A stretch of 45,513 nucleotides of DNA from a bacterium. Lineage in GTDB: Bacteria > Margulisbacteria > WOR-1 > CAVSGV01. The DNA lies in NCBI GenBank assembly GCA_043820455.1, contig JBDRDU010000066.1, positions 1 to 45,513 of the forward strand, read 5' to 3'. Below are positions 1 through 45,513 of the stretch, piece after piece. Under the pieces are notes generated by a model. It had not been told where the DNA came from. It did not search any database and saw only the letters and a list, made by a program, of their open reading frames with translations. Made by a program: the position numbers and the translations under genes. Each line of letters begins with the position of its first letter. Within the stretch, counting starts at the first letter, position 1.

Positions 1-1
1 T

Positions 2-3000
2 TACAAATATCAGTACAAGAAGAGCACGGATACAGTGTGGACAAGCGGCATACAGCCGGCAGGGAAGAAAGACGACACTTCGATGTCAGTACTTAACTTT
101 AAGTTGAGTGGCTTGACGGCATCGACCACATACCAGGTACAAATGAAGGCAGTGAATTCAGGAGGAGAGTCAGACTGGAGTGCCACACATGAGGTATATA
201 CGATCGAAAGTCCGTGGGTAAGTCACGCTAAAGTGACTACAAATGAGGCCTATATATTGTGGGGACCTGTCAATGGAGGCCCGGATGTACCGAATGCAAT
301 CAACTACTGGTACCAGTACAAGAAGAGCACGGATACGGTGTGGACGAGCGGCATACAGCCAGCAGGGAAGAAAGATGATACATCAATGACCACGTTGAAC
401 TTTAAGTTAAGCGGCTTGACGGCATCCACGACATATGAGGTAAGGATGATGGCTGTAAGCTTCGGATATTCAGATTTGTCGGCAACGCATGAGGTATATA
501 CGTTGGAGCGTCCATGGGTAAGCCATGCCAGAGTGACGTCAACTGAGGCATATATATTGTGGGGACCGGAGATAAGCACATCAGAGCTGAATGCGCCGAG
601 TGCCACAGGGTATGAATACAGGTACAAGAAGAGCACGGATACAAGCTGGACGAGCAATACACATCCGTTGAGCAAGAAAGATGATGGAACAATGGCGGTG
701 TTGAATTTCAAGTTGAGCGGCCTTACAGCATCGACAATATATCAGGTGCAAATGAGATCGGTCGGTTCAGGCGGATACTCAGACTGGTCAGCCACACACG
801 AAGTATACACTCTGGAAACCCCGTGGGTAAGCCATGCCAGATTGACGACAAACGAAGCATATATATTGTGGGGTCCTGTCAATGGAGGCCCGGATATATC
901 AGGTGCCACAAGTTATAAATATCAATATAAGAAAAAGACAGATACCACTTGGGCCAGCGGCACTCAACCGGCAGGCAAGAAAGATGATGTTTCCATGGCT
1001 GTGTTGAACTTCAAGCTTACTGATCTGACAGCCTCAACAATATATCAAGTACAGATGAAGTCGGTAAATGCCAATGGAGAATCCGACTGGTCGGCTACAC
1101 ATGAAGTGTATACGATTGAAAGCCCGTGGGTAAGCCATGCGAAAGTTACAACTAACGAGGCATACATATTATGGGGACCTGTAAGCGGAGGCCCTGATGT
1201 GCCTAGTGCTGCAAGTTATCAATATCAATATAAGAAGAAGACGGATACTACCTGGATAAGCGGTACTCAACCGCTTGGCAAGAAAGACGATACTGTAATG
1301 GCAACATTGAACTTCAAGTTAACTGGTTTGACCGCAGCTGCCACATATCAGGTGCAGATGAAGGCGGTAAATGCGGAAGGGGAGTCTGACTGGTCAGCTA
1401 CTCACGAAGTATATACGCTGGAACGTCCATGGGTAAGCCACGCGAATGTTACATCACAAGAGGCATATATATTGTGGGGCCCTGAAATAAGCACATCCGA
1501 ACTGAATGTGCCCAGTGCTGCAAGTTATGAGTATAGATATAAAAAGCAGGCAGATACGTCATGGACTGCCAGCACTCAGCCACTTAACAAGAAAGATGAC
1601 GGAACAATGGCCGTGTTGAACTTTAAATTGACCGGTCTGACAGCGTCAACGATATATCAAGTGCAGATGAGGTCTGTTGGTTCAAACGGATATTCCGACT
1701 GGTCAGCGACTTATGAGGTATATACGCTTGAAAGTCCGTGGGTAAGCCACTCTAAAGTGACATCCCAGGAGGCATACATACTGTGGGGCCCTGCAGGTGG
1801 GGGCCTGGATATTCCAAGTGCTACTGGCTATGAATATCAGTACAAGAAGAAGATAGATACATCCTGGAGCGTCCCGATCTATAAGCCCAGAAGTACTCAG
1901 GAAGATCAAACAATAAGCACATTGAACTTTAAACGGATCGGCCTGGAGCCGTCAACGACCTATGAAGTGCAGGTAAGAGCTGTCGGCTCAGGCGGGTACT
2001 CAGATTGGAGTGCAACCCATGAAGTATATACACTGGAAAGTCCGTGGGTGAGCCATGCCAGGGTCACAGCAACGGACGCATATATATTGTGGGGCCCTGA
2101 AAGTGGAGGCCCGGATGTGCCTAATGCCACAAGTTATGAGTATAGATATAAGAAGCAGGTAGATACGGTGTGGACCAGCGGTGCACAGCCGCTCGGCAAG
2201 AAAGATGACGGCACAATGGATGTTTTGAATTTCAAATTAACGGATATGATGACATCCATTATATATGAAGTGCAGATGAGATCGATTGGCTCAAGCGGAT
2301 ACTCTGACTGGTCGGCCACGCACGAGGTGTATACTATAGAGACCCCATGGGTGGGCCACGCAAATATATCCACCAATGAAGCGTATGTTATATGGGGTTC
2401 TGAAGCAAGTTACGAGGTTGTAGGAGCTACCGGCTACAAGGCAAAAGCAAGAGTGAAAGGCGGTGCCTGGAGCACGGTCAAGGACGTTGCACAATATCAG
2501 CAGGATGATGCCGCTTTAGTGAATTCTGATGGAACACCTCTTCTGAACATCAAGTTAAGTACTTTGATGACGGATCTTGGCATAACCCCCGCGACAGGTT
2601 CTGTGTATGAGGTCATGATGCAGGCAATAGGTTCAAGTGGCTCAAGCGAATGGAGCTCTGCGCATGAAATATACATGCTGGAAACCCCGTGGGTGGCCCA
2701 CGCGAAGATAACAACCAACGAAGCGTATGTGATATGGGGTTCCGAGGCAAGTTATGAGGTGGCGGGTGCGACCGCTTACAAGGCAAAAGCAAGAGTGAAA
2801 GACGGCATGTGGAACAGTGTCAAGGACATTACGCAATATCAGCAGGATGATGATACGTTGAATTATGCTGACGGAACACCTCTCCTGAACGTTAAATTAA
2901 GTATGTTGCTTGGGTTTTCCCCCGAAACAGATGCTACATATGAGGTGATGATACAGGCCGTGGGTTCGGCTGGCTCAAGCGAATGGTCCGCTGCGCACGA

Positions 3001-3346
3001 AATATATATGCTGGAAACCCCGTGGGTGAGCCATGCCAAAGTTACGGCCAATGACGCGTATATCTTATGGGGTTCAACGTCAAGTTTTGAGGTAATAAAC
3101 GCGGTCAATGGATACAGGGCAAAGGCAAGGATAAAAGGTGGATTGGCGTGGGATGCGATATCTGAAGCAAGTGTAGCGAGATATCGGATAGCTGATGCGA
3201 CTATGCCGTCGGTATTGAACGAGAAGTTGAGTGTACTTCTGGGAGAAACTCCCGCCAGCAACTCTATCTATGAGGTAATAATGAGATCCGTTGGATCAGC
3301 CGGCTCAAGCGAGTGGTCTGCCGCGCATGAGGTCTATGTAACGGCC
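2..3346 (+). repeat. Coding tandem repeat array with a period of about 300-342 nt. There are about 11 units, the first one partial.
   Basis: The junction sequence CC(G/A)TGGGT(A/G)(A/G)GCCA(T/C)GC, encoding PWVSHA, recurs near nt 214, 514, 820, 1123, 1426, 1735, 2041, 2344, 2686 and 3016. The last three units are a longer variant (EAYVIWGSEASYEV...). One isolated unit lies near 4207. Confidence 0.9.
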
Positions 3347-6300
3347 GGCCCTGGATGGATATCCGCTTATTCCGCGACCGCTACACAGACGATGGTTACC
3401 TGGGAAGGTGTTACGGAAATAACCTCTTATGAGGTTAAATATGGAGTAAGTCCTGAGTCTGAAACTTATACTTGGGCACCTACACCTGCTGACCAGAATT
3501 ATGGCGGCCCTATAACGGGCTTAACGAACAGGACATGGTACGAAATAAAGGTTAGGCAGCATACCGGTGCCAATGTCAGCGATTGGTCAGCCGTTGCCGG
3601 CTTCTTCACGATACCTGCCCCGACTAGCGTCATTCAGAACGGCTCAACTCTTACCACCGCGGATGTAACCTGGGAGGCTGTGGATATGGGTGGCGGGACG
3701 TTATGCACCTCTTATGAGGTAAGCTGGGGACTTACGCCGGAGGCCGTGGGAAGCGGAGAAGTCGTTACGAGCAGTGCCAATTATACGATAACAGAGTTAA
3801 CAACGGACCAAACTTATTATGTGAAAGTAAGGGCCAGAGATGATGCCAATAACGGCTGGAGCGAATGGGCTCCTTATCCGGCGCTGCAGGTTACTGCCAC
3901 GGAACACATCCTCCCTCCAGGGTGGTTGAACCATTACCTGGTCACTTCCCGCGAGGCGGTGATCAGCTGGGCGAGCGTCCTTTCAGCAGATAATTATATC
4001 ATCGAGTATAAGACAGTAAGTGAAGGGACCTGGAACAGAACGCCTGACATACCAAGCACATATAAGTATAATCCGGACGATCCTAACCCGAACTATCAGC
4101 TTACCGGACTTACATCGGATGCAACTTACGAGGTCAGAGTGATAGCAAAGGAAGGAGCCGAAGAAAGCGTGCCATCAACGGAAAATTCTTTCTTCACTCT
4201 GGAAAGACCGTGGGTAAGCCATGCTAATGTTACAGCGACGGACGCATATATATTGTGGGGTCCGGAGATAAGCACATCCGAGCTGAACATACTTAATGCT
4301 ACCGATTATGAGTATAGGTATAAAAAGCAGACTGATACAATATGGACCAGCGGCACCCAGCCCCTTGACAAAAAAGATGATGCGGCAATAGATACATTGA
4401 ACTTTGAGCTGAGCGGTCTGGATGCTTCTGTCACATACGAAGTGCAGATGAGGTCTGTCGGAAGCGGTGGCGTATCCGACTGGTCGTCCGTTGATTCTTT
4501 CGTTACCATAAAAGGCCCGTCATGGGTGGATGTGCGAGATATAGCCAATACCGATGCGCTCATATTCTGGGAGGATGTGAGCTCTCCGCAGTATGAGATC
4601 AAGTACAGCAAGGAGCCTTCAGCCGAAGGCGGGGCAGATCAGGTCGTTTCCGGTGCGACAGAGTATCATGCGACATCCCTTGATACTGCTACGACTTATT
4701 ATGTGAAAGTAAGGGCGGTGACCCCTGCCGGCGTTAGCGGCTGGTCATCGGTGAAGAGTTTCTTCACCATTTCCGGACCGTCGTGGATATCTAACTATTC
4801 TACAACGACAACGCAAACATCCTTGACCTGGGAAGGCGTCTCAGGCATAACCTCCTATGAGGTGAACTACGGCGTGAGCACAGAACCTATGTCATGGAAT
4901 TCGTGGGTCCCGACACCGCTGGATCAGAATTATGGCGGGCCTATAACAGGATTGACGGCAAGGACCTGGTATAAATTGAGAGTCAAGCAGCATACAGGCG
5001 CGAATGCAAGCGTATGGTCTGCTGTAGATGACTTTTTCACTATACCCGCTCCTGACGGTATCGCCCTTACAGGTTCAACCTTGACCACTGCGGATGTAAC
5101 ATGGGAGTCCGTGGACATGGGCGGAACGCTTTGCTCTTCTTACGAGGTAAGCTGGGGCTTGACCCCGGAAGCCGCAGGAAGCGGAAATGCCGTGACGGGC
5201 GATGTTTATTACAACATCACGGGGCTGACGGCGGGACAAACTTATTATGTAAAAGTAAGAGCTCGCGATGATGTAAATAAAGGGTGGAGCGACTGGGCGC
5301 CGTATCCGGTGCTTACTATCATTGCTACTGACCAAGCCACGGTTTATGGTGTGGATGTGGCAAGTGGATGGAAAGGAACCACTGTTCGGATAACCGGCCA
5401 GAACTTCGGCTCGACCACGGGAACGGTCTCATTCGGTGCCACCGCCGCGCAGGCCGGGTACTGGACGGACGACGAAATAGCTGTGTCCGTGCCGCCAAAT
5501 GCGGCCACTGGATCGAATAATATAACGATCATAGCAGCCGGAAACCCGGCTCAATTCGTATGCTCGAACGTGTTCAATGTTGAGGACAAAGGTTTTGTCA
5601 TGGACGACTTTGAGGGAGGAGCTTGGCAGTATTCCACCTGTGAAAGCGGCCCCGGCAATTCTGTTACTCTCACAAAGAATTACACTTTGCCTCCAGAGAG
5701 GGTGGCTTATCTCACCGCCGATTATGCGGGGACGGCCGCTTATGAGATAGCAGGAGGGGTTTCTCCTTACGGCGACCAGCCGGATGAGGATGGCTATGAT
5801 TTAAGCTCATATAACAAAATAAAACTCTGGTTCAAGGGTGACGGCTCAAGCAATGTCGCCACATTCGAGCTTATTGAAAGCAATACGTCCACAGGCAACA
5901 GCACAGAGCAATCGGAAGTATGGAGATACAGCGTGCCTATATCAATGGCAAGCACGGATTGGCAACAGATAACCATAAAACTTGCCATAGCAGGGTCCGG
6001 TAAATTTGAGCTGGATCCATGGTACACGGGGAACGGGACGCTTGATTTCAGCAAAATAAAAGCATATCAGATACTGACCGGCGGCGGGAATCCCAAATCT
6101 TTTGCCATAGACTATATTTATGCGACGACAGGAGGAGGAACGGTATCTAGTGTGTTTATTGCACGCGAGGCCGATGCGGTTGGCAGCAATATAAAAGTCA
6201 CATGGGAAGCTGATAGCGATGTGGATATTTATACTTACTCTGAAAGCGCGCCTTATTCCAATTATTATTCGGTTGATCCAGCTTCCTGGACCAAAGAATT

Positions 6301-7039
6301 CTCCGGCGTAAGCGAAACATTTCAGCTTGATAATAATCAGGTGGGGGCAGGGGCTCTCAAATATTATAAAGTGGTTCCTGTAGATGCAACATTGACCTCT
6401 GATGATTTAAAGAGCGATGTCGTGGGTAAATTTGATATTGCGGTAGGGACAGCCGATCCGCAGAAATTCTTCGTTTCAATACCTTTGGTCCCTGAAAGCA
6501 CTACCATTGAAGATGTTTTAGGGGAACAGGCTAGCGAAGGGGATGCCCTTTTACGGTTTGATATAGATAAAAATGTTACCGAGGGATCTTTGTATGGCGC
6601 TGGCACCTGGACTGATTTCCCTGGAGTCTCAAAAATCGCAGATGTTCAACCTGGTTATTCTTACGGCTACATAGCTAATGCAGAGAAATATATCACGGTT
6701 GTGGGGTCAATTAACACATTAACGAATTCCAGAAGCTTAAATGGTGGACTTGTTCCGAACTGGGTAGCTAACGCATTCCATGTTCCAGTGACTGTAACAG
6801 CTTCTGGCCTTGATTCTTCCACTGGGGGATCTGATCCCGGTACGGCCGGAACAGCTTATTACTTTGACGCCAATGCCGATCTCATAAACAGCACTTCGGG
6901 AATGGCGGTATATACTGGAAGCGGTGCCTGGGTGGATGGGACATTGACAAGTCCAGCTGCTTTGCAGCTTGTACCCGGAAAAGGATATATGTTTACAGAT
7001 CCGAACGACTTTAACTGGGATCAATCTAAGCCATATTAA
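2..7039 (+). CDS. Giant secreted/cell-surface protein, 5'-truncated by the window edge. It has a tandem array of FN3-like repeats, further FN3 modules, an IPT/TIG-like domain, a CBM/CIA30-like jelly-roll and an unassigned C-terminal region.
   Basis: The reading frame is open from nt 2 (YKYQYKKSTD...). The GTG at 35 used by the ORF track is internal. About 100-aa units recur with FN3 hallmarks: EAYILWGP, Y-x-Y-KK, LNFKL-GLT-ST-Y-VQM-A/SV---G-SDWS. Later motifs are VYGVDVASGWKGTTVRITGQNFGSTTGTVSFG (IPT/TIG-like) and FVMDDFEGG...YNKIKLWFKGDGSSN (CBM-like). Domain names come from motif recognition, not from a search. Confidence 0.85.
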   Translation, partial: YKYQYKKSTDTVWTSGIQPAGKKDDTSMSVLNFKLSGLTASTTYQVQMKAVNSGGESDWSATHEVYTIESPWVSHAKVTTNEAYILWGPVNGGPDVPNAINYWYQYKKSTDTVWTSGIQPAGKKDDTSMTTLNFKLSGLTASTTYEVRMMAVSFGYSDLSATHEVYTLERPWVSHARVTSTEAYILWGPEISTSELNAPSATGYEYRYKKSTDTSWTSNTHPLSKKDDGTMAVLNFKLSGLTASTIYQVQMRSVGSGGYSDWSATHEVYTLETPWVSHARLTTNEAYILWGPVNGGPDISGATSYKYQYKKKTDTTWASGTQPAGKKDDVSMAVLNFKLTDLTASTIYQVQMKSVNANGESDWSATHEVYTIESPWVSHAKVTTNEAYILWGPVSGGPDVPSAASYQYQYKKKTDTTWISGTQPLGKKDDTVMATLNFKLTGLTAAATYQVQMKAVNAEGESDWSATHEVYTLERPWVSHANVTSQEAYILWGPEISTSELNVPSAASYEYRYKKQADTSWTASTQPLNKKDDGTMAVLNFKLTGLTASTIYQVQMRSVGSNGYSDWSATYEVYTLESPWVSHSKVTSQEAYILWGPAGGGLDIPSATGYEYQYKKKIDTSWSVPIYKPRSTQEDQTISTLNFKRIGLEPSTTYEVQVRAVGSGGYSDWSATHEVYTLESPWVSHARVTATDAYILWGPESGGPDVPNATSYEYRYKKQVDTVWTSGAQPLGKKDDGTMDVLNFKLTDMMTSIIYEVQMRSIGSSGYSDWSATHEVYTIETPWVGHANISTNEAYVIWGSEASYEVVGATGYKAKARVKGGAWSTVKDVAQYQQDDAALVNSDGTPLLNIKLSTLMTDLGITPATGSVYEVMMQAIGSSGSSEWSSAHEIYMLETPWVAHAKITTNEAYVIWGSEASYEVAGATAYKAKARVKDGMWNSVKDITQYQQDDDTLNYADGTPLLNVKLSMLLGFSPETDATYEVMIQAVGSAGSSEWSAAHEIYMLETPWVSHAKVTANDAYILWGSTSSFEVINAVNGYRAKARIKGGLAWDAISEASVARYRIADATMPSVLNEKLSVLLGETPASNSIYEVIMRSVGSAGSSEWSAAHEVYVTAGPGWISAYSATATQTMVTWEGVTEITSYEVKYGVSPESETYTWAPTPADQNYGGPITGLTNRTWYEIKVRQHTGANVSDWSAVAGFFTIPAPTSVIQNGSTLTTADVTWEAVDMGGGTLCTSYEVSWGLTPEAVGSGEVVTSSANYTITELTTDQTYYVKVRARDDANNGWSEWAPYPALQVTATEHILPPGWLNHYLVTSREAVISWASVLSADNYIIEYKTVSEGTWNRTPDIPSTYKYNPDDPNPNYQLTGLTSDATYEVRVIAKEGAEESVPSTENSFFTLERPWVSHANVTATDAYILWGPEISTSELNILNATDYEYRYKKQTDTIWTSGTQPLDKKDDAAIDTLNFELSGLDASVTYEVQMRSVGSGGVSDWSSVDSFVTIKGPSWVDVRDIANTDALIFWEDVSSPQYEIKYSKEPSAEGGADQVVSGATEYHATSLDTATTYYVKVRAVTPAGVSGWSSVKSFFTISGPSWISNYSTTTTQTSLTWEGVSGITSYEVNYGVSTEPMSWNSWVPTPLDQNYGGPITGLTARTWYKLRVKQHTGANASVWSAVDDFFTIPAPDGIALTGSTLTTADVTWESVDMGGTLCSSYEVSWGLTPEAAGSGNAVTGDVYYNITGLTAGQTYYVKVRARDDVNKGWSDWAPYPVLTIIATDQATVYGVDVASGWKGTTVRITGQNFGSTTGTVSFGATAAQAGYWTDDEIAVSVPPNAATGSNNITIIAAGNPAQFVCSNVFNVEDKGFVMDDFEGGAWQYSTCESGPGNSVTLTKNYTLPPERVAYLTADYAGTAAYEIAGGVSPYGDQPDEDGYDLSSYNKIKLWFKGDGSSNVATFELIESNTSTGNSTEQSEVWRYSVPISMASTDWQQITIKLAIAGSGKFELDPWYTGNGTLDFSKIKAYQILTGGGNPKSFAIDYIYATTGGGTVSSVFIAREADAVGSNIKVTWEADSDVDIYTYSESAPYSNYYSVDPASWTKEFSGVSETFQLDNNQVGAGALKYYKVVPVDATLTSDDLKSDVVGKFDIAVGTADPQKFFVSIPLVPESTTIEDVLGEQASEGDALLRFDIDKNVTEGSLYGAGTWTDFPGVSKIADVQPGYSYGYIANAEKYITVVGSINTLTNSRSLNGGLVPNWVANAFHVPVTVTASGLDSSTGGSDPGTAGTAYYFDANADLINSTSGMAVYTGSGAWVDGTLTSPAALQLVPGKGYMFTDPNDFNWDQSKPY
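3347..3901 (+). repeat. Copy 1 of a 555-nt dispersed intragenic duplication encoding two FN3 modules.
   Basis: GPGWISAYSATATQTMVTWEG...QTYYVKVRARDDANNGWSEWAPYP is colinear with the segment at 4775..5329. The two segments have equal length. Confidence 0.85.
4775..5329 (+). repeat. Copy 2 of the 555-nt dispersed intragenic duplication.
   Basis: GPSWISNYSTTTTQTSLTWEG...QTYYVKVRARDDVNKGWSDWAPYP. It lies 1428 nt downstream of copy 1, in the same frame. Confidence 0.85.
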
Positions 7040-7048
7040 GGAAAAAAT

Positions 7049-7080
7049 GAAATTACCAGAAGTATTTAACGATATATATA
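7049..7080 (+). promoter_or_regulatory. Shared upstream motif, copy A (GAAATTACCAGAAGTATTTAACGATATATATA). It may be a promoter or operator for the 1734-aa surface-protein gene.
   Basis: It aligns without gaps to 12412..12443 with 22 of 32 positions identical, including the block ATTT(A/G)ACGATATATATA. It sits 12 nt upstream of the ATG at 7093. TTACCA-N16-TATATA can be read as a sigma70-like promoter. Confidence 0.4.
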
Positions 7081-7092
7081 CAGGAGATAAAG

Positions 7093-10000
7093 ATGAATAG
7101 CAAAATCAAGAATTTAGCGGGTTCTTTAGTACTATCTCTGCTATTGGTGGGGTTGTGTTCTTCTGCCGCGTGGGCGGTCGCTGCTACGGCTAAGTGCGCT
7201 TCTGTAGCCAATGGAGGGACAGATAATTTTATTTATGACAGTTCCGGTGTAGGTGCGGTTAAATTACCCGCAGGTAAATATGTCCAAATCATTCAGTCTG
7301 ATGATGCTACTGCTGGAGCTCCAAATTCATCTACAGGTGTTCCCTCCGGAGATACGGTGGTGGTTACTGGAGAGATCGGCACTCCCACTGGCTATGGAGC
7401 CGGAGAAATTGCCAAGAGCGCTAATATCACCGCCAGCAAGTATATTTATATAAGGGCATGGGATACCTGGAATGGCACCGGAACGCCTTCAGGTTATTAT
7501 GGAACTTCAACTCCCGCAAATGTTGGCTCCGGATTCGTTTATTCTTATAAGCCAGTCAGTTTTGCTACCACTACGCAGATCAATGCGCCTGCTCTTGTAA
7601 GCGCCAGCCCCAACAGCGCTTATAAAGGCAGCTCAAATTTAAATGTGGTCATAACCGGGCAGAATACTAATTTTGTCAATGGGACTTCGGTGGCTTCTTT
7701 TAGCGGCACCGGAATTACCGTTAACAGCACCACAGTTTCAAGCTCGACACAGTGCACGGTTAATATTACTATTCCAACCAGTGCTTCAACCGGTGCCAGA
7801 AACGTTACGATCACTACCGGCAGCGAGATAGCTACCGGAGCCAGCCTGTTTACGGTCAACGCTCCTTCTCTTGGTGTGCCCAGCCCGGCCAGCAAGTATC
7901 GGGGAGACACGAGCTTTAACATATCAGTTTCCGGTACGGGGACACACTTTATAAATGGAACTACAACGGCTAGCTTCGGTACAGGTATCACCGTCAACAG
8001 CGTGACAGTGACCAGCGCCACAGCTGCAACGGTCAATATCACAATGATCTCCACCAGTGCGGCTACCGGTGCCAGGGATTTTTCAATGATCACTAATCTT
8101 GGGGCCCTGGGGACCGAAACGGTAACAAAAACCGGTGGATTTACCGTTAATGCTCCTTCTCTTAGTGCGCCCAGCCCGGCCAGCGGAAATCAAAGCTGGA
8201 CAGGTAATGTTGCTGTTTCCGGTACGGGCACACACTTTATAAACGGGACCACAACGGCTAGTTTTGGGACGGGCATAACTGTCAACAGTGTGACAGTGAC
8301 CAGTGCTACTGCTGCAACAGTTAATGTTACTATTGCCGATGATGCTGCAGAGGGAGCAAGAAATGTTGTCATGACCACTAACTTGGGGGCTCCGGGAACC
8401 GAAACGGTCACAAGGACCGGTGGGTTCACCGTTAATGCTGCCTCAGTCCCGACAGTTTCCACTGTTGCGCCGGAGGCTGGACCTGCGGGGACGGCGCCTT
8501 GGACGACTTATGTGAATATTACAGGGACTAATTTCGGTTCTTCTCAAGGGACAAGCAAAGTTTACTTTGATACTACGGATGCCGGGACCGCTGAGATATG
8601 GACAGCCACCCGGATCGTTATTGCGGTCCCCGCTGCTTTATCGGCGGGAACAAGCGATATTAAGGTGACCGTGAGCGGTCAGGACAGCAATACATATGCT
8701 TTCACCGTAAGGACAGGTCAGATGATCGACAATGCCGAAAGTACTGCCATGTATGATTACTATGATTCAGGGGCCGGAGTAGATGAAGCTAATATCCCGG
8801 TGCCATCTCTTACTACCGAAGCTTATTACGAAGGGCAGAAATCCATAAAGATCCAGTATCCGGGTGCAACGGGTACCCAATGGGGCGGTTTCTTGGCTGC
8901 AGGGATCAAGTCGCCTGTTACCGATCTGGACCTGAGTTCCGCGAACATGCTCATATATCGGGTCAAGGGGGATGGCACTGCCAATACCATAAGATTGGAT
9001 CTTGCTGAATATACCATGACTGCGGGGGACACTACCGAATCATTCAGCTCATTGGATAAATTCTCACTCTCAGACAATTCAGGTTTTAAAGAGTTCAAGG
9101 TTCCTTTATCCAGGATCTGGAGGGACAAATACAGCCAGTTCAAGGGGGATAATACCTTCTCCGGGAAGATAAAAGGCTATACCTTTGTCTATGGCGGAAC
9201 TGCATCCACTGCTCAGTATCATTATGTTGATGTAGTTTCGGCTGTTTCGTGGAGCGGGCCGATAGTTGATATCATTGGCCCCAACTTTGGACAAGCAGGT
9301 ACTGTTATTACCATCGAGGGTTCTGGTTTCGGATCTACAGGAACAATTGCATTTAACGGAACGGCTGCGACTGCTACTTCCTGGAACGATACCAGGATCG
9401 TAGTGCCGGTTCCTGCGGGGGCTGCTTCCGGGCCAGTAATTGTGACTGTTTCTTCTCAGACCAGCAATGGAGTATACTTTGAAGTTACTTCCGATGTTGG
9501 GCCGACCATTACATCTCTTTCGTCTACACTCGGTCCTTCGGGAACACTGGTGACCATAGAAGGCTCCGGGTTCGGGAGTGATCCGGGAGCTATCGATAGG
9601 TCCACTGCTGCAGAACATGTTACCTTTGGCACAACGCGGGTCTCGACTTCAGAGATCACCTCGTGGAACAATACTGCCATTACGGTTAAAGTCCCTACTT
9701 TAGCGGATGGCACTTATGAAGTACAAGTAAGGGCTGGTGACAAAGAAAGCAATCTTAAGAGCTTCATAGTAGCGCCTCTGCCGGCGTCCCTTGTCAGTGC
9801 TGATCCTTCCAGCGGCTATCAAGGTGATACGAATTTAAGCGTGGTCATTACCGGGCAGAATACTAATTTTGTGAACAATGTTTCCGCAGCTACATTCAGC
9901 GGCACTGGGATCACGGTCAATAGCACCACAGTTCAAAGTTCCACTCAGTGCACAGCTAACATTACTATATCCAGCGACGCTTCAGCCGATGCCAGAGATA

Positions 10001-12297
10001 TCACTGTCATTACCGGAAGCGAGATAGCTGCTGGAATCGGTTTATTCATGATTAATGTTGCGGCTCCATCCATTTCCACTGTTGCGCCGGAGGCGGGACC
10101 TGCGGGAACGGCGCCTTGGACGACATATGTGAATATTACGGGGACTAATTTTGGTTCTTCACAGGGTACAAGCAAAGTTTATTTTGGGACCACGGATGCT
10201 GGGACTTCCGAGATCTGGACAGCCACCCGTATCGTTATTGCAGTCCCTGCTTCTTTATCAGTGGGGGTGAGCAATGTCAAAGTGACCGTAAGCGGTCAGG
10301 ACAGCAATACCTCTGCATTTACCGTTGTGACCGGTCAGATGATAGATAACGCCGAAAGCGCCGCCATGTATGATTACTATGATTCGGGGGCTAATGGGGA
10401 CGAGGCAAATATCCCGGTGCCGGCCCGCACCACTGAGGCTTACTTTGATGGCCAGAAGGCACTGAAGATTCAGTATCCGGGGGCTACAGAGGATCCATTC
10501 CAGTGGGGTGGATACCTCGCTGCAGGGATCAAGTCTCCTGCGACTAACCTGGATATAAGCTCAGCCAATATGCTGGTTTACAGAGTCAAAGGAGACGGCA
10601 CTGCCAATACCATAAGATTGGACCTTGCCGAATACACCGTGACTGCAGGAGACACTACCGAATCCTTCAGCTCTCTGGATAAATTCCTGCTCTCTGACAA
10701 CTCGAGCTTTAAGGAGTTCAAGGTTCCTTTCTCGAGAGTGTGGAGGGACAAGTACAGTAAGTTCAAGGGCAACAATACATTCTCTGGCCTGATAAGCGGA
10801 TATACTTTTGTTTATGGTGGGACTATGTCCACTGCTCAATATCACTATGTTGACGCGGTCTCAGCTGTTTCCTGGAGCGGGCCTATAGTCGACATAATTG
10901 GCCCCAACTTTGGGCAGACGGGCGCCGTCATTACCCTGGAGGGATCAGGGTTCGGCTCTACGGGTACTATTACCTTTAACGGGACGTCTGCGACACCCAC
11001 TTTCTGGAGCAATACCAGGATCGTGGTGCCGGTCCCGGCCGGTGCGACTTCCGGCTCGGTTGTCGTGACCGTTTCTTCCCAAGCCAGCAATGGAGTTTAC
11101 TTTGATGTCACTTCCAGTACGGGGGCGGTCATTACGGGACTTTCATCTTATCTCGGCCCTTCCGGGACCGTTGTGACCATCGAAGGTTCCGGGTTCGGGA
11201 GTGATCCGGGGGCCATTAACAGGTCGACCGCGGCAGAACACGTCACATTTGGCACCACGCCGGTCGCAACTTCGGATGTTGTGTCATGGGGCAGCACCAG
11301 GATCGTGGTAAAGGTCCCGACAATGGCGAACGGCACTTATGAGGTCCAGGTAAGAGCGAATAATAAAGAGAGCGGCCTTAAGAGTTTCAGAGTGGCGCCA
11401 CTGCCTGCATCAATTCTTAGCGTCAGCCCATCTGTTGGCTATCAAGGGGATGTGAGTTTGAGCTTGGTTGTTACAGGGGGAAATACCAATTTTGTGAATG
11501 GTACCTCAGTGGCTATATTCAGCGGCACAGGGATCACGGTAAATAGCACCAGTGTTCAGAGTGCTACCCAGTGCACGGTCAATATCACGATCTCAAACGA
11601 TGCTACGGCAACTGCCAGAGATATCACGGTAACTACTGGCGGAGAGATAGCTACTGGAGCCGGCCTGTTTACGATCAATTCTCCTTCGTTTGCCAGCATT
11701 ACGCCAAACAGCGGAGCGCAGGGAACCACTCTCACCGGCGTTGTGATAGTCGGGACAGGGACTCATTTTATTAATGGAAGGACAGGCGTTCTGTTCCCCG
11801 TTGGCGGCCATTTTGGGATTACCAATGTTCAGGTTACAGATGCAACACATTTAACTTGCGATATTATTATAGGAGCTTCGGCAGCCACGGGTGCAATGGA
11901 TATTACAGTTGTAACAGACAATAACAGTTTCATTGAAGAAGTTGGGGGAGCGAATGTTTTCACCGTGACAAAGAGCGACGAGGATAACCGCATTTATGAA
12001 AAAGCCGGAGGCATAATGATGGCTTATCCGAACCCGTTCAACCCTGCGGATAAAGCAAGCCCGCTCAAGATGCTCTTCAATGCGGCTACCGGGGAAGCTG
12101 TGAATATATACATTTTTGATGCGAACGGAAGGATAATCTACCAGCACAGGGATGTTGCGCTGGAAGCGAACAGGATTGCCCAATGGGATGGAGAAACGTC
12201 ATACGGCGAGGTAGTTGATAACGGGCTCTACCTTATAAGGGTCGTAAAGGACGGAAAATTGGTCGCAAAAGGCAAGATCCTGGTCATAAAAAAATAA
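7093..12297 (+). CDS. Large secreted surface protein: signal peptide, Ig-like and IPT/TIG repeats, two CBM/CIA30-like modules, and a C-terminal 'PNPFNP' beta-sandwich sorting-type domain (FlgD-Ig-like / T9SS-CTD-like).
   Basis: AGGAGA Shine-Dalgarno sequence upstream. N-terminus MNSKIKNLAGSLVLSLLLVGLCSSAAWA. Repeated ...VVITGQNTNFVNGTS..FSGTGITVNSTTV..STQCT.NITI... and ...ITGTNFGSSQGTSKVYF... modules. C-terminus AYPNPFNPADK...IYIFDANGRIIY...WDGETSYGEVVDNGLYLIRV...KGKILVIKK. Confidence 0.85.
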   Translation: MNSKIKNLAGSLVLSLLLVGLCSSAAWAVAATAKCASVANGGTDNFIYDSSGVGAVKLPAGKYVQIIQSDDATAGAPNSSTGVPSGDTVVVTGEIGTPTGYGAGEIAKSANITASKYIYIRAWDTWNGTGTPSGYYGTSTPANVGSGFVYSYKPVSFATTTQINAPALVSASPNSAYKGSSNLNVVITGQNTNFVNGTSVASFSGTGITVNSTTVSSSTQCTVNITIPTSASTGARNVTITTGSEIATGASLFTVNAPSLGVPSPASKYRGDTSFNISVSGTGTHFINGTTTASFGTGITVNSVTVTSATAATVNITMISTSAATGARDFSMITNLGALGTETVTKTGGFTVNAPSLSAPSPASGNQSWTGNVAVSGTGTHFINGTTTASFGTGITVNSVTVTSATAATVNVTIADDAAEGARNVVMTTNLGAPGTETVTRTGGFTVNAASVPTVSTVAPEAGPAGTAPWTTYVNITGTNFGSSQGTSKVYFDTTDAGTAEIWTATRIVIAVPAALSAGTSDIKVTVSGQDSNTYAFTVRTGQMIDNAESTAMYDYYDSGAGVDEANIPVPSLTTEAYYEGQKSIKIQYPGATGTQWGGFLAAGIKSPVTDLDLSSANMLIYRVKGDGTANTIRLDLAEYTMTAGDTTESFSSLDKFSLSDNSGFKEFKVPLSRIWRDKYSQFKGDNTFSGKIKGYTFVYGGTASTAQYHYVDVVSAVSWSGPIVDIIGPNFGQAGTVITIEGSGFGSTGTIAFNGTAATATSWNDTRIVVPVPAGAASGPVIVTVSSQTSNGVYFEVTSDVGPTITSLSSTLGPSGTLVTIEGSGFGSDPGAIDRSTAAEHVTFGTTRVSTSEITSWNNTAITVKVPTLADGTYEVQVRAGDKESNLKSFIVAPLPASLVSADPSSGYQGDTNLSVVITGQNTNFVNNVSAATFSGTGITVNSTTVQSSTQCTANITISSDASADARDITVITGSEIAAGIGLFMINVAAPSISTVAPEAGPAGTAPWTTYVNITGTNFGSSQGTSKVYFGTTDAGTSEIWTATRIVIAVPASLSVGVSNVKVTVSGQDSNTSAFTVVTGQMIDNAESAAMYDYYDSGANGDEANIPVPARTTEAYFDGQKALKIQYPGATEDPFQWGGYLAAGIKSPATNLDISSANMLVYRVKGDGTANTIRLDLAEYTVTAGDTTESFSSLDKFLLSDNSSFKEFKVPFSRVWRDKYSKFKGNNTFSGLISGYTFVYGGTMSTAQYHYVDAVSAVSWSGPIVDIIGPNFGQTGAVITLEGSGFGSTGTITFNGTSATPTFWSNTRIVVPVPAGATSGSVVVTVSSQASNGVYFDVTSSTGAVITGLSSYLGPSGTVVTIEGSGFGSDPGAINRSTAAEHVTFGTTPVATSDVVSWGSTRIVVKVPTMANGTYEVQVRANNKESGLKSFRVAPLPASILSVSPSVGYQGDVSLSLVVTGGNTNFVNGTSVAIFSGTGITVNSTSVQSATQCTVNITISNDATATARDITVTTGGEIATGAGLFTINSPSFASITPNSGAQGTTLTGVVIVGTGTHFINGRTGVLFPVGGHFGITNVQVTDATHLTCDIIIGASAATGAMDITVVTDNNSFIEEVGGANVFTVTKSDEDNRIYEKAGGIMMAYPNPFNPADKASPLKMLFNAATGEAVNIYIFDANGRIIYQHRDVALEANRIAQWDGETSYGEVVDNGLYLIRVVKDGKLVAKGKILVIKK
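8455..11697 (+). repeat. Two-copy tandem duplication inside the CDS. Each unit is about 1.62 kb (8455..10071 and 10072..~11697) and encodes IPT + CBM-like + IPT + IPT + Ig-like modules.
   Basis: (G/A)TTTCCACTGTTGCGCCGGAGGC(T/G)GGACCTGCGGG starts both units. The proteins are colinear over about 540 aa (VSTVAPEAGPAGTAPWTTYVNITGTNFGSSQGTSKVYF...). By eye, nucleotide identity is roughly 80-90%. Copy 2 carries small in-frame insertions such as EDPF. Confidence 0.9.
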
Positions 12298-12411
12298 CCT
12301 GTCTATGCAGTTGCCTCTTTGGGGCTTCTTGGTTTCAGCATTTGCGTTAATTCGCGTTTGCCGAAGCCGGAAAATCCGCCGCGGACGGACAAAATCAAAA
12401 ACAAAAAAAGT

Positions 12412-12443
12412 GAAATAAATGAAGTGATTTGACGATATATATA
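12412..12443 (+). promoter_or_regulatory. Shared upstream motif, copy B (GAAATAAATGAAGTGATTTGACGATATATATA), upstream of the barrel-SLH gene.
   Basis: It has the same 32-nt register as 7049..7080 (22 of 32 identical). It lies 63 nt upstream of the ATG at 12507. Confidence 0.4.
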
Positions 12444-12506
12444 TAGAGGGGAAAGGAGCTCGGGGGGATAGGGGAATGGAACGTAATGCTAGGGGGACAT
12501 GATTCG

Positions 12507-15137
12507 ATGAATTTGCTTGGTGAAAGAATAAAGGCAAAAGGCAAAGGGCAAAAGGTAAAAAGTGTTTATTTTTTACTTTTAGCCTGCACTTTTGCCTTTT
12601 TGCTTTTTAATTTTGACTCTGTGTATGCTCTTACGGCAGACCCGATGGATGTTTCAGTGGGAGCAAGGTCAATGGGAATGGGCAAGGCATATGTGGCCGT
12701 CGCAGAAGATGCGGAAACTGTGTTCGTTAATCCGGCAGGACTTGGCGCCGTATCCTCACTGAAGCTGAGCAGCATGTATACAAGCCTTCTTGATGATATG
12801 AACTACACTGTCATTTCCGGTGTATATCCTATGGACAATAATTCCGGCACGCTCGGAGCGGGTATCGTAAATCAGGTTGTGTCGGACATCCGTCTTTACA
12901 ATGACTACGGGACGGCTGAAGGCACTGGCACATACGGAAGCAACGTCTTTTTCGTTTCTCACGGGTTCGATCTTAGCAAAAAGATATTTCCTTACACTAA
13001 GAACCTCTATGGCGGATATACCCTTAAATATTTCATGAAGAGCGCGTCAGGGTTGGGCGCTTCGGACATGTCGGGGAGCGGTTTTGCCGCGGATATGGGT
13101 TTGTTATATAAGCCAAAGGGCTATGTGTCATATGGATTGACCTTGCAGAACATAATTGCCGGAACGATGAACTATGCCAGCGGACAGGAAGATGAGATCG
13201 GTTCTGCGATGAAGGTCGGAACGCAAGTGGCCGTTATGGGAGACGTCATGGACGGAGGAGCTATTTATCAGAGCGATTCAAAAGTTGATGTGGCGTGTGA
13301 TTATGATATAGGCATCAGGGGAAAAGTCCCTGCAACACTTCACTTGGGGGCGGAATATCAACCTCAGATCGGCGTTAATTACATAGACAGGATATTGACC
13401 CTTAGGGGGGGTATCAACCAGATCCCGACCCCGGCAGGGAGCGTAAGTAATATTACAATGGGCGTCGGTGTTAATTACCAGGGCGTCGAATTTAACTATG
13501 CTTACAGCCCTATGTACGGAGACATCCCAGGAACATCGACGCAATTCTTTTCCATATCATATGTAGGGGTACCGACGCCGGTAAAGCCGATAGAAGAAAT
13601 GAAACCGTTGATCTCGCAGGCGCCGTTGCTCAAGAATGTAACGCCTGATGACAAGGTCATTACAGGGAATCAGGCTGTCCTTATCCGGGGAGCTGTGGGC
13701 AACCCGGCAGATATCGCAAAAGTGGAGATAAATAATGTAGGGGTCAATGTTTCGGATACAGGCTCGTTCAATATGAACGTTCCGCTTTCAACGGTCGGGA
13801 AACATCTTGTAGATGTTCGCGCGACGGATGTAACAGGAAAGACCGAGGAGCGCCAGATAAAGGTCATAAGGCTCATGAAATTTGCGGACATTTCCGAGAA
13901 TCACTGGGCGTCGCTTCCCATAGGGGAGCTTGCTACTGTCGGCTTGATCGAAGGGTATCCGAACGGTACATTCCAGGCGGACAGGGCGCTGTCACGCGCG
14001 GAACTTGCCACGCTTCTTGTGAAGAGCAAGGGGATCGAGCCGCCTGCGGTCACGACAAGAACGTTCAAAGATATGCCGCCTTCGCACTGGGCTGCAAGAT
14101 ATGTAAAGAGCGCGCTTGCCATGGGGCTTGTCAATGGATATCCGGACGGGACGTTCAAGCCGAACAATAAGATAACGAGGACGGAAGGCGTGGTGGTCCT
14201 TACAAGGTTCAATGAACTTCAACAGCAGGCTTCGCTTCCATCAGGCCCGTATCCGGACCTTACGGCGAGATTCTGGGCATCGCCTTTCATAGCGTCAGCT
14301 CGAAGCGCGGGACTGCTTGATTACATCGGGGATAATGATTTTGAACCCAAGAGAGAGCTTACGAGGGCGGAAGCCGTTGAAATACTTTCAAAGACGAATT
14401 ACGGCAAAGCAAGGCTGAGCAGCCTGCTTGACTGGAACGTTGGATTTGAACCTGAGATCGCAAGGCCTGCAGTGGCCGCATATCCGACCCCGGCCGTTAG
14501 TCCTTCTGCCGGAATGTACGGAAGGCCTATGGCAGGGAGTGGTGCCGTGACCCAGCAGATAAGGGAATTTGCGGATGTACCCGATGGGTTTTGGGCGAAT
14601 AATTCAATAAAATATCTTGCCGCTGCCGGTGTTATGAACGGATATCCGGACGGGATGTTCAAGCCGGACAGGATCGTGACAAGGGCGGAGCTGGCTTCCA
14701 TGCTTGTAAAAGCAAAAAACATTCCAATAAGAAGTGTTTACACGACAGCATATTCGGATGTTTCAAGGCAAAGCTGGGCGGCGTCATACATAAAGGCTGC
14801 AGTTGATGCAGGTTATGTAACAGGGAGAAAAGGCAACAAGTTCGAACCGGATAGAGGGGCAACAAGGGCAGAAGCGGTTGCTGCACTGGTCAAGTTCGAC
14901 AATTTGGAGCTTCCGGCGAACCTTCGCGCAGGGCCGTTCATGGATATGACAGCGAAAGAGTGGTCATCCAAATATGTGGCTGCTGCAAAAGATGCCGGGA
15001 TGCTGGATTACCTGCAGGGACAGGATTTTGAAGCGGAAAAATCCATAACCAGAGCTGAACTTGCAGAGCTGATCTCAAAGACAAGATACGGGCAAGCTAA
15101 GATAGAACAGATAAAATCTGCCGGCGTATACGAGTAA
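12507..15137 (+). CDS. Outer-membrane beta-barrel protein (PorV/PorQ-like) with an Ig-like module and six C-terminal SLH domains.
   Basis: The ATG at 12507 has an AGGGGGA Shine-Dalgarno sequence 9 nt upstream. The ORF-track start at 12486 is the alternative. Signal peptide ...FLLLACTFAFLLFNFDSVYA. Barrel-opening motif VGARSMGMGKAYVAVAEDAETVFVNPAGLG, and an alternating strand pattern through ...TQFFSISYVG. Six repeats match the SLH pattern, for example FADISENHWA...GYPNGTFQADRALSRAELATLLVK, in two triplets separated by a Pro/Ala linker. Confidence 0.8.
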   Translation: MNLLGERIKAKGKGQKVKSVYFLLLACTFAFLLFNFDSVYALTADPMDVSVGARSMGMGKAYVAVAEDAETVFVNPAGLGAVSSLKLSSMYTSLLDDMNYTVISGVYPMDNNSGTLGAGIVNQVVSDIRLYNDYGTAEGTGTYGSNVFFVSHGFDLSKKIFPYTKNLYGGYTLKYFMKSASGLGASDMSGSGFAADMGLLYKPKGYVSYGLTLQNIIAGTMNYASGQEDEIGSAMKVGTQVAVMGDVMDGGAIYQSDSKVDVACDYDIGIRGKVPATLHLGAEYQPQIGVNYIDRILTLRGGINQIPTPAGSVSNITMGVGVNYQGVEFNYAYSPMYGDIPGTSTQFFSISYVGVPTPVKPIEEMKPLISQAPLLKNVTPDDKVITGNQAVLIRGAVGNPADIAKVEINNVGVNVSDTGSFNMNVPLSTVGKHLVDVRATDVTGKTEERQIKVIRLMKFADISENHWASLPIGELATVGLIEGYPNGTFQADRALSRAELATLLVKSKGIEPPAVTTRTFKDMPPSHWAARYVKSALAMGLVNGYPDGTFKPNNKITRTEGVVVLTRFNELQQQASLPSGPYPDLTARFWASPFIASARSAGLLDYIGDNDFEPKRELTRAEAVEILSKTNYGKARLSSLLDWNVGFEPEIARPAVAAYPTPAVSPSAGMYGRPMAGSGAVTQQIREFADVPDGFWANNSIKYLAAAGVMNGYPDGMFKPDRIVTRAELASMLVKAKNIPIRSVYTTAYSDVSRQSWAASYIKAAVDAGYVTGRKGNKFEPDRGATRAEAVAALVKFDNLELPANLRAGPFMDMTAKEWSSKYVAAAKDAGMLDYLQGQDFEAEKSITRAELAELISKTRYGQAKIEQIKSAGVYE
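12530..12612 (+). repeat. Hairpin-forming module with an A-rich arm and a T-rich arm, inside the 5' coding region. It is translated as the signal-peptide n-region and h-region.
   Basis: AAAGGCAAAAGGCAAAGGGCAAAAGGTAAAAAGTG - loop - CACTTTTGCCTTTTTGCTTTTT. The arms are imperfectly complementary. The T-arm matches the flgI module at 21 of 25 nt: CCTGCACTTTTGCCTTTTTGCTTTT versus CCTGTACTTTTTCCTTTTTCCTTTT. Confidence 0.55.
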
Positions 15138-15142
15138 GCACT

Positions 15143-15171
15143 AAATCCTAAATTCAAAATTCTAAAATTCC
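15143..15171. repeat. Left arm of an imperfect inverted repeat flanking the csoR-like cassette.
   Basis: AAATCCTAAATTCAAAATTCTAAAATTCC. With one 1-nt gap it matches the reverse complement of 15526..15554 (AAATCCAAACTTCAAACCTCAAAATCCCA) at about 24 of 29 positions. Confidence 0.55.
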
Positions 15172-15173
15172 GC

Positions 15174-15203
15174 TTGACAAAATATACCCCATACCTGTAT
15201 AGT
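15174..15203 (+). promoter_or_regulatory. Sigma70-type promoter: TTGACA-N18-TATAGT.
   Basis: TTGACA lies at 15174..15179 and TATAGT at 15198..15203. The spacer is one nt longer than optimal. The promoter sits directly upstream of the csoR-like gene. Confidence 0.55.
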
Positions 15204-15209
15204 GTATAT
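15182..15209. promoter_or_regulatory. Candidate operator: a 28-bp imperfect palindrome overlapping the -10 element.
   Basis: ATATACCCCATACC|TGTATAGTGTATAT has 11 of 14 symmetric pairs, giving the half-site ATATACnCnATAC. Its position fits autoregulation by the adjacent CsoR/RcnR-family repressor. Confidence 0.4.
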
Positions 15210-15222
15210 CAAGGTTCAAAAT

Positions 15223-15483
15223 ATGACCAATGCAGGCAAAGAAGGAACAATAAAAAGGCTTAACCGCATAAAAGGGCAGGTGGAGGGGATACTTCGCATG
15301 ATGGAAGGGTCCAAATCTGCTATAGACGTATTTCACCAGATCTCCGCGGCAAGAAAAGCGCTTGATTCGACCGGAAGGTTGATATTGGAGAACTACATCA
15401 GGGAAAATCTGTCAGGGGTTTCAAGGTCAAAGGAGGAAAGCGACAAGATAAGAGAAATAATTAAAATAATGGAAAAATTCTGA
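15223..15483 (+). CDS. CsoR/RcnR/FrmR-family (DUF156) transcriptional repressor that lacks the canonical sensing ligands.
   Basis: RLNRIKGQVEGILRMMEGSKSAIDVFHQISAARKALDSTGRLILENYIRENL aligns with the CsoR helical core. The ATG at 15223 is preferred because the ORF-track start at 15202 lies inside the predicted -10 element. The protein contains no Cys. Confidence 0.75.
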   Translation: MTNAGKEGTIKRLNRIKGQVEGILRMMEGSKSAIDVFHQISAARKALDSTGRLILENYIRENLSGVSRSKEESDKIREIIKIMEKF

Positions 15484-15525
15484 ACATAGAACTTAGGATA
15501 TGTTTGGGATTTGGATGTTTTGGGT

Positions 15526-15554
15526 TGGGATTTTGAGGTTTGAAGTTTGGATTT
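15526..15554. repeat. Right arm of the inverted repeat flanking the csoR-like cassette. It is embedded in a longer G/T-rich low-complexity tract at 15503..15555.
   Basis: TGGGATTTTGAGGTTTGAAGTTTGGATTT. The preceding TTTGGGATTTGGATGTTTTGGGT reiterates the same GGATTT-type unit. Confidence 0.55.
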
Positions 15555-15568
15555 ATTGAAGGGGGTGT

Positions 15569-17710
15569 ATGTGTATGATAGAATACAAGAAGATGAATAG
15601 AGCCAAAAGGATGATCTTTGCAGGGGTGATGTTGTTCCTTTTCCTTGTCGTGCCTGCGACTTTAGCGGGGGAGGTATTCGCGTTTTCGTTCCCTCCTGCG
15701 AAAGGAACTGTAGAAGCGCCGAAGGCGGTAAGCAGGTTTGATGCGCCTCCCGTGGCCACGGACTGGCCGACTTTCCATGGGGATGTTGCCAGAAGCGGGG
15801 CTTCCGCCGAAAAATACATAATGCCGCCTCTTTCCATCAGATGGGGATTTTCTACGGGAGGAAATATTTGGTCTTCTCCTGCGGTGGTCGCAAAGACCCT
15901 TTTTATTGGATCGTCTGACGGGAAATTGTACAGCTTGGACGTTTTGGACGGAAGCATGAGATGGGCGTTTAAAACGGGCAATGCGATCTTCTCTTCCCCG
16001 GCGATTGAAAAAGGGACTGTTTATTTTGGTTCGTCAGACCATCTGTTATATGCGTTGGATGCCGAAAGCGGGCTTTTAAAATGGGCTTTTGAGACCGGCG
16101 ATCCGGTAACATCGTCACCGGCGGTCCTTGATGGCGTGGTCTACTTCGGCTCATGGGATGGCTTCCTTTACGCCCTGGCGACCGATGGAAGATTGAAATG
16201 GCAATATCAGACAGGAGGGGCGGTATATTCATCTCCCGCTCTGTCCCGCGGGAAGGTCTTTTTCGGATCGTCCGATGGAAAGATCTATGCGTTAGATGCG
16301 GAAAAGGGGACCCCTGTTTGGGTTTTCCAAACCGACGATTATATTTCTTCCACCCCGACCATCTCGGGGAAGATAGTCTATGTCGGGTCATGGGACGGCA
16401 ATATGTACGCTTTAAGCAGTGACGACGGAAAGCTGTTATGGAAATTCAGGACAGGAGCGGGTATTTATTCTTCGCCGGCAGTATTTGAAGATACGATCAT
16501 ATTCGGTTCGTATGACAGCAAGCTTTACTGTCTTGACAAGTACAAGGGCATATTAAAATGGTCTTATTACTCAAAAGATTCCGTGTACCATTCATCCCCT
16601 GTCGTTGCTAACGGAGTTGTTTATGTGGGGCTGGGGTACAAGAACAAGGTGCAGGCATTTAATGCGAGGACAGGGGAATATTTATGGAGTTCCCCGACAG
16701 GCGCATCCGTCGGCGCTTCACCCGCCATTTCAGAAACGAACATGTATATAGCGGCATCGGACGGCAAAATATACGCTTTTGGGGACATTGAGCAGCCGGA
16801 TGCAAAAGTGGATACCCTTAAGCCGGCTTTCAATAAGTATGATTTCTTGGTCAGCTGGACAGGGGTGGACAAAGGGGGATCCGGAATAAGTTCTTACGAC
16901 ATCCAGTTCAGGACGGGGGCGGGCGAGTACTGGCAGAATTGGCTGACGGGGGTGACGACCACATCCGCGATTTTCGGCCCTTATGAACCGATAGAGGTTA
17001 GGGATACTACAGTTTATTATTTCCAGGCGCGTGCTCATGATAATGCAGGGAATAGCGGGGATTATGCCGGAGGGGACGGCGACACACACACGGGAATAGA
17101 CCTGACTCCCCCAAGGATCAGGAAGGTCAGCATAAACAATGTTCAGGTGCAGACAGGAAGCTTCATAAATTCCAAACCGCTCATTCAAGCTTCCATAAGC
17201 GACAATGTTTCCGTGGACCCTGACAGCCTGAGAGTATATATTGATACTAAAGAATTCACTCCGGATAGCTTCATTAACGGTTTAATGAAATATAAGCATA
17301 AGGCCCCCATCAGCCCGGGCAAGCACAATATAATGGTCATTGCCGCTGACGTATCCGGGAACAAAGCGGAACCATGGGAGATCAAGGGGATAAGGGTTTC
17401 GGAGGGGATAGAGGCAGCCGATATATCGGCTTTCCCGACGCCTTTCAACCCTCTGGCAGGGCCCGTTTATATTTCTTACAGGCTTAACGCGAATGCGGAA
17501 ACTAACATATTCATTTACGATAAATACGGGTCTCTGATCTGCTCGATGAAATTCGAAGAAAAAGAGAACGGAGGCAAAAGAGGCTGGAACAAGATCGCGT
17601 GGAACGGCGTTACGGGATCTGACAGCATTGTAGGGAACGGAGAATACTTCTTTAAGATAGTGGCCAACAGGAATCTTGTGGGCAAAGGGCAGATCGTAGT
17701 GCAAAAATGA
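15569..17710 (+). CDS. Secreted PQQ-like (BamB-type) beta-propeller protein with FN3/Ig-like modules and the same 'P-x-PFNP' C-terminal sorting-type domain.
   Basis: GAAGGGGG Shine-Dalgarno sequence. Signal peptide ...MLFLFLVVPATLAGEVFA. There are more than eight repeats of the pattern G.IYSSPA....V(Y/F)FGS.DG.LYALD...G...W.F.T. C-terminus AFPTPFNPLAG...IFIYDKYGSLI...WNGVTGSDSIVGNGEYFFKIV...GKGQIVVQK. Alternative in-frame starts lie at 15575 and 15593. Confidence 0.85.
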   Translation: MCMIEYKKMNRAKRMIFAGVMLFLFLVVPATLAGEVFAFSFPPAKGTVEAPKAVSRFDAPPVATDWPTFHGDVARSGASAEKYIMPPLSIRWGFSTGGNIWSSPAVVAKTLFIGSSDGKLYSLDVLDGSMRWAFKTGNAIFSSPAIEKGTVYFGSSDHLLYALDAESGLLKWAFETGDPVTSSPAVLDGVVYFGSWDGFLYALATDGRLKWQYQTGGAVYSSPALSRGKVFFGSSDGKIYALDAEKGTPVWVFQTDDYISSTPTISGKIVYVGSWDGNMYALSSDDGKLLWKFRTGAGIYSSPAVFEDTIIFGSYDSKLYCLDKYKGILKWSYYSKDSVYHSSPVVANGVVYVGLGYKNKVQAFNARTGEYLWSSPTGASVGASPAISETNMYIAASDGKIYAFGDIEQPDAKVDTLKPAFNKYDFLVSWTGVDKGGSGISSYDIQFRTGAGEYWQNWLTGVTTTSAIFGPYEPIEVRDTTVYYFQARAHDNAGNSGDYAGGDGDTHTGIDLTPPRIRKVSINNVQVQTGSFINSKPLIQASISDNVSVDPDSLRVYIDTKEFTPDSFINGLMKYKHKAPISPGKHNIMVIAADVSGNKAEPWEIKGIRVSEGIEAADISAFPTPFNPLAGPVYISYRLNANAETNIFIYDKYGSLICSMKFEEKENGGKRGWNKIAWNGVTGSDSIVGNGEYFFKIVANRNLVGKGQIVVQK

Positions 17711-18963
17711 TATCTAATGATGGTTTTGTCGGAAAGATCGCCGAACTTGAAGGCGTCACCAGAGAAAAAATATTAAAAGGGCTCAGCTCCGGAGAGATCG
17801 TGATCCCGTACAACAAGATCCATTCTCCTCTTCATCCCATAGCGATAGGCACCGGACTTCGCACAAAGGTTAACGCCAATATAGGGACGTCAAAAGGATT
17901 CAGCGATCTTTCTCTTGAGCTCGAAAAAGTAGAGGTATGCATTAAGAACAAGGCAGATGCGATAATGGACCTCTCTGTGGGCGGGGATCTGGACGAGACA
18001 AGGCAGGCGATAATCAACGCTTCAACGCTTCCTGTAGGGACCGTTCCCATTTATCAGGCAGTAATAGAAGCGAGTTCAATAGAGAAAATGACCGCCGACA
18101 TAATGTTCAGGGCCATCGAAAAACATGCTCGGTCGGGGGTGGACTTCATAACGGTCCACTGCGGCGTGACAAGGGCTCTGGTCAAGAGGATACGCGGTAA
18201 AAAGCGTATCATGGACATAGTCAGCCGCGGAGGCGCTTTTCTTTACAGGTGGATGATCGTGAAGGAAAAAGAAAATCCTCTGTATGAACAATATGACAGG
18301 CTGCTTGAGATCGCGAAAAAATACGGCGTTACATTGAGCCTTGGGGACGGAATGAGGCCGGGCTGCATAGCTGATGCGGGGGATATGCTCCAGATGGGGG
18401 AATTAAAGGTCCTTGGGGCTCTGGCAAAAAGAGCCCGCAGGGCGGGAGTCCAGGTGATCATCGAAGGTCCGGGGCATGTTCCCTTGGACAAGATAGAAGA
18501 ACAGATAAAAATAGAGAAAAAGATATGCAACAAGGCGCCTTTTTATGTGCTGGGGCCTCTTCCCACAGATATTGCTCCCGGGTGGGACCATTTGACCTCT
18601 GCTATTGGCGGAGCGATCGCGGCGGCGGCAGGGGCGGATTTCCTCTGCTATGTGACCCCGTCCGAGCACCTCGGGCTCCCGAACCTGTCCGACGTAAAGG
18701 ACGGCATAATCGCGTCACGGATCGCTGCGCATATAGGCGATATAGTTAAAGGCGTAAAAGGCGCAAGAGAATGGGATGTTAAAATGTCAAAAGCGAGAAA
18801 AGCCCTGAAATGGGAAGAGCAGATCGAACTGGCGGTGGATCCCGTTACGGCAGCGGAAATAAGGGATATGAGGTCTGCAAGGGAAAAATCGGATACCTGT
18901 ACCATGTGCGGGGAATTCTGCGCAATGAAAGTGGTCTCAGAATCAAAGAAGCTGAAAAAATGA
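17707..18963 (+). CDS. thiC: Phosphomethylpyrimidine synthase ThiC (short form).
   Basis: 418-aa product with conserved ThiC core blocks and the C-terminal CTMCGEFCAMK (CX2CX4C) cluster motif. The start overlaps the upstream stop (ATGA). Confidence 0.9.
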   Translation: MISNDGFVGKIAELEGVTREKILKGLSSGEIVIPYNKIHSPLHPIAIGTGLRTKVNANIGTSKGFSDLSLELEKVEVCIKNKADAIMDLSVGGDLDETRQAIINASTLPVGTVPIYQAVIEASSIEKMTADIMFRAIEKHARSGVDFITVHCGVTRALVKRIRGKKRIMDIVSRGGAFLYRWMIVKEKENPLYEQYDRLLEIAKKYGVTLSLGDGMRPGCIADAGDMLQMGELKVLGALAKRARRAGVQVIIEGPGHVPLDKIEEQIKIEKKICNKAPFYVLGPLPTDIAPGWDHLTSAIGGAIAAAAGADFLCYVTPSEHLGLPNLSDVKDGIIASRIAAHIGDIVKGVKGAREWDVKMSKARKALKWEEQIELAVDPVTAAEIRDMRSAREKSDTCTMCGEFCAMKVVSESKKLKK

Positions 18964-19892
18964 AGGCACCCCAGATCGGCGAATTCAAGTTGATCGATAC
19001 AATAAGAAAGAACAATCCCGCTAAAGACAAAAGCGTTCTTGTCGGGATAGGGGATGATGCGGCAGCCGTCAAGGACGGGGCAGGCGGATACATCCTTATG
19101 ACGACGGATACTTTGGTCGAAAACATTCATTTCAACCTTAAATACTGCACATTTTACGAGCTGGGATGGAAGCTTCTCGCGGTGAACCTTTCTGACATCG
19201 CTGCAATGGGAGGTATCCCTAAGTATGCGCTTGTTACTTTGGGCATTAAAAAAGACACAGGTCTTTCTGGTATCAACGCTTTTTATACGGGGATCCGTTC
19301 TCTTGCTCGAAAGACCAAGGTTGATGTTGTCGGAGGGGATATTGTCAGCTCCCCAAATAACCTGTTCTTTACCATCGGGCTGTTTGGCGTTGCGGAAAAA
19401 GTGGTCAGAAGGAGCGGAGCAAGACCCGGCGACGCAATAGTTTCCATTGGGAAGGTTGGCGGGTCCGCGGTAGGCTTCGCATCCTTGAAAAAAAACCGCA
19501 GAAAAGCGTTAAGGATAAAGGGATCGATCGCGAAAGCTCATCTTATGCCGTTCCCCATGATCAAGGAAGGCCTCAACGCTTCCAGGCACGCGACCGCAAT
19601 GATAGATAACAGCGACGGACTTGCAAGATGCCTTATCGAAATATGCAAAGAAAGCAAAGTCGGCGCAAGGATCTATTCATACAATATCCCTCTCGCAGAA
19701 GATGCAAGCCTTGAGGATGGACTTAATGGAGGAGAGGATTATAATCTGATCTTGACCGTTCCAAAGAACAAAGTTGGCTACATCAGAAAAGGCATAGTTA
19801 TCGGAGAGGTGACGGGATCGAAGAAGATAGTTTTGATCGATAGGTCAGGCAGGGAAAAGGTCCTGAAGGACAAGGGGTACGAGCACTTTTGA
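18960..19892 (+). CDS. thiL: Thiamine-monophosphate kinase ThiL.
   Basis: MKAPQIGEFKLIDTI..., GIGDDAAAV, TTDTLVENIHF and AVNLSDIAAMGG. The ATG at 18960 overlaps the thiC stop. The ORF-track start at 18810 lies inside thiC. Confidence 0.85.
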   Translation: MKAPQIGEFKLIDTIRKNNPAKDKSVLVGIGDDAAAVKDGAGGYILMTTDTLVENIHFNLKYCTFYELGWKLLAVNLSDIAAMGGIPKYALVTLGIKKDTGLSGINAFYTGIRSLARKTKVDVVGGDIVSSPNNLFFTIGLFGVAEKVVRRSGARPGDAIVSIGKVGGSAVGFASLKKNRRKALRIKGSIAKAHLMPFPMIKEGLNASRHATAMIDNSDGLARCLIEICKESKVGARIYSYNIPLAEDASLEDGLNGGEDYNLILTVPKNKVGYIRKGIVIGEVTGSKKIVLIDRSGREKVLKDKGYEHF

Positions 19893-21007
19893 TAAACAAA
19901 AAAAGATTGGTCAGCAGGTTCATTAAATACGTAAAGGTGGACAGCCTTTCAAAAAAAGAAGCCGGATTCTTGAGGCTTATAAAGAAAGAGCTTTCAGGGA
20001 TGGGCATAAAGTCCGTTGAGGACAGGGCGGGACGGCATTTTGGAGGCGACTGCGGTAACCTTTACGCTTTTATTAAAGGCAATGCAGCCCATGCTCCAAG
20101 GATGCTCTTTAACGCTCATATCGATACTGTAATGCCGGGAGAGAATATCAAACCGCGGATAAAAAAAGGAAAGATCGTTAGCGACGGGACCACTGTATTG
20201 GGTGCGGATAATAAAGCCGGCGTTGCGGTCATAATGGAAGCACTAAAGACCTTAAAGGAGCGGAAATTGCCTCACGGCGACATAGATGTTCTGTTCACCG
20301 TGGCGGAAGAAATAAGCCTTATGGGTTCGAAATTCGTGAACAGGAAATTCCTGAAAGCTGACTTCGGTTATGTCCTGGACGGAGGAGATACTGACAAGAT
20401 CATAAACAAGGCGCCTTCGCAGGATTCAATAAAGATAAAGATCACGGGACGCGCTGCCCATGCGGGAGTGCATCCGGAGCAGGGGGTGAACGCCATTCAA
20501 GTCGCTTCAGCCGCGATATCAAAAATGAAGATAGGAAGGATCGACCGCGAGACCACCTCTAATATCGGCATTATAAGCGGCGGTGTCGCCACCAATATCG
20601 TTCCGGAAACCGTTATTATTAAGGGAGAGGCAAGAAGCCATGATGCCAAGAAATTAAAGCGTCAGATAGCGCATATGAAAAACGTCCTTCACAAGGCCTG
20701 CGCAAGATACGGGGCAAAGCTTCAATGTAACATAGAGCCTTCTTACAGAGCGTTCGAGGTCCCGATGGGGCACGAAGCTTTGATCCTGGCAAAAAGAGCC
20801 GCCAAAAATATCGGATTGAAGCCGAAGATCAAGGCGACCGGAGGCGGGAGCGACGCGAATATATTCTCTTCTTACGGGCTGCCTTGTTTGATCCTCGGCG
20901 TTGGCGCGGACAATGTCCATACGAAGAATGAAAATATATCCGTAAATGACCTAGCGGCGGGAGCGCATCTGCTTCTTAATATAATAAAGGAAAGCTTAAG
21001 TTGTTAG
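19889..21007 (+). CDS. M20-family metallopeptidase (peptidase T-like tripeptidase).
   Basis: Metal and catalytic motifs HIDTV, GADNKAG and TVAEE(I)S, plus a dimerisation-domain insert. Length is 372 aa. The start overlaps the thiL stop. Confidence 0.8.
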   Translation: MINKKRLVSRFIKYVKVDSLSKKEAGFLRLIKKELSGMGIKSVEDRAGRHFGGDCGNLYAFIKGNAAHAPRMLFNAHIDTVMPGENIKPRIKKGKIVSDGTTVLGADNKAGVAVIMEALKTLKERKLPHGDIDVLFTVAEEISLMGSKFVNRKFLKADFGYVLDGGDTDKIINKAPSQDSIKIKITGRAAHAGVHPEQGVNAIQVASAAISKMKIGRIDRETTSNIGIISGGVATNIVPETVIIKGEARSHDAKKLKRQIAHMKNVLHKACARYGAKLQCNIEPSYRAFEVPMGHEALILAKRAAKNIGLKPKIKATGGGSDANIFSSYGLPCLILGVGADNVHTKNENISVNDLAAGAHLLLNIIKESLSC

Positions 21008-21528
21008 AGAGAACTCTGAGAAAAAAGAGAATATATAAGGGTAGGATCGTCGGCCTCAGGGAGGATACGGTAAAGCTCGTTAACGGGGTTGTTTCAAAAA
21101 GAGAGATAGTGGAACACCCCGGCGCGGTCGCTGTCATAGCCGTAACAAAGGATAATAAAATGGTCCTGATAAGTCAATTCAGAAAACCTGCGGAGAAAGT
21201 CCTTCTGGAAATACCGGCAGGCCTTGTGAATAAAGGAGAAAGCGCGATAGAAGGCGCGCGGCGGGAATTAATGGAGGAAGCCGGATACAAGGCGGGGAAG
21301 ATCAGGGAAATATTCCGCGGATACTCGTCTCCCGGATACAGCACAGAAATAATAAGGTATTATCTAGCATCAGACTTGAAGAAAGTGCCTCAAAATTGCG
21401 ATGAGGATGAGATCATCAATGTGAAGCTTTATCCTGTAAAGAAATGCCTGCAGATGCTGAAGTCGGGCAAAATAAATGACAATAAGACCGCTATAGGGAT
21501 AATGATGGTCAATTTATGGAAAAGCTGA
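21001..21528 (+). CDS. Nudix hydrolase, ADP-ribose pyrophosphatase-like.
   Basis: Nudix box GLVNKGESAIEGARRELMEEAGY, preceded by EIVEHPGAVAVIAV. The TTG start overlaps the upstream stop. Confidence 0.8.
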   Translation: MLERTLRKKRIYKGRIVGLREDTVKLVNGVVSKREIVEHPGAVAVIAVTKDNKMVLISQFRKPAEKVLLEIPAGLVNKGESAIEGARRELMEEAGYKAGKIREIFRGYSSPGYSTEIIRYYLASDLKKVPQNCDEDEIINVKLYPVKKCLQMLKSGKINDNKTAIGIMMVNLWKS

Positions 21529-22376
21529 TAGAAGATTTCCTGAGCCACCTTAAATTTGAAAGAGGGTACAGCGAGAATACCACTTCCTCTTATAAGAGGG
21601 ACCTTGTTCATTTTGAAAAACACTTGGATCAATTGCACGTAAGCTCCGTTGTTAGCATTACAAGGCCGGTGGTAAGCTCTTTTGTCACTGCTCTTGTCGG
21701 AATGGGGCTTGATGCTTCGAGCGTTGAGAGGCACATCGCGGCGGTCAAATCTTTTTTTGCCTATCTTATAAGAGAAGGCCAGGTCAAGACTAACCCTACT
21801 TCCGACATCAGGCTCCCCAAAAAAAGCAAAAGACTGCCGAAAGCCCTTACCATGAAAGAGGCGAAGAATCTGGTGGAAAGCCCGAAGTCCGTCAGGGACA
21901 AGGCCATAATGGAGCTTCTTTACGCGACAGGGATCAGAGCTTCGGAGCTTGTCAATCTGACGCTGGATGACGTCAACCTGGAAGTTGGCTTCATTAAATG
22001 TTTTGGCAAAGGCGGAAAGGAACGCATTGTACCCATTGGGGCGGTGGCTGTCTCAGTTGTCAGGGAATATGTGAGTTCATATAGGCCGAAGACTACAAGT
22101 AATATCCTGTTCTTGGACAAGAGGGGAAAACAGTTCACCCGTCAGGGGCTCTGGTTTGTTGTGAAGAAATATGTTAAATTGTCGGGGGTAAGGGCGGGTG
22201 CGTCCACCCATACGCTCAGGCATTCTTTTGCCACGCATCTTCTTGAAGGGGGGGCTGATCTTCGCTGTGTCCAGGAAATGCTGGGTCACAGCGATATTTC
22301 CACCACCCAGATATATACGAGCGTGAGCAGGGAACGGCTTAAGAGGATCTACCAGTCGGCGCATCCGAGGGCATGA
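21516..22376 (+). CDS. xerD: Tyrosine site-specific recombinase XerD/XerC.
   Basis: Core-binding N-domain (FLSHLKFERGYSENTTSSYKRDL). Catalytic residues are in ATGIRASEL, HTLRHSFATHLL and LGHSDISTTQIYT. The choice between XerD and XerC is tentative. Confidence 0.8.
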   Translation: MEKLIEDFLSHLKFERGYSENTTSSYKRDLVHFEKHLDQLHVSSVVSITRPVVSSFVTALVGMGLDASSVERHIAAVKSFFAYLIREGQVKTNPTSDIRLPKKSKRLPKALTMKEAKNLVESPKSVRDKAIMELLYATGIRASELVNLTLDDVNLEVGFIKCFGKGGKERIVPIGAVAVSVVREYVSSYRPKTTSNILFLDKRGKQFTRQGLWFVVKKYVKLSGVRAGASTHTLRHSFATHLLEGGADLRCVQEMLGHSDISTTQIYTSVSRERLKRIYQSAHPRA

Positions 22377-22380
22377 TTAA

Positions 22381-22959
22381 ATGATAGAACTGATTATTTT
22401 TGTTATTATTATACTGATCGCAATAACCGTACACGAATTCTCTCATGCAGCTACGGCAGAATTGCTTGGGGATCCGACACCGCGCCTTGCCGGGAGGCTG
22501 TCGCTTAATCCCATTAAGCATATTGATCCGCTCGGGTTCATAATGCTTCTTCTTGTAAGGTTCGGCTGGGCAAAACCTGTTCCCATTAATCCTTATAATT
22601 TCAGGGATCCTTTGAGAGGGGAAATGGTGGTCTCATTCGCGGGTCCTGCGTCAAATTTTTTGGCTGCCTGGATCGCAGCCTCTTTGGTGAAACTTTTCCC
22701 GGTAATCGTCCTTACTAATGGATATGTCCACAGGGCCGTGTCTGACTTTATATGGATCAATCTGGCCTTGGCGATTTTTAATCTGCTGCCGGTGCCGCCG
22801 CTTGACGGTTCGCATATATTGGAGCCATTCATCCCTTATCCATGGAAGCGGGCATTTGAACAGTACGGCTTCTTTATTTTAATGTTCATACTTATTTTCC
22901 CTCCTACATCCTACCTGTTACTATATGTAATAAGCTTTCTGTTCAGACTTATCACCTAA
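22381..22959 (+). CDS. Site-2 protease family (M50) integral-membrane zinc metalloprotease, small form.
   Basis: HEFSHA (HExxH) lies in the first TM helix and NLLPVPPLDGSH matches NxxPxxxLDG. The product is polytopic and hydrophobic. Confidence 0.8.
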   Translation: MIELIIFVIIILIAITVHEFSHAATAELLGDPTPRLAGRLSLNPIKHIDPLGFIMLLLVRFGWAKPVPINPYNFRDPLRGEMVVSFAGPASNFLAAWIAASLVKLFPVIVLTNGYVHRAVSDFIWINLALAIFNLLPVPPLDGSHILEPFIPYPWKRAFEQYGFFILMFILIFPPTSYLLLYVISFLFRLIT

Positions 22960-22960
22960 A

Positions 22961-24154
22961 ATGAAATATCGCCAGGCAATAGAATATTTGGAAAGCTTTC
23001 AGGCGATGGGCATAAGGCTGGGACTGGAAAGAATAACTGCTTTACTGATCTGCCTTGGCGTTCCACAAAATGATTTCAGGTCGATCCATATTGCCGGAAC
23101 GAACGGTAAAGGCTCTGTTGCTGCCATGCTTTCTTCCGTTTTGAACCGAGCGAGGTATAAAGTGGGACTTTATATCTCGCCTCACCTTATCGATTATACC
23201 GAAAGAATAAGGATCAACGAAAGGGATGTTTCAAGGGCAAAATTTGCTGCTGCCGTGGCAAAAGTCAAAGGAGCCATTGACGAACTGCCTGAAATGAACT
23301 TAACCGAGTTCGAGGTCTTAACGGCAGTCGCATTCTTGTTGTTATCTCAGGAAAAAGTGGATTTTGCTGTCATTGAGACCGGCCTGGGCGGGCGGTTGGA
23401 TGCAACAAATATCATAACCCCGATCTTATCTATAATAACCAACATAGATCACGATCACACGGATGTATTGGGTAGTTCGATAAAGAAGATCGCGAAGGAA
23501 AAGGCAGGCATAATAAAATCCGGGGTCCCGCTCGTTACCGGCGAGTCAAAAATGCGGAGGTTTTTATATAGTATATGTAGAGAAAAAAGTTCGAAGTTCA
23601 TAAGCTCTAGGCGGGAAAAGGTCAAATATGTTCCATTTTTTGGGAGCCACCAGGTTGAGAACTCAAAGATCGTCATTGCAAGTGTTAAAGTTTTGAGGGT
23701 GCTGGGCGTAAAGATCAGCGGTGCACAGCTGAATAGCGGACTTCGCCGCGCTTTTTGGCCGGGAAGGCTTCAAATTGTTGGAAAAGATCCTCTGACGATC
23801 CTTGACGGGGCACATAATCCCTCGGGGGCAAGAGCTTTATTCAAATATCTGTCGACTCTGGATAAAAAGATCACTTTCATCATTGGCATGCAGAGAAATA
23901 AAGACGTTAAGGGTTTTGTTGAAATATTAGCTCCTATTGCGGATCGGTTCATTGTTGTCAGGTCAGGCAATCCGAATGCTTTGTCGAAAGCAATTCTTGC
24001 GAAAAAGATCGATATCGTGGGAGGACATTCAGTTATTGCGGGAAATTTGAAGAGTGCTGTGTCGATGGCGAAAAGGACAGGCAATCCTGTTTGTGTTGCC
24101 GGGTCGCTTTATCTTGTCGGAGATGCGCTGAAACAAAAATCGTTTGACTTATAA
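22961..24154 (+). CDS. folC: Folylpolyglutamate synthase / dihydrofolate synthase.
   Basis: P-loop IHIAGTNGKGS, Mur-ligase middle-domain blocks (ETGLGGRLDATN, DHDH), and LDGAHNPSGA. Confidence 0.85.
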   Translation: MKYRQAIEYLESFQAMGIRLGLERITALLICLGVPQNDFRSIHIAGTNGKGSVAAMLSSVLNRARYKVGLYISPHLIDYTERIRINERDVSRAKFAAAVAKVKGAIDELPEMNLTEFEVLTAVAFLLLSQEKVDFAVIETGLGGRLDATNIITPILSIITNIDHDHTDVLGSSIKKIAKEKAGIIKSGVPLVTGESKMRRFLYSICREKSSKFISSRREKVKYVPFFGSHQVENSKIVIASVKVLRVLGVKISGAQLNSGLRRAFWPGRLQIVGKDPLTILDGAHNPSGARALFKYLSTLDKKITFIIGMQRNKDVKGFVEILAPIADRFIVVRSGNPNALSKAILAKKIDIVGGHSVIAGNLKSAVSMAKRTGNPVCVAGSLYLVGDALKQKSFDL

Positions 24155-24173
24155 ACCGCATTTTTAGTATAAT
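24144..24173 (+). promoter_or_regulatory. Sigma70-type promoter: TTGACT-N18-TATAAT.
   Basis: TTGACT lies at 24144..24149 and TATAAT at 24168..24173. The ATG at 24185 is only 11 nt past the -10 element and has no Shine-Dalgarno sequence, so the transcript would be leaderless or nearly so. Confidence 0.45.
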
Positions 24174-24184
24174 CACGGCATAAC

Positions 24185-24910
24185 ATGGGCGAAAGAAGAG
24201 ATCTAAGAGAGTTACTTAAAGACACGGACTTTACTCAAAAGCGGATAATAGATGACCTTGCGAATTCCGATCCCGAAGCTTATTCCCCGGGGCGGGGAGT
24301 GGCAGGAGACATAAGAAGATCCGAAGGGAGAGATTTTATTAAGAATATTTTCGTGGGATTTCTCCTGGTGGGGATAGTCGTGGGAAGCTTCTGGATCTCC
24401 TTCCTTGTAGGGAAAAGAGTCCTTGTTCCGCCTGTCAGAAATCTCCCAACCTTAGAGACAGCTCCTCTAAAGGCCATATCCAAACTGGACATTGAGAGGG
24501 CTGTTCCCGTTAAAGAGGAACCCGTCATTAAGGAACGGGAGATCAAGGCAGTTGAAGTTAAAGCGAAACTGCCCCCGCCGGTTGCAGTTAAAAAGATTAT
24601 GACCGCAAAGAAGATCGGCGCTGCCAGAACCCCCGTCAAAACAGCTGTGGTCAAGCCTGCAGTCAAAGCGCCTGCTGAAAAAACAGTGAGCGCCAAATAT
24701 TACAAGGTAATAGCGGGGACATATAAGACAGCTGCTGAAGTGAATAAGGTTATAAAATCATTAAAGGAAAAGGGTTTCCGGTCTTATGTGAAGAAGATCT
24801 CGGGCCTCTATAGGGTGCAGGTCGGCGCATTTGATGAGAGTGACAAGGCAGACCCGCTGGTGGTTCAATTAAAAGAAAAGGGATTCACCCCCACAATAAT
24901 TATTGAATGA
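24185..24910 (+). CDS. SPOR-domain (peptidoglycan-binding, septal) membrane protein.
   Basis: One TM helix (IFVGFLLVGIVVGSFWISFLV), a Lys/Pro/Val/Ala-rich linker, and a C-terminal SPOR fold (YYKVIAGTYKTAAEVNKVIKSLKEKGF...YRVQVGAFDESDKA). Confidence 0.75.
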   Translation: MGERRDLRELLKDTDFTQKRIIDDLANSDPEAYSPGRGVAGDIRRSEGRDFIKNIFVGFLLVGIVVGSFWISFLVGKRVLVPPVRNLPTLETAPLKAISKLDIERAVPVKEEPVIKEREIKAVEVKAKLPPPVAVKKIMTAKKIGAARTPVKTAVVKPAVKAPAEKTVSAKYYKVIAGTYKTAAEVNKVIKSLKEKGFRSYVKKISGLYRVQVGAFDESDKADPLVVQLKEKGFTPTIIIE

Positions 24911-24953
24911 TTTCATGCTGAGCATGTTTCACGCTTGAGGAGGAAGGTTTAAT

Positions 24954-25997
24954 ATGAGTTTTTATGATTTTGTTTTCAGTTATTTTTCAAGGGATCTTGG
25001 TATTGATCTTGGAACGGCCACGACGCTTGTTTATGCGAAAGGGGAGGGGATAATACTTTGCGAGCCCTCGGTCGTTGCCATAGAAAAGGAAAAAGGGAAG
25101 GTTATCGCGATAGGGAATGAAGCAAAGGGAATGATCGGCAGAACGCCGGGAAATATCATCGCGGTCAGGCCGATGAGGGACGGCGTAATCGCGGATTTTG
25201 AAGTTACGGAAATGATGCTCCGCCATTTCATAAGCAAGAGCCACAACAGGACGGCGTTTGTCCGGCCGCGTATAGTTATAGGTGTCCCGTCCGGCATTAC
25301 AGGCGTTGAAAAACGCGCGGTCCTTGATGCGGCAATGCATGCGGGAGCAAGAGAAGCTTATTTAATAGAAGAGCCTATGGCTGCTGCCATAGGTGCAAAT
25401 CTTCCCGTTTCGGAGCCGGCAGGATCGATGATCGTTGACATTGGAGGAGGAACGACCGAGGTCGCCATATTGGCGCTGGGCGGCATAGTCGTTTCTAAAT
25501 CAATAAGGGTCGCAGGGGACGAGATGGATGAAGCTATTGTGGCCCACTGCAGAAAGAATTATAACCTGCTTATCGGGGAAAGATCGGCGGAGCAGATAAA
25601 GATCGATATTGGTTCGGCATATCCGCTGGGGGAGGAACGCACGGTTGAAGTAAGAGGAAGGGACCTTGTTACAGGGCTTCCAAAAACATTAACGCTCACT
25701 TCTTCTGAAGTAAGGGACGCCTTGTCGGAACCGATCGCCACTATTGTTGACGCGGTGAGGATGACACTGGAAAAGACCCCGCCGGAGCTTGCGGCGGACA
25801 TCATAGACAGGGGCATTGTAATGGCTGGAGGGGGTTCTCTCCTGCGAGGACTCGATAAGCACATAAGCCAGGAAACTGACATGTCCGTTTATGTAGTAGA
25901 TGATCCCATGTCCTGCGTCGTGTACGGCTGCGGAAAAGTTCTTGATGAACTTGAGACGCTTAAAAAAGTTTTGATCACTTCCAAAAAAGGCGTTTAA
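24954..25997 (+). CDS. mreB: Rod-shape-determining actin homologue MreB.
   Basis: [25 protein letters not shown] and [22 protein letters not shown] Shine-Dalgarno sequence upstream. Confidence 0.95.
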
Positions 25998-26019
25998 TCT
26001 CCATAAAGATTAGAGGGTT

Positions 26020-26841
26020 ATGTATTATTACGAAAACAGGAGAAAAAAAGGCATATACCTTTGGATAATCGTCCTGATCCTGATCGTAACAGCGTTAAAT
26101 ACCCCGGCAATTAAAAGATCTAAGTCTCTGCGTGCCGCAAGGGCACTGGCAAACAACATTTCATTCCCGTTCAAATATGTTTTTAATGCCGCATACGAAG
26201 TCCCTATATCCGGTGTTCGCAATCTTTTCAGGCTCAAAGGCGCACAAAAAGAGAATGAACAGTTAAAAAAAGAGATAAGCGAACACAAAGCGAAGGCTGT
26301 TTTGTTCGACGAGCTTTCCCGTGAAAATGAAAAGCTCCGCAGTGCGCTTTATTTCCGGTCAAACAGTCTCATCCCGGGACTTTTACCGGCAGAGATCATA
26401 GGCAGGGCAGGCAGTAATTGGTTTAACGTGGTTGAAATAAACAGAGGGGCGGCCGACAGGGTGGCTTCCGACAGCGCAGTGATAAATGATGAGGGCCTTG
26501 TTGGAAGGGTTTTTGAGGTTTCCAAGCATTCTTCCAAGGTCCTGCTTATTACGGATCCTTCTTCAGCTGTTTCTGTGCTGGATGTGGAAACAGGGGATAT
26601 GGGTATCGCTGCGGGAAATTCCATAGGGCCGCTCAAAATAAGGTACATGTCCGCCACTGCTGTCGTAAAAGCGGGAGATAAGATCGTAACGTCCGGCATG
26701 AGCGACATTTTCCCTAAAGGCGTCATCATCGGCGTTACGAGATCTGTCAACAAAAAAGATTATGATATTTTTCAGAAAGTTGATATTGATCCGGCCGTGA
26801 ACTTTTCAAGGCTTGACAAGGTCTTTGTCATCGCAAGATAA
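26020..26841 (+). CDS. mreC: Rod-shape-determining protein MreC.
   Basis: N-terminal TM helix, coiled coil (ENEQLKKEISEHK...ENEKLRSAL), beta-domains with GLVGRV and ...GDKIVTSG...FPKG. It sits immediately after mreB. Confidence 0.9.
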   Translation: MYYYENRRKKGIYLWIIVLILIVTALNTPAIKRSKSLRAARALANNISFPFKYVFNAAYEVPISGVRNLFRLKGAQKENEQLKKEISEHKAKAVLFDELSRENEKLRSALYFRSNSLIPGLLPAEIIGRAGSNWFNVVEINRGAADRVASDSAVINDEGLVGRVFEVSKHSSKVLLITDPSSAVSVLDVETGDMGIAAGNSIGPLKIRYMSATAVVKAGDKIVTSGMSDIFPKGVIIGVTRSVNKKDYDIFQKVDIDPAVNFSRLDKVFVIAR

Positions 26842-26842
26842 A

Positions 26843-27328
26843 ATGAAGACATTTAAGATCGTCTTGACCGTTTTCCTTGCATATTTATTGCAGATCACTG
26901 TCCTTTCAAGATTTCCGGTGTTCGGGGTAAGGGCGGATATCCTTCTGATAATCACTACTCTTTTTGCGGTCACATACGGAGCGGAGGAAGGCTTTTTAAT
27001 GGGGCTTTTATGCGGGCTTGTTCAGGACGTATTCGGCGGATCATTTTATATGCATACTGTTTCAATGTCCCTTCTTGGGTTCTTGATAGGGACCTTTAAG
27101 GAGAGCGTGTTCGGTACCGAAGAGGGGGTGGCATTAATAGCCGTAGCCGTGGCAACAGCCACATATTTTGTTTTGGAACTTACGATCCTCTTTTTCTTTT
27201 TTGGAAGGCCGACAGCTTCGCTGCCGGTGCTCGCAATGACGCTGTTCATCTCTTGTTTATATAACAGCTTGCTTGCGCCGTTGATTTACCCGGCCGTAAA
27301 ATTCAAGTCCAAATTGGTCATGGAGTAA
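26843..27328 (+). CDS. mreD: Rod-shape-determining protein MreD.
   Basis: Polytopic hydrophobic 161-aa product between mreC and mrdA. The ATG at 26843 follows the mreC stop. The ORF-track start at 26813 overlaps mreC. Confidence 0.8.
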   Translation: MKTFKIVLTVFLAYLLQITVLSRFPVFGVRADILLIITTLFAVTYGAEEGFLMGLLCGLVQDVFGGSFYMHTVSMSLLGFLIGTFKESVFGTEEGVALIAVAVATATYFVLELTILFFFFGRPTASLPVLAMTLFISCLYNSLLAPLIYPAVKFKSKLVME

Positions 27329-27331
27329 GCA

Positions 27332-29104
27332 ATGGACAGGGAAAATCAATCCAGGCTTTTTATAGGGATGCTTTTTGTCGTTTTTGTCGTTCTGTTCGGG
27401 CGGCTTTGGCAGTTGCAGGTGCTCGATTATTCGACCTATTCCACTCTGTCAAAAGAAAACACCACAAGGACCATCCCCGCATTGGCTCCCAGAGGGATAA
27501 TTTACGACAGGTACGGCAATGTCATTGTCGCGAACAGAGCGATATTTTCTGCATACTTGTTCCCAAGCAGCTTTGATGATGAAGATGAATTGAATAAAGT
27601 GCTGTCGTCAGTTTCCCGCATGGTCGGGATCCCGCAGGAAAAGATATTAAAAAAGATAAACGAGAACAAGTCGCGGCCGTTTGAGCCGATATTGATCAAG
27701 GACGACCTTTCAATAAAGACCGTTACCGCTCTTGAAGAAAGGCAGCGGGATCTTCCTGGCATTGTGATCAATGTCAGGCCCGTAAGATATTATCCTTACA
27801 AGAACCTTGCGGCTCATGTGTTGGGGTATGTAGGTGAGATCACGAAGGAGGAACTGGGCCATTTGCGTGAGCAGGGATATAACTTGAAGGATAATATAGG
27901 CAAGGAAGGGATAGAGATCACCTATGATAAATATCTGCGGGGAGTAGATGGAGGCCAGCAGCTGGAGATAGATGTTTCAGGAAGGCTGGTAAGGACGGTC
28001 GGAGTGTTCGATCCTGTCCCCGGCTCGGATATTAAGCTGACCCTGGACCTTGAGCTTCAAAAAGTCGTCGAAAAAAATCTTGAAGGGAAACGCGGCGCGG
28101 TCATTGTCATGGACCCGAGGAATGGAGAGATACTTGCCATGGCAAGCCAGCCGAGCTATGACCCGAATATCTTTGCCGCGCCGCTCGACAAGCGTGAATG
28201 GGAAAGGATGGACAGGGAAGGGCATCCCTTCTTGAATAGGGCTCTTTCAACTTATCCTCCCGGGTCTACTTTTAAAGTGGTGACTTTATCCGCGACGCTT
28301 CAAGAAGGGACGGCAAGCTTGGATGAGATATTCGAATGCAAGGGCTATTATATTTTAGGGAACCGGAAAGCGTTGTGCTGGATTTCGGAATATCCTCAAA
28401 AAGAACATGGCAAATTGAATATCCTGGAAGGATTGGTCCACTCCTGTGATGTGGTCTTTTATGAGCTTGGGCTTAGGAACGGCCCAACTCTTCTTTCAAA
28501 ATATTCCAAGGTTTACGGGTTGGGCGCGCGCACAGGGATAGATCTTCCGGGCGAGCTGTCCGGAGTGGTCCCTACGGAAGAATGGAAAAAGAAGGTCTAT
28601 AAGGATGTATGGGTCAAAGGCGATTCGATCAATTTCGGCATCGGCCAGGGTTTTCTTATTGTTACCCCTATCCAAATGGCAAATGTGTATGGGACTATTG
28701 CTGCCGGGAAAAGATTTGTTCCGCATGTGGCGCTTGACGTAAGATCCAGGGATGGAAAGGAAATTTTCAAGTATAAGCCGGCAACGATAGGGGGCATCCC
28801 ATTATCGCCTGAAAATACCGATCTGCTTAAGGCTACCATGAGGGAAGTGGTAATACGCGGCACCGGCATTGCTGCTGAGGTCAAGGATATGCCTGCGGCG
28901 GGAAAAACAGGGACTGCTGAGAACCCGGGAAAGCCTCACGCATGGTTCATGTGCTTTGCGCCTTACACTTCTCCTGAGGTCGTGGTCATATCATTTGTTG
29001 AGCACGGCGAGCATGGCGACAGGGTCACTGCTTACATCGCGCGGGAGATACTTAAATGGTACAGGGACAATGTGTACAATAAAGAAAAGGCAAAAGCAGG
29101 TTGA
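27332..29104 (+). CDS. mrdA: Penicillin-binding protein 2 (elongasome transpeptidase).
   Basis: N-terminal TM helix, PBP dimerisation domain, and transpeptidase motifs STFK (SxxK) and KTGTA (KTG). It follows mreD. No rodA follows it in this window. Confidence 0.9.
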   Translation: MDRENQSRLFIGMLFVVFVVLFGRLWQLQVLDYSTYSTLSKENTTRTIPALAPRGIIYDRYGNVIVANRAIFSAYLFPSSFDDEDELNKVLSSVSRMVGIPQEKILKKINENKSRPFEPILIKDDLSIKTVTALEERQRDLPGIVINVRPVRYYPYKNLAAHVLGYVGEITKEELGHLREQGYNLKDNIGKEGIEITYDKYLRGVDGGQQLEIDVSGRLVRTVGVFDPVPGSDIKLTLDLELQKVVEKNLEGKRGAVIVMDPRNGEILAMASQPSYDPNIFAAPLDKREWERMDREGHPFLNRALSTYPPGSTFKVVTLSATLQEGTASLDEIFECKGYYILGNRKALCWISEYPQKEHGKLNILEGLVHSCDVVFYELGLRNGPTLLSKYSKVYGLGARTGIDLPGELSGVVPTEEWKKKVYKDVWVKGDSINFGIGQGFLIVTPIQMANVYGTIAAGKRFVPHVALDVRSRDGKEIFKYKPATIGGIPLSPENTDLLKATMREVVIRGTGIAAEVKDMPAAGKTGTAENPGKPHAWFMCFAPYTSPEVVVISFVEHGEHGDRVTAYIAREILKWYRDNVYNKEKAKAG

Positions 29105-29136
29105 CCCTGAAGTATGCTAAAAGCTTAACTTCAGGG
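29105..29136 (+). terminator. Possible intrinsic terminator hairpin after mrdA.
   Basis: CCCTGAAGT - 14-nt loop - ACTTCAGGG forms a 9-bp stem that starts right after the stop codon. The downstream T-tract is weak (TTGAGTGTTTT). Confidence 0.35.
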
Positions 29137-29165
29137 TTGAGTGTTTTAGCGGCTTGTGATATACT
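29137..29165 (+). promoter_or_regulatory. Sigma70-type promoter: TTGAGT-N17-TATACT, upstream of rplY.
   Basis: Positions 29137..29142 and 29160..29165. It would give a leader of about 60 nt that contains the palindrome at 29203..29222. Confidence 0.4.
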
Positions 29166-29202
29166 TTTGCCTTGTTTTGCCCCGACATATGGTTGGCGGC
29201 AG

Positions 29203-29222
29203 CCTGCCTGCCGGCAGGCAGG
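29203..29222. repeat. Perfect 20-nt palindrome CCTGCCTGCCGGCAGGCAGG. It is copy 1 of a dispersed 19-nt repeat.
   Basis: It is exactly self-complementary. TGCCTGCCGGCAGGCAGGG (29205..29223) recurs identically at 45343..45361. Its 3' arm abuts the GGGGAGAG Shine-Dalgarno sequence of rplY. Confidence 0.85.
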
Positions 29223-29233
29223 GGAGAGTTAAA

Positions 29234-30001
29234 TTGGAAAAAGTTGAATTAGAAGCAAAGACAAGGGAAAGGACTGGGACAAGCCATTCTCGCAGAGCAA
29301 GGCTTTCCGGGATGATCCCTGCTATTGTTTATGGAAAGGGAATGGAGCCTCTTTCGATAGAGGTGAACAATAAGATGTTCACAAAGATCATCAGCTCAAA
29401 AGCTGGACGCAATGTTATTATCACTCTGAAAATTGCCGGGGATGGCAATGTCCAGAATATCCCCGCATTAGCCCATGAGATATTAAGGGATGCCATCAGA
29501 AGAAGCATATCCCACATTGATTTTTACAGGATAAAGATGGATGAGGAGATCAAGACAAAGGTCCCGGTTCTCCTTCTGGGTGAATCTATCGGCGTAAAAC
29601 TTGATGGAGGTATCCTTGTACATGGGCTTAGAGAAGTGGAAGTAAAATGTTTACCCGCCAATATCCCTGATAAATTCGAGATAGACATTTCAGCTTTAAA
29701 GCTCAGCGGGGGGCTCCATGTGTCCGATCTTAAACCTGAAAAGGAAGTAGCGATCGTGACTGCTCCCACGGAAATCCTGGTGACCATTGCGGCGCCGACC
29801 AAGGAAGAAGAAGTTATCGCCCCGATAACGGCACCGGAAGTTACGGGTCAGGCTGTGCCGCCCACAGCACCCGGAGCTGCTCCTGCTGCCGGTGTTGCTG
29901 CACCTGCAGGAAAAGAAGCCGCGCCTGCGAAAGGCGCAGCGTCTGCCGCTAAAGAAGCGGCTCCTGCCAAAGCTGCCGCGCCTGAAACGAAGAAGAAATA
30001 G
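29234..30001 (+). CDS. rplY: 50S ribosomal protein L25 / general stress protein Ctc, with an Ala/Pro/Lys-rich C-terminal tail.
   Basis: LEAKTRERTGTSHSRRARLSGMIPAIVYGKG is the L25 N-terminal signature, followed by the Ctc-type second domain. The TTG at 29234 has GGGGAGAG 6 nt upstream. The ORF-track start at 29156 would add a non-homologous leader. The start choice is uncertain. Confidence 0.8.
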   Translation: MEKVELEAKTRERTGTSHSRRARLSGMIPAIVYGKGMEPLSIEVNNKMFTKIISSKAGRNVIITLKIAGDGNVQNIPALAHEILRDAIRRSISHIDFYRIKMDEEIKTKVPVLLLGESIGVKLDGGILVHGLREVEVKCLPANIPDKFEIDISALKLSGGLHVSDLKPEKEVAIVTAPTEILVTIAAPTKEEEVIAPITAPEVTGQAVPPTAPGAAPAAGVAAPAGKEAAPAKGAASAAKEAAPAKAAAPETKKK

Positions 30002-30073
30002 ACCTCACCCAAACAGATGGTGCAAGTTTTCCCCTTCATTTCACGATGAATAGATTGAGACAAAAAGCCCAGA

Positions 30074-30102
30074 TTGACTTTTTTTGTCTTGAAGTATATC
30101 AT
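30074..30102 (+). promoter_or_regulatory. Sigma70-type promoter: TTGACT-N17-TATCAT.
   Basis: Positions 30074..30079 and 30097..30102, about 20 nt upstream of the AAGGGAG Shine-Dalgarno sequence of the fliK-like gene. Confidence 0.4.
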
Positions 30103-30123
30103 TTTATTTTAAGGGAGTGATCT

Positions 30124-31359
30124 ATGGGCGAAGATATATCGACATCCTCCGGCGGACTGCATCCTGGAAGGCCTGTTATATGGCCGGCGGGTAAATCCGC
30201 CACTACCGCCCAGACTCCTCAGGCGGCCGCAGGAGCTCAGACGCCGCCCAAAATAACTCCAACACCTCAGGAAATAGCACAGGCTCAGGCTGCCGCAAAA
30301 GTGCTTGAGAGAGGTACGGTAGCCCGTCAATTTACCCAGGCGGACCTGATGGAACTTCTAGTATCACAGAATATTGATAATACAGAGGCGAACCAGAAAC
30401 TTGCCACAGCAATGCTTCGCTACGGAGTGGAAGTTTCAAGGGCAAATTTCACGAAACTTTCCGCGATGGTGGGGACCGACACGGGACAGACGATCCAGGA
30501 GGCGGCGATACTTCTTCTTATGAAAGGGATCGATTCTCCGGCTGCCACGAAGACTTTAAGCCAGTTTTTATCCGAGAATCCTCAGCTTGCAGCCCAGCTT
30601 TTATCTCTGAAAGGGAACATTTCGGACCTTCTTGCCGCTCTTTCCATGGGAAAAGGCATCATAAATGATCAATTGATTGCAAAGCTTATCGCTGTGCTTA
30701 TGCAGTTCAATGAAGACCTGGACAACGTTCCTGGAAAATACAAATTTTCAGGAAAAGGTTCCATGGGAAGGACAGAACTTTCTTCCAATTTAAGGGCGCT
30801 TAAGGCGATACTCGACGGTCTTCCCGGAAAGCAGAATTTACCGGACAGTGCGGAAGGGCAGATAGTCAAATCAAATATCAACGCCACTTCGAATAAACTT
30901 GACCAGATGATACAGAGTGTTATTTCCCAGGCGATGCTTTCAAAACAGTCCGCGAAACCCGATGTGAATTACTCTTATTACCAGATCCCGAATGCTTTGG
31001 TGAAACCTCCCACGACGGTTGACCTGATAGTTAAGAGGAGCGGCAAGGAAGGCGGGAAAAAAATAGACCCAGAGGATACCCAAATAATAATGTCGCTTGA
31101 AACATTGAATCTCGGGCGCATTGCCGTAAAAATGGCCATAAAAGGGAAGAGCGTTGAATTTCTGTTCAATACGCAAAATGACGAAGTAAAGTCCCTGGTA
31201 AACAGCAATTCGAAAGAGCTTGCCGGCGCTGTGTCGGGAAAGGATTTTTTGGTCCCCAAGATACAGGTGAAAGTGAATCCTTCGATGTGTGCGATAAAAC
31301 CGTTTTTGATACCTTTTCTTGGAATTGAAGATCTGATGAAAATAGATGTGAGCGCGTGA
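30124..31359 (+). CDS. Flagellar hook-length control protein FliK-like.
   Basis: Pro/Gln/Ala-rich N-terminal region. The C-terminal block LETLNLGRIAVKMAIKGKSVEFLFNTQNDEVKSLVNSNSKELAGAVSGKDF resembles the Flg_hook (FliK C-terminal) domain. It overlaps the following flhB-C-like gene, a pairing known in Firmicutes. Confidence 0.55.
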   Translation: MGEDISTSSGGLHPGRPVIWPAGKSATTAQTPQAAAGAQTPPKITPTPQEIAQAQAAAKVLERGTVARQFTQADLMELLVSQNIDNTEANQKLATAMLRYGVEVSRANFTKLSAMVGTDTGQTIQEAAILLLMKGIDSPAATKTLSQFLSENPQLAAQLLSLKGNISDLLAALSMGKGIINDQLIAKLIAVLMQFNEDLDNVPGKYKFSGKGSMGRTELSSNLRALKAILDGLPGKQNLPDSAEGQIVKSNINATSNKLDQMIQSVISQAMLSKQSAKPDVNYSYYQIPNALVKPPTTVDLIVKRSGKEGGKKIDPEDTQIIMSLETLNLGRIAVKMAIKGKSVEFLFNTQNDEVKSLVNSNSKELAGAVSGKDFLVPKIQVKVNPSMCAIKPFLIPFLGIEDLMKIDVSA

Positions 31360-31682
31360 TGGCAGAGAAAGATCGACCGACCCCAGCTAAAAGGACCGCA
31401 GTTGCGATGCGGTACGACGTGGAAGCGAACAAAGCCCCGCTTATACTTGCTTCCGGGCGAGGAGCTGTTGCGGATGAGATACTTCGCATAGCAGAAGAGA
31501 ACAAGATCCCTCTTTATGAGAACAGGGAATTGGCCAATATGCTCGCAAAACTCGAGATCGATACTGAGATCCCCCCTCAATTATATATCCTTGTTGCTGA
31601 AGTTCTTTTCTTTGTTTATAAGCTTGACAAGATGGCCGAGAAAAGAGAGAAGCTGATCAAAAGGATAACGGAAGAAAAATAA
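31356..31682 (+). CDS. FlhB C-terminal-domain homologue (EscU/YscU/HrcU-family switch-domain protein, YlqH/FlhX-like).
   Basis: AVAMRYDVEANKAPLILASGRGAVADEILRIAEENKIPLYENRELANML...IPPQLYILVAEVL matches the FlhB cytoplasmic-domain core. It has no TM region. Confidence 0.8.
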   Translation: MMAEKDRPTPAKRTAVAMRYDVEANKAPLILASGRGAVADEILRIAEENKIPLYENRELANMLAKLEIDTEIPPQLYILVAEVLFFVYKLDKMAEKREKLIKRITEEK

Positions 31683-31688
31683 AACCCC

Positions 31689-31717
31689 TTGATTTTTCCT
31701 GTAATTATGCGTATAAT
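31689..31717 (+). promoter_or_regulatory. Sigma70-type promoter: TTGATT-N17-TATAAT, upstream of flgF.
   Basis: Positions 31689..31694 and 31712..31717, with a consensus -10 and optimal spacing. AGGAG Shine-Dalgarno sequence at 31760. Confidence 0.5.
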
Positions 31718-31772
31718 CCTCACATAAAATCTCTCCCGAGAGGTCGGGGCAGGTCAGTTAGGAGCTAATAAC

Positions 31773-32507
31773 ATGAGCGATAAGATCCTTGAAGTTGGAG
31801 GGGCAGGGATTGAAGGAGCGGACGCCAAAGTTAAGGCGCTTATGAGCAACATGGTCAACTCCGAGACGCCCGGATACAGGAAATCCGATGTTATTATCAG
31901 ATCTTTCCCTACTTATCTGGAAGAAGCCCAGCGAAGGTCCTCTACGCAAGTCCCGCAAATCGAAGGAATGCATTACAACCAAACTCCCGGAACACTCTTG
32001 CGAACGGGAAATAAAACAGATCTGTCCATAGGTGGCGAAGGTTTTTTTGTGGTTGGGACGCCGCAGGGAGAAGGATACACAAGAGATGGAAGGTTCACAT
32101 TGGACCAGGAGGGCAGGCTTATTACGGTTTCGGGCAATTTCCCTGTTATGGGAATTACGGGACCGATCATCGTTAATCCCGGTGATGATGTGGAATTTTC
32201 CGGGGATGGAAGAGTCAGGGTCAAAGGCGTGGAAGTGAACATGATAAAGGTAGTTAAATTCGAAGATATGTCCGTTCTCAGCCCGATAAACGGATCGGTT
32301 TTTAAAGCCAGCACTCAGGCGGAGATAGAAACGTCTCAAATGCCGCGTATTGTCAGCGGTTATGTTGAAGCGTCAAATGTGAACATTATAGAGGAAATGA
32401 TGAATTTGATCTATTTGTCCCGTGTTTATGAACTTGACGCAAAAGTAGTATCGAACAGGGAAGCTATGATGTCGAAGGCCATAGAGATGGGCCGTGCGGC
32501 GCAGTAA
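31773..32507 (+). CDS. flgF: Flagellar basal-body rod protein FlgF.
   Basis: N-terminal rod motif (MSNMVNSETPGYRK) and C-terminal GYVEASNVNIIEEMMNLI...RVYE. It sits directly upstream of flgG. Confidence 0.8.
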   Translation: MSDKILEVGGAGIEGADAKVKALMSNMVNSETPGYRKSDVIIRSFPTYLEEAQRRSSTQVPQIEGMHYNQTPGTLLRTGNKTDLSIGGEGFFVVGTPQGEGYTRDGRFTLDQEGRLITVSGNFPVMGITGPIIVNPGDDVEFSGDGRVRVKGVEVNMIKVVKFEDMSVLSPINGSVFKASTQAEIETSQMPRIVSGYVEASNVNIIEEMMNLIYLSRVYELDAKVVSNREAMMSKAIEMGRAAQ

Positions 32508-32545
32508 AAGCCCGCGGAGAGATTTATAAAGGAGGTTGAAAATTT

Positions 32546-33349
32546 ATGTTTGAACCGCTTTATGTTGCTGCTACGGGGCTGAACGTTTTTGAGGACGAAA
32601 TGGTTGACATAACGAACAATCTTGCGAACGCCAGTACGGTGGGGTTTAAAAAAGGACGCGTTGAAAAGGAGAGCCTTTTTACCATCGAGAGGACTTTTCA
32701 GTCTGAACTGAGAGAGCAAATGATAAAGCAGGGGATCATCCCGACGTATGGCCCCATAGAATACGGGACCGGCGTGCGTGTTGCGGCGACAACGAAAGAT
32801 TTTTCTCAAGGTACGATCTCGGTCACGAGTAATCCTCTCGATCTGGCGGTCCAAGGGGAGGGGTTTTTCCAGTTCAGGATGCCCGACAATACATTCGCGT
32901 ATGGAAGGGCGGGGAATCTGCATGTTGATAATGAAGGGAATCTGGTGGATCCGAACGGCTACAAGATCGAACCCGGCATCATGATCCCTGAAGGGACGAC
33001 AAGAGTGATCATTAGGCAGGATGGCACAGTTGCTGTTTCCATCGACAATAGCGTCACTGTCCAGGATGTTGGGCAGGTCCCTCTGGTGAAATTCTTTAAT
33101 CCGGCGGGATTGAAGAGTATAGGGCAGAATTTATTTGTTGAGACAGAGTCTTCCGGGACGCAGATGATCGGGATCGCTAATCAGGAAGGGTTCGGTACGA
33201 TCAATCAATATGCGCTCGAAAGCTCGAACGTTGATGTTATGTCCGAAATGATGCGAATGGTCATGATACAGAGGATATTTGAGACCGTATCTAAAGCCGT
33301 TCAAAGCTATGACGGGATGCTGGCTTCAGTGGAAAAAATGAAATCGTAA
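32546..33349 (+). CDS. flgG: Flagellar distal rod protein FlgG.
   Basis: PLYVAATGLNVFEDEMVDITNNLANASTVGFKK at the N-terminus and LESSNVDVMSEMMRMVMIQRIFE at the C-terminus. Confidence 0.9.
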   Translation: MFEPLYVAATGLNVFEDEMVDITNNLANASTVGFKKGRVEKESLFTIERTFQSELREQMIKQGIIPTYGPIEYGTGVRVAATTKDFSQGTISVTSNPLDLAVQGEGFFQFRMPDNTFAYGRAGNLHVDNEGNLVDPNGYKIEPGIMIPEGTTRVIIRQDGTVAVSIDNSVTVQDVGQVPLVKFFNPAGLKSIGQNLFVETESSGTQMIGIANQEGFGTINQYALESSNVDVMSEMMRMVMIQRIFETVSKAVQSYDGMLASVEKMKS

Positions 33350-33365
33350 TAAGGATCAATTAATA

Positions 33366-34103
33366 ATGCGAGATTCAAGGATAATTAAAACAGCTCTAGT
33401 GTTGATCTTTCTGTTGGCTTTGGCCGGCAATTCAAGCTTTGGGGCTTATGTGTCCGATGATGTTCCCAGCAGGATCACAAAGGCCATAGTCAGCTATCTT
33501 GTCACTAAAGACAAAAGCTACGCCAATAAAAAGATAGAAGTATCATATAAATATGCGGATAGGATCTTCAGGGAGCTTAAAACCCGCAAGGGGAAGGTCA
33601 CTTTTTCGATCGCTGAGCTGTACCCGGATTTTAAACCGGTAGGTAATATTATTGTCCCTATCCAGGTGATCGTTGATGATGTCCCAAAGGAAAAAATATT
33701 CCTTAGAATGAAAGTTTCCATTTTTGACAGGATCGTTGTTGCGACAAAGCGCTTGAAGAGAGGGGATATGATAACCAGCGCCGAAGCTGCTGTTGAAGAG
33801 AGGGATGTTGCGGTGCTCAACCCTAATATAATAAAGGATATTAATCTTGTTATAGGCAAGGAATCTAAAACTTATATACCCAGCCTTAACCCTATATACG
33901 ACTGGATGATAAAAGAAAAGCCCCTTGTGCGAAAGAATGAAAAGGTCAAGATAAATGCGATCTCTCAAAACATTCTTGTGGTTGCCGTTGGGATCTCGTT
34001 GGAGGATGGGGACCTGGGATCCAAGATAAAGGTCAAGAACTTGAGTTCCGGAAAAGCATTGGTCGGCATGGTCACCGGCATGGGAGAGGTAACAGTGCAA
34101 TGA
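33366..34103 (+). CDS. flgA: Flagellar P-ring assembly chaperone FlgA.
   Basis: Signal peptide, then a C-terminal SAF-type region ([13 protein letters not shown]...[10 protein letters not shown]...[26 protein letters not shown]). It lies between flgG and flgH/flgI. Confidence 0.8.
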
Positions 34104-34441
34104 TGAGGACAATGCTTAAGTCAAAACTCCACAGGTTGACCGTTACCGACACGAACATTAATTATGAAGGAAGCATAACCATAGATAAAAACTTGATCAA
34201 AGTTTCTGATATTTTGCCGGGAGAACGTGTGCAAGTCGTGAATTTGAATAACGGCGAAAGATTTGAAACTTATGTTATCGAAGGCGGAAAAGGGGTTGTA
34301 TGTTTGAACGGCGCTGCCGCGCGCCTCGCGGCCTCTGGTGATAAAGTGATCGTGATCGCATATGCGACGGTTGACGAGAGCGAAGCCAAGAAAATGAAGC
34401 CGAAGATCGTTCTGGTCAATGAAAGGAATAAAATGAAATGA
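34100..34441 (+). CDS. panD: Aspartate 1-decarboxylase (pyruvoyl-dependent) PanD.
   Basis: [29 protein letters not shown], with the Gly-Ser self-cleavage site, Lys9/His11 equivalents, ...FETYVI... and NGAAARL. It is colinear with E. coli PanD. It has ATGA overlaps with flgA upstream and flgH downstream. Confidence 0.9.
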
Positions 34442-35034
34442 AAAAAATGAGAGTATTGTTCGCGATATTAATAGCAACTTCTCTTTTGACCGGTACTTTT
34501 TCCATTGCCTTTGCCGATTCTATCTGGGGCCGTACAAGCACTTCGCCGTATTCGGTCAGCAAATCTTTTAGAGTGGGGGATATAATAACGATCATCGTTC
34601 TTGAGACAACGTCGGCGGTCCAGAAGGCAGGGACGGACACGAATGCGAGCGACAGTTTGAGCCTTGCTTTCAGCTCCAATCTTTCATCCTTTTATCATTC
34701 CGGCAAGGCAATAACCGGTTCGGGCGGGAATGTTTATAAAGGGCTTGGCTCCACCACCAGAACAAGCAATGTGACAGCAAAGATAGCCGCAGTGGTCGTA
34801 AGGGTGCTGCCCAATGGGAACTTGATGGTTTCCGGAGACCACAGGGTCGAAGTAAATGATGAGATCCAGGTATTAAAAATATCCGGAATGGTGCGTCCAA
34901 AGGACGTGAGCCTGCAGAACACCGTTTATTCCTATCAAGTCGCAGGAGCGGATGTTTCAGTTAAAGGGAAAGGAGTTGTTGGAGAAGCGGAAAGCCCTGG
35001 CGCTATCACTCGCTTCTTAAACTGGATATTCTAA
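34438..35034 (+). CDS. flgH: Flagellar L-ring protein FlgH (no lipobox cysteine).
   Basis: [24 protein letters not shown]..., ...[33 protein letters not shown]... and a C-terminal ...[11 protein letters not shown]. Confidence 0.9.
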
Positions 35035-35035
35035 G

Positions 35036-36082
35036 ATGAAAAATTCAAAACTCAAAAAGCAAAGGTCAAAAGTACAAGGTAAAATTCAAAAGTTTTTATT
35101 TTTGACCTGTACTTTTTCCTTTTTCCTTTTGACTTTTACTTTTGTCTTTGCAGCGTCGCCTTCTGTCAGGGTAAAAGATATAGCTCATCTTCTTGAAGCC
35201 AGGGACAATCAACTCATGGGCTTTGGGCTTGTTGCAGGGTTAAAAAATACCGGAGATTCGGTCCAGACGGAATTCACGAAACAGGCGCTGACAAATCTGC
35301 TTTCAAGGATGGGGATAGCTCCCGGTGAAAAAGAATTTAAATCGAGAAATGTAGCTGCGGTCATGGTGACGGCAAAACTCCCGCCCTTTGTGCAAATCGG
35401 ACAAAAGATCGATGTTACGGTCTCTTCTCTCGGGGATGCCACAAGCCTTCAAGGCGGGACACTTCTTATGACGCCTCTTCAGGGGGCTGATGATAATGTG
35501 TATGCCGTTGCACAAGGCACGATTATGCTCGGCTTTTCCGGCGTGGAAAGGGCCCAGGTTCCCACCGCCGAAAAAAAACAGACCAATGCCGGCAGAATAG
35601 TTAACGGTGCGATCGTGGAGCGGGAAGTCCCCGTTTCTATCGACGAAAATTTCGTTTCAATAGTGATCGACAAGCCCGATTATACGACCGCCTCGCGTAT
35701 CGCCATTGCAATGAAGCAGATAGGGATACGTGCGAGAGCGAGGGACGCCGCCACCGTGATAGCTTCAAAGGAAGTTTATCAGGATATGGTGGAATTCATT
35801 GCTGTCCTTGAAAATTTGACGATAGTACCCGATGCGGTCGCGCGCATCGTGATAAACGAGCAAACGGGAGTTATAATCATGGGAGAGAACGTCAAGATCG
35901 CGCCTGTTGCCATATCGTATGGGGATATGAACGTGACCGTTCTATCCGCGACACCCGAAGCCACGATCTACGATCTTGTTTCAGCCTTGAATGCGGCTGG
36001 CGTGAAGCCAAAAGACCTAGTATCTCTTCTTCATGCGATCAAATCGTCCGGGGCCATTTCGGCCGATATAGAGGTGTTGTGA
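35036..36082 (+). CDS. flgI: Flagellar P-ring protein FlgI.
   Basis: The mature N-terminus VRVKDIAHLLEARDNQLMGFGLVAGLKNTGDS and ...LQGGTLLMTPLQGADDNVYAVAQG are canonical FlgI blocks. Confidence 0.9.
   Translation: MKNSKLKKQRSKVQGKIQKFLFLTCTFSFFLLTFTFVFAASPSVRVKDIAHLLEARDNQLMGFGLVAGLKNTGDSVQTEFTKQALTNLLSRMGIAPGEKEFKSRNVAAVMVTAKLPPFVQIGQKIDVTVSSLGDATSLQGGTLLMTPLQGADDNVYAVAQGTIMLGFSGVERAQVPTAEKKQTNAGRIVNGAIVEREVPVSIDENFVSIVIDKPDYTTASRIAIAMKQIGIRARARDAATVIASKEVYQDMVEFIAVLENLTIVPDAVARIVINEQTGVIIMGENVKIAPVAISYGDMNVTVLSATPEATIYDLVSALNAAGVKPKDLVSLLHAIKSSGAISADIEVL
35039..35148 (+). repeat. Hairpin-forming module with an A-rich arm and a T-rich arm, covering the flgI signal-peptide codons.
   Basis: AAAAGTACA(A)GGT at 35068..35080 pairs with ACCTGTACTTTT at 35105..35116, giving 12 bp with one bulge. 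A/T pairs extend into the loop. The A-arm contains AAATTCAAAACTCAAAAA, which resembles the repeat at 15143..15171. Confidence 0.55.
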
Positions 36083-36372
36083 TGGACCCTTATATAACGG
36101 GGATCAATCCTTTACAGTCCATTGGTCCTCAGGCCAATGTGAGCAAGGTTAAAACAAGGGCCGATGCAGAACGTGAATTCGCGTCGATGTTCATAGCTCA
36201 GATATTAAAAGAAACGTTCAAAAGCCAGAGCTCCATGTTCGGGAAGGATAAGTCCATCGGCATGTTCTCTGATAATTTGTATAATGATATCCTTATAGCC
36301 AAGATCTCCAGTGAGATCGCGCAGAACAAATCCTTTGGTTTTGATAAACTTATGGCGGGCAGCAAATTATAA
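36079..36372 (+). CDS. Rod-binding protein (FlgJ N-terminal domain only, no muramidase domain).
   Basis: 97-aa product. AEREFASMFIAQILKETFKS matches the rod-binding domain core. It lies directly after flgI. Confidence 0.7.
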   Translation: MMDPYITGINPLQSIGPQANVSKVKTRADAEREFASMFIAQILKETFKSQSSMFGKDKSIGMFSDNLYNDILIAKISSEIAQNKSFGFDKLMAGSKL

Positions 36373-37109
36373 TGGCAATTAAAAAGAGAACGGCGCGGCA
36401 GGAAGCGCGCAATGAAGAAGAGAGGCCGATCAAAATGGCCGAAATGTACATGCCCCTTGTGCATTCGATCGCTTCGATCGTTTCCAGCAAAGGCCTTCCA
36501 CCCAGCATAGATTATAACGACCTGGTCGCTGATGGGACAGTAGGGCTGATGAAGGCATGGAAAAGTTTTGACCCGAGCCGCGGGGTAAAATTCGAGACAT
36601 ATTCTTCATATAGGATCAGGGGGGAGATATTGGACGGGCTGAAGAATTACAACCCCGTGCCGTACAGGGTGCAGGTAATGATAAGGGATGTCGCGAAAAA
36701 AGGGTATGCGGCATTGACCGGAAAAAAGGAGCTGGAAGAAGAGGAGAGTTACGAAAAAAAAGAAATATCCGAGGATGAGTTCAAGAAAGCCATAACAAAG
36801 ATCAGGAAAATAGTCTCCGCTTCAGCCCTGATGTATTTGATGTCGCTCGAATCAGCCCAGGAATCAGGTGTTGAGATCAATGTATCCACTGAAAAGACGC
36901 CGGTAGAGGAATTGGAATTCGCGGAGCTGAGGGAGCGGCTTAAGAAGTCTTTAAATGAGCTTCCGGGGATCGACCAACAGGTCATCGATCTTTTCTTTAA
37001 CCGTGACATGAACCAGAAGGACATCGCTTCAAAAATGAAGCTGTCAAGAAGCAAAGTGAACAGGATCATAGGAAAAGCGATCGTGTTCTTAAGAGGAAAG
37101 TTGAAATAA
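36372..37109 (+). CDS. fliA: Flagellar sigma factor, FliA/WhiG (sigma-28) family.
   Basis: Region 2 (DLVADGTVGLMKAWKSFDPSRGVKFETYSSYRIRGEILD) and region 4 HTH (DQQVIDLFFNRDMNQKDIASKMKLSRSKVNRIIGKAI). It is about 245 aa and lacks region 1. It is embedded in flagellar genes. Confidence 0.8.
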   Translation: MAIKKRTARQEARNEEERPIKMAEMYMPLVHSIASIVSSKGLPPSIDYNDLVADGTVGLMKAWKSFDPSRGVKFETYSSYRIRGEILDGLKNYNPVPYRVQVMIRDVAKKGYAALTGKKELEEEESYEKKEISEDEFKKAITKIRKIVSASALMYLMSLESAQESGVEINVSTEKTPVEELEFAELRERLKKSLNELPGIDQQVIDLFFNRDMNQKDIASKMKLSRSKVNRIIGKAIVFLRGKLK

Positions 37110-37112
37110 ATC

Positions 37113-37436
37113 ATGGTAGGCGAAGAAATAAGGCCGATTATGCCGCTTGAAATATATGACAGCACGTATGTAGGGCTGGAGAGAGCCATTGAGGGAACAG
37201 CGAAGAAACAGGCTGTTATCGCGCAGAACATAGCCAATATCAACAATCCCGATTATAAAGCTCTTGAATTTGATGAAGCCTTGAATAAGGCCGTGAAAAG
37301 GACCAATAGCAAGGTGACACTTGAGGAGGAAATGGATGCTCTTTCGAAGAACGCGCAGAGACATTCGGCTTATTTAAAGCTTCTTGCGTCAAAGATAAAC
37401 ATTATGCATACGGTGATAACCCAGGGGAGGAAATGA
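37113..37436 (+). CDS. flgB: Flagellar proximal rod protein FlgB.
   Basis: QAVIAQNIANINNPDYK rod motif. About 107 aa, located upstream of flgC-fliE. Confidence 0.8.
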   Translation: MVGEEIRPIMPLEIYDSTYVGLERAIEGTAKKQAVIAQNIANINNPDYKALEFDEALNKAVKRTNSKVTLEEEMDALSKNAQRHSAYLKLLASKINIMHTVITQGRK

Positions 37437-37441
37437 TCTAA

Positions 37442-37870
37442 ATGGGACTTGATCAGGCGTTAGATATAAGCGTATCGGCAATAACCGCGAACAGGACTCA
37501 TATGGAGATCATTTCGAGCAATCTTGCGAACATTAATACGACAAGGACGCTGCAGGGCGGGCCTTACAGAAGAAAGATCCCTGTTTTTCACGAAAAGCCG
37601 CTTGAATTTTCAGAGGCTTTGAACGCTGCAGAAAGGAATATGTCCGGCGGGATAGAGGTTGGCGAAATAGTCGAGGATCCGGCTCCATTCCAAAAGGTTT
37701 TCAATCCCGGACATCCTGATGCGGACAGCGAAGGGTTTGTTTCGCTCCCGAACGTATCCATGGCGAAAGAAATGGTTGACATGGTCTATGTATCCAAGGT
37801 TTATGAAGCGAATATAACTGCGTATAACGCAACGAAGAAAATGGAGCAGGAGATACTGCAGATACAATAA
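37442..37870 (+). CDS. flgC: Flagellar proximal rod protein FlgC.
   Basis: MEIISSNLANINTTRT at the N-terminus and LPNVSMAKEMVDMVYVSKVYEANI at the C-terminus. Confidence 0.9.
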   Translation: MGLDQALDISVSAITANRTHMEIISSNLANINTTRTLQGGPYRRKIPVFHEKPLEFSEALNAAERNMSGGIEVGEIVEDPAPFQKVFNPGHPDADSEGFVSLPNVSMAKEMVDMVYVSKVYEANITAYNATKKMEQEILQIQ

Positions 37871-37888
37871 AAAAGGAGGCGAACAATT

Positions 37889-38209
37889 GTGGTTAATTTT
37901 CCGATCAGCCCCATATCTTTAGCGCAGGTTGCAGGTTCTGCTGCTATGCCGTCGGCATCGCCAACCGGGCCTGTCCAGACAGAAAGTATTTTTGATAAAG
38001 TGCTCGGACGCGCAGTTGACGCTTTAAACAATGTTTCCGAAACGGAAATGAACGCGAATAAGCTTATCGATGACTATATGGCCGGGAAAGTGGAGCTTTC
38101 CGATGTCATGCTTGCGACCTCAAGGATGACGGTCGCTGTTCAGCTTGCTGTTACGACCATAACTTCAGCTGTAAGCACTTTTAAAGAAATAACACAGATG
38201 CCCATATAG
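37889..38209 (+). CDS. fliE: Flagellar hook-basal body complex protein FliE.
   Basis: GTG start with a GGAGG Shine-Dalgarno sequence. ...ELSDVMLATSRMTVAVQLAVTTITSAVSTFKEI matches the FliE C-terminal helix. Confidence 0.8.
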   Translation: MVNFPISPISLAQVAGSAAMPSASPTGPVQTESIFDKVLGRAVDALNNVSETEMNANKLIDDYMAGKVELSDVMLATSRMTVAVQLAVTTITSAVSTFKEITQMPI

Positions 38210-38250
38210 TGATTGATTAGCTGTAAGCACAGATAAGAGGGGAGAGTAAA

Positions 38251-39633
38251 ATGGCGGAAGGCGTATCGCCCGTTCCAGAGGGGGGACAGAGCGGCAGGCA
38301 GATAATAATAATCGCAACTGTTGTCACAGTTGTTTTTTTTACTTTCTTCATTATGGGGTTAAGGTCCTGTTCCACGTTGACTGAACAGGGAACAGCGAAG
38401 AGCAAACCTTCGTCCCATGTGGTCATTTATTCCAATATGAGCTTGAAGGATTCAGCTCTTGTGATAGCAAGGCTTAAAGAACTGAAGATCCAGTATCAAA
38501 TAAAGGATGAAGGCCGCTCCATTGCTGTTGCCAGGGGCCAGGCGGATGAAGCCCGGCTCGGGCTTGCGGAAAAAAATCTTCCATCAGGCGGATCTGTCGG
38601 ATGGGAAATATTCGATCAGTCCAGACTCGGGGCCACCGACTTTGACAGGAGAATTCAGTTCATCCGCGCGATATCCGGCGAACTTTCAAGGACAATAAAC
38701 AGGATCGGTGCCATTGAAGATGCAAGGGTCCAGATCGTAATACCGGAGACCAAACTGTTCGAGGTCTCAAAAGCTCCTGTCACCGCTTCGGTCCTTATAA
38801 AAATGAAACCCGGGGAAACCTTGATCCCCAAGCAGGTGAACGGCATCATGTATCTTGTTGCAGGGAGCGTTGAGAATTTAAAGCCGGAAAATATAACCAT
38901 AATTGATACAAATGGGAATATTTGGGGCGGAGGAGAATATGCTCTTGCTGCGCCAAGGGAAGTAACGTCCACGCCTAAAGCCGAGATGAGGCCGGAAGTT
39001 GTCATAGAGAAGGAAGAAGAAAAAAATGCCCTGGAGGTCCAGGCAAAGCTGGACCTTGAAAATGCGCTGACAAGCAGGGTCCAATCGCTGCTTAATAAGT
39101 TATATCCTCCAAACATCACGATCGCCAGGGTTAATATTGATTCGATGAAAACAAGAAAAACCACGATCATAATTCTGGTGGATAAAACCTATAAAATAAC
39201 CCAGGACTTGAAGAAATCCACATTTGAAACAATTTCAGCTGCGGCAGGTTATGACAAGACCAGGGGAGACAAAATAATCATGAAAAGTGTTCCTTTTCGT
39301 TCAGCAGGGACTGTCCCGATCCCTGCTGTGACAAGGAAAGGAACTTCGGCGGCGATCACTTTGTCTGCCCTTAAAGCGATATATCGAAAATACGGCAAAG
39401 AATCTGCCATTGCGATTATCGTGCTATTTTTACTTGTTTTATTCTTGATTTTCAGGTTGTTCAGAAAAGGGAAAAAAGAAGATTTAGCGGAAGCGCCTCG
39501 CGAAGAAGAAGCTGCCATGGAAGCAGAGGAAGACAGGGTCCCGATAGTTGACCACATGAAAGATCTAGCGTCGCAAAACCCTGAATTTGCGGCGGAACTC
39601 ATTAGATCGTGGGTGGAGCAGGAGGAAGCTTAG
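38251..39633 (+). CDS. fliF: Flagellar M-ring protein FliF (short, 460 aa).
   Basis: N-terminal TM helix, RBM1/RBM2-like blocks (...LGLAEKNLPSGGSVGWEIFD..., ARVQIVIPE...ASVLIKM...), a short RBM3, a second TM helix (AIAIIVLFLLVLFLIF) and a FliG-binding tail (DLASQNPEFAAELIRSWV). Confidence 0.85.
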   Translation: MAEGVSPVPEGGQSGRQIIIIATVVTVVFFTFFIMGLRSCSTLTEQGTAKSKPSSHVVIYSNMSLKDSALVIARLKELKIQYQIKDEGRSIAVARGQADEARLGLAEKNLPSGGSVGWEIFDQSRLGATDFDRRIQFIRAISGELSRTINRIGAIEDARVQIVIPETKLFEVSKAPVTASVLIKMKPGETLIPKQVNGIMYLVAGSVENLKPENITIIDTNGNIWGGGEYALAAPREVTSTPKAEMRPEVVIEKEEEKNALEVQAKLDLENALTSRVQSLLNKLYPPNITIARVNIDSMKTRKTTIIILVDKTYKITQDLKKSTFETISAAAGYDKTRGDKIIMKSVPFRSAGTVPIPAVTRKGTSAAITLSALKAIYRKYGKESAIAIIVLFLLVLFLIFRLFRKGKKEDLAEAPREEEAAMEAEEDRVPIVDHMKDLASQNPEFAAELIRSWVEQEEA

Positions 39634-40145
39634 TGTTAAAAGGTTACGAGAGAGCAGCAGCGGTCCTATCGCTTTTGGGAGATGAGCTTTCCCAGAAGAT
39701 ATTAGGTTATCTTCCTGAAGATACCGCCGTTTCAATAATATCCGCATCTGAAAGATTAAAGACTCCCACGAAGGATGTACTGTTGGATGTAGTTTCAGAA
39801 TTCAATGATCATATGGTGAATGCTCAGAAAGCGTCTGTGGAGAGCGCGGAAGAAGAAATAAAAACTGATGCCGAAACTGCGGTTTCGATCCACTCGGGAT
39901 CGCCACTTGACGTTATTTCAGAGGCTTCCGCGCAGTCTTTGGCAAAAGCGCTTGAAGCGGAGAGGCCGGAAATAACCGCATATGTCCTTTCACATCTTCC
40001 GGTGGAAAAAATATATGAAACTTTGAACCTTTTTAAAGAGAACAGGGAGCTGGTGGAAGCAAGGCTTCTGTCCATAAAGGATGTTCCGATCGCGAAGGAA
40101 CTAGAAGAAAAATTATTGAAAACCATCTCTGAGAGGCTTGCTTAA
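39633..40145 (+). CDS. fliG: Flagellar motor switch protein FliG, N-terminal and middle domains only (about 170 aa).
   Basis: The GTG at 39633 has a GGAGGA Shine-Dalgarno sequence 7 nt upstream. The alternative GTG is at 39609. ERAAAVLSLLGDELSQKILGYLPED is FliG_N. LEAERPEITAYVLSHLPVEKIYETLN corresponds to the EHPQ(T/R)IA block of FliG_M. The ORF stops at TAA, which overlaps the fliH ATG. Confidence 0.8.
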   Translation: MLKGYERAAAVLSLLGDELSQKILGYLPEDTAVSIISASERLKTPTKDVLLDVVSEFNDHMVNAQKASVESAEEEIKTDAETAVSIHSGSPLDVISEASAQSLAKALEAERPEITAYVLSHLPVEKIYETLNLFKENRELVEARLLSIKDVPIAKELEEKLLKTISERLA

Positions 40146-40855
40146 TGGGCCTAATAAAAAAAGGACACTTGGTCGATAAAGGTGTTCTTTACCTGGAAGA
40201 GTATGCTGTGCAGGCTGAGACTGAAAACATCTCCCCAGCGGAACTCCCCGAGATAGAATTGCCGGAAACATTGGGAGTGGAAGAACCGGGACTTGAAAAG
40301 GAAAAGCTCGTTGATCATGCAAAAAACGAAGCGGAGCAGATAGTAAAAAAGGCAATGGAGGAAGCGGAACGTGTCAGGGAACATGCAAAGGAGTCTGGGT
40401 TGGAAGATGCGAAGAGGATCGCGGAGGAGTCCGCATCAGACAAGGTGAAAGAAGCGCTCCAGACCCTGAATCAGGCAGTGATCGAGAGAAAAAAGATCAT
40501 AAAGGATGCGGAAGGGGAGATCCTTCGTCTCGCCTTAAAGGTCGCTGAACAGATAATCAAGTCGGAAGTGTCCCTGCACAGGGACGTATCGTTGAATATT
40601 GTGTCTGATGCGATAAACAGGGTGAGCGACAGGGAACAGGTGATAATAAAGGTGAACAGGGAAGATATAGAGAACATAAAAAAACATAAAGACAGGATCA
40701 GCAGCATTGTCGATGGGATAAAAAGCCTTTCGATCGTGGAGGACAGCGGAGTGGAGTCGGGGGGATGTGTGATTGAAACAAATCTCGGTTATGTTGATGC
40801 CAGGATATCTACAAAGATCGCCGCTATAGAAGAAGCCTTTCGAAAGGCAAAATAA
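40145..40855 (+). CDS. fliH: Flagellar export ATPase regulator FliH.
   Basis: Coiled-coil region rich in E/K/A, then ILRLALKVAEQIIKSEV and a C-terminal ...GGCVIETNLGYVDARISTKI. It lies between fliG and fliI. Confidence 0.85.
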   Translation: MGLIKKGHLVDKGVLYLEEYAVQAETENISPAELPEIELPETLGVEEPGLEKEKLVDHAKNEAEQIVKKAMEEAERVREHAKESGLEDAKRIAEESASDKVKEALQTLNQAVIERKKIIKDAEGEILRLALKVAEQIIKSEVSLHRDVSLNIVSDAINRVSDREQVIIKVNREDIENIKKHKDRISSIVDGIKSLSIVEDSGVESGGCVIETNLGYVDARISTKIAAIEEAFRKAK

Positions 40856-42169
40856 ATGGTCGACATAGACTTTGAAAAATACCACAAAGCAGCAGAACAT
40901 GCTGACCTCGTAAAAGTCATCGGAAAGGTCATCCAAGTAGTAGGGCTTATCATTGAAGCGCAAGTTCAGGGAGTTTCCATGGGGGACCTTTGCACATTAA
41001 AACTCGGCAAAGGAGATGTTGAATCATATGCTGAGGTGGTGGGATTCAGGGAGGGCAGAGTCATGCTGATGCCCTTGGGCACAACTTCGGGAATTTCCCC
41101 CGGAAGCCAAGTGGTTGCGGCCGGACATCCTCTTAAAGTAAAAGTGGGACCGAAGCTTCTTGGAAGGGTCCTTGGCGGGTTGGGAGAGCCGATAGACGAC
41201 AAAGGCCCGATCGAATATGAGTCTGAGGCTTTCCTTGATGCTGAGCCGCCGGATCCCGTGAAAAGACCTAGGGTGACCGAGGTTTTGATGGCGGGAATAC
41301 GGGCGATAGACGGGCTGCTTACCTGTGGCAGAGGGCAGCGTATGGGCATTTTTGCGGGCTCAGGGGTCGGAAAAAGCACCCTTATGGGCATGATAGCAAG
41401 GAATGCCGATGCGGATGTTAACGTGATCTCGCTTATAGGGGAACGTGGAAGGGAAGTCCGTGATTTTATCGAAGAGTCTCTGGGGGAAGAGGGATTAAAA
41501 AAATCAGTTGTGATCGTTGCCACATCCGACCAGCCTCCATTAATAAGATTAAAAGGAGCTTTTGTCGGTACCGCCATAGCGGAATATTTCAGGAATAAGG
41601 GGCTCAAGGTCATTTTAATGATGGACTCCGTTACAAGATTCGCGATGGCGCAAAGGGAAATAGGGCTTGCAACGGGAGAGCCTCCGACGACAAGAGGTTA
41701 TACCCCCTCAGTATTTGCGATCCTACCGAAATTGATGGAGAGGTCGGGTACGGCAGAAGTCGGCACAATAACGGCTTTCTATACGATACTTGTCGAAGGT
41801 GATGATTTCAATGAGCCGATCGCTGACCAGTCGAGGTCGATCCTGGATGGGCATATAATCCTCTCCCGGGACCTTGCCGCAAAGAACCATTATCCTGCGA
41901 TCAATGTCCCGCAATCTGTGAGCAGGCTCATGGTGAACCTGGTCTCTGACGAGCACAAAGAAGCAGCGGCAAAATTAAGGGAGGTCCTTGCAAGGCATTC
42001 AGAAGCGGAGGACCTGATAAATATCGGTGCCTATGTTAAGGGGAGCAATCCGAAGATAGATTATGCGATAAGCAAGATCGATGAGGTGAATGAATTCCTG
42101 AAGCAAGGGACATTTGATCAATGCGATTACGAAGAGACCGTTGAAAGACTGCTCAGCATATTTTATTGA
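40856..42169 (+). CDS. fliI: Flagellum-specific ATP synthase FliI.
   Basis: Walker A GSGVGKST, Walker B VILMMDSVTR, and F1/T3SS ATPase family blocks throughout. Confidence 0.95.
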   Translation: MVDIDFEKYHKAAEHADLVKVIGKVIQVVGLIIEAQVQGVSMGDLCTLKLGKGDVESYAEVVGFREGRVMLMPLGTTSGISPGSQVVAAGHPLKVKVGPKLLGRVLGGLGEPIDDKGPIEYESEAFLDAEPPDPVKRPRVTEVLMAGIRAIDGLLTCGRGQRMGIFAGSGVGKSTLMGMIARNADADVNVISLIGERGREVRDFIEESLGEEGLKKSVVIVATSDQPPLIRLKGAFVGTAIAEYFRNKGLKVILMMDSVTRFAMAQREIGLATGEPPTTRGYTPSVFAILPKLMERSGTAEVGTITAFYTILVEGDDFNEPIADQSRSILDGHIILSRDLAAKNHYPAINVPQSVSRLMVNLVSDEHKEAAAKLREVLARHSEAEDLINIGAYVKGSNPKIDYAISKIDEVNEFLKQGTFDQCDYEETVERLLSIFY

Positions 42170-42202
42170 TCCTGAGCTTGTCGAAGGATAAGGGAGCAAA
42201 AA

Positions 42203-42670
42203 ATGGCGCGCGAACAAAGACCGGGCAAATTTAAATATACTCTTGAGACCGTTCTCAGGGTAAGAGGGATAAAAGAGCGGAGGGAATCGGAAAAATTTGC
42301 CGAAAAACAAAGAGAATATTTAACTGAAAAGCAAAAAGAAGAACAGCTTGAGGAGGAAAAAAAGGAAAAAGAGGGCGAATTGAAGCATATCATCAAGAAA
42401 GGGCCGATATCCCAGTTCGAAAAAGTGCTGAGACGCCATGCGCATCTTGGCGTATTAAGGAAAGATATCGACGAACAAATAGAAAAAGTGATAGACGCTT
42501 CGAAGCGTCTTGAGGGCCAGAGGGCGAAGCTTATCGAGTCAATGAAGGAAAGGAAGATCATTGAAAAAGACAAAGGGCACAGGCTGGATGATTACGAGAA
42601 AATGATGAAAAACCTTGAGATCAAATTCCTGGATGAAATAGCGACACAGCGCTTTAAGCGAGGGCTTTAG
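42203..42670 (+). CDS. fliJ: Flagellar export chaperone/stalk protein FliJ.
   Basis: 155-aa all-helical, charged product directly after fliI. FKYTLETVLRVR... at the N-terminus and ...EIKFLDEIA near the C-terminus are typical. Confidence 0.75.
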   Translation: MAREQRPGKFKYTLETVLRVRGIKERRESEKFAEKQREYLTEKQKEEQLEEEKKEKEGELKHIIKKGPISQFEKVLRRHAHLGVLRKDIDEQIEKVIDASKRLEGQRAKLIESMKERKIIEKDKGHRLDDYEKMMKNLEIKFLDEIATQRFKRGL

Positions 42671-42845
42671 TTACGCGGCCGGCTTTCAGGCACTTGGTGC
42701 AGACATAAACCTTCTTTATTTTTTTCCCGACAACGATGCGGATATGCTGCAGATTCGGCAGCCACAGTCTTTTCGATTTCCTGTTCGAATGGCTCACTTT
42801 GTTGCCGACGCTCGGCTTTTTCTTGCAAATAAAACAAATTCTCAT
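42654..42845 (-). CDS. rpmB: 50S ribosomal protein L28 (Cys-containing, zinc-ribbon type).
   Basis: MRICFICKKKPSVGNKVSHSNRKSKRLWLPNLQ... is colinear with bacterial L28. It has CxxC at residues 4-7 and CTKC near the C-terminus. Its 3' end overlaps the fliJ 3' end by 17 nt. Confidence 0.9.
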   Translation of the reverse strand: MRICFICKKKPSVGNKVSHSNRKSKRLWLPNLQHIRIVVGKKIKKVYVCTKCLKAGRVTKALA

Positions 42846-42941
42846 GGGATGCAGTGTATCATATGATCCTTTTTATTTCAACCCTCAAGCGAAACGAAAG
42901 CATGCAGCGCATTACTTCATGGCGAACTTTGTGATAAAATA

Positions 42942-44963
42942 GTGACCCTTATGCAGCAGACCCAAGTTCGGTACCTCAAAGGCGTGGGGCCAAAATTGGC
43001 CGAGATCCTGTCAAAAATAGGCATTGAAACAGTTGAAGACCTTATTTATCACTTTCCCAGAGAATATGAGGATAGGCGCAACCCTGTGCCGGTCGCAAAA
43101 CTTGTCCCGGGCATGGAATCGCTAATAAAAGTCAAATTAATGAAAATATCCGCGGGCCGGACCAAAAGGAACTTCTCGATAATAAAAGGGAAGGTCAAGG
43201 ATGATTCAGGAGGGGCAAGCGTGATATGGTTCAACCAGCCTTTTCTTACCAGAGTGCTTAAGCCTGGAATTTCTTTGTTCATATCGGGGAAGCTTGAGAA
43301 CGATCCATATTCCGGGGAAATAACGTTCGTTCCAAGGAATTACGATATCATCAATGATCTTAACAGGGAAGATCTGATAGTTCCGAGATACGGCCTTACG
43401 GAGGGAGTTACGCAGAAGGCGCTCAGGCGGATAATTAAGGCCGCGATACAGGGACACGTCAATTCGATCACTGATCCAATACCCGATATTATCAAAAAGA
43501 AATTCAATCTGCCCCCGCTCAAGGAATCTATAATCAACCTGCACTTCCCTAAAGAAATGAACATTATTGCGAATGCCAGGCATCGGCTTGCGTTCGATGA
43601 ACTCCTTAATTTTGAACTTGGCCTTTTTTATAACAGGAAAAAGATCAATGGAACTTCGGGGATCTCTTTTGACCCGGAAGGGGAGCTTGTTGAAAAATTC
43701 AAGAAGATGCTTCCTTTTTCATTCACCTCAGCCCAGGAGATGGTCTTGAAAGAGATATTGGCGGACATGAAGAACAGCAGGGTGATGAACAGGATGGTAC
43801 AGGGAGATGTGGGATGCGGAAAGACAATTGTGGCGCTCTATGCAATGGTCGTGGCAGTCTCCAGCGGATATCAGGCGGCGATCATGGCGCCAACAGAAAT
43901 ATTGGCAACCCAGCATTACAAAAAGATATCGGGCTTTGTCAATGACATAGGGATAGAAGTATTGCTGCTGACCGGAAGCGAGAGGAAGAACAGGAAAGAG
44001 ATCTTGAGCAAATTGGAAGGTGCAAAACCTCTAATAATAATCGGAACGCATGCTTTAATTGAAGAGCAGGTAAAATTCGGCCGGCTCGGGCTTGTCGTGA
44101 TAGATGAACAGCACAGGTTCGGGGTGGAACAGAGATTGAAGCTTCGGCAAAAATCCAAAAAGCTTGATCTTATTGTTATGACCGCTACGCCGATACCCAG
44201 GACGCTTGCGCTTACCTTATATGGCGACCTTGATAGGTCCGTGATCGACGAGATGCCGCCCGGAAGAATCAATATCATTACAAGATACGTTCAGGACAAG
44301 GAAAGGGCCAAGCTATATAGCTTTGTGAATGGACAGATCGCGGCAGGACGTCAAGCTTATGTCGTGTGCCCGCTTATCGAGGAATCCGAGAAGATCGATC
44401 TTAAGGCTGCCCAGGAAGAAGCGGAAGCTCTCAAAAAAATATTTCCCGAATATCAGATCGGCCTTATTCACGGAAGAATGAAGGGAGAGCATAAAGACAA
44501 GATAATGGCTGATTTTCTCGGCGGAAAGATAAAGATCCTTGTTTCAACCACCGTAATAGAGGTTGGAATAGATGTCCCTAATTCCACGATCATGATAATA
44601 GAGCACAGTGAACGTTTCGGCCTTTCACAGCTCCATCAGCTGCGCGGCCGGATCGGAAGAGGGATGGAGCAGTCATATTGCTTCTTAACGGGAAATCCCG
44701 GTAATGACGCGGCAAAAGGAAGGATAGAAGCGATGCTAAAGACCACCGACGGCTTCAAGATCGCAGAAGCGGACCTGAAGCTCCGCGGGCCCGGAGAGTT
44801 TTTGGGTGTTCGACAGTCGGGTTTGCCAAATTTCCGCGTAGCTGATATAATTAATGATGAGGGAACGATAAGAGAAGCCAGAGAAGCGGCTTTGATGCTG
44901 ATAGATGCGGGCTTTTCCCCTCAAAGTTTCAACATTAGAATTTGGGGCAATAAGCTAGAGTGA
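42942..44963 (+). CDS. recG: ATP-dependent DNA helicase RecG.
   Basis: N-terminal wedge region (YLKGVGPKLAEIL...), helicase motifs GDVGCGKT, DEQHRFG and TATPIPRT, plus the TRG-motif region. The start is either GTG 42942 or ATG 42951. Confidence 0.9.
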   Translation: MTLMQQTQVRYLKGVGPKLAEILSKIGIETVEDLIYHFPREYEDRRNPVPVAKLVPGMESLIKVKLMKISAGRTKRNFSIIKGKVKDDSGGASVIWFNQPFLTRVLKPGISLFISGKLENDPYSGEITFVPRNYDIINDLNREDLIVPRYGLTEGVTQKALRRIIKAAIQGHVNSITDPIPDIIKKKFNLPPLKESIINLHFPKEMNIIANARHRLAFDELLNFELGLFYNRKKINGTSGISFDPEGELVEKFKKMLPFSFTSAQEMVLKEILADMKNSRVMNRMVQGDVGCGKTIVALYAMVVAVSSGYQAAIMAPTEILATQHYKKISGFVNDIGIEVLLLTGSERKNRKEILSKLEGAKPLIIIGTHALIEEQVKFGRLGLVVIDEQHRFGVEQRLKLRQKSKKLDLIVMTATPIPRTLALTLYGDLDRSVIDEMPPGRINIITRYVQDKERAKLYSFVNGQIAAGRQAYVVCPLIEESEKIDLKAAQEEAEALKKIFPEYQIGLIHGRMKGEHKDKIMADFLGGKIKILVSTTVIEVGIDVPNSTIMIIEHSERFGLSQLHQLRGRIGRGMEQSYCFLTGNPGNDAAKGRIEAMLKTTDGFKIAEADLKLRGPGEFLGVRQSGLPNFRVADIINDEGTIREAREAALMLIDAGFSPQSFNIRIWGNKLE

Positions 44964-45513
44964 GAGTAATAGCTGGACTCGCAAAAGGGAAAAAACTGCG
45001 TTTTCCACGGCTTTCGAAGGACAAGAGGCTTCGTCCGTTGACGGGAAGGGTAAAAGAAGCCCTTTTTAACATTCTTGTCAGGGAAAATCAAGATGCCAGG
45101 TTCCTCGATCTATTTGCCGGCACAGGGTCCGTGGGGATCGAAGCTTTATCCCGAGGAGCCGGTCTTGCGATCTTTGTTGAATTTGACCGGAAAATAGTCC
45201 AAACATTGAGGGAAAATCTTGCTCTTGCAGGGTTTTCTGACAGGGCGGAAGTTTACTGCCTTGATGTCATGAAGGCAGTAAAGGTGATCGATAAGTCCCA
45301 AGGCAAGTTCGATATAGTATTTATTGGGGCTCCTTATGCCGTGCCTGCCGGCAGGCAGGGAAGCCCGGTGCTTGAAGAAGCATTGAAGACAATAGCCGGG
45401 ACAAACATAGTTGACGATAACGGTGTGGTTGTAGCCGAGCACAGCGTCAGGGATAAGATATTGGATTCTTACGGCAAGCTGGCAAAATACAGGGATGCTA
45501 AGTACGGGGACAC
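44960..45513 (+). CDS. rsmD: 16S rRNA (guanine-N2)-methyltransferase RsmD-like, 3'-truncated by the window edge.
   Basis: Hand translation from GTG 44960, which overlaps the recG stop, gives MRVIAGLAKGKKLRFP...LRPLTGRVKEALFNIL...FLDLFAGTGSVGIEALSRGA...FDIVFIGAPY.... The frame stays open to the window end. The ORF is absent from the ORF track because it has no stop codon. Confidence 0.75.
   Translation, partial: MRVIAGLAKGKKLRFPRLSKDKRLRPLTGRVKEALFNILVRENQDARFLDLFAGTGSVGIEALSRGAGLAIFVEFDRKIVQTLRENLALAGFSDRAEVYCLDVMKAVKVIDKSQGKFDIVFIGAPYAVPAGRQGSPVLEEALKTIAGTNIVDDNGVVVAEHSVRDKILDSYGKLAKYRDAKYGD
45343..45361. repeat. Copy 2 of the 19-nt palindromic repeat (TGCCTGCCGGCAGGCAGGG), inside the rsmD coding sequence.
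   Basis: It is identical to 29205..29223. The 16-nt core at 45343..45358 is perfectly self-complementary. Here it is translated as VPAGRQG. Confidence 0.85.

Follow-up and report, generated by a model that had tools for sequence, protein, structure and literature searches.

The 45.5-kb stretch of contig analysed here (the window), from an uncultured bacterium of the Margulisbacteria type, carries on its plus strand, at 12507..15137, a gene for a protein with a PorV-like barrel, an Ig-like domain and two triads of SLH repeats (876 aa plus stop). The open reading frame runs uninterrupted from 12486 to 15137, and an alternative upstream ATG at 12486 would give an 883-aa ORF. The likely start, judging from a Shine-Dalgarno-like AGGGGGA 9-10 nt to its 5' side, is the ATG at 12507, which gives 876 aa in agreement with the NCBI record MFH1710037.1 (876 aa, automatically named "PorV/PorQ family protein").

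Upstream, on the same strand, are the gene of a giant fn3-rich protein (35..7039; eight fn3 domains by Pfam, 5' end cut by the contig edge), the first of a conserved gene trio, and a partner gene (7093..12297, 1734 aa) whose product has a signal peptide, TIG repeats and CBM11-like modules (Pfam) and ends in a type IX secretion system (T9SS) type-A C-terminal domain (CTD; 12010..12294, + strand; TIGR04183 at 33.8-34.7 bits, cutoff 23). The giant protein is syntenic in three related loci (L002, L003 and L005) and has a conserved, unnamed C-terminal domain, 53% identical to that of its WOR-1 orthologue; a Pfam scan of this tail returned no family. Downstream, again on the plus strand, a PQQ-type beta-propeller protein (15569..17710), syntenic in L002 and L003, has a CTD-like end at 17423..17707. 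Promoter and terminator sites found in a scan of 6900..17800 were no commoner than in shuffled sequence, and the scan does not settle the operon structure. The window also holds the ring genes FlgH and FlgI, which indicate a diderm host.

Domain architecture

After the signal peptide the protein has, in this order, a 14-strand barrel of the PorV type, an Ig-like domain and two SLH triads separated by a Pro/Ala linker. A putative Sec-type signal peptide (12507..12629), recognised by its Lys-rich n-region, hydrophobic core and cleavage-like site between VYA and LT, appears in the AF2 model as a low-pLDDT helix (aa 15-34); a lipoprotein N-terminus (LLAC) was considered and rejected, as the family consensus does not keep the cysteine, which sits within the hydrophobic core. 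It is followed by an N-terminal hatch or plug (12630..12761) with the FadL/PorV-type motif G-M-G-K-A-Y ... N-P-A-G, the outer-membrane beta-barrel itself (12762..13562), a Pro-rich linker of about 22 aa that is predicted to be disordered (13563..13628; pLDDT <50 at aa 359-370), and an Ig-like beta-sandwich of the Glucodextran_B type (13629..13874; PF09136 at 32.6 bits, cutoff 27), the strands of which lie at aa 375-455 with pLDDT >90. We take this domain to act as a periplasmic spacer. The remainder consists of triad 1 (13875..14450), a Pro/Ala-rich disordered linker (14451..14558; pLDDT <50 at aa 652-681) and triad 2 (14559..15134), all encoded on the plus strand.

The AF2 model, computed with 60 homologues, is confident in all folded parts (mean pLDDT 84.5) and contains the barrel, the beta-sandwich and two helical SLH triads joined by the disordered linker 652-681; its pTM of 0.45 makes the relative placement of the domains unreliable. 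A sequence-only reading of this DNA had proposed the order barrel, Ig-like, SLH, with six repeats in two triplets around a Pro/Ala linker. Pfam, NF033709, the AF2 model and Foldseek all agree with that order, the six Pfam stretches and the two triad folds of the model agree with the repeat count, and the refined boundaries fall within a few codons of those first given.

A barrel of the PorV type

At the subfamily level the barrel belongs to the NCBIfam family PorV_fam (NF033709, 98.8 bits, cutoff 90, over aa 55-359 of the 883-aa ORF), while the narrower PorV, PorQ and PorV2 equivalogs are not reached (NF033710, 30.9 bits of the 250 required; NF033711, 31.9 of 220; NF052325, 40.1 of 325). DSSP on the AF2 model counts 14 beta strands between aa 86 and 352, with the hatch segment ahead of them, and the top Foldseek matches in the PDB are the PorV chains 8gl6_F and 6h3i_F (TMt 0.64-0.68). 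A single-sequence phmmer search of the barrel and Ig region against the PDB found no match, a family profile being required: the profile of 30 family barrels finds Flavobacterium johnsoniae PorV (6h3i_F, 8gl6) at E 3.9e-27, which, together with the strand count, bears out the PorV-type barrel of the sequence-only reading. Neither Pfam PorP_SprF nor Pfam OmpA_C matches the protein.

FadL, TbuX and TodX are also among the Foldseek matches, and the hatch has a FadL-like NPA motif: N75 and P76 never vary across 60 homologues, and A77 and G78 hardly do. Some homologues carry a precomputed Pfam PF03349 (Toluene_X) match. One could imagine that the barrel takes up hydrophobic compounds as a FadL/TodX-type channel and is only incidentally anchored to the wall. 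We regard this as very unlikely, since Toluene_X gives no match on this protein at E ≤1, the same 30-barrel profile reaches FadL only at E ~0.006 and over about 45 hatch residues, and such a channel leaves the invariant CTD-gene neighbour described below unexplained.

In outer-membrane barrels an even number of strands generally places both termini on the same, periplasmic side. The 14 strands of the model would accordingly put the C-terminal Ig-SLH tail in the periplasm, and we infer a barrel seated in the outer membrane with both termini periplasmic.

The SLH tail as a probable wall binder

Pfam recognises six stretches of SLH (E 2.4e-58), and an [ST]R[AT]E motif is present in all six repeats: SRAE, TRTE and TRAE in triad 1 and three times TRAE in triad 2. 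Triad 2 matches the SLH domain of Bacillus anthracis Sap (6bt4, 3pyw) across all three repeats (phmmer E 3e-21), and Foldseek places the tail with the SLH triads of Sap (3pyw; TMt up to 0.84) and SpaA, at TMt 0.75-0.84. The two triads of the protein are 43% identical to each other, and triad 2 sequences of different proteins group together, which points to one old duplication. Motifs of the TRAE type are retained in most homologues in both triads; with the ligand-binding motifs so kept, the protein would have to link the outer membrane physically to the wall polymer. This role of the tail is reinforced by sister barrels that carry SPOR or LysM where the SLH repeats would stand.

The csaB gene is absent from the genes of the 45.5-kb window; Witwinowski et al., in their supplementary table, have CsaB entries for genomes of both Saganbacteria and Margulisbacteria. 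In the same table two family members (OGC03766.1 and OGC07149.1) stand in the SLH column only, the OmpM column of the same Saganbacteria genomes being filled by other proteins and CsaB being listed separately. The SLH-barrel protein is therefore no substitute for OmpM in these relatives. The proposal that it provides a distinct link between outer membrane and peptidoglycan holds in so far as the architecture joins the two, and is weakened by the OmpM and CsaB listed for related genomes. As that survey counted family members as SLH proteins only, inventories of barrel-plus-SLH proteins are incomplete.

Distribution of the architecture

About 40 protein clusters with two triads, and more than 50 with one, show the same domain order; they come from independent assemblies, and the relatives with this architecture belong to Margulisiibacteriota and Saganbacteria. 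Homologues at 40-79% identity keep the order in JGI, ENA, NCBI and Logan assemblies, and it is also present at loci L001 to L008. An assembly or gene-calling artefact that fused a barrel gene to an SLH gene, a risk already raised in the sequence-only reading, is ruled out for practical purposes (we give it a negligible probability): the frame is unbroken, the order recurs in independently assembled relatives over that range of identity, and the AF2 folds are confident.

Our literature searches found no paper describing a fusion of a PorV-type barrel with SLH, and nothing relevant on PorV with S-layer homology or on Saganbacteria with an outer membrane or secretion system. To this extent the arrangement is undescribed, as had been supposed, although a barrel-first, binder-last order as such is known from OmpA and from Negativicutes autotransporters. 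A common, already annotated family had been named as grounds against that reading, and the family is indeed common in metagenomes, under the automatic names "PorV/PorQ family" or "SLH domain-containing".

Conserved pairing with CTD proteins

The sequence-only reading did not include the conserved pairing of the barrel with genes for T9SS type-A CTDs. A CTD gene immediately adjoins the barrel gene in all 11 loci with flanking sequence, and a local HMM of the CTD, run over ~227 kb of loci, picks up 16 ORFs that bear one, none of them farther than about 1.3 kb from a barrel gene. TIGR04183 matches 13 of 16 neighbouring tails at E ≤0.01, and a profile of the CTDs has its best PDB matches in the CTDs of PorU (6za2, E 7e-6) and PorZ (5m11). 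Among type-A CTD proteins it is these two, PorU and PorZ, that remain attached to PorV and PorQ (PMC12365241).

The arrangement of the genes repeats this pairing in several forms. Tandem CTD-barrel-CTD-barrel arrays occur in L005 and L007, and tail-less, barrel-only paralogues (9469..10728 of L007, and in L010 and L011) also adjoin CTD genes, so the conserved pairing belongs to the barrel and not to tethering. Judged by their sequence distances, barrel and CTD have diverged in parallel (Mantel r 0.87, p ≤1e-4, a correlation inflated by shared phylogeny). When all ORFs of 12 loci were clustered, the barrel and the CTD protein were the only recurring families, with no third conserved partner such as a translocon, a sortase or csaB; a Pfam scan of the flanking ORFs of L005 returned no family. 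In the window itself, the PQQ beta-propeller protein at 15569..17710 is a possible second client. Its tail scores 24.5 bits as a T9SS type B domain (cutoff 35), matches FlgD_ig weakly, and reaches 121 bits on the local CTD HMM, which was itself built from seven sequences including this tail.

These observations bear on the simplest explanation of the protein, a generic tether between outer membrane and peptidoglycan in which the barrel is a mere membrane anchor, the SLH repeats serve as in OmpM and the proximity of CTD genes means nothing. The architecture necessarily joins the outer membrane to the wall polymer, both triads are conserved, and SLH, SPOR and LysM tails appear interchangeable on sister barrels, all as a tether would have it. 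A generic tether nevertheless seems unlikely to us: OmpM and CsaB are already listed separately for related genomes, the paralogues that lack a tail still keep their CTD neighbours, barrel and CTD co-diverge, and homology to PorV rather than to porins is left unexplained. Tethering of the outer membrane comes with the design, but it is unlikely to be the main purpose, because related genomes also have OmpM. The conserved pairing with CTD-protein genes argues for a more specific job.

A proposed wall-fixed receptor

The reading that we favour, with somewhat better than even confidence, is that of a static, wall-fixed receptor of the PorV/PorQ kind that keeps a cognate surface protein with a CTD in place on the outer membrane. 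The extracellular loops of the barrel would hold the CTD of the neighbouring gene's product at the cell surface, as in the PorV-PorU and PorQ-PorZ pairs of Porphyromonas, while in the periplasm the Ig spacer and the SLH triads would bind the peptidoglycan through its pyruvylated secondary cell-wall polymer. Such a protein would act as a static staple that joins surface protein, outer membrane and cell wall. Because the barrel is monomeric, a whole SLH triad is needed in cis; the second triad, on its flexible 36-aa linker, might add avidity or reach.

A precedent exists in Bacteroidota, where type-B CTD genes are directly followed by the gene of their cognate PorP/SprF barrel, and where the type-B CTD protein, PorP/SprF and the peptidoglycan-binding PorE have been proposed to form static, wall-anchored complexes (PMC12618676). 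The single polypeptide described here would merge the joint role of PorP and PorE. A barrel fixed to the wall would, on the other hand, be at odds with the mechanism known for canonical PorV, which acts as a mobile carrier and has to come away from the SprA translocon (PMC10994853).

Could the protein then be a conventional, mobile PorV-type carrier of a full T9SS whose genes lie elsewhere in the genome, its SLH repeats biasing localisation or acting after delivery? The strong profile homology to F. johnsoniae PorV, the type-A CTDs of the neighbours and the wide occurrence of PorV/PorQ-family barrels beyond Bacteroidota all fit such a carrier. We nonetheless think it improbable, and more so than the generic tether. 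Two SLH triads per chain would immobilise a barrel that the T9SS model pulls off the translocon, and there is one barrel gene per client gene here, unlike the PorV pattern of one carrier for all type-A cargo (PMC12618676). No T9SS core gene was found either: SprA/Sov, PorK-N and PorU are absent from the 45.5-kb window, and no such family recurs in the 10-kb flanks of the 11 related loci. Our literature search likewise found no paper joining Margulisbacteria with type IX secretion.

Alongside the wall-fixed receptor we put forward, as a tentative and rather doubtful extension, that CTD-PorV recognition operates in Margulisiibacteriota and Saganbacteria without the T9SS machinery of Bacteroidota, as a two-gene module that gives each giant surface protein its own barrel stapled by SLH, SPOR or LysM. 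Both are sister lineages of Cyanobacteria. If the extension were true, the CTD/PorV pair would serve as an anchor that predates type IX secretion or does not depend on it, and proteins of 1,000-2,000 aa would need another route across the outer membrane.

Homologues of two T9SS hallmarks, PorV and the type-A CTD, in any case lie side by side in a phylum with no reported type IX secretion, which raises the questions whether the interaction of CTD and carrier is older or more widespread than the T9SS, and whether a carrier can serve as a fixed anchor. To our knowledge, current accounts of outer-membrane tethering in Terrabacteria-type diderms name OmpM as its sole basis. The family would add a second, modular way of joining barrel to wall, in which a PorV-type barrel is combined with interchangeable wall binders, and what the arrangement seems designed to hold is a particular surface protein, not the membrane itself.

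Comparison with known systems

With PorV and PorQ of the Bacteroidota T9SS (6H3I, 8GL6 chain F) the protein shares a homologous 14-strand barrel of the FadL type and genetic partners that end in type-A CTDs. The canonical proteins have no periplasmic tail and are not bound to the wall, whereas here an Ig domain and three or six SLH repeats follow the barrel, which is found one-to-one beside its client, in the Margulisiibacteriota/Saganbacteria lineage and far under the equivalog cutoffs. The operons of PorP/SprF, type-B adhesin and PorE in Flavobacterium and Porphyromonas use three proteins, in contrast to a barrel and wall binder in one polypeptide; PorE is an OmpA_C lipoprotein and the CTD there is of type B, as against SLH (SPOR or LysM in the sisters) and type A here.

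OmpM of Negativicutes, SlpA of Deinococcus and the cyanobacterial SLH porins likewise combine SLH and an outer-membrane barrel in one chain, which connects the outer membrane with the wall in diderms of the Terrabacteria type. OmpM consists of a single N-terminal SLH, a coiled-coil stalk and a C-terminal trimeric porin, so that three chains make up one SLH unit. Here, as the sequence-only reading had it, the order is the opposite, with the barrel N-terminal and the SLH repeats C-terminal; an Ig domain and Pro-rich linkers replace the coiled coil, and a 14-strand barrel of the PorV type is joined to one or two complete triads per chain. The por_somb model (NF033921) is matched through the SLH only (47.9 bits, cutoff 100).

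In OmpA, too, the barrel comes at the N-terminus and a periplasmic domain that binds peptidoglycan at the C-terminus, yet its barrel has 8 strands and its binder is OmpA_C, in place of the 14 strands and SLH seen here. Closer in the choice of binder are the trimeric autotransporters of Negativicutes (e.g., VtaG), in which the barrel is followed by a C-terminal, periplasmic, wall-binding SLH (bioRxiv 10.64898/2026.01.22.700529). Their anchor is a 12-strand trimer in which each protomer contributes one SLH, and their passenger is covalently attached; the present barrel is monomeric, has its triads in cis and has a separate protein as its client. The triads themselves resemble those of Sap (B. 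anthracis) and SpaA (P. alvei) in their three tandem SLH repeats, pseudo-trimer and TRAE motifs; those proteins anchor S-layers outside a monoderm wall, while here two such modules would lie in the periplasm, hung from an outer-membrane barrel.

Domain architecture of the barrel–SLH protein

The gene lies within an uninterrupted ORF of the forward strand (12486..15137 in the reading-frame list), in which the ATG at 12507, with a Shine–Dalgarno-like AGGGGGA 9–10 nt on its 5′ side, starts an 876-aa product corresponding to NCBI MFH1710037.1, a "PorV/PorQ family protein" recorded on a contig of 45,513 bp, the window itself. Six SLH stretches (E 2.4e-58) and an Ig-like Glucodextran_B domain that exceeds its gathering score are found by Pfam, and the [ST]R[AT]E motif is present in 6/6 of the SLH repeats. 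NCBIfam PorV_fam scores 98.8 bits (cutoff 90) over aa 55–359 of the ORF, and the equivalog models PorV, PorQ, and PorV2 of the same collection score far under their own cutoffs. Judged by its sequence, the protein belongs to the PorV/PorQ family in its broad sense and is an equivalog of neither of the two proteins that name it.

The AlphaFold2 model (60 homologues; mean pLDDT 84.5), whose pTM of 0.45 makes the inter-domain geometry unreliable, shows a short helical hatch, followed by 14 beta strands (aa 86–352), a beta-sandwich (aa 375–455), an SLH triad, a disordered Pro/Ala linker (aa 652–681), and a second SLH triad. The top Foldseek matches in the PDB are PorV chains of the T9SS translocon (8gl6_F, 6h3i_F), followed by the SLH triads of Sap/SpaA and then by FadL-type channels; triad 2 aligns with B. 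anthracis Sap across three repeats (E 3e-21). The sequence-only reading had described an N-terminal barrel, an Ig-like module, and six SLH repeats in two triplets, and Pfam, NCBIfam, AlphaFold2, Foldseek, and the motifs bear out this description, including the repeat count, the two triads and the barrel, with boundaries correct to a few codons.

A profile built from 30 family barrels matched F. johnsoniae PorV at E 3.9e-27, but FadL only at E ~0.006 and only over the hatch; the barrel is therefore specifically PorV-like and not merely FadL-like. A FadL-type uptake channel is highly improbable on this evidence, and Pfam gave no Toluene_X match on the protein.

Pairing with CTD proteins

Directly 5′ of the barrel gene, 7093..12297 encodes a 1,734-aa protein with a signal peptide, TIG repeats, and CBM11-like modules (Pfam), the last ~90 residues of which score 33.8–34.7 bits (cutoff 23) with TIGR04183, the type-A C-terminal sorting domain (CTD) of type IX secretion (T9SS) cargo. 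On the 3′ side, a PQQ-propeller protein (15569..17710) ends in a related CTD-like domain. With an HMM made from seven such tails, all ORFs of 11 fetched related reference-genome loci were scanned; in these loci, which were chosen for the barrel, 16 CTD-bearing ORFs were found in ~227 kb, 16/16 of them no more than ~1.3 kb from a PorV-like barrel gene, and a CTD ORF immediately adjoins the barrel gene in 11/11 loci with flanks. The adjacency holds for two-triad barrels (the window, L002, and L003), for one-triad barrels (L004–L009), and for tail-less barrels (L007 9469..10728, L010, and L011). When all ORFs were clustered, the barrel and CTD-protein families were the only ones recurring across loci.

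TIGR04183 is matched by 13 of the 16 neighbouring tails, and a profile of all 16 finds as its best PDB matches the CTDs of PorU (6za2, E 7e-6) and PorZ (5m11). CTD distances correlate with those of the cognate barrels (Mantel r 0.87, p <= 1e-4), a value inflated by shared descent. Two consecutive CTD-gene/barrel-gene pairs occur in L005, a WOR-1 locus, and likewise in L007, where the two pairs diverge, in both genes, as much as those of distant genomes; CTD/barrel pairs therefore duplicate and diverge as units.

The partner proteins share a conserved N-terminal region of ~200 aa (7093..~7800 in the window; 6793..~7500 and 11875..~12500 in L005) with 50–57% identity across distant genomes, and a TIG-repeat middle that ranges from 570 to 1,900 aa. 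A ~600-aa block is visibly duplicated in the product of 7093..12297. In L004, a single CTD gene is followed by near-identical tandem barrel–Ig–SLH genes with equal HMM scores (7849..9741 and 9959..11872), perhaps the product of a recent duplication, perhaps a repeat introduced by assembly.

Distribution of the family and exchange of tails

The full-length search returned ~40 clusters of 840–910 aa, aligned over the full query with 40–79% identity, and a further ~40 clusters of 600–660 aa that end after triad 1. The homologues come from JGI, ENA, NCBI, and Logan assemblies, and conservation of the same architecture in all four excludes an assembly chimera. The named ones belong to WOR-1/Saganbacteria and Margulisiibacteriota; RecG of the window has its nearest named relatives in Margulisiibacteriota and Saganbacteria (51–57% identity).

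An exhaustive phmmer search with the barrel only gave 4,458 representative clusters at E <= 1e-3, 77 of them at E <= 1e-30. Among the 138 new top representatives, 67 have neither SLH triad nor Ig domain (barrel alone or another tail), 57 have one triad, 11 have two, and 3 have the Ig domain with no SLH match. Several of the non-SLH tails on these sister barrels are SPOR (P0245, P0329, P0300) or LysM (P0253, P0263, P0112) in the position of the SLH repeats, which makes the tail an exchangeable module with a predicted role in wall binding. A few sister barrels, in proteins of ~1,100 aa (P0287, P0322, P0350), have a C-terminal extension of ~770 aa with no recognisable domain, and TPR repeats are fused to more distant barrel relatives from Elusimicrobiota.

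The two triads of one protein are 43% identical, and the triad 2 copies of different proteins group together. This pattern indicates one old triad duplication, both copies of which are still intact.

Comparison with known tethering systems

Reading the protein purely as an OmpM-like outer-membrane tether agrees with its architecture, but leaves unexplained both the specific PorV homology and the CTD pairing that persists in tail-less paralogues; furthermore, Saganbacteria and Margulisbacteria genomes have separate OmpM and CsaB entries in the table of Witwinowski et al., and we consider the reading unlikely. That work, the main survey of tethering systems, leaves family members unscored as barrel–SLH proteins, and OGC03766.1 and OGC07149.1, both of this family, are listed in its table solely as SLH proteins. 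The defining layout of OmpM is absent from the barrel–SLH protein, which should not, for this reason, be filed under OmpM.

The order of barrel first and wall binder last is shared with OmpA, and the SLH domain is likewise C-terminal to the barrel in trimeric autotransporters of Negativicutes (bioRxiv 10.64898/2026.01.22.700529). In the literature searched, we found no description of a PorV-type barrel joined with SLH triads, or else with SPOR or LysM, of one-to-one pairing of such a barrel with type-A CTD clients, or of such a fusion with CTD pairing in Margulisiibacteriota/Saganbacteria. The sequence-only reading had held the architecture to be unrecognised; in that literature this holds for the fusion of PorV barrel and SLH triad but not for the order of domains. 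Precedents also exist for the components and for the overall principle, and automated annotation already covers the family.

A proposed wall-fixed receptor

An outer-membrane barrel with an even number of strands has its N- and C-termini on the periplasmic side. Type-A CTDs are bound by the extracellular loops of PorV, and canonical PorV must be mobile (PMC10994853). PorV and PorQ keep PorU and PorZ permanently on the surface (PMC12365241). Pyruvylated secondary cell-wall polymer is the ligand of SLH triads contained in one chain; in OmpM, by contrast, the SLH unit is assembled from three chains (PMC10628300). A barrel that is monomeric could not make this unit by trimerisation, which would account for the triad in cis.

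From the domain order, homologies, motifs, gene pairing, and diderm host, we believe it moderately probable that the barrel statically anchors its neighbour's CTD protein on the surface, with the SLH triads fixing the assembly to the wall. The barrel would hold the CTD of the neighbour's product at the cell surface, the periplasm would be crossed by the Ig domain together with the Pro-rich linkers, and the triads would fasten the assembly to the wall, the second, on a flexible 36-aa linker, perhaps giving extra avidity or reach. Because canonical PorV is mobile, one bound to the wall would be expected to serve as a fixed anchor. A conventional mobile carrier, serving a complete T9SS encoded elsewhere in the genome, sits uneasily with a barrel fixed to the wall and with each client having a barrel of its own, and is quite improbable.

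The closest functional parallel to the static anchor is in Bacteroidota, where a type-B CTD adhesin, its cognate PorP/SprF (encoded directly downstream), and peptidoglycan-binding PorE form a proposed static complex (PMC12618676); in the barrel–SLH protein, by contrast, barrel and wall binder share one chain. T9SS-type CTD/PorV pairs in a sister phylum of the cyanobacteria, and the proposed wall-fixed carrier, are unexpected and testable.

Neighbouring genes

A giant fn3-rich gene always leads the trio of giant, CTD protein, and barrel (35..7039 in the window; 1897..6774 in L005; 12..7082 in L002; 441..7592 in L003). In the window, a 303-nt unit coding for its fn3 repeats occurs six times in tandem at 38..1868 (70–74% matches). 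The last ~100 aa of the giant (6737..7036), with the end ...LVPGKGYM..NW.Q.KPY, have 53% identity to their counterpart in a distant WOR-1 genome, exceeding the conservation of the barrel, and matched no Pfam family. The tail is thus an unnamed conserved C-terminal domain, for which a role as a further signal for sorting or docking is conceivable. Beside the double locus of L005 are six ORFs (37..1892 and 15731..20783), one of 841 aa and two with lipoprotein-like N-termini, for which there was no Pfam match and no homologue in the other loci.

Between the barrel and propeller genes, whose order recurs in L002 and L003, is a gene for a CsoR-type metal-sensing repressor (15202..15483), to which belongs the only near-consensus sigma-70 promoter candidate of the region (15174..15203, 11/12 positions). 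Further along, the ThiC ORF (17707..18963) and the next one, for an AIR-synthase-like protein (18810..19892), overlap as listed by ~150 nt; the second gene probably starts further downstream. MreB, MreC, PBP2, and a SPOR-domain protein are encoded at 24185..29104, and a flagellar cluster at 30124..42670 includes FlgH, FlgI, FliF, FliG, FliH, FliI, and FliJ. This cluster, with its ring genes for FlgH (L-ring, 34438..35034) and FlgI (P-ring, 35036..36082), directly identifies the host as a flagellated diderm.

Follow-up and report, generated by a model that had tools for sequence, protein, structure and literature searches.

A short FliG ending before the torque-generating domain in the WOR-1/Saganbacteria lineage, and its probable place in a non-rotating hook-basal body

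The window, that is, the whole 45,513-nucleotide stretch of DNA that was analysed, appears to come from the WOR-1/Saganbacteria type of Candidatus Margulisiibacteriota, judging by FliI similarity and gene order; an assignment to Omnitrophota, suggested by the giant proteins of the contig, was rejected. It carries the following flagellar genes, arranged as a cluster on the forward strand.

30124-31359, forward strand: fliK-like hook-length control gene, 411 aa; Pfam Flg_hook at E 8e-7 and 29.2 bits, just missing the cut-off of 29.8
31356-31682, forward strand: flhB_rel, stand-alone FlhB C-terminal domain, 108 aa; Bac_export_2 positions 261-335, TIGR00789 at E 4.7e-25
31773-32507, forward strand: flgF, rod; Pfam LlgE_F_G_D1, Flg_bbr_C and Flg_bb_rod in a scan of flgF and flgG
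32546-33349, forward strand: flgG, rod; Pfam families and scan as for flgF
33366-34103, forward strand: flgA, P-ring assembly chaperone; Pfam ChapFlgA at E 6e-27
34438-35034, forward strand: flgH, L ring; Pfam FlgH at E 1.9e-44
35036-36082, forward strand: flgI, P ring; Pfam FlgI at E 6.8e-99
36079-36372, forward strand: small ORF at the flgJ position, 97 aa; position conserved in relatives
36372-37109, forward strand: fliA, sigma-28 factor; NCBIfam FliA/WhiG TIGR02479 at E 1.8e-40, below cut-off
37113-37436, forward strand: flgB; ORF and conserved gene order
37442-37870, forward strand: flgC; ORF and conserved gene order
37889-38209, forward strand: fliE; ORF and conserved gene order
38251-39633, forward strand: fliF, MS ring, 460 aa (short); Pfam YscJ_FliF at E 8e-57
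39633-40145, forward strand: short fliG, 170 aa; N and M domains joined by a linker, C domain missing
40145-40855, forward strand: fliH; Pfam FliH at E 4.7e-20, N-terminus MG[LI]IK[KR] conserved across the class
40856-42169, forward strand: fliI, export ATPase; Pfam ATP-synt_ab and T3SS_ATPase_C
42203-42670, forward strand: fliJ; Pfam FliJ at E 8.8e-9

The fliK-like gene occupies the same place in nearly all related loci. The flhB_rel protein lacks the NPTH site, and its identity is 64-86% in the four related loci compared directly and 60-90% in 80 metagenome loci found with a FlhB_C-only protein; in these 80, a second flagellar locus of the lineage (gate, fliN, flgE, possible motAB) was looked for, and no further flagellar genes turned up. 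The ORF at the flgJ position gave no Pfam or NCBIfam match and is a putative rod-binding protein on a reading of its sequence. A Pfam scan of the window's flgB, the only copy scanned among flgB, flgC and fliE, returned no match; precomputed Pfam annotation of the orthologues in related loci gives Flg_bb_rod for flgB (loci L009 and L014), Flg_bb_rod and Flg_bbr_C for flgC, and FliE for fliE.

Between fliF and fliH, the short fliG starts with a GTG at 39633 that overlaps the fliF stop (TAGTG) and stops with the TAA at 40143-40145. A longer ORF from 39609 is an unlikely alternative because the homologues begin MLKG at the position of 39633. The gene comprises the following elements.

39620-39625, forward strand: AGGAGG, predicted ribosome-binding site, 7 nt 5' of the GTG
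39633-39827, forward strand: FliG_N part, about residues 1-65, four helices; Pfam FliG_N and match to 5tdy_D
39837-39893, forward strand: disordered acidic linker, about residues 69-87; pLDDT below 50
39903-40142, forward strand: FliG_M (ARM_M), about residues 91-170; Pfam FliG_M and match to 4fq0_C
39960-39971, forward strand: ERPE, residues 110-113, counterpart of EHPQ in the EHPQR FliM-binding motif; aligned with Salmonella DEHPQ 124-128
40143-40147, forward strand: TAATG, overlap of the short fliG stop and the fliH start, as read from the sequence (ATG at 40145-40147)

The sequence-only reading held that FliG ends after the middle domain, with about 145 residues absent, and that an intact fliH begins on its stop codon. 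These points were confirmed by the TAATG overlap and the Pfam match of FliH, and by scanning the product with the three FliG domain families: FliG_N scored 38.9 bits and FliG_M 35.3 bits (gathering score 25 for both), while PF01706 (FliG_C) had no match in the 170 aa. In a profile of 335 positions built here from 59 full-length FliGs, the short FliG spans positions 7-186, so that about 149 positions (187-335) are missing, close to the earlier figure. It aligns with residues 4-170 of Salmonella FliG and with residues 12-187 of the 329 of Aquifex FliG. The cut-offs of the NCBIfam FliG models were missed by far (30.6 vs 226.7 for TIGR00207 and 38.2 vs 550 for NF004260), and the NCBI label of the product is hypothetical protein.

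The AlphaFold model (pLDDT 73.5, with residues 69-87 disordered) matches the FliG of the Salmonella C ring (8umd_B, E 1e-4). Its first part, with helices at residues 4-15, 17-25, 29-41 and 47-75, matches FliG_N of the FliF-FliG_N complex (5tdy_D, TMt 0.70), and the last part matches FliG_M of 4fq0_C (TMt 0.79, rmsd 1.4). The alignment with the canonical N and middle domains proposed earlier holds in that both domains are present; however, helix_NM and the N domain in its second half are replaced by the disordered acidic linker, which varies in length and sequence among the homologues. In the middle domain the EHPQR-type motif has the form E-R-P-E...R in the window and E-(R/H)-P-Q in relatives, with R144 as counterpart of the final R. 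E110 is the sole residue that is 100% invariant among 52 diverse short FliGs. Conservation across the class is poor in the C-terminal half of ARM_M.

The earlier statement that no ORF of the window has a FliG_C-like translation was corroborated with a profile of positions 187-335, which in six frames of the window gave only weak cross-matches to the short fliG itself and recovered its positive controls at E 1e-45 to 1e-72. The same search found no FliG_C in 984 kb (the window and the loci, nearly all of them related, with a few loci, controls included, from other lineages), in which the positive controls were found; no homologue of MotA was present in these 984 kb either. The full-length FliGs nearest to the short family (P0210, P0214 and P0221) were considered as a second FliG of the group and rejected as belonging to other lineages, their contexts being a sigma-54-type cluster, a 63% GC contig and Nitrospirota. 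Likewise rejected as a partner in trans was P0236 (518 aa, FliG_M and FliG_C with no N domain), which lies on contigs of 40% GC that show no detectable connection to the lineage.

The short form is a property of the lineage. All homologues found are 146-197 aa long, whether counted as the 58 close clusters at 90% identity, the roughly 45 at 50% identity or the 20 to 30 independent loci, and every one of the 58 full-length homologues at 54-81% identity has 158-178 aa. In an exhaustive HMMER search about 45 clusters of such 146-197 aa proteins rank top, and full-length FliGs enter only from E ~1e-12 downward. The short form was found in more than 100 independent assemblies (NCBI, ENA, JGI, Logan), and scanning genome contigs with the short FliG gave five loci, one of them on a complete 1.77-Mb chromosome (±10 kb flanks). 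The gene lies between fliF and fliH in all related loci (L001, L005-L007, L009-L012, L014 and 15 JGI loci), and the order of 17 genes is unchanged across lineages whose short FliGs are just 24-35% identical; a comparison with orthologous clusters, which had been suggested as a check, thus returned the short form and the same gene order throughout. The dN/dS ratio, with dS saturated, is 0.06-0.17 for the short fliG and 0.02-0.03 for fliI, and the short fliG is under purifying selection. Across classes its identity of 24-35% compares with 79-84% for FliI, which points to a constraint that is relaxed but real; within the class, FliI is 79-94% identical. The FliG_N-binding motif at the FliF C-terminus (...NPE..A.L[IL]..W...) and the FliH N-terminal motif are conserved across the class, and no frameshifted copies were seen, with the possible exception of fliF in L007.

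An error of sequencing or assembly at ~40140 had been named as one finding that would overturn the truncation. The probability of such an error, or of a nonsense or frameshift mutation peculiar to one strain, is now practically negligible, because the short form is conserved throughout the lineage and under purifying selection; in addition, fliH begins at the fliG stop with a conserved N-terminus, no frame holds a FliG_C-like translation, and the length is the same in the independent assemblies. The truncation is therefore regarded as a genuine feature. A programmed frameshift joining FliG to FliH was considered as well but not retained as an explanation.

The wider gene content was taken from the KO-based tables of PMC6349859 (Supplementary Data 2 and 4), covering 26 Saganbacteria genomes that include the closed 1.67-Mb RX5A and RX3B (RIFOXYA12_FULL_43_27). 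The tables connect to the short gene through L009, in the sister WOR-1 assembly GCA_001771695.1, where the FliI P0143, whose NCBI name corresponds to RIFOXYA12_FULL_43_27, adjoins a FliG of 165 aa. By KO, FliG (K02410), FliM, FlgK, FliD, FliL and FlhF/G are each detectable in 0 of the 26 genomes, FlgL in one (a lone 'check_length' call in RX6A), and the chemotaxis genes are mostly missing (PMC6349859). Scored present are FlhA/B, FliOPQR, FliH/I/J, FliF, FliE and FlgB/C/G/H/I/A, together with FliN/Y (23/26) and FlgE (21/26), whereas the sister Riflemargulisbacteria have the full set, FliG and FliM included (PMC6349859). Of these parts, the window itself encodes FliF/H/I/J, FlgA, the rod and both the P and the L ring; the export gate, FliN/Y and FlgE are known from the published table alone. 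Absence by KO is unreliable for divergent proteins, since the table scores FliG and FliK as absent despite the short FliG and the weak FliK-like gene; FliM, FlgK/L and FliD could likewise have diverged instead of having been lost. For flagellin and FliS the rows are blank in all 46 genomes of the table and thus uninformative, and the published tables have no entries for MotA and MotB.

We propose that the torque part of FliG was lost in an ancestor and that what remains probably serves as an adaptor in a non-rotating hook-basal-body exporter. The truncation, its conservation and selection, the retained interfaces and the lack of a nearby FliG_C come from the present analysis; the co-absent and retained genes come from the published table; that the protein is an adaptor and that the machine does not turn is what we infer. 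In the model, the gene would be a fliG orthologue from which helix_MC, ARM_C and the torque bundle at the C-terminus were lost for good in the common ancestor of the WOR-1/Saganbacteria branch within Margulisiibacteriota. The N domain is predicted to hold the conserved C-terminal peptide of FliF, and the M domain keeps the E-x-P-Q/E...R surface that binds the FliM/FliY middle domain in ordinary motors. The short FliG would fasten a FliN/FliY-FliH-FliI export platform beneath the MS ring. Besides that ring, the machine would have the export gate, the rod, both the P and the L ring and the hook, and it would be devoid of torque ring, FliM switch, FliL, hook-filament junction and filament cap. 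Such a machine would not rotate, and its hook-basal body may serve as a type III export or surface organelle, much like the flagella of Buchnera that lack a filament. A non-rotating export machine is probable because FliG is without its torque part and other motility genes are missing in the published tables. Against it stand features of a complete flagellum that have been kept, namely the sigma-28 gene, the FliK-like ruler, the FlhB_C-like switch protein, which is very conserved, the hook and the P/L-ring bushings.

The sequence-only reading had offered three explanations for the missing FliG_C; with the published table, the non-rotating basal body is the best supported, and the split FliG and the alternative interface have been weakened. 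If FliG were split or subfunctionalised, a separate gene at another place in the genome would supply the torque domain (ARM_C and C-terminal bundle), which would dock on ARM_M of the short FliG or on the C ring, with normal MotA/MotB rotation. Such an arrangement is favoured by the retention of ARM_M, the natural stacking partner of ARM_C, by the existence in nature of FliG_M+C proteins devoid of the N domain (L099), and by the kept hook, FliK-like, FlhB_C-like and sigma-28 proteins and P/L rings. It is nevertheless unlikely: split genes normally stay adjacent, and no FliG_C adjoins the short gene in any of the 20 to 30 loci, nor does one occur in the 984 kb surrounding the clusters. The poor conservation of ARM_M in its C-terminal half also speaks against it. 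K02410 is not scored in any of the 26 genomes, a closed one included, a count to be read with the caution that a protein consisting of FliG_C only might also miss the threshold, and FliM, FliL, FlgK/L, FliD and chemotaxis genes are scored absent as well (PMC6349859).

Rotation through a different interface, in which the stator would push on a protein other than FliG_C, for example FliN/Y or some partner bound by the M domain, is consistent in an indirect manner with the retained hook, P/L rings and sigma-28. We consider it very unlikely, and we know of no precedent for a motor with another rotor-stator interface. The loci examined contain no MotA homologue, and the genes for the filament junction and cap, FliL and chemotaxis are scored absent (PMC6349859). 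A decaying relic, with the flagellar genes on their way to loss and a functionless short fliG, would be favoured by the many flagellar genes already missing (PMC6349859) and by the faster evolution of the short FliG relative to its neighbours. Yet decay is hard to reconcile with a gene order kept over such divergent short FliGs, with the dN/dS values of fliG and fliI, with the degree of FliI identity across the class and with the rarity of frameshifted copies, and so little weight is given to it. That the cells still swim, with torque generated in the absence of FliG_C on the FliF-bound rotor subunit, either by FliG_C in trans or by an undescribed interface, seems to us improbable.

FliG_C is, to our knowledge, the universal surface for the push of the stator, and we know of no working flagellar motor without it. 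The WOR-1/Saganbacteria class comprises free-living bacteria related to Cyanobacteria. If a non-rotating hook-basal body is indeed what these bacteria build, they would offer a natural experiment on the purpose of a flagellum once turning is impossible, and could mark an independent second path, beside that of the injectisome, by which a flagellum became an organelle of secretion or of the cell surface, here with outer-membrane rings and hook retained. If the cells swim after all, the textbook rotor-stator model would need revision. The thresholds of KEGG, TIGRFAM and PGAP score FliG as missing or hypothetical in this lineage, and motility predictions and reconstructions of flagellar loss are therefore distorted. 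Literature searches on flagella or FliG in Margulisbacteria, Saganbacteria, Omnitrophota or WOR-1 brought up no discussion of the short FliG.

Canonical FliG (Salmonella, Thermotoga maritima and Aquifex aeolicus; PDB 8umd, 3hjl, 5tdy and 4fq0) shares with the short FliG the gene position between fliF and fliH, the FliG_N fold, which binds the FliF C-terminus, and the ARM_M fold. The E, P and R of its EHPQR-type motif are kept, with H replaced by R and Q by E in the sub-lineage of the window. Unlike the canonical protein, the short FliG carries a disordered acidic linker where helix_NM and the second half of the N domain would be, and it stops at the start of helix_MC, without ARM_C, the six-helix bundle and the charged torque helix. 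The N-terminal domain of MgtE (PF03448) has a homologous helical fold and matches weakly (E 1.9e-4, 22.3 bits, under the Pfam cut-off); membership in that family was rejected on score and context. The short FliG lacks CBS and transporter domains and sits among purely flagellar genes.

Reduced flagellar basal bodies without filament are reportedly found in Buchnera aphidicola, as Maezawa et al. 2006 and Toft and Fares 2008 are said to describe. By gene content, the WOR-1 lineage would keep the export apparatus together with the MS ring, the rod, the P/L rings and the hook, as Buchnera does, and the filament, motility and chemotaxis functions, which Buchnera has lost, would be lost here too. The basal bodies of Buchnera, which keeps full-length fliG and fliM, have been read as protein exporters. 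In the WOR-1 lineage, in contrast, FliG is truncated and FliM undetected; furthermore, Buchnera is an obligate endosymbiont, whereas the WOR-1 lineage is free-living in sediment and groundwater, with the state conserved across a whole class. A further likeness is to the sorting platform of the injectisome (SctK/SctQ/SctL/SctN), which is cytoplasmic and non-rotating: there too an adaptor joins the inner-membrane ring to a protein of the FliM/N family, a stator of the FliH family and an ATPase. SctK is, however, not homologous to FliG, and the rod, P/L rings and hook, which the injectisome has lost, are all three kept in the WOR-1 lineage.

The right half of the window, a complete 45.5-kb NCBI metagenome-assembled contig, carries a flagellar cluster on the + strand in the order fliK-like, flhB_C, flgF, flgG, flgA, panD, flgH, flgI, a small ORF, fliA, flgB, flgC, fliE, fliF, short fliG, fliH, fliI and fliJ. 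Past fliJ lie rpmB, on the opposite strand, and then recG. The features needed here are:

from 30124, + strand: fliK-like gene
31356-31682, + strand: gene of a stand-alone FlhB C-terminal domain (FlhB_C)
between flgI and fliA, + strand: small ORF, at the flgJ position
38251-39633, + strand: fliF
39633-40145, + strand: short fliG, product of 170 aa

The GTG start codon of short fliG overlaps with the stop of fliF (TAGTG) and is preceded 7 nt before by AGGAGG; at the other end, the TAA stop and the fliH ATG have one A in common, an overlap already pointed out in the sequence-only reading. That reading also held that FliG ends past its middle domain, and Pfam, a profile of 335 positions built from 59 full-length FliGs and structure alignments agree on this. 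Pfam placed FliG_N and FliG_M above gathering scores and gave no FliG_C in the 170-aa product, which spans positions 7-186 of the profile and aligns to the solved structures of Salmonella FliG (residues 4-170) and Aquifex FliG (residues 12-187 of 329, reaching the first turn of helix_MC). In the AlphaFold model (mean pLDDT 73.5), an N domain of four helices is joined by a disordered acidic linker (residues 69-87) to an M domain of six. The EHPQR motif of ARM_M takes the form E110-R-P-E113...R144. With Foldseek, the model matched C-ring Salmonella FliG (E 1e-4), FliG_N in complex with FliF (5tdy; TMt 0.70) and FliG_M in complex with FliM (4fq0; TMt 0.79, rmsd 1.4). A profile limited to the missing positions, 187-335, recovered the full-length FliGs of control loci at E 1e-45 to 1e-72; in the six frames of the window it gave weak cross-hits to short fliG itself, expected from the internal ARM repeat, and nothing else, in line with the note's failure to see a FliG_C-like translation in the listed ORFs of the window. 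By N domain, M domain and gene position the product is a FliG; it lacks the C domain and falls below the curated equivalog scores. It is a truncated orthologue of FliG.

The short form is not peculiar to this contig. A word-indexed search gave 61 clusters, the 58 full-length ones all of 158-178 aa and 54-81% identity, and when 1.84 billion representatives were searched exhaustively with HMMER, about 45 clusters of N+M proteins of 146-197 aa ranked top, full-length FliGs starting only at E about 1e-12 and weaker, the top-scoring of these from other phyla. In every locus fetched (ENA, NCBI, JGI, Logan contigs), including a complete 1.77-Mb chromosome, short fliG lies between fliF and fliH in an identical cluster order. 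A search with the FlhB_C-only protein yielded 80 JGI loci, of which 15 extend far enough to hold a complete fliG, always of 155-195 aa; a sixteenth copy (L081) is cut by the contig end. A sequencing or assembly error hiding a long ORF is excluded by this conservation. Against the closest DNA relatives, dN/dS was 0.06-0.17 for short fliG, 0.02-0.03 for fliI and 0.06-0.08 for fliH, values that are upper bounds because dS is saturated. In ordinary flagella FliG is among the most conserved proteins, whereas here short FliG is the fastest-evolving of the cluster, with cross-class identity of 24-35% (FliI, 79-84%; FliH, 48-60%; FliF, 39-40%).

FliI homologues at 80-86% identity are named Candidatus Margulisiibacteriota/Margulisbacteria, candidate division WOR-1 or Candidatus Saganbacteria; one compared locus (L009) lies on the NCBI WOR-1 assembly GCA_001771695.1, and another, from an NCBI Saganbacteria MAG (L011), encodes a FliG of 152 aa. 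On these grounds, of similarity and gene order rather than of a genome tree, the window is assigned to a WOR-1/Saganbacteria-type branch.

Several other features of these loci were recorded. Within the cluster, panD (aspartate decarboxylase; 34100-34441; Pfam E 9e-50) lies between flgA and flgH with start and stop codons overlapping those of its neighbours; it occupies this position in many relatives and is missing from it in others. The FlhB_C protein starts past the position of the NPTH autocleavage site, and its gene comes after the fliK-like gene wherever both are visible. Its identity (64-86% in four related loci compared directly, 60-90% in 80 metagenome loci) is unusual, being far above that of FliK, FliF or FliG. 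In relatives with fliK-flhB_C separated from flgF, the genes that follow include those of a tandem-prone protein family of 261-299 aa (L044:406-2112, L076:1545-3191, L087:3646-4431, L097:1268-2110, L055:12239-13138 and L084:11209-12030), without a Pfam match, in which a signal peptide and a lysine-rich coiled coil are combined with a C-terminal region that is rich in glycine and resembles an outer-membrane beta-barrel. FliF is short in the sub-lineage of the window (460-477 aa; other classes, 482-548 aa); at L007:8621-10001 it is divided between two ORFs (306 and 101 aa), perhaps through a frameshift or assembly error. FliG-like proteins of 212-260 aa in the HMMER list (P0213, P0219, P0232, P0256, P0258, P0260, P0285, P0296 and P0298) align from the N terminus through the M domain and may be contig-end gene fragments or further truncated forms in other lineages. 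Contigs of about 40% GC (L099:2013-8024, also L100 and L101) carry FliG paralogues without an N domain, namely two 244-aa FliG_M(weak)+FliG_C proteins and a 518-aa tandem FliG_MC-FliG_MC protein, adjoined by a 141-aa soluble protein matching MotA (phmmer E 2e-6), a leucine-rich-repeat protein and HicB; no further flagellar gene was found within 8.7 kb. At 35-15137, ahead of housekeeping genes, the window encodes three very large surface proteins: a fn3-rich ORF of 2334 aa whose upstream end lies no more than 35 bases from the contig start, a TIG/CBM11 protein of 1734 aa, and a protein of 883 aa that carries four S-layer-homology domains. The thiC ORF (17707-18963) and an AIR-synthase-related (AIRS-domain) ORF (18810-19892) share about 150 bases by the listed coordinates, and the latter gene probably starts further downstream than 18810.

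In solved complexes the C-terminal segment of FliF binds FliG_N, and this FliF terminus (...NPE..A.L[IL]..W...) is kept class-wide. An alignment of 52 short FliGs (median pairwise identity 29%) places the conserved positions in two clusters, the first N-domain helices and the E-(R/H)-P-(Q/E) motif of ARM_M, with E110 the sole fully invariant residue and the C-terminal half of ARM_M poorly conserved. The FliH N-terminus, MG[LI]IK[KR], is also kept class-wide, and a similar 'LIK' motif is seen in the FliH of an unrelated lineage whose FliG is full-length; by analogy with known systems, this segment is the putative FliN-binding part.

The KEGG-orthologue tables of Matheus Carnevali et al. 2019 (PMC6349859) cover 46 genomes, 26 of them Saganbacteria, including RX3B (RIFOXYA12_FULL_43_27) and the closed RX5A (1,668,697 bp). 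FliG, FliM, FlgK, FliD, FlgM, FlgN, FliL, FlhF, FlhG, FliW and FlgJ are called absent in 26/26 Saganbacteria, FlgL has a single 'check_length' call (RX6A), and chemotaxis genes are mostly absent (PMC6349859); such absences are not proof, the table lacking short FliG and the FliK-like gene, both visible here. Its flagellin and FliS rows are blank for all 46 genomes, and it does not list MotA/MotB. Almost all Saganbacteria are scored as having FlhA, FlhB, FliO/P/Q/R, FliH/I/J, FliF, FliE, FlgB/C/G, FlgH/I/A, FliA and the FlhB-like K04061, with FliN/FliY in 23 of the 26 and the hook protein FlgE in 21 (PMC6349859). The sister Riflemargulisbacteria, called motile by polar flagella, have the full set, including FliG, FliM, FlgK/L, FliD, FliL and chemotaxis genes; the Saganbacteria pattern was left undiscussed (PMC6349859). 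We found no description of short FliG in the literature, its sole trace being an undiscussed '#N/A' in a supplementary table.

The sequence-only reading had offered a split FliG, a different stator interface or a basal body that does not rotate, and the last is the one we favour, as moderately probable. Short FliG would retain two jobs, holding FliF and displaying the FliM/FliY-binding surface, and would no longer receive torque; with the co-absent genes taken into account, a non-rotating hook-basal body is the simplest reading. We propose that the flagellum of the Saganbacteria ancestor became such a body, in which the two-domain FliG would anchor a FliN/Y-FliH-FliI export platform. That FliI, FliJ and the FlhB_C-like protein are strongly conserved is an argument for export as the activity under selection.

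It would be structurally plausible for a distant gene to provide the torque domain in trans, as ARM_M normally stacks on ARM_C of the adjoining subunit and FliG_M+C proteins without an N domain occur elsewhere. We consider it unlikely, however: FliG_C was neither adjacent in any locus nor within the 984 kb searched, K02410 matches 0/26 genomes, and FliM, FliL, FlgK/L and FliD are also scored absent, which speaks against a working propeller. A new rotor-stator interface, for which we found no positive support, is very improbable, and we give equally little credence to a relic without function, at odds with the kept gene order, the low dN/dS and the very high conservation of FliI.

A FliG reduced to two domains would surprise flagellar specialists. 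The closest working likeness to the proposed non-rotating exporter is the filament-less basal body of Buchnera, from which it differs by the truncated FliG, the lack of a detected FliM and a free-living lifestyle. In its logic it would also resemble the sorting platform of injectisomes, but unlike these it keeps the rod, P/L rings and hook.
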